Origin: Takakia lepidozioides
Lineage: Eukaryota > Plantae > Bryophyta
Direction: 5' to 3'
Length of the DNA: 64,000 bases
Assembly (NCBI GenBank): GCA_030704615.1
Contig: CM060731.1
Span: 21,018,001-21,082,000 of the forward strand
Shown: positions 1 through 64,000 of the stretch, in pieces
How positions within the stretch are numbered: position 1 is the stretch's first letter
Layout: the number at the start of each line of letters is the position of its first letter
Translations under genes and position numbers: made by a program
Notes under the pieces: model-generated
Database searches by the model: none
The model's input: the letters and a program-made list of their open reading frames with translations, nothing else
Told to the model about the DNA's origin: nothing

Positions 1-2213
1 CGTAAAGTCTGGAAGCCCGTCATATGTTAATTTGGAGAATGCCCTTGTCGACATGTATGCCAAATGCGGGAGCATCAAGGATGCGCATCAAGTGTTTGAA
101 AGCATGCCCCAAAGAAATGTGGTCTCATGGAATGCCATGATAATAGGATATGCTCAGCATAGGTGTGGTAGGGAGGCTTTTGAAATCTTTCAGCAAATGC
201 AATGCACAGGGTTGATGCCCAATAGGGTCACATTCATTGCATGCTCAATGCGTGTGCCAGATCCCTAGAAAAGGCCAAACAGGTACATGCAGACATGATC
301 GAAGCTGGAATTGTGTCATCTATCATTCTAGAGACTGCCCTTGCTGACATGTATGTCAAATGTGGGAGCATGAAACATGCACAGCAAGTGTTTGACAAAA
401 TGGCTCAACAAGGTGTGGTCTCATGGAATGCCATGATCGGAGGATATGCTCAGCATGGGTGTGGTAGGGAGGCTCTTGAGATGTATCAGCAAATGCAGCA
501 GCAAGGGGTGAGGCCAGACAGGGTCACATTCATTTGCACTGTCAAGGCATGTGCCAGCCTAGGAGCCCTGGAAAAGGGAAAGCAAGTCCATTGTGATATC
601 ATCAAAGCTGGAATTCTATCATATATCAATTTGGAGAATGCCCTGGTTGACATGTATGCCAAATGTGGGAGCATGAAGGATGCACGCCAAGTATTCGACA
701 ATATGGCTCAACGAGATGTGGTCGCATGGAACACTATTATTACTGGATATGTTCAGCATCTGTGTGGTAAAGAGGCTTTGGAGGTCTATGAGCAAATGCA
801 GGTGAAAGGGGTTAGGCCTGACAATGTGACTTTCATTTGCATTCTCAATGCATGTGCCAGCCTCAGAGCCCTCAAAAAGGGCCAACAGGTACATGCTGAC
901 GTCATTAAATCCCAAATTAGGCTGGATATCATATTGGAGACTGCACTTGCTGACATGTATGCCAAATGTGGGAGCATGAAGGATGCACGTCAAGTGTTTG
1001 ACAATATAGTGAAACCAAATGTGATCTCGTGGAGTGTGATGATCACAGGATATGCTCAGCATGGGTTTGGAAGGGAAGCTCTTGAGATCTATGAGCAAAT
1101 GCAACGGGAAGGGATCACGCCTGACAGGGTTGCATTCGTTTCTGTTCTCAATGCGTGTGCCAGCCTGGGGGCCCTGAAAAAAGGCAAACAGGTCCATGCA
1201 GACCTCCTCAAAGCTGGAATTGCACCTGATATCATCTTGGAAACTGCCCTTGCTGACATGTATGCCAAATGTGGTAGTGTAACAGATGCATGTCACGTGT
1301 TCAACAAGATGGCACAGCAAGATGTGATTTCATGGAATGCTATGATTGCAGGATATGGTCAGCATGGGTGGGGTAGGCAGGCCCTGCAACTATTTGAAAA
1401 AATGCAACAGGAAGGCTTGAAGCCAAACAGTATCACCTTTATATCTGTTCTCTCTGCATGTAGCCATGTGGGCCTACTGAACGAAGGCTGTCACTACTTT
1501 GTTTCCATGAGTCAAGATCATAGTCTCACTCCTACAGTGGAGCATTTTGGGTGCATGGTCGACCTTCTTGGCCGTGCAGGCACATGACTTAATTAACAGA
1601 ATGCCAATTGAAGCAGGTGCACCAGTGTGGGGGGCCTTGCTTAGCGCCTGCAGAATTCATGGTGCTATGGAGCTAGCAGAATGTGCAGCAAAACATCTTC
1701 TTCAGTTGGATCCACAGCATGCTGCAAACTATGTGCTGCTATCAAACATCTATTCTGCATCTGACCGGTGGGATGAACAAGCTAAGGTGAGAAAAATGAT
1801 GGAGGACAGAGGGGTCAGAAATGAGCCAGGTTGCAGCTGGGTCAAGGTCGACAACCAGGTGCATACTTTCCTGGTAGACGACAAATTGCATCCACAAATT
1901 GAGGAAATCCATGCTGAGCTGCAGAGGTTATCTAACCGGATGACAGAGGCTGGATATGTGCCTGACAAATGCTTTGTGTGGAGGAGGAACAAAAGGACTT
2001 TCCTCTTTGCTACCATAGTGAAAAGCTGGCCATTGCATTTGGGCTCATCAGCACACGCCCCCTGGGACACCTATCCGAGTTGCGAAGAACCTTCGGGTGT
2101 GTCCCGATTGCCACACAGCCACAAAGTTCATCTCAACGATTGCTGGGCGAGCAATTGTTTAACACAATGCTAACCACTTTCATCACTTCCAAGACTGGAT
2201 TTGTGAAAGGTCA
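1..2213 (+). pseudogene. PLS-class PPR-E-DYW RNA editing factor pseudogene (5' end outside window)
   Basis: Repeated S-P-L motifs (MYAKCGS..DA..VF; SWNAMI.GYAQHG; TFICILNACASL), then P2-L2-S2, E1/E2, PGCSWVKV and [11 protein letters not shown]. It is split over ORFs 32-268, 241-1587, 1547-2173 and 1969-2226. Relative to the intact paralog there is a 1-nt loss near 238, a ~14-nt deletion near 1583, a ~10-nt deletion near 1978 and a shift near 2060. The C-terminus reads FHHFQDWICERS* instead of FHHFEDGVCSCGDYW*. Confidence 0.9.
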
Positions 2214-3356
2214 TAATTTGTCATAACACGTGGAAGCCAAGAGTGAAGTCCACAAAAAGAGTTGAACGCAATGGTGAGTTCTTCACTTTCAGTAAGCTGA
2301 CAGATCGCAAGTAATAGTGGCCAGTGTGAGAAAAACGCTGAAGTGTTGAAGATGGTGATCCCTAAAAGATGGAGGAAGACAGGGCACGGCGATGGTGATT
2401 TTCTTTGTAGTGAATGGGGCACATCCAACATCGATGACATGGGAGCTATACTTGCCATGGGAGCTGCGTTCCAAATGGACATTCTGCAGTCATAAGAAGA
2501 CTGGCTGTTACTATGACAGTAAGAACAATGATTACCTTGTGATCCTCCAAAAAACACAGAATGTTGCAGGCACCGACAGTCAAAGTAGATCACATAATAT
2601 TGGGAAGTTACAAGTATTTCTATGGGAGTCACGTAGCAAAAGCAGTTGTTGGGGGTAAACTCTTAGAATGAAGGGATTAGCCTTTTCCAGGCAAAAGCAA
2701 ACAAACGGGATGTGTCAACTGGAGAGATGAGGATTGCAAGGATGAGACAGACGGAGTCTCGGGTATGGGGCATTCCACAGTTCCGATTTACAGCAAAGAA
2801 CCTTCTAAGAAATTCAATTCCTAGGAATGCAAAATTGGTTATCAAAGGCACAAGGGAGGGGTGACAAGAGATCACTGCACTGATACCATTTCTCCCCAAC
2901 AATTATTTGGAATCCCTCCCCTGGATAGGGGTGTCTTTTAGTTCCCCCCCCACCTTTTTCCCCTGCTACTGAGGATGATTCTCTCTTATGCAGGGAAGTC
3001 AGGAGTCCCTAAAGTAGTCATACACTTGAAGATTTCACCACAAGGGATGTACACTACAAAGGACCAATGGTAAGTGTGCTTGTCACAGGTCCAGTTCAGA
3101 GCCTCAACAAAAGGCTACCAACTATGACTACAAAATTCAGTCTCAAAAGTAAAGATGAGCTACAAGCATGCAACAGATATGACATGCATTTGATGATTTC
3201 ACCCAAAACTCTGAAGCAAACCTGTGCAGGTGTTTACCATGGTTGTGTTTGCATGTATACACGTGTAGAGTTATGGGACGTGAGAACCAAGAGATTATCT
3301 GCAAGGGTTCATCAACAAACACTGCGTCCTAAGAAATTGAATTCAGCTAACTTCTG

Positions 3357-5437
3357 TCAGCCTTGATTCTGAAGAGACTTCAAAACTCCTGCAATCGTGG
3401 ACCAATTGAACCCCCGACGCTGCAGCCATCCTATCATTCGCCGCTTTCGCGCATCATCGGATATACTACCCCCGCGGCCCCACTGCCGACTAGCCTGCAC
3501 CAGGAGATGTTCGCTTGCCTCCTTAGTCATACCCCATTGACGTTCCTCTTCTTCATCCTCAGCAGTGATTTCCTCACTGCTCTCAAACACCTGGTGAAGA
3601 GCTTTCTGGATGTCATCCTGGCTCACACCTCGTCTTTGGAGCTCCTGCTTCCCAGACCCCACTACAATCAGATGACAACTCATGACCGCCGTCAACTGTC
3701 TCTCTTGCTTTGAGCATGCTGCCCCTTTCTCCCTGAAATGCTCTCACAAGTGATGTCAATACCAGTTTTCAATAAACACTTAAACCCTACTACCTGTCCT
3801 TCTCAGCTGTGCGACAGTGCTATGGAATTCTGCACACTGTGGGCATAAAATCTACATTATGCCTGGAGGCTTACTATCAATCAGGTACATCTTTCATGAA
3901 TTTACATGGATTTTGTTCAAAAGCAAGTCATTGCCTGTTTGAGACGCTGAGGCCCCCAGCTTGCTGCACGCCATCTGGAACGTGCAAATACAGCTGCATA
4001 CTCTAAATCACTCTGCAACCCACTGCCACAACCACCCAACCATTCTTTCAATTGCTCTCCATTTGTGAGACCCACAAAGCTTGTTAGCTCGTCATTCCCT
4101 TACACATACTACAAAACTTCTAAAACACCCAAAGCATGCGACTAGATGAAAAGAGCTTAAAAGCTCAGCGAACAAAAATTGGTTTCTTCTCCCCTTCACG
4201 GGCTGGCTTCTTCTTGGCAGGCCTTCACGAAGCAGTGAATTAAGTGGGAAGCCAAAAAAATCTTTATTTTCGGAGCGCATGTTTTGCAAGCATGAAGCTG
4301 TCGTATAATTTGATTTGACGTATGACTAAACCTCTTTTTGCAAAAAGCCACTCCACGAAATGAAAGTCTCATCTTGTGTGTTGGCTGGAGTAACAATAGA
4401 GGACTGAGAGCACCACTGTGCGCTATGCACCTGGATCTGAAGTTCTTAACAACAAGTACTACCTGCAAGACATAGCAACTATCCTCATGAAGAAGTGGGG
4501 ATTTAGAGAGTGTCACCATCTTTGAAGGTCAGCTAAGGTAGATTCAATGACATCTGGGGAACTGTTCCTTTCAGAGAGCTTCAGTCTCAGTTTGGCAGCT
4601 GTACGTGGCCTGCCATCATCAGCCATACCAATAACCTAAATAAGCCACTTCCACGAACATTTGCCCAGCTCAAATGTAGATTCCAAAAACCAGGACAACC
4701 AGTGGCAGCATATTCAGGCACCCAGCAGTATTGTACCCACTATACATAGAAATTTAACCATTTCCTCATGACAATAGGAGGGAGAGAGAAAGAAACTGAG
4801 TCATCATTACGATCAAAAGGGCTTACGCAATTGCCAGCAGTCGAAGAGCATAGTTCTTTGCAGCAGCTATTTCTTTCTGGTTGACAGAGTCTCCCTCTTT
4901 CAAACCCTTTGTCTCTTTGATTAACTCTCCTGGCGTCTCATATGGATCACTTGCATCATCTGTCATATCTCCGTTTAGACCCTCAAACTGACGTCCGTCC
5001 CCGTAAAAAATTATTGGGGCCACAGATTTGCACCCTGCAATGTGCATCCAGGCATCCTCTGCTTGCACCTTGTGGTTTCTGCTTGTGTCTTCTGCTTTTA
5101 GCAACTCGGTATGTGCAGAGTTCTGTTCTGCTTTCATCACTTCTTGCCCCTCCCGCCAAAAATCTACATCTCTGTCCACCATCTCCCTCTTCTGCCCAGA
5201 GGTCTCTTTCTCTTTTGTGGCCACCCCTTTCTCTTTTGACCTCCCCCATCGCTGTCTTTTTGGAGGATACTGATGTGGTTGTGATTGGCTGGTTTCTGAA
5301 CTTTTCCAAATCCCCTTCTCGGAAGCCTCGTTTGACAAAGCCCTTGAAGTAGGTGTAGGGTTGTAACGAACAGGACCCAACTCCCCTTCAATGGACTTGC
5401 TGTACACAGTGAACGCTCCCCCAACTCTGCGCACCAT
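3357..5437 (-). CDS. RECX: RecX-family regulatory protein (plant organellar type)
   Basis: Exons 5437-4827, 4609-4517, 4022-3935 and 3644-3357 join in phase to give AKNYALRLLAIA-PRTAAKLRLKLSERN..VIESTLADLQRC-GLQSDLEYAAVFARSRWRAASWGPQRLKQ-ELQRRGVSQDDI...KRRMIGWLQRRGFNW, the three-helix repeats of RecX. The third intron has a GC donor. The start codon is uncertain and an upstream exon is possible. Confidence 0.85.
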
Positions 5438-6769
5438 GGCTTCAACACACGTTGTCCTAGTCAGATCGCAGAATCCCACCTTTTATCTTTGGAAAAAATA
5501 CAGAACCATTGCTTGTCTAGCATTATTGGAAGGCCAGCGGCCCAAACCACTCAGCCTGATGGGAATCATCATAGCGAAAATTCGCGTACAAGCTACCGTT
5601 TGGGCTCTCCCATCAAGACAAGGATTGTGTAATCTTTCTAGTTAAGACACCGATTCCTGACGATTTGCAGATCTAAAGCAGCCAATTGTTTTTCGATACC
5701 ATCTCCTCCAGCTGCTATTTCTCTACCTCGAAATGCTTCGAATCCACGTGGGGAAAAGGAACGGGCGAAAATTTTGATCCTCGAGTCGTTGGGCACACCC
5801 AAGCACTTTTTGAAATGAGAAAATAGATCGCAACGATCACGGGCTTTTCAAATCAAGTCACAATTCAGGAAGTGCCTACTAGATAAACACTGAAAAATAA
5901 AACCATCCACAGAGAAGGAAAGTGACGGCACTCAAGAAACTTACGAGAGGACACCAACAGCCTGTGTGCATCCATCATCTTCCGCAACAATAATCCATCA
6001 ACCATCCTCCACACGGTGAGCGACCTTGACTACACTGCATTGCCAAGTGGGCTCGTTCAAACCGCAACCACCGAGCACTCTAAGCCTGAAATGCAGGCCC
6101 CCTGATTCTTTCCGAATTCCAAGAAGACCATGAACTACTGGTAAGTTAGGGATTCATCGTTTGTCATTGTACGAAGCCTTTTGAATGTAAACCCTTATAT
6201 GCCTCCATAGCCAAGGAAGGCTATCACGGAGACCCAAAAACTCTACCTCCCATGGACGACTTCCAAGAAAAGGTGTCTAGTGTCTACCGTGCAACCAGAT
6301 ACCACAAGATACCACTTACCGAATCGGCAGAAGTGTTTCTCTCTTGTACATTGGGCCTTTTCTATTGGAAAGCGTAGGTAGGTACAGGGCAGTGTAGAAG
6401 AGGTGTAGAAGACACTTCAGTACGTGGCAAAAGTTGCGTCTCTCACGCAGATCTTCTCAAAGAAAAGGAAGAGTCCGAAAGAGAAAAAGGTCGTGCACAC
6501 AACTTAAACGGAGGCTTATGATGACAGGAGAGTCTTACATCTCACCCTTATGCAGAATGCAGTTGTGGATTGCTGGGGACAGGTAAAAATGTGATGGAGG
6601 TCATCAACAACTGAACAAGCATAGCTTCAGCTTCTTGGCAGGGCTTAGCGACACAAGACCGTTTGCTCTTTCTTTGGACTTCCATTCTCGTTGTTCGTCA
6701 AGGCTTTGATGGGGTTCTCCGTGTACTTCGATAATAACAACAGTAGTTATATTTCTCATTGGCACAGGG

Positions 6770-9700
6770 ATGGTGGCGTCCTCCAGCGCTCTACTGAGCG
6801 GGCAGGTAAACGCCATGCCCAACGCGCTGTCTTTTTCTTGCTGTGAATGGGCGGCAGGCCTCAAATCACCCAGCAGATTCAAGGCTGAAGTTGTGGAGCA
6901 GAAATGGGCATCCACTTTGGCAATGCCCGACCCGAGTTCCTTGCACGTGATTGCTATGACGACTCCTCAGGCCTTAGGTAGTCCGAAGAAAGGTATTCAC
7001 ATGTAGCCCTTAGAGTGTTTGAACTTAAAGATTGTTTAACTCCAGCGGATTTACAGAGACTACTGAACGCAGGGCGAACAACGAGACAACGAGACATAGA
7101 GGTAAGCTTATTCCTTAATGAGCTAGATACCACAGATGCAACACGTTGCCGAGCCACTTGAATTGACCCTGAGGGATGTAGTCATTGACTGTTCCCTGCG
7201 ATTGGGAGCAATGTTGTACCCTTGAGGGCGTAATCCTCCCGGGAAATCAACCCTCCTGGAGCTGGTTTGGAATTCAATCCATCGGGGTGTTGTAAACTCA
7301 GCCTGCACTTGCTGACTCACAGCCAACACAATCCTATTACTGGGAATTGAGCATTGATGTAGGGGCTGCTATAGACACGCGAGGAAACACAATGTCCATT
7401 CCAGTAGTGCCACACTGGCCCAAGCTGACACAGGAGTCTCAAATGTATGTGATTGAACCAGCAGTCACACCTGACCTGCGAAGAGAGAGATATAGAGGTT
7501 AATTTTATGGAAAGCCCACCCTCAAAAGAGAGTAGTAACCCCCCCATATGAAGAGAGGCTAGTTGGAATGTCTACTATCACATCTTCTGTCATCTATCTC
7601 TCTTATGGAAAGCCTGGCTCGGTCAAGTCAGAGCTGCTAAGCAGTAGCACTCCTCAGTAGAGACTGGTTAGTAGCTGGCTAATTCTCATGTTCTCACAGT
7701 TCTTGCATGCAGCTCAAGCAATGAGCATAGAACAAATTTGGCAGAAGTTCTTCTCAGATCCTTCACAGTGGTGGGACAACAGGTCTGATAAGGTGAGTCT
7801 ATTTCATTTAGACATGAAAGAATTTACTCATCAGATGTTGTTTGCTGAAGCCTATGTAGCCCTGAAAAAGGGCAAGGAAGTCCATGCTGACATCATTAAA
7901 GCTGGAATTGCCTCATACATAAATTTGGTCTGTACATTACTGAAAATTTCATTGGACAAAAACCAGGAATGGCCTTTTACTTCTGGTGTCAGTAGGTTGT
8001 TCTTCCTTGTAGCAAGGCTTTGGTTAACCGGCTCAGCTGCAGACTTCTGGTTTTACAGAAAAGTCCAAGATCGCCAGACTTCACACATAAGCACACAAAG
8101 GAGGTCCTGTGGATTGAGGGTTGGTGGAACCCTTCTTGGGTGAAAGAAGAGCTAGCTGCTATGATACAAGGTGGAGCACAATCTGGTGATGGCATGAATG
8201 TCAATGTACACCATGGAGATGCAGGCCATAGATACAATGGGTATTGTTTCGATCTTGATTTAAGTTTCATCTCAAACAGACCAATTTGGTACAAGACATT
8301 GGAAAAGTAGATGAGAACCCTAGGTTTGTCAGCCATGCATACGGAGCAAGGAACCTATCTTCATGGAGACATCCCTAATTTGAAGAATTGCTGAGATGAA
8401 CATTGTGAGTTTCAGTGCAACGGCTTTAACTGGGAGTTTTGACTGATGCAGGAGGGTATTGTTAAGTCAGACACACTCGTCTGTTGGACATCAGACTGGT
8501 GGCAGAGTAAGCACCCCCACCGTCACCGCTGCTTTGGAAAGAGGACCAAGAGAGGGGGTCAACAAGAACTCTTCTGACAGAAGTGATATGAGGACACTAT
8601 GTAAGACAGGATGTCTGAAAGATGCACTGTACGTGTTAAACCAACAAGGCATTCGAGCAGACTCCCATGTGTATGTGTGTCTCTTGCAGGAGTGCATAAA
8701 GAAGAAAGACCTAGCAGGTGGAAGGCAGGTGCACTCCCACATGACACGAACTGGATGCAAGCCAAACATATTTCTACTCAACACTCTTGTGAATATGTAT
8801 GCCAAGTGTGGGAGCTTGGTGGATGCACATCAACTGTTTGCAAAAATGTCAGAACGAAATTTATTCACATGGACCATAATGATAGCAGGATATGCGAAGC
8901 ATGGGTGTGGTAAGGAGGCATTCGAGCTTTATGAGAAAATGCAACAGGAAGGTGTGATTCAAAACAAAGTGACGTTCATTTGCATTCTCAATGCGTGTGC
9001 CAGCCTAGGGGCCCTGGCAAAGGGAAAACAGGTCCATGCTGACATCATCAAAGTTGGTATTATGCCATTTGTTAGTTTGGAGAATACCCTTATTGACATG
9101 TATGCCAAATGCGGGAGCATGAAGGATGCGTGTCTGGTTTTCAAAACTATGGCTCAACGAAATGCCGTTTCATGGAATGCCATGATTGCAGGATATGCTC
9201 AGCATGGGTGTGGTAGGGATGCTTTTGAGATCTATCTGCAGATGCGACAGGAGGGAGTGTTACCCACCAAGGTCACATTCATCTGCATTCTAAATGCGTG
9301 TGTCTGCCTAGGAGCCCTGGAAAAGGGCAAAGAGGTCCATGCTGACATCATAAAAGCTGGCATTGTCTCTGATATCATTCTGGATACTTCTCTTGCTGAC
9401 ATGTATGCCAAATGTGGAAGCATGAAAGACGCTCGTCAAGTGTTCGACAGTATGACTCAACAAGATGTGGTCTCATGGAATGTCATGGTCGCAGGATATG
9501 CTCAAGATGGGTGTTGTAGAGAGGCTTTAATGGTGTATGAGCAAATGCATTGTGAAGGAACAAAGCCTGACAGAGTCACGTTCACTTCTGTGCTCAATGC
9601 ATGTGCTAGCCTAGGAGCCCTGCAAAAGGGAAGACAGGTCCATGCGGACATCGTTAAAGCTAGAATTGCATCGTATATTAATTTTGAGACTGCCCTGCTT

Positions 9701-10693
9701 GACATGTATGCAAAATGTGGGAGCATGAAGGATGCACGCCAGGTCTTCGACAATATGGCTCAACGAGATGTCATTGCATGGAGTGCAATGATAACAGGCT
9801 GTGCCCAGCATGGGTGTGGTAAGGAGGCCCTGCTACTGTTCGAACAAATGCAACAGGCAGGCTTGAAGCCAAACCCTATCACCTTTATCGCTGTTCTCTC
9901 TGCATGTAGCCATGTCGGCCTACTCGATGAAGGCCATCACTATTTTAGTTCCATGACTGAAGACTATGGCCTCAGGCCTACAGTGGAGCATTTCGGGTGC
10001 ATGGTGGACCTTCTTGGCCGTGCTGGACGGCTGGATGAGGCAGAGGACCTCATTAACAAAATTCCAATCGAACCTGGTGCTTTGATTTGGGGGGCCTTAC
10101 TTGGTGCCTGTAAAATTCATGGTGATGTGAAGGTAGCAGAACGTGCGGTAAAAGGCATTCTCAAGAGTGATCCACAACAGGCTGGAGCTTATGTGCTCCT
10201 ATCCAACATCTATGCTGCAGCTGGCAGGTGGGACGATAAAGCAAAGGTCAGAAAATTGATGGAGGAAAGGGGTGTTAGAAAGGAACCAGGGCACAGCTGC
10301 ATTGAGGTCAACAACCAGGTCCATACATTTATTGTAGCAGACAAGTTGCATCCACAAATTGACAAAATTCATGCTGAACTGGAGAGATTGTCTGCGCACA
10401 TGAAAGAGGCTGGGTATGTACCTGACACACACTTTGTCTTAAATGATATGGAGGAGGAGCAAAAGGAATATTCTCTTTGCCACCACAGTGAGAAGCTGGC
10501 CATTGCTTTTGGGCTCATCAGCACACCCCCTGGGACACCTATCCGCATCATCAAGAACCTTCGGGTGTGTGGTGACTGCCACCTCGCCACCAAATTTATC
10601 TCGAAGATTGTTGAGCGAGCAATTATTGTGCGCGATGCCAACCGCTTTCATCACTTTGAAGATGGGGTTTGTTCTTGTGGAGATTATTGGTGA
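6770..10693 (+). CDS. PLS-class PPR-E1-E2-DYW (PG-type) RNA editing factor with an N-terminal OSB-type PDF motif, ~908 aa
   Basis: Exons 6770-6992, 7713-7792, 8059-8240 and 8452-10693 have GT-AG introns of phase 1, 0 and 2, all matching (2727 nt). Order: Ser/Ala-rich N-terminus; QIWQKFFSDPSQWWDNRSDK|KSPRSPDFTHKHTKEVLWIEGWWNPSWVKEEL; ~15 PLS motifs; E1/E2; DYW domain with HSEKL, CGDC and terminal DYW. The PPR-DYW part (8459-10693) is certain; the 5' exons are predicted. Confidence 0.85.
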
Positions 10694-10945
10694 CACTAGT
10701 GACATCGATGAAAGAAAGTGGCCACTGCAGATGTGAGGGGGAACTTTTTGTCGCTTTCTCTGAGCTGCCCATGGTGATGATGACATGTGAAGTTGAAGAG
10801 CCGCAGTCAAAGGAGACCTTGTTGTGATTCGTCCAACCATCTTGCTAAGAATAATGGGCATGAAGAAAAGTTCGAGATGAAAAACTTTCACCTAAGAAAT
10901 TTGAACAAGGAGATCCCCCAAACATTGAGGAAGACTCGGTACAGA

Positions 10946-12372
10946 TTGTACTCATAAGACGTTATTTGCTGTAGCCTTGTGGCCATTGACCCCGCGCCCA
11001 GTTTGAGCGGGAACAAAAGGGACAAGAACCTACCTCTGTCAGGGGCTGACGTTGGTAGTAAGACTTACCTCCATATATAGAATTAATCCGGGTTTTCCAG
11101 ATATCCTCTAGAAATCCCTTCACACAGGCATCAATCTGCTGTGTGTGATTTGCCCAAAAACTAGGCCTCAGGAGGGCCTGGGCTTTTGGCTCAGCCTCGA
11201 GACTTTCAAAGTTGGTAAACAGGGGTACAGGCTCAATTCCCTTAATAGATTTGAAGAGAGCGTCTCTTTGGTGAGAGAACCCCGGACAGTGTATCAGAAA
11301 ATGAATACTGTCTTCAGATTGCCCACACAACGGGCAATTACACTCTCCCTTTCCTCTCTGCTTCTGTTTGCTGTTCAAAGGTAGGCTTCCTGCCCTGAGT
11401 TTTAAATTTCAGTCTAGTGCCGAGAGTGGGTAGACCCTTGAGGTCATCCAAGATGTCCTCCCCATGTCACAGACTGGAAACAAGTTCAGGGAAGTTTTCT
11501 GCCTAACTTCATTTTCATCAGACAATCTCATGGCAACAGACATGGCTGAGGACACTACAGCCCTCTAAGTCAGATTTATCCAGCAGGGTCAAGACTTGCG
11601 GATCCAGGTCCAGGTCCTTGAGGATCTCTTCTACTCTCTTCTGCCAGGACTTAGCCTGTTTGACAGGGCGGTCCTGTTTCCAAGATATAGAGTCGATTAA
11701 CTTAGGATATCTGGTGTTGGGCATATGTTGCAGCTGACCCCACCATCTGACCTTGAATTCATCTCGTCGGGAGCTTAAGGACGGAATGCCAAACTCACCC
11801 CGAACAGCCACATTGGCTGTTTTGGAGCATGCTGACATACACTCCTTAAGCACCCCCACTTGAATGGATTCTAGAGACTTAGCCTGGTTGGAGTTATCAA
11901 CCCATATAGCTGATCCGTACTCCAAGGCAGGTCTAATAACGTGACAAAGCATGGTTTTCTTAACCTCAGAGTTGACCCCTCTGCAGTGGAAAAATTAAGT
12001 GAGCCCCAGAGCTTTGCCCTTGCCAGTTTGAACAACTTTCCGGATATGTGCATCCCAATTACAATTGGAGGAGAACTCAACGCCCAGGTAAGTGTAGGAA
12101 GGGAGGACCGGGATCTCTTGGCTACCCCACTGCCACTTAAGATCACTTCCTCCCTCTCCTCTGTCGTTGAATGCTACCACTGCACATTTGCTGACATTAG
12201 CCTCTAGCCCCCAAAGATCAAAGTATCTCTTCGCGCAATCAATCAACTCCTGGAGATTGGTTGGTGTCTCCCCTATGCCTGCGAAGTCATCCGCAAACAT
12301 AAGGGCCGGTATGGTGGTATCACCCACCCTTAACCCAAATCCCTCACTTTCCACATCCTCGAGGAGTTGATT
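10946..12372 (-). mobile_element. 5'-truncated, degenerate non-LTR retrotransposon (RT C-terminal half plus CCHC finger; RTE/RTEX-like)
   Basis: ORF pieces IPALMFADDFAG..YFDLWGLEANVSKC..YTYLGVEF, VIRPALEYGSAIW and CPLCGQSEDSIHFLIHC, separated by frameshifts. Flanked by a perfect 13-bp direct repeat GACTCGGTACAGA at 10933-10945 and 12373-12385. Confidence 0.9.
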
Positions 12373-12469
12373 GACTCGGTACAGAGTGAGTTTCTTGGGA
12401 GTGACTAGGGAACATGCATGTTGACACTTACTCCTCCTACCTGGCAAGCTGGAGAGATAGTTTACCCTG

Positions 12470-13120
12470 GGCTTAGCACCTTTGCATGTCCTCTCCCCAC
12501 ATATAGCCATACAGGTTTTGTGGATGAAGGCCATCACTTCTCAGTGGTTCGAGATCATGGCCTCCCTCCTACAGTGGCGCATATTTGCCTGCATGGTGGA
12601 CCATCTTGGCTGCACAGGCCGTTTGACAGAGGACTTTGTCAACAAAATTAACTCGGTGTTTTGGTGTTGGTGGCCCTGCTTAGTGCTTGCAACATTCATG
12701 CCGATGTGGAGTAACAGAAATGTCGCAAATGCCTTCTCAAGTGGCATGCTACAAACTATGTGACATCTATGCAGCAGCTGGCAGCTGGGATGATGACTTG
12801 TAAAGGTGAGAAATAGAGCTGTTAGAAAGGAGCCAGGGTGTAGGTTGATAACTGCTCATGTAATCTGTCTCCTAGCAGATTCAATTGAGGATCCATGCGG
12901 AGGTGAGGAGATTCTCTAGTTGGATGAAAGAGGAGGGGTACGTGCCTGACACATGATATGCATGATGCAGAGGAGCAAAAGGAAGTTTCTCTATACCGCC
13001 ACGGGAGAAGCTGGCGATTTGCTCATCTGCATACCCCCTGGAATGGCGATGAGTGTCACTAAGAACCTTTGGGTGTGTGGTCACCGCCACACCTTCATTT
13101 CCCAGATTGTTCGGCGAGTT
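12470..13120 (+). pseudogene. Heavily decayed L2-S2-E-DYW relic of a third PPR-DYW copy
   Basis: Fragments YSHTGFVDEGHHF..DHGLPPTVAH, CMVDHLGCTGRL, ccagggtgt (PG box), GYVPDT, gagaagctggcg (EKLA) and PPGMAMSVTKNLWVCGHRH align with 9880-10620 and contain many indels. Confidence 0.8.
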
Positions 13121-14472
13121 GTATGGTGGTTTCTGGTGAACCAAACAAAATGCATCGCAGTGTGCTTCAGATGTGAATCACAAAAGGTCACAACTGTAAG
13201 CAAAATGTGAGTCCATTTGAGCCAGTGAAGAAGTTTCCCTGAACTCCATCGCAGATTCAGCAGATCTTATGCATGAGCTGTGCGTGAAAGGGGGTCTGGC
13301 AACAAAGCTTCCTGCCGGAAGGCAAGGGCATAATTCGGGAGCTACATGCACCGGAATATGACCTAGAAACAGCAACAGCACGTAAGACTTTAAACCTGGC
13401 CTTTTTCTTCCGTCGTTCTGTGCTGGCCTTGCCCTTTAGTGATCTTCTCTCTTCCTCTGCATACGTTCGCGTAGCTACGGGGTATGTTCCCCCTCTGTGA
13501 GCCCTTCACGGCCCCATGTGGTTATTTTTTCAACTCTTTTAATTTAGTTCAAGGGTTTTATCCCTTTTCGCGAGGGGGGAAAATATTTAAAAAGACGGCA
13601 GAAGAAAAAAAAGAAGAAAAAACATCCACCACTTCCCACCGCGCACAATAGAGTCTATATTCTCTACCTCTTGCACCAAGCAAGAATCCTACCACTAGAC
13701 CAAGTGCCCCAAGTGATTTGAAATGTATGTTATTCAAAAAACAATAGGAACAATGTAAGAACTTAATGCAGGTGTGCGATTTGATGGTAGAAAATACGTA
13801 GACCTTGATCCATTGCCCACGGCCGTTTAAAGGTGTTTATCTTCCAACCCCCTTCTCCCTTTCTCTCTCTTCTTTGCAATGTGGCCATAGACGGCAGTCT
13901 CATTTCAGCTGGAGGAGGGAAGAAATGCACTACTGAAAGGTAGAACCAAACCAACAGGCTCGGCAATGTAAGTTCGGAGTTTACTGTATTTGTTTTAGTG
14001 AAATATACTAGAATTAAGGTGGTGTTGCTTCCATATGAAAAACTACAAGTTGGCTACAGCTTTTCGGGGGTAGGTGTCCAGACTCACATGGCCCTGTGGA
14101 CGTTAGCTAGTTTGACACACAATTGCAAGTATGGCTCAAACAGGCTGTTGTCTCTTCCAAAGCTAGTTTAGAAACACCAACCCGATATTACAATGGTCTC
14201 CTGTGCATGAATGATAAGGTAGATGAACCTAATTCAAACCACTTTTAAAAATGGACCCCTAGATAAATACACAAAACCAACCACATGCAAAGCTAGAAAG
14301 GCTCATATCTTTACAAGTGGTCCAGCTTAGATCATGTGGGGGGCTACAATGGTAATTGCAGTCACCTCTTTTAGATCAAGGTCGATTATGATGACAGCAG
14401 CGAGTGGAAACCTTCATAATTACATGTGGTTCATATTTGAAATATTGCTGCGCAGTTGGAGTGAGGTATTAA

Positions 14473-15669
14473 CCCTTAAGTGTCAAACTGAACCATTTTG
14501 GGTCAGTTAGGTTTTTTTAACCAGCCATAACTTCCTGTGGTTAGGGCAGATTGGCCTTTTTTTTGGCTCAATCGACAGATAATTGGGTCCCCCTTCATAT
14601 GGCATTGGCCAATTGGTCAATGCCTGAAGGGGTATGGGTATGGACCAATTGGAAGGGGGCACATTCAGCTTGTTGAGGCCAATTTGGCCCCCCTAACCTG
14701 CCCAAGTTGCTGACATGGCAACTGCGGTCAGGTTAGGGTGACTGAAAGATACCCCATAAAGGTTAGGGCGGCACGCTCCCCCAAACTCCTTGATTGCCCG
14801 GCGGGGGCATGGTGCCCGGCGCAGGTTTGGGCATTCCCAGGCCTGGGCCCTAGCCTGAATCGACGGCGATGGCAGCTCCGGCAAACGGCATGCAGGGCGG
14901 GCTGGAGGGAGCTCGAGAAAAATGCCACGAGGGGTGGGCCAAACCTAGGGCGGGGGTTTGAGAGGGTTGAGTGGAGTGGCCCCCCATGAAAGCAGGCCCG
15001 GTAAAGCCAGAGGAGCTCCCAAGCCCCATGCCCTTCTGGGCTATGGCTCCAAATAACCTAGGCCTGCAGGCTATAACATAGGTGTGCCATTTGAAGTCTT
15101 GGGCAGGGAACCTAAAGATGTGAGGGCAGTTACCAATTGGTCCCAAACTTTTTTTGGGATCTCAAATGGATGTTCATGACACTTCAACCGAAGGGATTAG
15201 GAATTGAACGGCTGAATTTGTTTGTATAATTTTATGAAGAGATATTTTGGCCCTGCCCAAAGAAATGGCATATTTTTGACCCCCCAATTTGTCACTACAA
15301 AGGAGCCCACTTGAGAACATTTCAGAAAAAACTGAAATTTTATGAGAATGTGTGTTATCAGGTATGGAACAACATTCTTGAGACTCTCAAACAGAAAAAA
15401 ATTAAAAATGCCCAAATACGAGCAGAAAATTACTTTTTTTGGCACCTAGTTCTTAGTGGAGATTTTTTTTTTTGTCCCCGCTCTACACTTCATAATCTTC
15501 AGATCTGGCAGTTGGATTTTGGTGAAACTTTTTGTGGTAGGAGGTGGGGTAGGTGGGAAGTAATTCCAACGGTCAGTTTTACAAGGACACAAAGATTCTA
15601 TAGATAAAAAAAAATTTGTGGGTCATGTTTTTCCACGAGAGGGTGAAAATGAGTTTTGACACTTAAGGG
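14473..15669. mobile_element. Non-autonomous piggyBac-like DNA transposon (1197 bp)
   Basis: Perfect 15-bp TIRs CCCTTAAGTGTCAAA (14473-14487) and TTTGACACTTAAGGG (15655-15669), each flanked by TTAA (14469-14472, 15670-15673). No transposase ORF inside. Confidence 0.75.
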
Positions 15670-16039
15670 TTAAGGCAGATTTGGTAACGCCTCCAAACAG
15701 TTAAGCAGGATGCCTCGATCCGATTTACAGCATGCCGCCGTCACTTATTGCATGAAACTACGTTAGTTGTTGAATTGATTGTGATCAAATTTGAATTTCA
15801 AACTAGGCACTATAACTGCAGAGGCGGGCCATTTTCGAAATGGAGTTTTAGAGGGAAATATCCACATTTGCTTTCACGTTCAGTTGGTACCAAAATCGAA
15901 CAAATTCCATGCTTCCCAGGCATTTCGATTGTTATCTGGTAGTGATTTGGGAGGTAATCATGAGAATGTTCAGTTTGTGAGTAGTGATTCTGATCGTGAG
16001 TGCCAAAGGAGGGAAATTCATAATCGACAGATATCGCGA

Positions 16040-18354
16040 TCAATGACGACTGATCAGCCCGATAGTGAGTTGAGTGATTCAGGAAGTGACTCGTTAGATA
16101 ATCCTGCAAATTATGAGTGGGCGCAAAATCCATATGATAGTGTTGAGATCCAGTGTGGGCAAGGTAGAGGTTTCGAAATTGATGACGATGGCACACAGGG
16201 AGTTCACAGTTGCGGGGTTAACGATCCACCGATGCCTAATCCCATATCCACTCCCGTTCTGAATTTAGACTGCACACAAAATGCAGACGTGACACCTGAC
16301 TGCTAGACGATCACACGGAGCTCCTCATCTGAAGAAGAACGGGAACTGGACAAACAATTCATTGAGATTGACGATGAATGTTGTGGGGGCAGGAATGGCA
16401 ATTCGAGAGGCAAGCAGGCAGTGAGGTGTCCCTCTGACAAGCCTGCGAAACCATTTATATGGAGTAACAAGAACCAGAAAGCGGGGAATCAAAGGGATAT
16501 TGACAGACAACGAGGAAGTTGAATTGGTAAATTACATTATAAAGATGCAGGAGTATGGGCACCCGCTGACGTTAACACAGTTGCGCTTGAAGGTCGCAGA
16601 GATTTGCCAGGAACGCCAAACACCATTCAAAGACGGTATCCCAGGGTGTGGTTGGGTTAGATGGTTCAAAAAGAGGCACCCATAACTTTCTTTGCGGCAT
16701 TCCCAAGGCTTGGAAACAGGACGTGCCAAGGGACTTTGTCCAGCCAATGTCCAATCGTTTTATGATAACCTGGCTGAAGTATATAGGAAACACAACTATT
16801 CACCAAAGAGGATTTGGAATTGCGATGAATCAGGGGCTCAAGCAGGGAGGAACAGAGGAGCTTTAGTCATTGCCAAGAAGGGTTCCAGAAGAGTCCATTC
16901 AATTATACCAGACGAGAGGGAATGGCTCTCGGTACTGTCATGTATGAATGCAGGTAGCGGAAAGATTCCAAATTTCTATATTTTCAAAGGCAAAAGGTTC
17001 AGACAGAATTACATAATTCGTTGTGAGAGCGGTGCAACTATGGCGATGCAACCGAAGACTTGGATGACCTCCTTCTTGTTCTCAAAGTGAATATCTCACT
17101 TCATTACAGCAGCTGAACATCTCGGGAATGCCATCATACCACAGAATCGGCACCTACTCATTCTCGATGGACACAATTCACACGTCACTATTCATGTCGT
17201 CAAGAAAGCAAAGGAGGTGGGCCTAGATCTCCTCACACTTCCTTCACACACATCACATGCCATGCAGCCCTTGGATGTGTCCATGTTTAAGTCATTCAAG
17301 ACAAACTTTAGAGCATTTCGAGATGTCTGGGCAGCTGCTAATAAAAGAGCTATAGCGAAGAAGGAAGATCTAGCTCCATGGGTGTCATTATCTCTTAACA
17401 AAGCTCTCAGTTCGGACAAAAGGATTTATGACGACAGGGATATGGCCTATCAATCCAGAAGCAATGGCTCATAAGATGGGTCCAAGTCAAGGGTTCAGAA
17501 ATGAAGAGTCGAAGGATGACCCTCAGGCAAGTCCAGAAGAGATACGATCGGCAACCATTGAATTACAAGTCGAGGGAGTTATGGGGTATCATGTGATACC
17601 CTCAACACAAGATCAACGACAACATTATTTCGTGCAAGTTGAAAGTGACGCCGAAGTAGATGGTGAAGCCACCAGTGAGCAGCCGAGAACTCAGTCCAAC
17701 AGTCTATCCCCATCAGCTGAAAGAGCTGAAAGAGACATGGTTCCTGCATTGATTAGTCGAGACAACATTTCAAACTTCCTAACCTTGCCAGAAATTCGAG
17801 TATCGACACGACGTCAATGACCTACAGACTCTACCGAACCATCCATTGATTATAGCAAATCGATATTGATGACTTCAGATGATTATTTGAGATCATTGGA
17901 GCAGAAATCTGCACGGAAAGAGGAAGCTACCAGGCTTAGGGAAGAACGGAGGGCAGCACTAGTTTTGGCCAAGGAACGGAGGGCAGCTGAGAAGCTTGAT
18001 AAAGCAAATGTAAAATGCCAGAGGGGTGAGGATCGGCAGGCCATGAAACGATTCAATGAGGCTTGGTCTGCAAAGTCATGCACTGCGGCTGGAGAGAGGC
18101 TCCACGAGGTGATCAGAACACAAGCACCAATCCCTCCTAGCACGTACAGAGGAGTGTATTGCCGGAATGCTTCTCCCATTTGCCGAAGGAACATGAAAAT
18201 TGCTATTCAACGTAGAGCAGCGAGGAAAGCCGGACAAGATATTTCAAACTTGCAGCTCATAGAACCTCCCTGGGTGTACAGACTAATCAGAAGTGGAAGG
18301 TTACGGTTATTCAAGGCTTCCAGATATGAAAGGATGCAAAACATGAATGACTAA
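16040..18354 (+). mobile_element. pogo/Fot-like (Tc1-mariner) transposase pseudogene, DD35D
   Basis: HTH-psq-like GNWT..MAIREASRQ*GVPLTSLRNHL, CENP-B-like HTH (LTDNEEVELVNYI..GWVRWFKKRHP), and catalytic motifs WNCDESG, LILDGHNSH and QPLDVSMF with 35 residues between the last two Asp. In-frame stops near 16421, 16683, 17088 and 17818, plus frameshifts. Confidence 0.88.
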
Positions 18355-20459
18355 GATCAGATCTGAAAGGATGGAAGACTACGATCAAATCTGAAAGGAT
18401 GCAAGACATGTATGACTTACTTACCCAAACTCCAACATACCCTAGACCCAAACTTAGAAATTTGAAGGTTTGCGTTGGCTATTCTCTGGTTATTTTTTGA
18501 TGTGCAAATGTGGTGGCTGTTTGAGCTCGTGTGTTCCTGCGTGAGGCTTTGACTGTTAAACAATCCCTTGACCTGGGGGCTCCAAAAACTAAGTTCACAC
18601 CATTGTTCACTAACTTAGATCTCATTTTATTTTATTGCTGGAAGGTCCTGATATGGGTTTCTAATTGAATGCACAAGAAGGACCATTGTTGGTGAAGAGT
18701 AAAAGTTCCTGAAGTATTTGTCTACAGACAGGCTGGCGATGCAACCTTTTCATTTTGTGGTTTTGCTCTATTCTAGAAACGTTCCTTGCTACTGGAAAAT
18801 GGATACTAGCCATTGTTTCCCATAACTTAGATGGCAGGATTCCAGCAGGACTCAATGGGAGCAATGAGTTAGAACACAATGCAGATGGGAGTGACCTGCA
18901 AATTTGATTTAGTCACATGGTGGCCAGCCAATCTATCTAATTTACTTGGAACTGGTGTGGTGTAACTATTGTGGAATGAACTTTGTTTTCAGGTTTAAAT
19001 CCACCGGTCCTGTGAAAAATCTCGGCTGTTTCAAGTTATTTTTAGTCCATTGAGTTCTGGCCAGTTTTCAGTGTGTAAAACCAGAAAATGTACTTAGGGC
19101 TTCCATACAAATTTCACAGGAGTATTTTCTGTCATCAATCTAGGAGAACCTTGTATAAATTCTGTGAGGTTAACATATCTTGGAGCTTGCCAAACAATTT
19201 TTTCATAGTAGATATTGTGTCCTCCATTGGCAGATATTTCTGCACATATCAAATGGAGGAAGAGACGAGAATGAAATCCGTTGGTTAGGTGTAGAAGATG
19301 GGTTTGCAGTTGTGGATGCAATGCGGGAAGTTGGCTTGCGGCCCTCACGCATGGCGCTGGAAACTCTCCTGACTACATCAAGCTGTGTATGTGTCTGTGA
19401 AACAGAGAGTGTCCTGAACTGGTCGTAGTGACTGTTAGCTAAGGTGTACCCTTAGGTCTCAGTCCAGTCCTCAGAAGATCAGTTCTGGTAGGCTGCATCT
19501 ACCAGGGAATGACCCTCAGCCCGACATTCACTGACCTCTCACAACCAGCAACAAAGTTGACTGCAAAGTTGACTAATTAATTGATCAAATCATGCACTGT
19601 TAATCAAGGCACCTTCTTCAACACATTTCACCCTGTTTTCCCCTCTTAATATGACATGGTCCTCAACACTTTTGGCCTGAGAAGTAAGGCAGTTGTGAGC
19701 ACATTGTTTTGTAAGGTATCGGATACATGAAGTCTGTGTGATTATACCAGAGGTTTCATTCCTAGTGCGCGAGCAGTTGATCGGATTCCTAAATCTATGT
19801 TCGCAGCTGAGCTAGCTCTAACCTAAGGCTAGACTGGTCAATTTAGTTCTTCTCAATTGTAGATCATACTGGCGGGAGAAGGAATCGAAACTGGCGGGAG
19901 ACCGGATCATATCTTGTGATGAGCGATCAGGTTTACGTTTCAGTCTGATCAGTTTTAGGAAGCGAGGAGATTAGTTTTCTCACGCCATCTGATTATGTTT
20001 GAGCAACTTGTGGTCTGATTTTGGCTGGTGGTAGATCACCATGCATATGGACCCGATCAGTTTGGTACTTAATCGAACTCAGGTTACTAGAAGAGGCAGG
20101 TTTATTTTATATAAGTACACGAGCAGTTTGCTGGCAGGAGTTGTGCACATTTTGTATATGTATCACTCCATGAAGAGACAAACAACTTACACGTTAAGGA
20201 CACTGCAGTGTGAGTGTTCGGTTGATTTCTGGTCCAGAATAGAGCCCTCTACTGGCCCACAATGGGTGTTTTCTGTATTCGCACTTTGAATAATCAACAA
20301 TATTACGGTTTTTGACATTTGATTTTTGTTTGTTCTGCAACAATTCTTATTTACATTTGCCAATATCAGAAAAATATCAGTACCAAAAATGCATCTCTCA
20401 ACTTTGTTGTGTTTCTTAAATGAGCCAGAATAGGTTCATCTACCTAAATCTGGTACTAC

Positions 20460-21870
20460 ATTAAGGTCTGCCAGGGGTTTTCCCAATAAAAATTCTGCCC
20501 GTGAAACAGCCGAATCAAAGACACCCATGAACCCCCTGGCATCTCCCCTCCAATTTGGAATGAAGCCCTCAACACCATGTAGAAACAAAAGCAAAAGGGA
20601 AAGCAAAACCTTATAGAAAACATGAACAAAAGACTGCACAAGCTGTTGGTCTTGCAATGCTGAAGCCTTTATGCCAAGCTTTCCACCCTTCCCTCCTTTA
20701 GGAAGTCTAGAGGCCATGCTCCCCACATGCTTCCGTTAGGGTTCGAGCTGCTACGACTAAGATTTTGTAAGAACCGGAACATGAGGTTATGAAAGAAATA
20801 ATCGCCCAACACTGAAAATAACCTCTTTGAAAGTAACCCCGAGGTAAAGAGCCATCTAAGAATTCCCTTTGTTAAAATCGCAACCTTCTCAGACGGGAAG
20901 TTTCATCTTAATAGGAGGAGGTATTGTACACCAGTTGGAAGAACCCTCGACCCGGAATTCAAACTGTGGAAGGGCCTCATCAGCTGCCCTTCCCCTACAC
21001 ATAGTAATATAATAATAATATAATATATGATGTCATAAATTATGGTGTCTCTTCACCCTAAATGGCTACTATTGCCTTCCAATAGGAAGGTGGACACCTT
21101 TGCGACACCAATAGGTGGATTGAACCCAAATTGAACCCACAATCACTTTTGAGGTGGTATGTGCCCATTACCACTAGGCTACAATTTGGTTGTCCCCTAT
21201 ACATCAGGTGTGGAGAACAATGCTCATGGAAGGCCCCGCAAAAAGGGAGAGAAGATTATACCACACCTGTCAAGGCATTTGAACTCAGAATTAACTCAGT
21301 TCTCTATCCAAGTGACTGCTTTGGCCAAGCTGTGCTGTGACCAAATGGCAAAGCTATGCTGTAGCCCAAGTTTCATTTAAAAAAAAATCAGCGAGTGAGA
21401 AGATAGCATGATGAAGTGGAGGGGCGGGTGGAAAAGGAGGGGAGGACAGGCAGATGAGAGGAAATAGGGGAGTTAAACAACATGCCAGTAGAACAGGCAA
21501 TACATATATATATATATATATAGGCAATATGTATATATATATATTAGAGAAAGGTTTGAGGGGGACCTTTTAATTTATTACTGAGGAAAAAGTAACCTCA
21601 CAAACAGGTCATGCAGGCTGATGAAGGGGACGCCGCCCCGTGACCAAGAGACAAGGAGAATGGCAACGATGAAGAGCCATGAAAACACTATCAGACCGTA
21701 AGAGCCGAAGATGGCATGCGCCTAACTGCATATTAAAGTTGGGCTCCTAAGAAGGCATAAAAAGAGGAAGAGCAGTAGATGCCAAAGAGCATTGTTGAAG
21801 CGAGCGAAAAGCAAAATTCAGCTAAGTAAGCTAGCCTTCAGATACTGGGCAACTGAGGAGGAACAGCCGG
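20460..21870 (-). mobile_element. Possible very old L1-type LINE relic, interrupted by a SINE
   Basis: Weak motif echoes only: LPKGGKGGKLGIK..LQDQQL (compare LPK..GGLGI) and PFSLSLGHG..SP (compare FSLSRSVRQGCP). Confidence 0.3.
21026..21194 (-). mobile_element. tRNA-derived SINE, family A
   Basis: The reverse complement matches 34342-34519 and 38388-38561 (gacaacca start, A box, GGTTCAA B box, ggtgtccaccttcct..ggaaggca..gtagcc body). Confidence 0.7.
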
Positions 21871-22159
21871 TGAGTCCCAGCCAATATATATATATTTTTT
21901 GGCAATATTGATAACCGGAAAATTTTCATTATATTCGGCGAATGTATTTAATCGTAAAACATTGTGGGCCGGTCATTACAAGGCTACTTCTAAAGCTTTA
22001 TTTTTTCCACTTCATTGTACCTTCATCCATCCTTTAATAAATTTCCAGGGCCTTTGTCCCTGTTCTTTAAGAAATAAAAAATAAAAAAATAAAAAAAGTT
22101 AAGCGCCTTTGCACCGGAATAGTATTGGGATGGGTGACCTCCACGGTAGTCCCTACACT

Positions 22160-22270
22160 CACAATAAAACCACCAGTCAGTAGAGCACTGAGTACCACCC
22201 AGGTGATTCTGGGTTCAAATCCTGCTACCTTTTCGGTGCGATATGATCTTCTCCCCCTTCCCTTGAAGAG
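22160..22270 (+). mobile_element. tRNA-derived SINE-like repeat, family B
   Basis: Contains cagtagagcactgagtaccacccaggtgattctgGGTTCAAATCCtgctac; homologous to 29625-29735. Confidence 0.55.
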
Positions 22271-23764
22271 GAAACCCAGAATATTTGAGATGGTTTTTGA
22301 AGTAGAGGGGTGTAAAAGTCTGCTGGCACAGTAGACTCAGGAATAATCCTGGAAGGAGAGTCTGTCCCTTGAGCATTGAGCACAAGCCTTGTGCTCGCCG
22401 CCTCATGGCGACAGAGAAAAATCTCGACCATCGGGCCACCTCCTCTGTCTAAAATGGCCGTGCCACGTCTGCGCCACGTAGGATGAACGTGTGTAAACGT
22501 GGTAACCCGAGCAGTCAAAAGAATGACTGGAAGTGCGGGCCCAGCAAAGCGCAGACAGCGATCGGGGGCGGTGCGGTGGAGGTCGGGGGGGTGGCCCGAT
22601 GTGGAGACGGGAGATAGCAGCGGCGGAAGCGCGGCGATCAAATCGATCGTAATGGTGAGGTCACGGGTGCGCAAGATCCGGTGTGAAGCCAGGAATGATT
22701 TCTGGTTTCCATGTGAAGCTCCGCCCTGCGATCTGGCCCACAAACTTGATTCGCCTGTCTTGTTTTGTCACTAGCACGCTAGATGTGTACGTCTGTCTCT
22801 TTGTCTTTCTCTGTCTAGTTTCTCGGAGGATAGGCGTAAAACCTGACGGGCAAAATGTTGATTATGTCTAACATACGTGGAGTAGTGGGAGCAAGGGGTT
22901 TTTAGTAGGTTTCCCGTTTACTTCTGATTCTGTTCCGAACCGGGAATGGTTGCACGAGGCCTGCTGTTGTGTAACTTATCTATGCTCGCTCTGTCTCTCT
23001 TTCTCTTCTCTTGGCGCGGGGTCTATGGCCAGAAGGCTAGGGCAAACAACGTCGTATGAGTACATTCTCTCTTTTCTGAGACCAAAGCGAGTTCTTCAAT
23101 TACGCTAGAAATCAGGTTTTGTTCATCTGTTTGTCCTGGTGTTGGATACTATCCTCCTTTGGTTTGGGCGTGTTCTCTATCAGGGGAGAAGTGTGTGAAG
23201 GAGCAAGACATCACTCTGCCTTTTGCATACATAGACAGTGGGATTGGCCTTTGGTTAAATACGGTATCCGACCTCCTCCCTACGTACTGGTAACACTATC
23301 TAAGGTCACAGCACAGTTGTATAGATTTTTTATAGATCAATTCTTGAATTTGGTTCGCATAACTGTGTTACGATGTTTCGGGCATGTCTGACTAGATATT
23401 GGAGAACAACGCATGTGTTTTCCATGTGTACATCAGTGGAGATCCTATGAGCTGGCATTGCTTCTTAGTGCGATGGCCCTCTACTCTTTTCCAATTCTGC
23501 AGATTGCCGTAGAGCGAAAAGAGAGAGTACATATGTGATACCGGAAAGCGAGACTCTCGTAAGTGCGAGGGTCTATGTGTAGCACTTGCATAGTCCATTA
23601 ACAGAAGGATAAAGCCATAGATAAACTGTTTGCAAGTTTTTTTTCTTGCTTATCGCTCATGCTCAGGGCCGTTAAGGATGCGCGCAGGAACTGATTGTTG
23701 CGAGGGCTTCGGTGCGGTGCACACACACACATGCAACCTAATCACTCGCTGCAGAGAGACTGAC

Positions 23765-24925
23765 ATGGATGAGAAAATCTGGAGTGCCCTGCCCCAAGCG
23801 TTAGTGGACCGGGTGCTGGCAAGGCTTCCTCTTCCACTCCTTTTCCAATGTCGCACTGTGTGTAAGAAATGGAACTCCATCATCTCTTCACGGACATTTC
23901 AAGGCATGTGTGCAACTGTCTCTTCAAAGGATATATACTTCCCCACGCTGTGTGTCCATGGCGACGGCAGGCTCTACTACGGGTACGATCCGGCAATGGC
24001 GAAATGGCACAAGATAAATTCTCTCGACTTTCTTCCTTCGAATGCAGACATCTTTGTGGCTGGAACAGGAGGCTTATTCTGTTTCAAAGACTATGAATGG
24101 GACTTGGATGTGTCAGATCGGTTGTTTGTTTGCAACCCCGTGACCAAGAGTTGGAAAGAGCTACCTCCGATTAATGGGGAGGATCCAGGGGATCCATGGT
24201 GGCTTTCCATAATCCATATAGTAGCAGCGGATGAGCACACTGACGGTTACCAGGTCATAGTTGTAGGAAATGATTGGTTCAATCAAATCGGGGATGGAAA
24301 GCCAGGGTTCAGAAGCACAAAGGTTTATAATTCCGTTTCAAATTCGTGGACTGTCACTGATAGCCTTCCTGACAGAATCAAACTTCTGGGTCGCGGAAAC
24401 ACACTATGCAATGGGTTGCTCTATTGCGTGGTTTTGGAAGAAGGATGGTGGTCCAAAATAGGGGTGATAGCATATGACATACGAAGCGGACAGTGGATTG
24501 ATACTGTGCATATCCTTCCTTTACCAGACCATGTGGGTGTGAAAGTGCCACAGCTAGTGGCATGTGGGGGCCATGTTTTCATGATAGTGGGACTGACAGG
24601 AGGACACAAGCCTGGCCAGATCCTTGAAAGGGTCCATATTTTCATGCTCAAACCTGCAGAGAACAGATTGATTGAGGTAACCCAAATGCCCAAGGAGCTT
24701 GTGGCTGCTATGAAAGTGAAAGCAGGGCCAGAGGGGTACACCAGCGCCGCCTTTGGGCATCGAATCTATGTGGCTTGTCAGAACAGGTTATTCGTGTTTG
24801 ACATCTTTTCACAGTCTTGGACTACCCAATCCTGCTATCACTCTCTTGCACATTGCACCCAACGCTTGACCAAGATGTACTCGTACCATCCGGTGGTATT
24901 TCAGCCCAGCCTAACTGCGCCCTGA
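23765..24925 (+). CDS. F-box protein with C-terminal kelch/FBA-like beta-propeller
   Basis: F-box MDEKIWSALPQALVDRVLARLPLPLLFQCRTVCKKWNSII, followed by GGLFCF..LFVCNPVTKSWKELPP and VYNSVSNSW repeats. Single open exon; an upstream exon is possible. Confidence 0.9.
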   Translation: MDEKIWSALPQALVDRVLARLPLPLLFQCRTVCKKWNSIISSRTFQGMCATVSSKDIYFPTLCVHGDGRLYYGYDPAMAKWHKINSLDFLPSNADIFVAGTGGLFCFKDYEWDLDVSDRLFVCNPVTKSWKELPPINGEDPGDPWWLSIIHIVAADEHTDGYQVIVVGNDWFNQIGDGKPGFRSTKVYNSVSNSWTVTDSLPDRIKLLGRGNTLCNGLLYCVVLEEGWWSKIGVIAYDIRSGQWIDTVHILPLPDHVGVKVPQLVACGGHVFMIVGLTGGHKPGQILERVHIFMLKPAENRLIEVTQMPKELVAAMKVKAGPEGYTSAAFGHRIYVACQNRLFVFDIFSQSWTTQSCYHSLAHCTQRLTKMYSYHPVVFQPSLTAP

Positions 24926-27900
24926 GTTTCAATACATGTACAAGCGTGGAAGAAGATAGTAGCTTATTGACTAAAAGGGATATCTAGTGTGGGAATGGGG
25001 TTTTGGATTTATCTCTGTTGGTGAAACTTGCGTTGCAAGTGCTCCAGAGAAATTGGGTTAGCAGTTTTAGGATTTCCAGGCTAGAAATCATTCTTCATGT
25101 TTAGGTAACTTGACCAACTTTGACAGATAGATGACTGTCATGGTGTGTAGTGTAGTAGAAGCTTGCAGCAAGCTCATCAGGAAATGCTTGTCCACAGCAC
25201 TTTTTAGGCCTGCAATCTGTGATTGACCGACAAGGGTAGTGTCCTGGCACTTGGGGCTTCCGCACAAGCTACATCCAACGAGCGGTGCATCTGATATATA
25301 AAAAAAATCAGACAGGCATGGGCATGATCGCCCGAAGTTTTTGAAACCCATCACAGAGTCTGCCATATCTGAACCACATTGACCGTTGAATGTGAGAGGT
25401 AGCTTCAAGCAGCTGCCCCCACATCCCACCATCACTACCATGACCTAAGCACACAAATCATTTCAAGCCAGTAATCAAAAAGTTTTGACTACACCATAAC
25501 TTCCCTGTCTTTACAGGGAGGTGAGAATTGGCAACCATTAGGGGGGCAGCCCCTAAACAAATCTCAAACTGGGGGTGACTTTTCACGCGATCCGCCCGCT
25601 GTTTGGTCGGTGCCCGTGTCCCGTCCGTGCCCGTGTCCCTACGTCACGGGCGTTATAGAAGCTAGCTATTCTAGATAATCTTCTTTACTTCTAACAGGAA
25701 TTTTATTTACTTTATCACGTCTTGTTGGCCGCTTCTTTTACTTTTTCGATTTGCAGCTTCGTATGTTGTGCTTTTCTCTCCATATACACATATGCTATTA
25801 AAAAAATTTCAATCAAGACTAATGTATATAATGGGAGACAAGACAACCACCTATTCTTGTTATTATTATGATTATTTGAGTAAAAGGGGATGAAGCCCTT
25901 TGGAGCTTTATTGAGTCTTATTGATGGGAAAAAAATTAAAAGCCTTGAAGGCCCGAAGGCTGCCATAAGGCCTTTACGGCCTTTACACAGAACGAATCGT
26001 GATAGAGATATATATATATTTTTTGGCAGTGTAATTTTAAACAAGTAAAGAAGTATCGAAATCCCAAAAGTATTCAGATGTGACTTAAAGAGATTATCTT
26101 ATTGTTAGGAAGAAGTATACCCATGCGGGGACACCCATGAATTGTTGGGATATCTGGTAACATGACCCTTCAAAGCTAGCCGGAAAGTCTTGCCTGAGGT
26201 GGCAAAACTCCACCAGTTTCTATTTACACTTGTTTTTTGCTTGAATTTCATAAATTTCCTGGCACCCCTTCCTATGCCACTAATCCCCTAGATGACATTT
26301 ATATTTATTTGAAGTTGGTTTAGGTTCCAAATTCTAATTTTCTAAGGAGCCCCCCTTGCAAAGCCCACCAAAGTGAGGTGGAGGTGGAAGAACCTTATAA
26401 ATTATAGCCCTTACCCTCTTTATATACTGTCTCAAGGTGGTGATGTAGCCTTCTAGAAGGAGGCGCCGCCTCATCCTGCTTATGGAAAACCCTAGAACTA
26501 GAAGGAGGGCCCACCTCCTACTCCTATGCTAGGCCTATCACCCATTCAACAGGGGTGCCCTCCCTCACCATTGGCTCTCCAATCCTCTCCCTTTTTTCGA
26601 CCTTTAGGAATAGCCTTGCCTGCTAGAATTTTTATTGCAAATGTCTCACCAAAAGAATTTCTCTAAAACTCACAAGTTTTATGTGTTTTGTGTGCATGGA
26701 GGTCTCTATTTTCAAGCATTCGGATATGTAGGTGTTTTTGAACCCCTCTCAATTCAGCTACAAAAGGAGTCACTTTGCAGATAGCTTCGTTTTGGCTGGA
26801 ATTTGGAGTGTTCATGATGACCTACCCCAAGATTAGGAATTCTAAGGTTTGACACAAAGATTAAATCATAATGCTTGATTATTGCATGGTCAAAGAAAAA
26901 ACTAGAATTCCAGTTCTTTGTGAAAATGATTTTGTCCCACCAAAAACATTATAATCTTGTATAATCCGTGGTGGATTCCTCCAACATTTGATGAGGAGTT
27001 GCAGGTATTAGTGATTATGAAAAAAAATGAAATGAAAAAAATGAAAAAAAAAAACATGCTTTTGAAGGCATGACTACACAAAGGATTTTTGGAGTGTGGT
27101 ATTAATTCCAAAAATTGGCAAAGCCAATTAATCCAACTTGTCTATGTTCCCCAATTCATTTGGGGAATTTGGGAAGGCTGAAAAAACGGACAAGGCAGGC
27201 TCCACATCTGCTCAGACAAGCCAGCATCGGGTGGGAATAGCCAATCACGTGGGATTGCGGGAGGCTTGGAGAGAAGGGAAGTGGGTCAGCGGGACGTAGA
27301 CACATGTATTGTTAGGTGGTTGGAGTGGCCAACGGGCTCGCATGTATGACTGCATGCAAATGAGGCGGTGGCATTGAGAGGCGGTGGGGCCCAACATAAT
27401 CAGCAAAAGCTGGGGAGCAAGAGGCTAGAGAGGCGAGTTACAGTGCAACACAATCAGCAGAAGCAAGGGAGGGGGAGGCCTAGAGAGGCGAGATACATAG
27501 TGCAGTGATCATAGCGACTAAGGTATTGCTGAACCATGGGACTAGCGGATACCCCTAAACCGATCACGCTGACAAAGGGTCATACAGAAGGTGTCAACGC
27601 GGGTCTTATAAAAATCGAGTCCATGAAAGTGTTGGCTAGAGATAAAGCCATTGCAAATAGATGCTTGGGCAAAAAAAATACTTGAAATAAGCGTCACTAC
27701 AACGGTAGCAGGAGTAGACATCGATCCAAGTTGTCTCTAAAAAATGGAACATTTTCTTTGAACACAATGCGTGTCAAGTGTTTGTTCACTGGAGAGAGGA
27801 GGGACTTTGTTTCATGGCCATCTACAAATGTTTACGTATCAGGTTTGATCATGCTCAACAAACAAATTAAAACGCTTTAGGTTGGGACAATTCAAAATAT

Positions 27901-29624
27901 GCACCAGCCAGGCATCATGTGCACTACAAGCTATTACGAGGCAAAGGCCTACACACATATATTGGCATAATCGGATACTGTCTCAAAGACATCGACGAGC
28001 CAACATTTCCACTTCGTCTACGTGAACGTTAGCTATGAGGAGATACAAGATGGAATGGATCATGAGTATACAAAGTTTGGTGCATGCTTCGGAAAAACAA
28101 AGGTTTGCCTCTCACACCAGAATATTTTGGAGAGAGCACGCATGTGGTGCATATACAAAATGAGAGGGCAATTGAATTCAAGGGTGCCACATGTTCTCCT
28201 CCTTACGATGAAGTCTGGTCAGTATTTCCCTTCTGCCAATTGGGTTGTACCGGTTAAAAACAACCGAATGGATTTGGAAAGAGCATGTTCCATTTGGAAA
28301 TGTATGATGAGACCAATAGGAAGTGGAGATGGTAGATGTTGCTCAAGTGTTTTTTGAAGTCACTACACCATCTGCTAGATTGAGAAATTTGGCATGTATT
28401 TAGATTGCAAAAAAACTAGAATCTGAGCTTGTAGCACCGAATCGAATGATTTAAATAGTGTGCAATTTGGCAAAATGGATACAAGCCTCATCGATCAGTA
28501 GACATCTTTTATTCCACTGCGATGCAAACGATCTACTAGAAATCGGGGCATGCTTTTTTACTTTCATGTAAGAAAGTGCCAATGCTGTAATAAAGTGACA
28601 AAATGGGAACTCGTATCGCAATAAGACATTAAAGGTGTGTCGTAATAAGGTGACAAAAATTCACACCATCATCAAATTAAAAAATCTCTTATTATGTGTC
28701 GCATCACACTACACTTGACATGTGTAAATAGAATATACCATCCATATTTTTATGGATGAAATATGTAAAAAAGGTGTAGAACGTATGGTCAATTTGGTGC
28801 ATATTTGACAGATCAGATTATTTGTAAAGATACATTGTTCAGTTATGGTACAAATTTAGGGTTTTGTCGTGCACCTAAGCATCGTGCTGCAACATGCATC
28901 GCTGTCCACACACAATCTAAGCACACAATCCTAGAAAGTTATGCCACAATCGCCCCCCTAGCTGGTGATTAGGTCCCTCTAACACCAGATAGCTAACAAG
29001 TATCCACCCTAATATGATTATTGCTTGATTTTCAATCGCACAAGTCCCATTATCCGAAGTCGATAGATCAAGAGACCGAGTGTGCAAAAGTAGCCCCGTC
29101 GTTAATTGCCTGCCTACAATCCATGATCGTCCATTGAGCCTCCATGAGCCTCTCTCACCTCCATAGCTCTAGGTATTGAGAGAGAGTGTGGTGAGGGCTT
29201 TGTAGGGTGGATTCCTTCAGCAAAGGTGCCCTTGGCTTGACTTAGTTTATGTAATTGAGTGGATTCATGAGTAGAGTGTTTTCATTGTGTTCACTTTCAT
29301 TATCATTACAAGAGATGAGCCTCCTCAAGCCTCAAATGGAAAACCATCCCCATGTCCCATGTGAGGCTTGACACCTCACTTGGCATATGAGACCAAATGA
29401 AATCCCAAAACACAAAATACAAATATAAATGGTCCTAGTTAACTAGAAGTAGATAATTCTAATTAACAACCATGACAATTTCATCCGGCAGAAGACTTTC
29501 TACACACAAAAGTGTCATTTGGATTAGTGTAGAGATGGGAGTTTGTGACATGTATTCTTATATTCTTGCCCTTAATCACTTTAGGACCGATTAGAAATTA
29601 ATACAACAAGACAGGGCTACCAAC

Positions 29625-29735
29625 AGTCACTATCTCAGTTGGGTAGTGCAGTGAGTGCCACCCAGATGATTTTGGGATCAAATCCTGCTACGTGACGGGT
29701 GTGGTATGCTCTTCTTCCCCTTCCCTTGGTCCCAT
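29625..29735 (+). mobile_element. tRNA-derived SINE-like repeat, family B
   Basis: A-box-like tctcagttgggtagtgca and B-box-like gggatcaaatcc; homologous to 22160-22270. Confidence 0.55.
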
Positions 29736-31576
29736 TTGGATGCGAGGTTAGTGTGAAAAAGGTTATTTTCTCCTCTCACACTTAAGGGGCCTGATTGTGA
29801 GCTGTAGCTCCTAAGTGGTTCCCTTTATTTTTTTTTAAAGGAAAAAAGGACAGGGCTTGCAATTATGAATGTTGTGCATTCATTTATTTTCTTTTCAGAT
29901 ATGCTCATGTAGGTGTTTCCTTGGAAATATTTAAACAGTTATGAAGGGAAAATTTAGATATATTAACATTTGGAAAATATAACACTTAAAGAGGGCCAAA
30001 ATGGCACATAATTGATGTAATGGTTTTCACAACCTCATGATAAGGCTCAACAACCGGAAAGTAGCCATGCCCATCTTGGCATCTTCAAATGCTACTGGGG
30101 TTGAAATGTCAGTGGCAGCTATTTCTTTCTCCACCTCACCCCAGAGCTCCACTTTGAGAGTCCAATAGATTACCAAGTCCCCCGGGGTGTACATACTCCA
30201 ATTAGCTCCATGTTCTCTCCTACATATGACTCATTGGAGGCACAGTAAACTTAGGGGTGGGAAGCTGAAAGCTCAGCAGCAGTTTGGTCTCAATCCTAAG
30301 AAATTGTCTTTGCTTTTGTTTCGCTCTTTCTCCCTCTTTCGGTCATTTGCTTCTTGGGTGTAGTAAGTAAGGTGTTGTAAGCCTTCACGGCCCGCACGGA
30401 AAAAAATTTCCGTGCTCTCCTTTTTTCCAGCCTGGCTTCCATCCCCTGTTCATCCGAAAAGCGAAACAATCATCGTCCTGGACCGTACTCGCGGTCACGC
30501 GTCACACTACTGCAAGGCCGCGCGGCCGCGCCGTTCCCTGCCACTCGGAGGCCCGCAATTGCAAGCGCGGGCCGCCCGGCACGCGCACACGAGGTTGGTG
30601 CGGCCCACCCAGTACGGTAAAGCTGCCGCGCTGCTTTCGATGGCCTGCAATCGCCCTCGCGCCCACTTTTACTTTTACTTTTACTCGGGGTGGGCCACCG
30701 CACACGCAAGCACAAGTCGCTGTGTACGGCGCGGGGATTCGGTCGGGCCCGATTGGGCGGGGCTGCCCGGAGATGAACGGGCAGGCGGACGGACTGGTGG
30801 GAGGGTAGGGACCAAGCCTCCCAAGTGGGTGGAATATTTTTGACCTTTGGAGCAAGTGTAAGGCCAAGATTCTTAGATTCTGGGACCGATACATCCAGTT
30901 GCTCTCTTGACCCTTCTTTCTTTAGGGTGATCCAAGGGGCGCAGCCCGGGCGCGCCCTGTCGCCCGGCATTCAATGCAGGGCTGCGGTAGTGATTCTATA
31001 TCGGGAGTTCCCACGGCCGTGCCTAAATTTGAGAGCGCCGGAAGCCAAGTGAGGAAATTTTGGGGCGGAGGTACATTCCAAAAGTGGGAGGTACTTACTA
31101 CTTATTTGGGTACGGTAACGTGTCTCCAGGGAGGGTAACTTCTTTTCCTTACTAATCTCATTTCTTTTATTCTAGTTCTAGGCATCTCAGCAATCCTTCT
31201 GGATCCTTAGAACATCTCAGCCATCCACTGCGAAAAGAAATCCAATGTCTTTACGCAGGGTAAGTCCCCCACCTTCGGGGCCACACTGTGCCGGACACCG
31301 AGGGGATGGTGCCTGCGCCACGTCATCTGCACCACGCTGGCGCACAAGTGCTCCTGAGCAGCAGGGCCTAGATGACGAGGGCTGGCAGAAGGGCGCACAT
31401 GCTACGTCATCTGCACCACGTCATCTAAGTTACGCCACGCTGCTCTTGGGGACCGCCCTGCTGCCCACCCTGCCCGCACTGGCTACGGGCAGTTGTTGCC
31501 ATGACACTGTGGCCTATGCTGGGCCATACAGTGTGTCACGAGTATGTGGCTCAATGTAAGGCCAACTTAGAAGATA

Positions 31577-32298
31577 TCGTAGGTTCATAGCAGATTAGGC
31601 ACAAATTAAATTAAAAAAAGGTGCCTAAGCAAATCTATGATTTTTCAAGATTTATGAAAGAAAAATAAAAAAAAACCTAATTCAGTAAAATTGTCTAAAA
31701 CAATCCTACTCTATATAATTTCTATTGAAAACAAACAAACCCTAAAAAAAGTTTTTTCTACGTTGGAGACACTGTGGCATTCTTCGAGCTTTTGAGTTTG
31801 AGTTTCGGTGTCTATGAGAGAAAATTGTACAGAGCATTTGTTTTACAGCCACAGCTCCTCAAGTGGAGTGGAAAGGACTCATTTGTTTTACAGCCACAGC
31901 TCCTCAAGTGGAGTGGAAAGGACTCTTAGTTGCTGGGAGGTACCAGATTTCTCTATTGATGATGAGGTGGTGGAGATGTCCTTGCCTTGGAAATTTGCAC
32001 ATTGAAAGACTCAGATGCACCTGACTTGAATGGTGATGAAGACTTCAATGATGGATGTTCCAGATTCATTGGAAGGTCCTTTGGAGGTTGTATGGACCTA
32101 AGGAGTTGGCCTATACTTTTTGAACATTTATGGAGAGTTTGTTTGGGAAGGAGAAGTTCCAAGTGATGAAAGGTGCCTAACATCAAAAATTATGGATGAA
32201 AAGTGTCTAATTTACATTTTTTTTTAATTCCTAAAAAGAATATTCCAAATTTAATAATTATTAGGCACTGGGGTGCCTAATCTGCTATGAACCTACAG
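31577..32298. mobile_element. MITE with TA target-site duplication (Tc1/mariner-type)
   Basis: 24-bp perfect inverted core GTAGGTTCATAGCAGATTAGGCAC (31579-31602 and 32273-32296), with TA on both sides. Internal ~45-bp tandem duplication at 31835-31925. Confidence 0.8.
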
Positions 32299-32378
32299 TA
32301 TGCGCTATTGCCATTCAGTGGCGTCACTATCGTACAAGAGTTTGTTTTTCTGGTTTTATATGTGCATATAAATATCTT

Positions 32379-32911
32379 CGGTACTGACCTAGCTTATTAG
32401 GCACTTCCGTGCCTAATAATTAATAAAAATAGAATATTATTAGGCAGATACGTTTTTATTATTTAGGCACCCACCTAGGTAATTTCCAAACATTAGGCAT
32501 GTATTACAGTCGACCCTGGATAATAATGAACAATTGTTTTTTACCTCCCTCAAAAACTATAGTTGAGGTAATTTTCTTTTTAAAAAATATTCTCTCACAT
32601 CTAGAAGATTCACATGAGATAGGTGATGAGAGTTATGAAGATGTAGTTGCATCATTGCAGGGTCCTTTGGAAGTTGTGTGGGCATGAAATTATAAATTGC
32701 AGGCATTTTTGCATTTTTTGGACTTTAAATAATATAATTTAGGCAATTTTTCCACATATTTGGACATTTTGGTGTTTTTCACAATTTTCGAGCAAGTAGG
32801 CGCTTCTCAGGAAATTATTCCAAGTTTTAGGCACATTTTCAAAAATGTTCTAAATCTAATTAGGCACCTGATTTTGAATTAATTATTGCCTAATAAGCTA
32901 GGTCACTACGG
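32379..32911. mobile_element. Second related MITE
   Basis: Inverted core TGACCTAGCTTATTAGGCA (32385-32403 and 32887-32905); right end CTACGG|TA; internal TAGGCA repeats. Confidence 0.75.
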
Positions 32912-33429
32912 TATGGAAAGTATATAAAAATGTAATTACAGTGTGTTTATAGTGTGTTCACATTCTACTGAATATAGTGAATATATGAATGTGAATGAAT
33001 GTAGCATAGTTATGAAAAATATAATGAGAAATGACATACAAAAATTAAAAATATGGACAAATTATAGTACATTCATCTCTTTTTTCTAAATCTATTTTAA
33101 AGTATCATTTTTTTTTTTTAATGAGCTTGATATACATGAATAATTTTTATCTAAGTAATATTTTTATATCATGTTTATGTATTGTTCAACATGTTTTGTT
33201 TTTTCTAAATGACTTTTAAAAGAAAAAAAGAGACGTTATACCATTTTGATGTATATAATTGTTTACATATTCACTAGATATTGACGTAACATGTGTCACT
33301 AGTAGATAAAGTAGTGACCATATGTAACACATGTATTCTTGTACATTTTGACAACAATGTATAGCTTATATGAGTGATATACTTGTATCCATTATCAACT
33401 TAAGATGTATATTTTACATTCCACTAAAA

Positions 33430-33870
33430 TTAGGCAATACACTTTTGTGAATATGTATAAATTATCAACATCAAACGGAATACAAGCCTAGTTAAATCAC
33501 ACTTATATCCACACAAATGACATTCTTTAAATCCATTTTTGCACAGTTTTGTATCTGTGTATGGTGAGATATATGAATGTGCTATATACATTTGTGAATA
33601 TGTCTGAAATATCAACATCTAATGTAACAGTAGGCCCTACTTAAATCACACCTTTAAACCCATTTTTGTACACTTTTTCATATGTGTATTGCTTATTATA
33701 TGAATTTGTGTCATACACTTTTGTAATATACACGTAATATCAACATCCAATGTAATACTAATCCTGACTTAAAAGATGGCATTCCTATAAACCTTGTTCA
33801 TATGTTTAATGTAATAAATTATGTCATATATTTTTGTTAATATATTAGATGAAATATCAACATCCACAAC
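33430..33870. repeat. Degenerate AT-rich tandem repeat (~130-150 bp unit, ~4 copies)
   Basis: Recurring ttttgt(g)aatat..atatcaacatc..cctagttaaatcacac near 33440, 33590, 33715 and 33830. Confidence 0.6.
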
Positions 33871-34213
33871 ATTGAACACCAACCCATTTAAATGACACTC
33901 ATACTTACAGAATCTTATACATCAAAACATAACGTCTTTACTTCAGTTAGAATTGTTCGAGAACAAAACAAACAAATTCAACTAGAACAAGATATGATAA
34001 TATCATTTATACATAATATTACTCGTATATGTCAAGTTTATAATATTAATCATATTATTTATTATAAAGTTACCGAAATATCAAGTTTATCCTAATAAAA
34101 TATATAAATGATCTTTCAAATAAAAGAATGTAATGCACTGTAGCATCCATAATTTTAATTTTTGTATGTCACTTTTTCTTATATTTTCAAATATTTTGAT
34201 CATAGATATATAA

Positions 34214-34296
34214 TCCCGAAGCAAGCATAAATTATGGTGTCTCTTTATTCCGAAGGGCTACTGCCTTCCAGCAGGAAAGTGGACACCTTTAACATC
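34214..34296 (-). mobile_element. SINE family A, 3' half only
   Basis: Reverse complement matches the 3' half of 34342-34519. Confidence 0.65.
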
Positions 34297-34341
34297 ACTA
34301 TGCTACAATTCTAGCCAGGGACTTCCATGTCACTCGAGCTC

Positions 34342-34519
34342 GACAACCAGCATGTAGCCCAGTGGTAATAGGCACATACGACGTTGGATGTGGTTGTGGG
34401 TTCAACCCACGGTCTGGTGTGTCATGAAGGTGTCCATCTTTTAGCTGGAAGGCAGTAGCCCTTGTGGTGAAGAGACACCATAAGTTACGCTCCCTTGGGG
34501 AGGCATCATACTTTTTTTT
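34342..34519 (+). mobile_element. tRNA-derived SINE, family A (full length)
   Basis: A box TAGCCCAGTGG, B box GGTTCAACCC, 3' stem-loop and T-run end; near-identical to 38388-38561. Confidence 0.78.
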
Positions 34520-37314
34520 GACTCGAGCTCATTGTCGCTTGTGTGGTAAGGCCCTTAGTCCCCCAACCGTTGGCATACCACGGTGTGAGGGGAGTAGTCC
34601 GAGGCAGTAGGAACCGAACACCAACGTGGGCCTGCCTCAACGCACTGTCACAGACACTATGAGGGAACAATTTAGTGCCGGGCTGCCTAGCCTCCCACCT
34701 GCCAACAATTGGTGCCAAAGACTTCTAGAGGGGTGAATGGAAAGGTGTCCATGGAACCACCCCCTCTCATTTTTAAGGGGCGATTCCTTCCTAGGGGGCG
34801 TCCCCTAAGGGTCGAGTAGGATGAAGAAACCAACAGAATGTGGGAGCAAAAACAGGCAGAGGGGATGGCGAGAGATTATGAAGGGGAGAAGCAAAGTGGG
34901 GGGGAAAAAATGAGAAGAGCATACTACAGACTACAACTACAGTGCTACTACTATTGAGACATGGTGAAGCTAGAGGGCCCACATGCATTAAGCTGTTTAA
35001 TGAAGCCCCATCACACTTCTGGTACAGGGTGAAACCTAATGGCCTGCAGACACAATCTAAAACCTTGGCTCGGTTCTGAATTTGGGGTCGCGAGCTTTCT
35101 TGTGCCTCCAATTGAAGTCACCATCCTTCCCTTCACCAGGTGATTTCCCAGCTAGATGGGATGGTGTCTTGCCAACCAAACAGCATGTAATTAGTGTTAG
35201 TGATGGTTGATACATTATGACCAAGGGTAATGGGCATATACCACCTCGGAAGTGGTTGTGGGTTCAATCCACCAATTGGTCTCACTGGAGAGTAGGCCCA
35301 TGTCAGCGAAAACAAAACAATGCTACCACATGAGTGGCATTCGGGCACGAGAATAGATAGTTGAGAAGCAAAAATGAATGACTCAGATGAGCTCCACGGC
35401 GGGAAGGAGCACATCATGACAAATTTCCAAGCAACAGTCCTTGGAAATTTTACTTTCGCGGAGAGGCTCCTCATAAGCACCACGTCACATTGCTTTCTCG
35501 TTGCCGTTCCTCCCGTGTAGTAGGTGAGGGTGTCAGTTTACGATCCATCAACCAATCAGCAGGTTGCGGGGACTTCCACTGCCATTCATGCGGTGGCGCC
35601 CTAAGTTACCCCCTACAAACAAAACAATTTCCCAGTTTTTACGACATATTGTGAAAAGTTCATTGCCAAAAAACCGATGGAGTAATGTTTCTCAAAAGAG
35701 AAACCGGTGCAAATTTATAGAGAATGTTCTCCGGCTTGAGACAAGATTTTGTTATTTAGAGGGGGACATTGCCCCAAGACAAATCCACAATATTGTAACT
35801 CAGACTATTACATTGAATCACGAGCGGCCGCTTTGGGAGGTTCCCCTGATTATTTTGCCTTATGGCCCTGTCGAGGTTATTTTTTCCTCGATCCTTTCTA
35901 ATTTGAGAAACAAGGCCTCTGTCCCCTTTTGATTTTGATTTTTTTTAGAAAAAATCACAAGCTATTGAATCACATAGCTTTCGAACCTCTCACCCTTTCT
36001 TATCTCTAATTCTAATCTCTCACTATATGTAGAGCAGGCCTGATTCTAGAGTGGTCCAGGAATTACCGTGGCCCAAGAATTAGAGTGGGACGCTTACGGC
36101 CACGTGTATTAAGGAATGAGACCAGGGGGTCCAAAAAAAGAAGGGAGGAATTGGCCAAATTTAGAATAAGGAGTCTTGTAGGGTTGACATGTGTCAAGGG
36201 CCTTCTAGAAGGGTCCACCGCCCTGAGAGGGTATATAAGGGAGGGACCCCCTCTTCCTACCTACTAACTTACTACTTACTAAATTAGTAAATAGTGGGCT
36301 TTGCAAAGGCAGGGCCCCAAAAAAAGACAGCCAACATGAATCAATTTATTAATAGAAACCACAATACATGTATTTGCTCTTTCTGCTCTTTCTTCTAATT
36401 TAGCTATGGTCCTATTTGGTTTTGGGGCCCTTGAGGGAGCCCCCTAAATACTAACTAAAATACTTACTATATTTATATAAGGTGAGGAGTGAGCACATCC
36501 TTATATAGCCTTGGGAGGGGACGCTGGAGGCTTCTAGGAGACCGTGCAAGGCGGTGGTGGGCCCTTCCAGAAGACCCTACAGACTTCTAAAACAGCCCCA
36601 CGTGTCCTATCCTACATAAAGCACCCCACCCTTTGACACATTCCCACTAATTCCAAACCCATATAAACTCTAATCCTAACCCACCATTGGCTGCTCCAAT
36701 GGTGGGCCTATTTTTAACCTTTCTGAAATTAAACATTCTGCCCCCCTCTTTCTAGGTGTCCCTACAGCCCGGGCCCACCTGTCTACTCGACATCCCCCCT
36801 TTTCTCTCACGGCTCCGCGTCCTTCTCCTGCCTCTCCACTAGCCCCCCCAGTTCGTCGTGCTATCCTCTCACTCGCTGATTTTCCTTGATTGAAACTTGG
36901 GTTTACATATTTGTTGCAACCCGATCATTCATTTGTTGAGTTGTTCTACACTGGTTACTAGGCAGCGGCCCCCCTCTTGAGCCCCTAGGGCACTCAGCAA
37001 GGTGATTGTTCTTTTGCAGTTAATCTGATTTCAAGGGCCTCCGTTTCTTTTTTTAAACAATAAAATAAAAATCACAAGCCAGAACAAATATAATATCTCG
37101 AATATGTAAATAGCTAATTTTTTGTAGCTTTATTGGCCCTGCCTTCTCAAGGCAGAGAGCAGGACTACGCAAAGGGGTTAGGGCTGGCAAGGTTGAGGAA
37201 TCATTCAACGTTTTTGACAGACATACATAAAGATTTAATATTTAGGATGAATGGATAAAATATTTAAGTAATAGATGAATTTGGTGCATGTTTGACAAGT
37301 AGACAATTTACAAA

Positions 37315-37580
37315 GACACGTTTCTTTTGGTGGCAATAATGCATTGGCGATCTAATGCACTATCACTCTTGCGAAATCTTGCACATAGTGATCTAATGTT
37401 GACACGTTGCTTTTGGTGGCGATAAATATGCATTGGCGATCTAATGCACTCTGTCACTCTTACGAACTCTCGCATATAGTGACCTAACATTGACATGTTG
37501 CTTTTGGTGGCGATAATGGGCAAGCTCATGCATCTTGTCACTGTTGCAAATCTCGTATATAGTGACCTAACATTGCCACA
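37315..37580. repeat. ~85-bp tandem repeat, 3 copies
   Basis: Unit gacacgtt(t/g)cttttggtggc(a/g)ataa..gcattggcgatctaatgcact..catatagtga(t/c)ctaa. Confidence 0.8.
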
Positions 37581-38387
37581 TTTGTTTGTCAAAACGTGTG
37601 TGCAACAAGGTAGTGTATAGGGAGCTTGCTGTTTGACATAAGAGATTTGGAGTTATAGACAGGCAGGGTTTGCATGTATTTCCATGCATTTGTTGGCCTT
37701 GCCTCCCTAAGGCAGGACTACGCAAAGGTTTTGATGCTTAGCAACGATACTTGCAGTAAACTTTCGCATTAGTTCAAGCCAGATGTAGCGGGAAGATTTC
37801 ATCCATATATGTAAATGAATGAAATCCCTGTATGAATAATTTTATGCTTGTGTGATAGGCTATGCTGAGTAGAGTATTCCATGCATTTTGTTGGCTCTCT
37901 TGTAGATAGAGACTTTGCAACATGTTCAAGTCATTGGAGAAAATGTGGTCAAAGGACCTTACACCGTGTCAAGGCTCCGATTGGTGTGCTGAGTCATGCC
38001 CCTTACACTCACCTCCTCTATCCCTAAGCAAGAGAGCCCATCGCCATTTAGGCTTGTTATATATACATTTGAAATAAAATAGGTGTATGTAATTAAATGT
38101 ATATAAACTAGAGGTTATAAGAACTGATGTCACTCTTGACTCTAGAGGTTGGTGAACTTCAAGCCAACGACATTAGCTCAAGGCATATTGTGTCTCATGC
38201 CAAAGGAATCTTTACCTATGCTTTTGGAATATTTTGGGATTCCCAGCTAGCTCTCTCTCTCTCTCTCTCTCTCTCTAAACTTTAGGCTCTAGCCAAATTG
38301 TTGCGTTTATCTATTCTCAAGGGATTATGCAATGAAGACATCTATAGGGCCTCATCCTCAATCGCTCCTTTACTCAATTCCTTCCAG

Positions 38388-38561
38388 GACAACCAACATG
38401 TAGGCCAGTGGTAATGGGCACATACCACGTTGGATGTGGTTGTGGGTTCAAACCACCGTCTGGTGTGTCATAAAGGTGTCCACCTTCCTGTTGGAAGGCA
38501 GTAGCCCTTGGGGGTCAAGTGACAACATAAATTACGCTTCCTTCGGGAGGCGTCATACTTT
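38388..38561 (+). mobile_element. tRNA-derived SINE, family A (full length)
   Basis: A box TAGGCCAGTGG, B box GGTTCAAACC and terminal hairpin ACGCTTCC-TTCG-GGAGGCGT. Confidence 0.78.
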
Positions 38562-39723
38562 ACCTTCCAGGTTGAGCACATAAAATTGGTACCACCACTC
38601 ATAAGCTGCGCCTGATGGGTAGATTGGCCCTTTGTTTTCCACATGTGAATAATAATATCATTATATGACTAATCCTGAGGGGAAGAAGGTTTGGGGATTA
38701 TTGTCTCAGCGTTATGCAGATCTGCTTTGCTGTTAGTCTCTCACATGCTTCAAACTCGGTTCCTCCAAGGGGGGAATCTTGTTGTTAAGCACCAACTATC
38801 TCACATGTTTTGCATGTAATATTAGAGGGGGATTGGTATGGCGTGAGCACAAAAAAAAGACGTGTGAGCAGGATCCTTGGTTATGGGGGTGATATGTATG
38901 CCAGCGGACATAGACGGACATAGCGTCTTTCTGCGTTAATACTATATGGTGTCTAAATATAATCTTAGACATATAGAAGGAGCTTGGAAGGGAGAAACCT
39001 AAAAAAAGTAAAAAATAAAAAAACCCAAACCCCAATTTTGCCGACGAAACCTAAGTTTCATTGGCAAAAATCAAAGTTTCCTCCCTAGTCATGTCCCTAG
39101 TTTTCCTCTTTTGGTACTGTGTTTGCTCGACTTAGTGGATACGCGCAAAGTGCCCAGGGGAAGGGGGAAAATTTGCACCGGGGTCATTTATGCTGATTTA
39201 CACAAGAGCTAGTCAGTGTCATGCTCCATCCACTCAGCAAGTTCAATTTGATGAGAGTGCGAAATGTCAGTGCCCACATGCTAATGAAGTGTTACTATAC
39301 AGTGCCTTACCATTTTGTTATAATTTTCCTCAGCATCTTGATTAAAGGGCTCCGAGCCCCTTTTATATGTACATATGGACCATTCCAGTGGTGCCATCAG
39401 CTGGAGTGGGTGCACGTACAGCCCCCTTTCAACAAACTGTAGGCACAGATTGAGCAGAGCTGTGAACCAACCTGGAGAACTTCCATTTCAAGGTCTGTGG
39501 TGGTGAGGCTAGGGCAAGACCCATGAAGAGACTCACTCATAAAAGAGAATCTGGGGACGTCTTCACTTTCAATGGTCCATCCCACTGCCGGAGAGTGTCT
39601 GCAGTGGTAGAAGCCGCACTCTCCTCTCTTTTATTCCGCTGTCCAAACATGGGCAGAGGGTCTACCGATACAGAAGGCTTACACAGAACCTGCCTGACTA
39701 CAGCCTCCATATGAGCCTCTGAA

Positions 39724-42700
39724 TTACCGTCTCATTTGAGACACTTTTGTTCCTTTCTCTTTATTCATGACAAGATGAGCTTCACTTTCGACACAGAGAG
39801 GTACCAGAGATCCCCTTGGACCTCTGCCTGCAAGCTGTCCCTCTTCTTCCTCTTTGCCACTTTCCAGTACAACGCAGAATTTCAGTGCACATGCTGCGAC
39901 TGGTGGCATTCTCTCAACCTGCAAAACTGTCGCTAGCCAGTGCAAATCCCCTGTCAAGTGGGTAGCCTCTTGCAAATCTAGATATCTAAACTGTGGTGGC
40001 AAATTTTCCACGCTATATTGCACCCAGAAATTCCCACTCTCAGGGGCATTGTGCACAACAATGTCGATGAGAAGTCCAAGTGGCAAGCCAGGGACAAACC
40101 CAATCGGTTGCTCGAAGTCAGAACCAGGTGCCTTCATGTCTGCCCAAGTCTCCCTCACCCTGTTGTTGACGACGCATTTGGAAGGCCAATATGATGCTGC
40201 AAGCTGGCGGGCTGCAACCCATAATGACAAAGAATAGCTGACCTTCCCATCTATCAACTGCTTTTTAACGCTTCCAAGGAAGGATGATACAGTTGGCTGT
40301 TCTTGTTTCTTGAAGAGTCCATCAGCTTCCAGACATATGACATTCAACTGAGCAAGGAACACTGATAGTCTATCAGGGGATAAACCTTCTACTGGCAAAG
40401 TTGCTATTCTCAGAACTAAGTCAAGGCCGTGAAACTCCATGAGCTGCAGATGTTGTTGCTGACTAAGGCCAGAAAAGCAAGCAAGCAACCGTTTCACCAC
40501 CAACTCCAGCTTGTGAGAGATGTCCAGTGGAGAATCAGCTCTTGTGCTTTTTACAATGTGGTCTTTAGCAGGAGTCAGATGTGCACGGAGCTGGGTTACC
40601 AATGTTAGACAATGTGCATACAATGCCGTAAACCTCAATACCGAACTAAGGTTCTGGCTTCGCCCTTGCAGCATCTTGAGGTCCCTCCTGCAGCCCCTGC
40701 TGGATTTGGCACTGCCTGGTGTCAGAAAGTTGGCAACTAGGGGAAGAGAACAATGCAGCTCAACTCACAGAGTAACAGTACTTTATTGTGTCAAAAGCAA
40801 AACAGCAGGGACTTGGGAAGTTTACCTCAGGATTAATAATGCTTTTGTAAAGGCCTGCCTTGCCAACAAGGAATGTACCGAATGGGCTGTTTCCACAATG
40901 TGTTTGAGGAAGTCCAGGCCCTCTCTCTCGCCTGGTTTACACCACATATTCTGGTCCTCTCCTGCTAATGGAAGGGAGGGCTGTGAACAAACTAACCGCC
41001 TCTCCAAGCCTTGCGAAAATCTATTATTATCTTGCAAAACACTATCCTTGTTTGATGCATTAGAAGCAACCAGAAGCCAGCGGTTACGATTTCCCTCTTC
41101 CTTTGTAGAACCATTTGACAGAACCGTGACCTCCTGCCTTGCATCGCTGGTGAAGACAGTATCAACCTCAACCCTCAACTCTTGAGAAGTTGATTCCTTT
41201 CTATGGGACCACACAAACTGCATCGTTTCCAGACCCACAGGCCAGATATTAAGAAGAGGTAGGGTCTTGGGCAGTTTGTGGCGAATGACGCTCACATATG
41301 ACAGCAACTTGGGTGGGATGAGAGAGATACAGGTCGTATTTGAAATCCCTGCTGAAAGAACAAGCGCCAGCATTGCCGTACAACGGGGTTCGTCAAACCC
41401 GCTGTCACCAATTAAGACCGCTTGCACCTGCATACAAAACCAACCCAAGCAATGGATGAGCAAAACATACACAAACCTCCAAGCAGAAAACAATAATGTA
41501 GGGTACAGAAGTGGAGGGCAGACCTCTTGAAGAAGCTCATTTGCTATGCACTCTGTGTAAGTGGGATGGGCCTGACCCAAGCTGCTAAGTGCCTGTATCA
41601 CTCCCTCTTCATCCTGCAGCGAAGCACTATGCAAGATTTCAACATTTGAGCCACAAAATTAGCATTGTAACTCAAAACCTGGCCTATTTCAGAATCCAAG
41701 CTCAAGTACTTGTTGTCATCAGCAGTTGCAAAAAACCGGTTGACTTTGTACTGATATCTTCAACCAGTCGAATGAATGAATCAAGTCTAACAAGAGAAGG
41801 AAGTATGGCTCCTTTGACAGAGCTCCACCAAAACATATCCATAGAAATCAGACTACAACTTATGCTGTATTGAAAGAAAAGAGACAGAAAGACAGAGGGA
41901 CCTCAATGCACCTCAGAATGGTGCTCTAAGCTGGAGAGAAGAGCGCGGATGGTGGAATGGAAGGTAGCAAAGCTTGGCAGACGAATTGCTGCCAAAAGGT
42001 TGCGTCCAGACTGCCGCATTTCAGTAGTCGTGTCCTCCAACACGTCCAAAAACTGCAATACAAGTACAATCATTCATTGGTAGAGCCACAGACACCAGAG
42101 TAACTGACAATCAACATTTCAGATTTGTGACAAGATCTCTGGTGAACACTTCCATTTCAGCGTTCTAGAAAACTTCAAGGGAAGAATTCAAACTGAGCAA
42201 AAGAGGAAAAACATCCCCGACTGGCACCCATAACTATCCCATACACCTCAGACTGAAGGTTCGTATCAGGCGGGGTTCCATAGACACATACTGTTTGCTA
42301 TCGTAGCATGTACTGCAAGAACAATTGCTGTCAATTACTGCAGTCTCAATGTAGACTCAGCCTCTCAAGGTTCAGTGATAGTGTACCAATCTAACTGATC
42401 TTGCTGTAACTCGGCCTTACACTACAGAATAGACTCATCAAAAGGGAAGGCTTGTACTAGGTCAACCTGACAAGTGGTTAAGAACACATGTGGCCTGGTT
42501 AGTTTATGGGTCTCAAACGGGGTATCGTACAGCTCTTCACAGAATACCATCTTTAGTATGTACATGTCCATTACCATGTGGAGATGTTTGTCATGCACAG
42601 AGAGGTGACCTGCTACTGCCAGTTGCAAAAGTGCACTGACAGCTTGCATCCGGACAGGTCCTGCTTCATCATTGAGCATATCAAGCAAAAGATCCACTGC

Positions 42701-45700
42701 TCCATGCCCCATCTTCTCACAGTGGCAGCACAGCTTTGCCAAGGCCTCAATGGCCACTGTTCGCACCTGCATGTGGCAAGTCCACAGCTTGCATCAATTC
42801 ATTGAGGGCAGATCTACCGAAATCCTATCTTATTTTCACATAAACACAACCAAACTCTTGGAATTGGATTAGAATGGCCTGTTTTCGTTTAGAACCCAGA
42901 ACTAAGCAACAAACCTTACATGCAGTTTAGATGGACCGCAAAAGAAAGGGAGGAGGAAGAGGCGGAAAGAACACTACATTCTGACATGTGAGAGATTTCA
43001 ATGGTGCATATCACTTAGGGCAAACTCTTCAGAGGCAAGACCATAGATTCACAGACACAGCTTCGGCGGACAGGTTCATAGCAGACCTCAGAAAACTCGT
43101 CTTCAAGACCCTGCACAAAGGTCCCTGCTGCTCTTGCATCCAAAAGACTCGTTCCTTCCTCATACTTCGCCAAGTCCACATCACCCTCCGGAGTCATAAT
43201 GGACGTACTTGTGGGGGTTTCCTTCTCTTTTCTCACTGTGCCTAAGACCTTTTTACTCAACGTCTGGAGCAGCACACTCTCCCTAATATTCGTCATTTCG
43301 CCAAGTACACGAAAGGTCTCTTCTCTCACTCTCATGTTCATGTCAGTTACCTTCGTGCAGATCTGAACATTGAAACACACCCAAAAGCTTGTTAACTGAG
43401 GTCAGGGCTGTAGTGGCCACACAGATTTCTGTAGGGTACCATACCTTATGATTGAGATATATATGTCCTCACCTGTTCTCAAAAATTGGAGAAGCCTTTA
43501 AGGTGAAGAGAAGCCATAAATTACACTTACTTCAGCAGGAGCCCACCCTTCCCCCCCCCCCCCAAAGATTTGGTAAATTTCTCTAGATTCAGTCTCCAAA
43601 ACCCAAATTTTGGAGATTATGGCAAGGTTCCATTCACTCTCTCTCAATGCATAAGAGGGTATGGCAAAAAAATTCCAACCATATTGCATCTTTGTGCACC
43701 AAAGAATATGTGTAACATCTCAACCTAATATTTTCCAAATAAACACAATGCAAAATGCAAGAAATGCCTTACTGCCCACAGCCATCAATCCACGGTATAT
43801 GTGATGATGCCTATGGCACCCCCAAGGATGGTAATATCATTTCTTCATTCCAAGAGTGAAAGAAAGAATTTCAATGTACTACTGTAGGCTTCAAAATTAT
43901 GAGTTACTGATGCCTGGCAAGAGACATGCAAGTACCTGCAAGAACACTTCGTTGGCTTGCTTTGCTGGAGCCCCCTTTTCAACATCCTCTGCTAGTGTCT
44001 TTGCCCATGTCCCGACCTACCATGCACCCCACTGACAAAGCCTTAGCTACATAATGGCGATGAAAGCAACATCAAGCAACAACTTCACTGGTTTTTGATG
44101 TCATCACTGGTGTTCAGTTCCATTGCATCAGAAAAAGAAAAAAGAAAAAATTGCCCCCCCACATCCCCCCCTGGTTTTTGATGTCATCACTGGTGTTCGT
44201 TCCATTTGCATCAGGAAGGAAAAATAAAGAATTGCTCCCCCACGCCCCCCCCCCCTCCCCCCCTCTTCTCTCTCTCCTTGACACATGGTGCACACATGAG
44301 TTCCAACATCAATCTACACAATCAGACTGACTGGTAAACACAGTGACAAGTCTGCACAGAGCATCTACCAATGGAGGGGAAAACTAACCAGCTGGACTGC
44401 TGCAACCCGCACCGATTCAAAAAAATCTTGGAAAAGGCTGATTGCGTGCTCATAGCAGTCTTTGCTCAGCTCATATCCTTTGGCGTGCAATGTTATAAGA
44501 GCCCTTAAGGCAGCCTCTCTTACACATGGGTGCGGGTCCCCAGTGTATTCCAAAAGCGCATGCATTAAGTAATTCCCAGCAAAAGCATCAAGTTTCTTTG
44601 AATCCACCCCACTCCCCTCTGTAGCACCTGCACTGAAAAAGTGTTGAAGCCACCCCACTGTCTTGACAACCATGTCCTCAGACTGGTCGCTCATATTCAG
44701 GTCCTGGATGCCAGTGCCCCTCATTCCTTGCCTGCTGCTAATCTTTTGATACAAACTTCCTTTGGTTCTTTGCAGGGTTTGACTGACATGTGGAGAACAA
44801 GTTAGTGGCAGATCAATGGTGTTAAGCTCCCCCATGCACCTCCTTTTGCCACACCTAGAAACCTCTAGTTCCGCCTTTGCAACCTCATTTGGATCGTCCA
44901 CAACAGTTTGCTTGGGCTCTTTTGATGAACTATGTGAGAGGACTATCTCTCTCGCTCTTATACTCTCCACAAGCAAACGTATTACCAAGACCCGTACCTG
45001 TGGATTGCTGCTGCCCAGCAGTTTTTTCACTGGCCATCCGATTAAATTCCAGGTCACAACTCCGTCACATTTCTCAGCAATGGAAAGAAGGGATTGCAGT
45101 ATTTGAGCACGTACACCCAGTTTAACTAGGGGCCTAGCAGTGTCCTTGATTGAGAGGTATGTCTGCAGAGCCTGAACAATCGTTCTTGCAAATTCTGATC
45201 CATTTCTGGTCATTTCGAATCCATTTTCAGCAGTCTTGATTGGCAAAGACACGTCATGCTTGTCATTCAAATTGAACCCTGTGTGTGATACAAAAGCATC
45301 TGAAGCAGCACATGTTTTTCCTGGTGATCGTGACCAATGGCCAGCCTCCCCCTCCTCCCTCCCACAAAATACACATGGACCTCGGCCTCTGCATCGTGTT
45401 GTCCCCACAACTACAAAATATGTGAGCCAACAAGACGTCATCTTTAGGAAGTGCAGATTTGCAGTCATTGGATTCAAAAACTGCAAGAGAGGCCAGAAGA
45501 TTCACCAGCTTCTGCACTAACGACGGGTCGTCCTCCTTCCATAAGTGCATCTCGATAGAGTCCTTAAGAACTTTTCGGGTTTCACTTTTTGTCACGAGTC
45601 CTAAATGTGCGTCAATGCATACAATGGCATCCAGACGACCGTCCAACGCTGACTGGTTCATCAAGGATAACTTCTGTTTCAGAAAATCATCAAGAACATC

Positions 45701-45964
45701 TCCTCCGTCAGGATTCCTCGGCTGCTCCTCATGCAACATCACTTCTCTTTCATTTTCCCTGACCTTATGTTGTTCAATCTCCCAATCTGCAATGTCCGAT
45801 TGCGCGGGTTGAATCCACCTGCCCTTCTTCGTGAAGCTTCGGTTATTTGGCATCGCTTTAGCTTTAAAGTGCTTGCCCTCGAGAGCAACCAAGCCTCCAT
45901 CTCTTTCTTCAGCAGCATCATTTGCTAGTCCTTCTGATTCTCTCACCCGCTTCATTCTTGGCAT
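39724..45964 (-). CDS. SIEL: Integrator complex subunit 4 / SIEL-like HEAT-repeat protein
   Basis: Exons 45964-~45400, ~45300-44389, 44016-43936, 43362-43087, 42766-42575, 42052-41912, 41613-41524, 41427-40826 and 40696-39724; phases match from 44389 onward. Motifs DPHPCVREAALRAL, FQDFFESVRVAAVQL, DMNMRVREETFRVLG..LLQTLSKKVL, AAGTFVQGLEDEFSEVR and LLDMLNDE..VR are typical of INTS4/SIEL. The first junction is unresolved. Confidence 0.85.
44089..44250. repeat. ~83-bp tandem duplication in a SIEL intron
   Basis: ctggtttttgatgtcatcactggtgttc..ttccatt(t)gcatcag..attg..ccccc present twice. Confidence 0.8.
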
Positions 45965-46446
45965 GCAATTAGGACTTCTCAGTTAAGCCATTGGCTTGTT
46001 CCCCATATGTTCATAGAATTGTCAAATGCGACAAACATAACATCTTTCTTCATTTGTTCCTGCATCTCTGAGATTTCAACACTCCCTGAATGATGCGTTA
46101 GAACAGCTGGGGGAGATCTTCGGAGAGAATTAGCACGAAGAACGGTCCAGACCTCCAATACGCGCCTTGCCCCGCTTCCCCTACGTCTACCGATCCGTCC
46201 GAACCACTAGGAGTTCGTTGCCAGCTCTTGCTCACCGGCACCAAGCTTGGTAATTCCGGAGGGTCTACATCGGATGATGGCATCTCTAAGCATTGGGAAT
46301 AATCTTCCTCATCCAATTCTCCACCTGAGACATACACGATGGGAACATATTCCTCTACACCAATCCTCCATTAGACCATGCCTCTGAATTCTGTATTTAC
46401 AATGTCTACCTTTCACTATCTGCCTGCCATCGTCTCTTCTCCTCTC

Positions 46447-46487
46447 TAGGGTTTAGGGCTTCTAAGTCCCCTTTTTTCAAACCCTAA
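46447..46487. promoter_or_regulatory. Telo-box motifs upstream of SIEL
   Basis: TAGGGTTTAGGG at ~46447 and AAACCCTAA at ~46479, about 0.5 kb upstream of the SIEL ATG. Confidence 0.45.
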
Positions 46488-46571
46488 CTTATGTCTAAAG
46501 ACTGAGGATAACTCACGAACGATCGATTTGACTTTAACGTTGTATTTTTAACTGCCAAGTTTTCTATGACT

Positions 46572-46758
46572 TGAGCAGGTAGCCCAGTGGTTGGGTGTTT
46601 GTGCCTTGTCTGTGCATAACCTAGGTGATCCAGGGTTCAATCCTTCAACATGTGCCTTCAGACCGTCCCCATTGGGCCCTCGATGGGGCCTGTGTGTTAG
46701 CAGTAGGCTCAGAAAATCACATGGACGTTAAGGCCCTTTATCTTTATCTTTATCTTTA
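46572..46758 (+). mobile_element. tRNA-derived SINE, family C, with (TTTATC)n tail
   Basis: A box TAGCCCAGTGG, B box GGTTCAATCC, 3' end ggacgttaaggccc(tttatc)3ttta. Confidence 0.7.
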
Positions 46759-46930
46759 TGACAATCACGATTTCCACTCAGCAGCAGGTAAGTGAGTAAA
46801 GCTGGAGCAATTTTCAGTCACCATCATGTAAAAAGTATGATGTATGGCTCCCAAGGAATATGCTCCCATCGAGTATGTTTTCCGGATATTAATTCCCTGT
46901 GCTCAAAATCATGTAGACCCTCTGGACTTA

Positions 46931-47140
46931 CATAACCGATTTTTAGAGCAGACTCGCTGACGTGGCGTGTTTCTACTCGATTTGAGGACGGGTGCTATAT
47001 GTGGTATTCTACTACCTACTAGATTGTAACTACCTACCTACCTGCTGCGGGGATGACAACTTCATATCACAGCTTACAACGTAGTGGTAGGTACCTACAA
47101 GGGTAAACTGACTGGCTCGCTGCCCTAAAAACCGGTTATG
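46931..47140. mobile_element. 210-bp MITE with TA TSD
   Basis: 21-bp TIR CATAACCG(A/G)TTTTTAG(A/G)GCAG with 2 mismatches; TA at 46929-46930 and 47141-47142. Confidence 0.75.
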
Positions 47141-48120
47141 TATAGAGGATGAAGATTATTCCCTGTGCTCAAAATCATCATCATCCTATGTAGACCCTCT
47201 GGAATTAATTAGGGAGAATTAGTGCAGTCAATGTACAAGAGTCATTGTGAAGCTTAGCTGGTGCCCTCCAGCAAAGGCTGACTATGTGACTATTTTTCTA
47301 TTAGTTTGATTAAAAGGGCCTCTGTCCCCCTTTCTTTTAAAAAACAATCCTAGTGGTTCGGGTTAGTAGACTTATTGGGAAGAGAAGAGAGGGCGCGAGT
47401 GTAGGACGTGCCGATTGGTTTGTTGAGAGGAGGTTGGGTATCATGTGCCTGCTCAGGCCTTTATGCGCATGCTCATGTGAGCATAAGATGATATGCCACA
47501 TATTCCCAAAATATTCTTGGAAAAATGCTTTAGCGAAACTAAAACATGAAATTTGGTTTGCTCATTGAGCGCAAGCCACGCAAAGTTGGGGCATAGGGAA
47601 TTTCCGTCAGTGCCATCTCCATCACCAATTTTCGTTGATTAATAGTTGTACATTTAATCATGTGCAGTTGACGCTCGTAGCAATCACTAATATGCGAAAC
47701 TAGACACAATTCATTTTGTTCCCCCCACGAAAACATGGGTAATGACTAATGATCTACCACAATACTCCGTAACAATTCGTTAGTGAAATAAAACAACCAT
47801 GTCGTCCCTTACACGCAAAATCATATAAAACTCATTTTGTTTAGCCCACGAAACCGTTGGATAATGATCTACGCACTACACACCGATACCTTGAAGTTTC
47901 GCTGGCAAAACTCGATACCTTGATTTATTTCGCTGGCAAATCCGTTGTTTGTCTCATTATATTAAATTGTTCAATTATTTTTTGGTATTTGTGTGTTTTG
48001 GATGGTCTCGGTTGTGACCTTGTTTTTCCCTAATGTTTTAGTTTTTTTGTCGAATACCAAAGCTATAAATATTTGGAACTTGGGAGCTTGTAGATATACA
48101 TTAGGGGTGCAAATTTCGCA

Positions 48121-48140
48121 TTAGGGTTTAGGGTTTAGGG
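48121..48140 (+). repeat. Short interstitial telomeric repeat (TTTAGGG)~3
   Basis: Sequence ttagggtttagggtttaggg. Confidence 0.7.
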
Positions 48141-48181
48141 ACAGAAATAGGCACAAAAACCCCTATTTCGCGTGTACGAAC

Positions 48182-48775
48182 CAGTGTTTGGGCGGTTTCT
48201 TTTTTTTTTAATATCCGCACGGGTCCGGATATTGAACAATTAGTGAATGATATATCCTACGGATCCGGATATTAGAATAATTTGCATTTCTAATATCCGC
48301 CGGTATGCATAGTGGAAGTTTTTTAAAAATCTGCCAGATATAAATAAGTCCGGATATTTAGATTTTAATATCCGGCAGTTATAGAGTAATCCGGATATAA
48401 ATAATCATGAAATATTTTTTTTTGTTAAACTGGGGATTGTAGCCCTGATTTAACTTTATTGAGATTTACTCGCAATTGTTTTTAAAAATTTATTTAATCA
48501 ATTTACATTATTAAAATTCTAATAAAATATTAATATTTTATTTTATTTTCTTGTATCCGGTTGAGATCCGGTATTTTGGCTACATATCCGGATACAATCC
48601 AGTTATTAAACCTTTTTATATCTAGGATCCTATCCGGATCCTCCGTTTTATGTATCCGTCGGATATAAATAATAGTCGGATATCAAATAGTTGCCGGATC
48701 CGGATCCCGATACATTGATATCCGGTTGATATCCTACTATTGATATCCTGATGACTCTATATCTGCCCAACTCTG
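48182..48775. mobile_element. hAT-like MITE with many ATCCGG subterminal motifs
   Basis: Imperfect TIRs CAGTGTTTGGGCGG and CTGCCCAACTCTG; 8-bp near-TSD GTACGAAC / GTAGGAAT; dense ATCCGG/CCGGAT motifs near both ends. Confidence 0.65.
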
Positions 48776-50589
48776 GTAGGAATCCGGCCCTATTCACGTG
48801 TATTCTATTTCCATGGAAACATGAGTATCCTATTGCCGTGTTTTGCACTCCCAACTCAATTCTCCTGTGCTTACGGTCTACCAACACCCCGTTGGCAGTC
48901 ATGTTGTCCCTCTTTATGCGAGGATCTCTTGTAAGTAGTCTACACAATCAATTAATATTCCGAACGAATCGGCACAAAACTGCTTACCGGAAAGGCCTAG
49001 AGTATCATTACAATGAGATCTAAAATGGCCAAAAATCATTTAGAATAGGCTAAGAGATTGTCTTGTGTAGATTTGTCTGAAAAAAGTGTATATTCCCAAT
49101 AACACATCATAGGGATATCAGTGTCTCCTTGACCTCCAAGAACTACAAGCAAGATGAGAAATCTAGAAGGAAAGAAGACTCTTGCTGGAGCAAGCGGCAC
49201 TAACTTATTCTGCCGAAGGTCTACTAGCTACTACCTTCTGTTTGGAAAATGATATATATGCGTGCGCGCTCATGTGTGTATGGTAGGACGGTAGCATTCA
49301 CCCTATATCTTATGTGATTGGAGCCTTGTAAGTAAACTCTACACATGCACGAAAGGATTTATAAGAAAGTGTTCCCCTTGCAGCCCTGGAAAATGGCAAA
49401 GAGGTCCATTTTGACATTGTCAAAAGCTGGAATTTTGCGAGATGTCATCCCTGATAAGTTTTTAGTGTGACTCATCTGACTGAGTAACGACGACATAATG
49501 ACGAAAGCCGAGACTTTCGTGCCCCATCGTAGTGACCGTCACGACTACGAAAATTGCGGGATTCCAGTCAATAAAGTTCGACTTGGGACTCGACGATACT
49601 ACGTTTCTGGGGTAGCAACTAGGACCACAACATATCTTTCAGCCTCTTTCTGTTCATCGACGGGCGGGCAGGGTCTTCCCGCGACACCACATCAATTTGT
49701 GGAGGGCATTTGCAAGTGATGGAAGGGCAAGGTCATCTCCAGTGCCAAGGTCACTTCTTTCATCAAAGGCATGTAGGTTGTCTTCTCAAGTCTTTTTCAG
49801 GAATCTTTGTCTCCCTCTCTATCCGCCTTGCTCTTTTTCTCTTCCCTCATTCTGTCTGCTTACACCACTGGCGACAAGGTTAGGGCAAGCACATTCACAC
49901 CTGGAAAGTAGATACTCCTGTTTCTCATGTCCATAATAGTCCTCATTGGAGCAAGTCATTATTATTTAGGAAAATTTTAACAATCATAAAGCTGAATTCT
50001 TCAACATTCTAGTTCCAACTCCCCTTTTTATCAGGTGGGACTGATAGTTTTTATGGTTGCAGTCCCTTCATCTTTTAGATAGCGGCATATAATCTCCCCT
50101 CCCCCCATTGACATTGGATTCTCCGCACCGTACATCAGGTTTTCTATACAGCAGTTTTTCTACTCAACTGTGATCTCACTCATGAGTGTGACGTGGGCCA
50201 TAAGAGGGCAAAGCAGGCTGAAATGTGCCCTCACCACATTATCTTTGCCCTTGTGTAATGAAAGCAGCTAGCTTTTCTTTCACCCATAGAATTCAACCGA
50301 CCATCAACCCAACAGGACCTCTTGTAGGTGCCGCTTGTGTCTGTAATCAGGTGATCATTGGTCGGTGAGGAAAACCACCACGGTGCAGCTGAGCAGCCAT
50401 ACATTTTAACTCGGCCTCCTTATAAGACCAAGCTGACCCATACACACTACGAAAGTTACCATATCATGATACTAACAGGAAGACCCCACATTTGCAGGAT
50501 GGACAAACTTCTTCACATTGTCCTTTAAAAGAAAGCCACACCTTGTGCTTCGCGTTTTCCCCACCATTGTGAAGGGTCATTTTAAGACT

Positions 50590-51473
50590 CATGGAGTGGT
50601 GTGTGATAACGACCAAGGAGCAGCTGGGAGCCACAGTCTCAAGTCTCAACCCTCCCAAGTACCTTGCAAACTCCCAGGAACAGACCTGGCACATCCTACT
50701 CTCATGCCCTGCTCGGGAAGAACAACCTATGATACAGACAGTAAAAACAGTTCTTGCAGAGCAAAGCTACATTCCAACTTCAGGGGTACAATCCAATCCA
50801 CGCAATATGCTCTTACCAGAGTCCAGTCAAACTCCCTCAGACTCCTTCTCATCGAAAGCTCACCTTGTCAAGGCCTGGAACTGAGAGCGTACACATACAA
50901 CAGCAGCACCCAAAAAGGAAACTGCAAAGTGTTTCGCATTGTTTCCCTTTTGGAATGTGAATGGCATCCATGAAGGCTGCCATAGCCCACGTATGCAAGG
51001 GACTCCAGCCACTGTGCACTGCCAAGGGGGATGCCGCTTTCAGCTCCACAGCCCAGCCCTTTAATCTGCTGCATGACGCCTTAGTGCATGGTTAGCAATC
51101 CTACTCTCAGAAATCTACAGAGCGAATGCATCCTCCCCCATTAAATCCCAAGTTGAGCACAAAAAACCCATCAGCAAACCAAGTACAAAAAAAAGTTGTA
51201 ATGTAGATTGTCTGCGATTACAACCGTACCATCAATCTTCAAGCCCGCACCCAAGTCTCTTGCTTATAAATGTAGTTGAAAACCTGCTGCCAACTTTTCC
51301 TCAAACAAAAGCAATGAAGTTCCGCACTGACCACCGAGAAGGGCATTTGATCGTGCTTTGGTGGCAACAAGCTTAGCAGCGACATTGCCACTCCCAATCA
51401 CTGCAATTTTCTCGTTGAGGCCTATGTCGGCACTTGTCATCAGAGCTACGCCATCTGACATAGCCTGAGGCAC
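50590..51473 (-). pseudogene. Degenerate NAD+-dependent glycerol-3-phosphate dehydrogenase relic
   Basis: EKIAVIGSGN(WGS missing)VAAKLVA..LLFEEKLAAG resembles GPDH K.AVIGSGNWGSVAAKL..WVFEE.L..G. Downstream RYLGGLRL..LVVITHH resembles KYLPGIKL..LVFVTPHQ. Confidence 0.5.
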
Positions 51474-52562
51474 GATGATAAGGGCTGTGGTGGGATTCTT
51501 GCAGCAATACGAGTATCAACATTGGGGATTGTCACCCTGGAGCCATCCCTGTTCTCCCCTCACTACCCCAAGCTAGAAGAGCTCCGAAGTTCGCCACCAT
51601 GTCGCGCACACCTGCTTCCAGATCAATTCTACAATTTAGCTCAATCTGGTGGCATTGAGAACTCAAATGCAAGTAATTGTGCAGAATTCCTTCTGCCAAT
51701 TGGGCTACATGCCAGTTCTCCTGCCATTTGGACAATCCTGCAACAATTTCCTGGTGACATGTAAGGAATTCCGAGGCTTACTAAGATCTGACCGACCAGC
51801 GAGCGGTATGCAAGCAAGTGAACACCCTGTCCCCCCAGCCAAAGCTTTTCCGAAGACGGGGGTGAGGTCTGGCAGTGCCACCTCATGAGCCATTTGGAAG
51901 TGAATTTAATGGTCATGAAGCTCCCTGCATGCCGGAGACGAAGCGGGAAATGAGATACCACGGAGAGAGTATAGCATGATGCGGGAATATAGCAACTGTG
52001 ACTTGGCCGAGCACTGCTGTTGCTCACTTGTCAGCTGCTGTTCCTCTCCCTCTGCCCCTCGGGAGACTCTGTCTCGCCCACAGGCGGGCAGCCTGAAATT
52101 AAGTAATTCTTATCCTCTAAGATCGAGTGCTAATCCTAATCCGTCGTCTTCCTCCTCTCTCCTCTCTCCTTTCCTTCCCCTACAATCCACCTACAATCTG
52201 CTGCATCTTTTCCCTTCCCTCCTTCAGTGGGTTGCGCCCATATCTGTGTATCTTGTGTTTTGAGAGAGTCCTCAGTATTTTCAAATGACACACGCGCGCT
52301 ATTCCCGAAGGCTTGTGGGTTCTTCAGATCTATCCGTCGCTCCGTGGCCTGGCCACGAGCCCTTGCGTATAAGGTTTCGCGTGTAAATGCCAAAATCCTA
52401 CACTGGCTTTCCTCGTATTTGCTTACTTGTGGTTGATTGTGAAGGTCCATAGGAGTTGATGAGGAGGGCCTCACGATTTTGCTTGCTAGCGTTTCGCGAC
52501 GACAATCTGGATATCATAACCACAAAGTAGATGATGCGACAAGGGGTGAGAAATAAGGGACC

Positions 52563-55500
52563 ATGATATCTCTATACAGGGGAGAGCTTCATAAGGTTTC
52601 AGGGGTTCCACGGCAATGGCCTTTTCCCAAACCTTCGATCTCATTGCCTGCTTTCAAACTTGCCCTTGAAAAGCGACATGCAGCATTGTGTCGCCATAAT
52701 CCTAATACTAGTTTGCCTTCTCCTTCTCAAACAGTGTCCGAAACACCTCCACAATCAGCGACTGAAGAGCTCGAGAGGAAAAATGCAGTGGAAAGGAGGG
52801 CAGATAGCAGTGGCAAACTCAAGGAATTGGAGTTCAAAGTTGAGGTCCCGGATGAGATGGAAGATAGAAGTAAGTCGGGAGAAGATATTCAACATCAAAG
52901 CCCTGTGGATAGCGCAGGCATCAGTAAACCGGTCCATGCATCCAAATTGGAAGGTAGGGAGGAGTTTGATCGGGATTGGGGCGGGGGTGACACAGACAGG
53001 AGGGAAAACAGAAAGAGAAAAAGGGAGGATGACCCAGCGGATGAGGATTGGAGGATAATTGAAAAGACAGAGCTCAGTCCAAGATATGGAACCGGGATTG
53101 ATGTTGACTCGGCCAGACTTGACGAGGGATCAGAGCCTAGGGCTGTTGATGAAGAGAATCAGGAAGAGGAATTGAATTCGAATGCAACGGCTATGGACGC
53201 TGACGTGCGTGAGGCTGGGGGTTGCAAACCAGTAAAGGGAGCCGAAGAGGCAGGACCAAACGACTTGAAACCGATTGTTGTCGACCCTGATTTGGGGCTA
53301 TTAGACATGATCACAGACGGCAGTAGTGAAGCAGCAGCGAAGGTGGAAGCTCCGGCCACTCCACCTGCTTGTTTCGAAGAGCAGATTCCTGGAAAGAAAG
53401 TGGGTTCTCTCTCTCTCTCACACACACACACACACGCTCATGGCCAGAACCAGTTTCCCAGAGGTAGGTCCCTTAATGAAAGTCATCCCTCGAAAATGCT
53501 GTGGCCGTCATGCCACTCTCACCTTCCCCCTTTTTCGTCTCCTGGTGGATATTGGGCATTGGTTTATGAGAACGAATACATGTCTATTGCCAGTAGTATG
53601 TACTTTGTTATCATTATTTATGAGTAGGCTTTGGCCATTGACAGGGAAGGAGTTTGACTGTTGCATCCATGGACTCTAGGATATAAGCACAGAGCCTTGA
53701 GGGCGACTGAAAGCCACCACAAATATGACTGGAGCCCCTCTGTAGTAATTGTGACGGTGGCTTTCCATTCCAATTAAGCATCTAACCTTGCAATCTACAA
53801 GGGAGCGAGAACATCCTGTGCATTGCGATGTTGTGACAGGTTTGAAATCTTACCAAGATTGTTGATACTGGCACCTTTTAAGCTGTTAGAAGAGAATTAG
53901 TAAGATTTCATTGCTTTTTAAATGCAAATGAACCACAGGCAGGAAGCTGATTGCCGCAGAAGTGTGATCTTTCCAAAGAATCTCTTACAGATCCCCCTGG
54001 TAATATAAATGTTTTCTCTGAACCAAGTTTTGGAGCTTTCCACATTGTTCGTGTGCCCAATGATGATTCTGTAGTTGGAAGAACTTGTTGCAGGTGGAAG
54101 AGCACGAAAATGCAAGGAAGGATGTCAATACAGCAGAGGAGGCAGTAATTGACATAAAAGCTAAGAAAAGAGAGGAACTCGAGGCCATGCTGAAGAAGTT
54201 AACTGCAGAAAAGCATCAACTTGTGCAGATGCTGAAACAGGTCTCTCTAATCAATGTCTTGTTCAAGCAAAATTCTACAAGAGAGCATGAAAGGCACAGA
54301 GCGTCTGCTGGCACTGCTGGAGATTGTTATGGCTATATTGTCTTGGGGCCATGTTCTCTCATACTCTTACATGGCAGACGTCAGATATTTATCAGTGCAT
54401 TGAACTTTAAGATGCCATCACCTAGTGCATGGCACTTATTTGCATGAATACCGTCTTCAACATGAATCATCACTCGTGTTCTTTGTCACCAAAACGCACT
54501 TATGCAGGTATTAAGCAGCAAAGAAGACTCAAAGTGGAAGGGCCAGGGACTGTCGCAATCCCCATCATCAACCGGTGGTCCACATGGACCCCAGGGAGGG
54601 TCAAGTGGGGCTGATTTAACAACAGTCACCAATGCGTACCTGGACACCAACAGCACAGAAGGGACGGCTTTGGTGGATCTAGAAGAGGGAGAATTGGACT
54701 ATGCAAGGACCCCCAGCCCTCCTTCTCATACTCCTATGACTGAGCATCTGTCAGACCTTGGTGCACATCCTCCTCTTTGCCCTTCCCCTTCTGTGGTGCC
54801 CGTCCTTGGCCGGCAGCCGTCTGTGTCACAACATGTGGGCCAGGTTCTCTCTCTTTTCCTCTTTGTTGTCTCTTATAGCTCTACTGGATCCCATAGACTC
54901 TCTAGACAGATTTCTTCTTCTTCAGACTAATGTATTGGAGCTTGAGTACATGATCTTGCAAAATGGTTGTTTGTGCTGTGGAACAGCAACGGCAGCCCTA
55001 TGCTCAGAAGGCCACAGAGTTTGTTGGAATACCCAAGACTAGAAAAGCCAGCAAGCAAGCATAAAATATCACGACACTTCACTTGTTAAGGGCTATCATT
55101 TGGAAGGACCTTGTAACAGCCTGCAACGTGGTTGCTCAAACTCAATGCCTGGTTTTGTGAACCCACAACCACTTGCAAGTTGGCCTTGTGCCCTAACCAC
55201 CGGGCCATCTGTTGAATTCTTGTAAGTATTACAATTATGGGGACATTCTTTCTCTCTTACTCTGGCTGGTTGGTTGTTGCAGGCTGGAGCTGCTCAAGGA
55301 GGGTATTTCATGCAGGGACTTGGAATTCCTGTTCCAGGTCCGGCAGCAGGGGCAGGTGCAATATCTCCCGGATCTGGTTTTATTGGGAATTTGCCACTCA
55401 CCTTGGGTGGTCGCCCATATCCACATAATCTGGTATTATTACCTTACTTTCCTTACCTTAAAGCCAGACTCAAGTATTACACACTCACACAGATGATCTG

Positions 55501-56018
55501 TGACTTTTGGATGCGTCAGACCTATATGTTGGATGTGCATATTTGTCTCCTCTATTTGGTGCGCTAGAAAAGCAATTGCTCATTAGCCTTTGTATAGTAA
55601 CATAATGACTTTGGTCAATACTAGATCTACAAAGCAGCTATCCAAAGGTATTGTTGACATTTTTTTTCGTGGCTGGGGGTTTAAGGCAATGCAACACGCC
55701 GCAGCCCTCCATGCCCAGAAAGTTGCTGCTGCTGCGGCTGCGGCTGGGCATCCCCGTTTGAACCCCTTACTAAGTGGAGCAGGACCAGCACTTGGGGGAA
55801 GTGGGGTCGCAGGTGGCCCTCCTGGATTTAGTGGCTATGGAGTTGCTCCATCTGTACATAACCACCATGGCCACGTTCCCCAGGGAGCTTCCCCAGCAGT
55901 TGCCCACAGTGCAGGTCAACAAGGGGTTGTCTCATCCTCACTTCTGACGACACCAAGGAGTGCTACTGGATATCATGATACGCGTGCAGGGAACCCTTCA
56001 TGGCCTCTACAGAGATGA
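52563..56018 (+). CDS. Conserved plant uncharacterised protein (N-terminal LYRG.LH motif, coiled coil, low-complexity C-terminus)
   Basis: Exons 52563-53399, 54094-54240, 54508-54843, 55283-55432 and 55686-56018, all phase 0; a microexon near 54987 is possible. Motifs MISLYRGELHKVSGVPRQWPFPKPSISL..FK, KKREELEAMLKKLTAEKHQLVQMLKQVL and DLEEGEL. Confidence 0.75.
55070..55210 (-). mobile_element. Diverged SINE related to family A, intronic
   Basis: Reverse complement reads tggcccggtggttagggcac..gtggttgtgggttca..tagccctt. Confidence 0.5.
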
Positions 56019-57674
56019 AGGTGCAGAGAACTTGCATGCCTCTTTCTCTTTTGTAGAGCTAATAGGGGAAATCGCTGGAACAACTTCATACACTAAAAAC
56101 CTTGATCTGAGCAAGCTGAGAAATGCTAACACCTCTCTTTTGCTTGTTAACTTTTTGGACGAGGGCTGGCTATGATCATGTCCTAATCCTCACAGGGCCT
56201 CTCAAGAGCCCCCTCTGGATCTCTATGTATCTACAATGCTACGCCAAGCAATGTCCAACGTGTACATTATCTCATGGCAAGTGAGTTTTTTCCCCTTTTT
56301 CCTCACCCGAAAGTGCTTATCCTGAGAGGAAACCAAGTGTCGATGCAGATTGAATACGCACACTTATCATGTACCGCATCTTTTCTGATTTCCGAAGGAG
56401 GTTCTAATGTGATGCAATCTTACTCAGGAAATAGAAGTCCGTCCTAGAAACTATCCACATATTGCCTGTGCACATGAGGGTTTTCCTCGCCATCTGGAAG
56501 GCGCTTTTCCAGTCGTCCTCAGGTTGACTGTTATGTTAGACACTCTCATAAAAATAACGTTGCCAAGTGCCTAAAGTCTACAAGGGGAACTCCCGGGAAG
56601 TCCACAGGGAGAGCGATAACTTCAGAGGAAACAAGAACAACAAAGCAGCCTGCCAAGTGGAGAATCTACCCTGAATCCACCAGCAGACTAGCAGACTGAA
56701 ATTGCATGTCACAGAAATCCTACGACGTTACTGAAGAGCCATGATAGAAATGGTGAAACTGGAGAAGCTAACATTTCAACACAGGTGCTTTTTACACACC
56801 ATCAAAGTCCCATTGATCCAGTCACAATGCCCTTGAAAACTGCTGCAACAACATTCCAGAGAGGTATTTCACAAGTAAGAAGTGAATCTTCTAGCCATTG
56901 TAACCGATCCTCTGTAATTCTCCACAACCTTGTTGTGTGCAGATATTCAGTGTCTCAGTTTCCCATATAATCACCACTTGAACTGCTGGGACATTGAGAC
57001 TTGCACAATACAACATAAGCACTCACTGCCTTATCTTTGTTGCTTGCTAAAAGACCCATTTTTCAATACACCTCAAATCTACATATGGCACATGGCATCC
57101 AATGACCAAAACCATCCTCCTCACATGTCGACTTGTTGTGGGGTTGCAGGCAACATTGGGTGCTATTGCTAAGGTTGTGAGCCACCACAATGAAGACCGC
57201 CTATTAAATGTCATACTACATTGCTTGCAGACTTGGCTTAATGTAATTTCCAGTACAAAGCAACTGTTTTAAGCAGATGGCTGGCTTTCCCTTCTCCTTT
57301 GTGGACTTTCTTAAAGTATGGTATATACCAAATTTGAACCTCTTCTCCTAGAGAAAAGAGTCCAGTCAAATCTATTTGGAGAAATCACACCTGTAAATCC
57401 TAGTGTAAAGGCCTGATGACATCACACGACTATTTCTGACAAGGGCACATGGTGGCTGTGGCCCAGTGGTTAGGCATCTGCGCTGACCTTGTGCATTGAC
57501 TCGTGGTTTTGCCCCCCCTATTGGTTTATCCGCCCTTTGGTTTTGAGATTCAGTCCTCATGGCTCATAAATGAAAAGGGCTGTCACTCCCAGGTTTCCCT
57601 TTAAGAAAACACAAGGACGGTATCAATTGTGTGCAATGAAACACATACAAAACAGAGAACTTGTAGCTTGAGCG

Positions 57675-60600
57675 CTACCACCCTTTACCAATAAGCCACA
57701 ACCAGTCGAGGGTGACACCCGAAAATAATCCAACCACCAGGAAGAATACTAGAATGTTTCCTAGTGCATTTTGTTCAGGTCCCTGCAATCCATAAGCAAA
57801 CAAGGACTCAGCGCTCACTCTACAATTCCCCTCAAAAGCTGATATTAAAAATCAACAGCATGTAGAGAATGTAAGGAGAGGGCTCATAAGCTAATGCTTG
57901 TGGTTCTTATTAGTGCTTGACTACTTCCCTGCTTCTCTTGTTCTTAAGAGTTTGGCTGCAAAAGTGTTTTAGATAATGACCAAGAATGCTTGGGGGAGAG
58001 AGAGTGCATACCAGGTAGCCCTTTGGAGCAGCCACAAACACACAGACAGTTAGGTAACCATTGGAAAGGCCCAATATGATGCAGAGCATTATCATCCAGC
58101 CTTGAGCCCCATATTTGGCTGTGAAATAGAAGGCTGGAATGAAAGCCAACCGTGATAAGGCAGCAATCACCAATCCCCGGCGGGATTCCAAAATCAACCC
58201 CTTTACTAAAATGATGCAACGACCAATTACATCTCCAACATTGAACATTGCTATCAATGTTATCGCATACCTGCAATATTGCATTGGACCAATATGTGTT
58301 ATCAGGTAAAGAGTACTATCCTCAGAAGGATAATACTTTGTTATTTCAGTGCGCTTGCGGTATGACCCCAGGGGATCTAACAACTCCTAGGTTGCGTAAC
58401 AGTCTCAGCATGGAACTACCATAGGTCTTCCACAGCCACGGTACTCCCATTTTTGTATTGAACTGCAGTCTCTCTAGCTGGAAATGTGATGTCTGGTTAA
58501 TTTGAAAACTTTTCAAGGATTGGTGATGTCCTGGGGACATGCAGATGTGATCCCCATGGGTTGACATGAGATACCCCAGGCACCTTTCTACTGGTAACAG
58601 GGATTTCTTTAAAATGAAGGCTAATGCAAGTTACATGAGAGCTTACGAATTCACAGGAGGCAGTTTCTTACCACGTTCCCAATTTGTGCTGCCCGGTGTC
58701 TTCAGAGAGAAAGCCTGGGAAGATGGAAAGGGTCAGCGAGTAGATTGCAACAATCACAAATGCATAGTCAGCATTTTGCTTCATGAGTTCCGGGTTGGTA
58801 AGGCGTGCCCGAGTCTGGACTGTTTTCTCTGCATCCTGCCATGTACATGTCAAACTCAAACATCAGATCATCACTTTTCTCAATCACGTGACAAAATGCT
58901 TACTCACACTGCGAGGTTAATGCCTGTTGCATGCACCTGGCGAGGCAGCCACCCCCCAAGAAGCAGCACACTCCTGTAGCTGATTCGAACTCAAATGTGA
59001 CACCAAAGTAGAGGCAAGAAAAGAGTATATACCATTGGTTGGTATATGATGATACCACTGTAGCACAGAAGCGTCGAACTTAATACCACAGGTATTAGAC
59101 TTTTGACTGGACTGCCAGTCACATGTAAATACATCCAGGACTGGAAAGACAGGAAAGACAGGAAGAATCAAAGTACAACCTCCTTGGAGAGCCCAAATAG
59201 CATATTGAACATTAAGACACCATGATGCTCATGAGACTAAGCATGAAGCATTACTGGTCTTCAGAGGCACTAGTACGTCAATGGATCTTTCAAAGATCAT
59301 GTCTGATTTGCCTGTTCCTGTCCTGTTTCATGGGGACAGCTGCTGCGGTGGGGTTTACAGTGGAAGAATTTCTGTAGAGAGGACATGTCTGAAGATAAGA
59401 CTTGCCTAAACCAGCTAGTTTGTGAGTTGATTGGCCTGCAATTGTAGCAATTTGGGGCTGCCCAGGAAGATAATGACCTTGCATCGAACTTCAGTGGCAC
59501 TGGCCATCTCTGCCAAGAGGATTGCAAAGGATGTGGTGCTCCATGCACCAATCATTCTTGCAAGATAACATATTTGATATAATTCCATATTCTTCGTCCA
59601 CACAGAGACAGACAAGACTTTTTTCCCCACATAATCCACCCACCTAAAGCACTCACCTTTTCATATTCCAAGGATGTCATGCGGCCAGCAGCCAGGTCTG
59701 CACCCACAGTCAAAGAACCCTCGGCCGCAGCCTTCGCACGAAAGTATTTGACCGACTCCAGGCGAGGGAAAATGAAGGCATATAGTAAAATGCATGTGAA
59801 CTCGAAAAATGCCGAAATAAAGAAAAATAGCACTGTCCCAGAGACCCCAACATCCAGACAATTTGTCAGGGTAGTGATTCTATTGGCGGTGAGCAGTTTT
59901 CCCTGACCATTTCCATCCTAGAACATCATGTCCTACCATGCTCTTCCACAATTGACAACAAGCAATGACTTCAAACAAAACCTATCATATTTGACTCACA
60001 TGTGAGGCTACAGTCAGAAAGGTGGGTAGTGAATTACGAGCACTCTTGCGAAGTCCATCTTTTGTCTCCGGAAAGCTGGCCTTGCAGATGAAGCGTAGAC
60101 CTGAAGTTATTACTCCCGAGGCAGCTAGGCCTGCAGAGAAAGCCTGCGACCACCAGACCATACCAAGATCATCGACCGAATTTGGGACATTGCTCATGGA
60201 GGATGTTGAAGAAAACAGCCCAAACTTGTCACACAAAGTTCAGGCAGAATATACGTGGTCATGGGATAGAATGCTAGTATGGGTGGAGGTTATCCTACGT
60301 GGTCAGCCCAGCCACAGGTGATCCATGACTTCACAAACGAGATGCCCTGCAGCTTTCTACTCTTGAGAGGGTTACCAACTCCAGTCGTTCTCCTGTTCTC
60401 CCTCCAAGCTTTCACTCTTTGGGATTCTCTGGTGGAGATGGGAGAAAAGCTTCAGATGGCACAGCGACTCATTTGAGGATGGAGAGCTTACAGAAGTCTG
60501 TGGATTCTATATGGATTAACTTACCTGTACGTAATTGGCACGCATAAATGAGACCTCCCCAAACAAGCCCCCTTGGACATGTGCATCCGCAACTCCAAAA

Positions 60601-62746
60601 CCTGCAATGAAAATACAGTTACCAATGTAGGGTCCAACGCCACCCCGTCCATGTGTGCCCAGGTCCAGCTGTCCAAACCCCATTCAGTTACACCCCGCAG
60701 CAAATACTTGGTCATGAGAGGATGAGAAACAAAGAAAGGAAGAAGTAAGAATGCCCCAGTTCTGTGGCGTCTGACATTGCTACATGGAGCCCATCCTACT
60801 CGGGTGACAATGTGCGCCCGGAACGGGCATGGCAGTCTCAAGGCCAAGTTGCAAGGTTGAAGGTTATTCTTGCTCGTGTCGAAAGGGGCATCTTGAGATG
60901 GAGAGAAGATACACACAGAGAGGTAGACACGCGTTGAGTCACAAGCACAACGGGAAGACCCAATTCGCACACCCTGCCCTTATGATCAGGGACCGGTAAT
61001 GGGTGCTCACAACAGGGATCCCAGAGTTCACACTGCCAATCGATGCACATCCCCCATTGGAGAGGCTTAAGCAAAGCAATTGATATTAGCCAGTAGTATT
61101 ATGACCAGTCTAAATCATTCGTAGTTATTGACAACATGTCTCCAGCTCTCAGGCATAGAGTTGGATTAGGGTAGGTCTGAATCACTTACAATAGGAATTA
61201 GTAACGTAAAAAGGAAGAAGAGAGCATATCCACCGAGAATGCGCAAGCGCGTGTTGATGTTGGCTTCAAAGTGCGTGAGAATAAAGATTGTGACAAGTGC
61301 AAATGGTTGATAGACCAATGTAAACACTCGTGCTGGGTGATAACCCTGCAGCCGGCAATATTTTTGTGAGCTTAATGAAACGAAATGAAATGAAATGGTA
61401 CTTTACGAGAAAGCTGTAGAAATGGTAGAATAAATTGTCTGTGGGCCTTGGCAGATGTTCAATGTCTTGTTTCCTTCAACAGCAGCCAAAAAGAATAACA
61501 TATCGTTTGGAGTCAAAGAAGACAGAGCTAAAAGCTTAAGTTGAAATCAATCACAACTGTCTGTATTACCACTCCCCTGGGAGTTCTTGAAGGTTTATAT
61601 GGGGATACGCCGGCCAAATACAGGTCCACCCTTATGCTTACAAGAAACACACATTGAACATTGATCGTAGCCACATGATTGACCTTCATCATCAAACCAT
61701 GAAGTATGGCGAATCTCCTTTTGAGAACTTCAAAAAGAGGACATAATAACAGAAAAGGACCTGAACAACCAGCCCAGAGAGAGAGAGGAGACATATTCAT
61801 TTTGACATCCACTGGTAGTGTAAGGGTCTATGGAGTGAAAAGAAACTTCGAAGTGAGATGGCCAATGTCACACTACGGTAGTCCTGAAGACTTGGTAGAG
61901 AGGGGAGAAATGAAATGAAATGATATGGTACTTTATAACGTCTGCGGAAAGCTCAAAGAGCTTATGGGAGGAGAGAAAGAAAGGAGGAGACTCACTGAAA
62001 ATTCGATAGAGAAGTAGTCTTCGACAGTCAGCATGCTATTCCATCCAAAGAGGCAGCCATTGCCCAGCAGCCAACACACTAGATACGCTGTCTTCCGACC
62101 CTGAATACAGGTGAAGGCGAGCTCAACACAACATCTGTTTTCAGGGCACAACTAACTTTCATTTCTTCTAAAGATTTCATGAAGGAAAAGCTACACGTGA
62201 CCCAAAATAAATCCCTTGTGATAGGAGAAAGTGAACGGAGTTATTGCACATCAACATGACAAATGTCCAGATTGAGCACGTAGAAAAGGTAACGTTTCGA
62301 CATTGAGACGTGGAAAACAGGAAATCGTTGGTGTCATACGAAAAGTGTAATTAATGTGTATTGTTACAGTTTCCTCATTGCCCAGGCGTTTGGGTAGCAG
62401 GACAGGAAAGACGGAGGACAATGGGAACGGATGAGACTGAAAAGATTGAGCAAGCTTAAATTGGACAAGGAAACTCTTCAAATGAATAGATGTGATCACT
62501 TTCGAAGTGTTTCCAGTCGTGGCAAATTTATAGAGAGATAACACTATGCACACTCTATGAAGTGTGAGAGCGAAAAAGGACTTCAACCTTCGACTATAGA
62601 ATTCAAAGCCCAATGCTATACCAACTGAGCTACACATTCCGGCTCTTGAGAGAACTCCGAGCGCCTTGATTAACAAGGCATAGAGAGAAATCTACCTTGA
62701 TGGGCTCCGTGCCCACGAACGCCACTGAATCCTTGGACTCCCCCAT
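57675..62746 (-). CDS. Equilibrative nucleoside transporter (ENT3-like), 422 aa
   Basis: Nine exons in consistent phase: 62746-62696, 62100-61996, 61345-61190, 60668-60525, 60143-60038, 59832-59657, 58835-58672, 58270-58012 and 57782-57675. Motifs CWLLGNGCLFGWNSMLTVEDYF, YHPARVFTLVYQPF, ADAHVQGG, TLSIFPGFLSEDTG, GLSNGYLTVC and GPEQNALGN..LDWLWLIGKGW*. Confidence 0.93.
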
Positions 62747-64000
62747 GCCTCCTTATTGCCCACGGAAAGTTCAGTCTCACGCCATGGCACGTCAAAACCG
62801 AATTGTGCTACCCAACTGCAACCTACATGTAGCTGGTGCACAAAGAGGCCAGTATAAGAGGGATGGCAGACGATCAGAAGAACCCAATTGGAAAGTGCTG
62901 TCGCAGACAACACAAGCAAGGATCAAGCACGGATAGAATGCAGCTGGGCTTGAATTGAAGGTGGGCGCTGCCCACCCTCCAAGTGTAAGAAAGAAGGTCA
63001 ATTTTCTGCAGTATTCCCAAAATAAGTCCTCCCCCAAACCACCACTTGCTCGTCAAAACATGACTGTTTGACTGCATCTCCATCTCCTTGCGGACTCCAC
63101 CACCAAAACAGATTCCAAGCACACATGGAGGCAAAAAAATTCTAACATGCAGCAAAAGTTACACGGAGAATAACATACTGTCCAGGTTTGACTCTATTCT
63201 ATGGAGCAGACAAGCAGGATCCGTCCAATTGACCCGGGTCAAACCAATCCAGTTGCTCCACTGTTGTCCATGTCAACTGAAGAGCCAAGTGTTGTCTTCA
63301 TCAACCATGACACTGTTTACAGTGATGGCTGTCAGGAAGGGGGAGGCATCCATCTGGGCACACATTCATCACTACCCCTGCATTCTCCATGTTTGCATGC
63401 AAAGGATGTACATTGTGTTTTTGTGCCTGCAGATGATCTTACTATTGTGGTTGGTGGCAACGGAATTGTTTTGTGGGGTAGTATGATCCATTAGGCAAAG
63501 CATTTTCTCAATATATTTTTCACAACATGTACATCTTTACTGTTGCCAGTCTGCTGCAAGGCTGCTATTGCGTGCTATTCAAAACTTCTCACTGGAGGAT
63601 TGGTCCCTCTCTCAGCAACCCTTGCAACTCAGCTCGTCTTTGAAGCCTTCCGTGGTGTCTCAAAGGTCTACTTGCATCCACATGTTTTCCTTTTCAATTT
63701 TGTGTTTGATCATTAGGAGCAATGACCACATACACAGGGTATGGCTATCTGCTGGTCGGCCAAACTATTCTACTGTGAGCATCCTCTCTTGCTCCTGCGC
63801 ATAAAGAGCTTCCTCACTAAACATCAATTCTGAGACGTTTCTGTTAAAAGCTAAAAGAAAGATTGATTCCCAGGCATTGCGCTCCATGCCTAGAGGCATG
63901 CAGGCAATGCTTCCCACAATCTCCTCCGCGGGTATTTTGTGGACGGCGTCATTGAAGGCATACGCTCCATCTGCCAAAATCTCTCGAACCCTAGAGCTGA

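Follow-up and report, generated by a model that had tools for sequence, protein, structure and literature searches.

An OSB-type PDF module in front of a PPR-DYW protein of Takakia lepidozioides, with relatives in other seed-free plants

Positions 6770-10693 of the forward strand of the stretch of DNA analyzed here (64,000 nt, referred to as the window) hold an intact, transcribed PPR-DYW gene with an OSB-type PDF module in front. This fusion is apparently an undescribed variant of the PPR-DYW editors; editing-factor fusions were surveyed across 364 genomes in 2026 with no mention of either OSB or PDF (PMC13386178), and our literature searches, whose coverage left most subscription journals outside, found no description of a PDF-PPR-DYW fusion. 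We give a probability of about 45% to the reading that the gene encodes an organellar, site-specific C-to-U RNA editor, whose OSB-derived PDF module would serve as an accessory grip on single-stranded DNA (ssDNA) near nascent transcripts.

The coding sequence comprises four exons (6770-6992, 7713-7792, 8059-8240 and 8452-10693) totaling 2727 nt, or 908 codons and a stop. The introns between them (6993-7712, 7793-8058 and 8241-8451) are all of the GT-AG type and lie in phases 1, 0 and 2, while in-frame stops are absent from every exon. The preliminary description of this DNA had joined three upstream exons in phase to a 744-codon ORF (8459-10693) whose first codon is TTG, and the splice sites, phases and open frames bear this model out. 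Exon 1 (74 codons) begins with the first in-frame ATG after a stop and encodes a Ser/Ala-rich N-terminus that is, by its composition, a putative organelle transit peptide; this N-terminus is rich in Ser, Thr and Ala, yet has 4 acidic residues in 60, and no homologue of exon 1 was found among 269 fetched proteins. Upstream of it lies a transcribed 5' leader (6408-6769) with upstream ATGs and short uORFs, which abuts the 5' end of a divergent RecX-like transcript. Exon 2 encodes the N-terminal half of the PDF motif, from about 7727, and exon 3 its C-terminal half (8059-8157) together with the start of a linker. Exon 4 opens with the remainder of this polar linker, recognized by composition, and a pre-PPR helix (8452-8662). 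An in-frame ATG in exon 2, at 7721, could yield a form that begins at the PDF motif. Intron 2 contains an 80-nt PPR-derived fragment (7849-7928), 80-88% identical to PPR repeats in the window; retention of the intron would join this fragment in frame to exon 2 (ORF 7688-8143).

Two sequencing runs (X1 and X2) from two studies cover the locus; their status as RNA is the tool's guess, and X1 shows the neighboring gene in spliced form. Contigs from X1 that are 100% identical to the window span 6408-6805 and 6776-6992, the latter stopping exactly at the predicted donor at 6992, and near-identical contigs were also found at 9400-9728, 9804-10017 and 10666-10900. A contig from X2 (6780-7054) continues 62 nt into intron 1. 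Inside the same intron lies a 225-nt contig (7320-7544, 100% identical), for which an alternative exon, an alternative start or a repeat is possible. Up to 24 paralogous RNA contigs of the same species cover exon 3, and, with reads placed at 90% likeness, these deeper paralogues masked this copy's junctions at 7792/8059 and 8240/8452. Of the RNA check that the preliminary description had proposed for the junctions, the part at donor 6992 stands, as a contig ends there; the two later junctions, hidden by the paralogous contigs, are predicted, with the gene structure conserved in homologues as their support.

We searched the spliced model exon by exon and used natural homologues for profiles and folds in place of the joined protein. 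Exon 4 has Pfam matches to PPR, E, E+ and DYW (DYW E = 2e-44), and domain matches and repeat lengths resolve it into 14 repeats of canonical length (8663-10078), E1 and E2 motifs (10079-10279) and a DYW cytidine deaminase of the PG type (10280-10693, stop at 10691-10693), with the overall layout (L1-S1-P1)x3-L1-S1-P2-L2-S2-E1-E2-DYW. The deaminase motifs are complete, with HSE (HxE) at 10484, CGDC (CxxC) at 10568 and the terminal DYW at 10682, so that the PLS array and intact zinc deaminase claimed from the letters alone were both recovered. A PG box, of the C-to-U rather than the KP type, is present; its usual Trp is replaced by Cys, a residue that occurs at this position in 0/98 homologues (Trp in 83/98, other residues in 15/98). 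An array of this kind recognizes about 14 nt of RNA at one base per repeat, and the C deaminated by the E1-E2-DYW part lies four bases beyond the last repeat. The footprint predicted for the window protein is about n-Y-A-n-Y-Y-n-G-U-n-G-A-n-n, followed by three bases and then the C. From N to C, PPR repeats run along RNA 5' to 3'; an N-terminal module therefore meets the footprint at its 5' end, with the deaminase at the other. Among known proteins, the repeat layout is identical to that of PpPPR_56 and PpPPR_71 (PMC9459714), and E1-E2, PG box, HxE..CxxC and terminal DYW are held in common with the PG-type PPR-DYW editors PpPPR_56, PpPPR_71 and PpPPR_45. Unlike those editors, the window protein has an N-terminal PDF motif on two exons, a longer linker and Cys for Trp in the PG box.

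The motif is split such that the last residue of exon 2 is the Lys after WWDNR, and the remainder begins exon 3. Against an OSB-only profile, built from 30 PDF motifs of ten OSB-type proteins, of which nine have a Pfam SSB match, exons 2 and 3 scored 29.2 and 40.9 bits, whereas the best of 2000 shuffles reached 9.9 and 13.5 bits, which rules out a chance origin. In the reverse direction, a profile of 16 motifs from natural PPR fusions retrieved 1223 representatives at E up to 0.001, and the matches sampled were named OSB2 or OSB3 or carried the Pfam SSB domain. The identification of an OSB-type PDF motif in the preliminary description was thus confirmed from both sides, and the window motif retains each invariant or nearly invariant column of a 93-sequence alignment. 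With Pfam, the PDF exons gave no match at all and an SSB match was absent from all exons; word searches with exon 3 alone or with the linker found nothing. We considered whether the gene might simply encode an OSB protein and rejected this, as there is no OB/SSB fold and just 79 residues lie ahead of the motif. With AtOSB1-4 the window protein shares the PDF sequence, the predicted fold (TM 0.92) and the internal phase-0 intron; it differs from them in lacking the OB/SSB fold and in having a single, N-terminal motif joined to a PPR array and deaminase, where the OSB motif is C-terminal. PPR fusions with RRM, MORF or RanBP2 zinc-finger domains (PMC13386178) likewise combine an editing factor with an accessory nucleic-acid-binding or helper domain.

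The motif shows constraint at the protein level. Compared with four other plants, its pN is 0.18-0.26 and its pS 0.66-0.72 (ratios of 0.11-0.18, which are rough with dS near saturation). Moss, liverwort and lycophyte fusions keep all invariant motif residues, with synonymous sites near saturation and diverged flanks. Folded alone, the module was modeled at pLDDT 96 as a helix, short strands and a helix. The model of the Ceratodon homologue places both module and repeats with confidence, in contrast to its linker, whose pLDDT stays under 50 across 46 residues; the linker of the window protein is longer, at roughly 70 polar residues. The module is accordingly modeled as a separate fold, predicted to be carried on a disordered, flexible linker. 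A shape search with the module returned OSB proteins and three PPR/DYW clusters (127, 63 and 57 members) at TM 0.90-0.92, while no fold match was found among solved structures in the PDB (best Z 2.6), a blank that does not prove a new fold.

The gene is a member of a wider family. Among the 120 best homologues of the PPR-DYW exon, 24 have one to three PDF motifs ahead of the repeats, comprising many proteins from Diphasiastrum complanatum, two from Calypogeia fissa and one from Ceratodon purpureus (KC19_1G285400). The fusion-motif profile adds proteins from Sphagnum (PDF-PPR-DYW) and Adiantum (PDF-PPR), and a 4.7-kb Logan contig from another plant carries three PDF motifs and PPRs in one unbroken frame. 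A separate PDF gene beside a PPR gene was rejected as an explanation, considering that the homologues are fused and the Logan contig is continuous in frame. The relatives in Diphasiastrum complanatum, Ceratodon purpureus, Sphagnum, Calypogeia fissa and Adiantum capillus-veneris share the architecture of the window protein and differ in having one to three modules and other repeat numbers, with a best PPR-DYW identity to the window of 57%. Similar unannotated proteins, suspected beforehand in seed-free plants and to be sought by profile co-occurrence, thus exist in moss, liverwort, clubmoss and fern. The chimera of OSB-type PDF motif, PLS array and deaminase stands as described; it is not a one-off, as it belongs to an old family. 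Databases label these relatives only as PPR or hypothetical protein, and annotation pipelines miss the module because Pfam gives no match and an intron splits the motif. Among the best homologues, the seed-plant rows (Ginkgo, Cryptomeria, pine and angiosperm) had the motif in 0/45 cases, in a sample biased to long proteins. The family is expanded in the Takakia genome, and Takakia lepidozioides has 2016 PPR genes (PMC13386178).

Gene structure ties the family together. The window gene has the family hallmark of an N-terminal PDF module with a phase-0 intron after WWDNRxxK, a phase-1 intron before it and a phase-2 intron after it. The fusions of Diphasiastrum and Ceratodon have phases 1, 0 and 2 at matching places, and those of Calypogeia have 1 and 0; phase 1 before the module also occurs in a fern OSB gene, and the OSB genes of Ceratopteris and Asparagus have the same phase-0 intron within each PDF motif, the position of intron 2 in the window. 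These intron positions support the splice model and, at the same time, an exon-shuffling origin. The phase-2 intron at the join is common to moss and lycophyte, which suggests one early PDF-PPR fusion event. In a tree of E-DYW sequences, the window DYW was placed, weakly (80), beside mosses, and the PDF label needs six changes on what is a quick tree only. These changes could be losses, recombination or missed exons; many of the labels without PDF rest on single-exon gene calls, and one moss locus proved to have the missing exons upstream. Degenerate copies of the module are present in Diphasiastrum.

One clade provides a natural contrast. The Ceratodon fusion groups with PPR_45 of Physcomitrium and Funaria in a fully supported clade, in which the PDF exons are found in Ceratodon and in a moss from ENA, but not in Physcomitrium; no PDF remnant was found within 5 kb upstream of the PpPPR_45 locus. 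PpPPR_45 edits plastid rps14-C2 (PMC9459714), and the module is therefore not required for editing in this clade and is probably dispensable.

Outside plants, a 205-residue protein is encoded on four near-identical IMG/VR contigs (2503-3120 of the contigs). Its C-terminus carries a PDF-like motif (38 bits, with E at about 1e-4 once scaled to 1.8 billion proteins) that lacks the final helix. The gene is flanked by a PD-(D/E)XK exonuclease on one side and by a DnaB helicase, a primase and RusA on the other. The Atlas neighbors of the protein include a 199-residue phage cluster of 54 members, which fits the description of a fold-search match at TM 0.76. The phage protein is a possible prokaryotic relative of the plant PDF motif, and its replication-module setting fits a DNA-binding role for the PDF module. 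PDF motifs have been stated to occur only in green plants (PMC4166229), a statement that the phage motif challenges. For the PDF motif, PHROGs returned single weak matches only, an INPHARED phage search no match and an Atlas feature search a blank. The single match in bacterial genomes, a 536-bp OSB-like contig in a MAG that encodes poly-Gln, a stretch resembling SSB and a PDF motif, is probably eukaryotic (algal) contamination.

In the reading that we favor, an OSB gene would have donated the PDF module through exon shuffling at an early stage of land-plant evolution. After organelle import, the module would bind single-stranded nucleic acid without sequence preference, and its likeliest ligand would be, as for OSB proteins, ssDNA in nucleoids, in transcription bubbles or in R-loops. 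Such a grip would keep the editor near nascent transcripts and thereby raise its local concentration; it would be an accessory at the 5' end of the RNA footprint, with neither target choice nor catalysis depending on it. That the protein is targeted to organelles and tethered to nucleoids or R-loops, as suggested earlier, is plausible. The OSB-only match of the exons, the modules among the best homologues, the shared introns, a pN well below pS, autonomous folding, the place of the phage gene between exonuclease and DnaB helicase and the repeat layout of PpPPR_56 and PpPPR_71 are all consistent with an ssDNA grip on an RNA editor, and AtOSB1 needs no more than its PDF motif to bind ssDNA (PMC6963530). 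However, AtOSB2 binds as a tetramer (PMC6963530) and the fusion has a single PDF copy, so that affinity may be low; the ssDNA preference was measured on OSB proteins rather than on fused modules, the PG box has Cys for Trp, and PpPPR_45 edits without the module. It is possible, if rather unlikely, that the PDF module of the same editor binds RNA instead, adding avidity or keeping the target unfolded as a built-in helper where MORFs are lacking. Being N-terminal, the module would lie next to the RNA that precedes the PPR footprint on the 5' side, and MORFs are found only in seed plants (PMC13386178), the group in which our length-biased sample had no module. Nevertheless, OSB proteins prefer ssDNA to RNA (PMC4166229), and moss DYW proteins need no partner to edit in E. 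coli (PMC6397227).

We consider it improbable that the module is a passenger, carried along when a PPR-DYW sequence landed behind an OSB-like promoter, transit peptide and PDF exons, in a cassette that spread by supplying expression and import. The six label changes, the activity of PpPPR_45 and the degenerate Diphasiastrum copies would agree with this, as would the documented expansion of PPR genes by dispersed duplication (PMC13386178), but a passenger should have decayed, and the invariant residues are kept despite near-saturated synonymous sites and diverged flanks. There is likewise little likelihood that the family is real and this copy is drifting, by skipping or retaining introns or through a weakened deaminase. 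Pointing that way are the X2 contig that runs into intron 1, the contig at 7320-7544, the several uORFs, the PPR debris in intron 2, the Cys in the PG box and the frameshifts of a neighboring PPR-DYW gene (241-2173); yet frames, splice sites and catalytic motifs are all intact here, near-identical contigs from two studies lie at both ends, and one contig stops exactly at donor 6992. Least probable is a sequence-specific cytidine deaminase acting on organelle ssDNA, which the preliminary description had allowed for. The module is of an ssDNA-binding type, and synthetic P-type PPRs read ssDNA with the same code (PMC12733224), but the canonical RNA-editor layout, shared with PpPPR_56 and PpPPR_71 (PMC9459714), the position of the module farthest from the active site and the relatives, which are RNA editors and include PpPPR_45 without a module, speak against action on ssDNA, and a large family of such enzymes would presumably be mutagenic.

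Beyond this gene, we tentatively propose that seed-free plants may have an old, unrecognized class of editors that dock on organelle nucleoid or R-loop ssDNA via the PDF module, with co-transcriptional editing and a module related to a domain of a phage DNA-replication protein; we see this as somewhat less likely to be right than wrong. With the fusion, a plant enzyme family that is among the best studied gains a conserved accessory domain that had gone unreported, and the fusion makes testable the open question of whether organellar editing is coupled to the nucleoid and transcription. The natural contrast among mosses (Ceratodon with the module, Physcomitrium PPR_45 without it) and the activity of moss-type DYW proteins in E. 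coli allow a simple deletion test, and a small, self-folding module could serve engineered PPR editors.

The surroundings of the gene contain further PPR-related and other sequences. Head to head with it lies a spliced RecX gene on the reverse strand (3360-6430; Pfam RecX_HTH1-3), and the RNA contigs of the two genes meet at 6408-6430, which suggests a shared bidirectional promoter. A second PPR-E-DYW gene (1-2173, forward strand), whose 5' end is beyond the window, has frameshifts near 1550-1590 and near the DYW. Directly after the PDF-PPR gene comes a decayed LINE-like reverse transcriptase (10962-12763, reverse strand; weak RVT_1 match), and a decayed DYW-like fragment, seen by eye and without a Pfam match, lies at 12881-13144 on the same strand. 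A further isolated PPR repeat fragment is found at 49379-49434. By eye, 23630-24925 and 39724-45964 on the reverse strand and 52563-53627 on the forward strand hold ordinary-looking plant genes (F-box/kelch-like and a HEAT-repeat gene).
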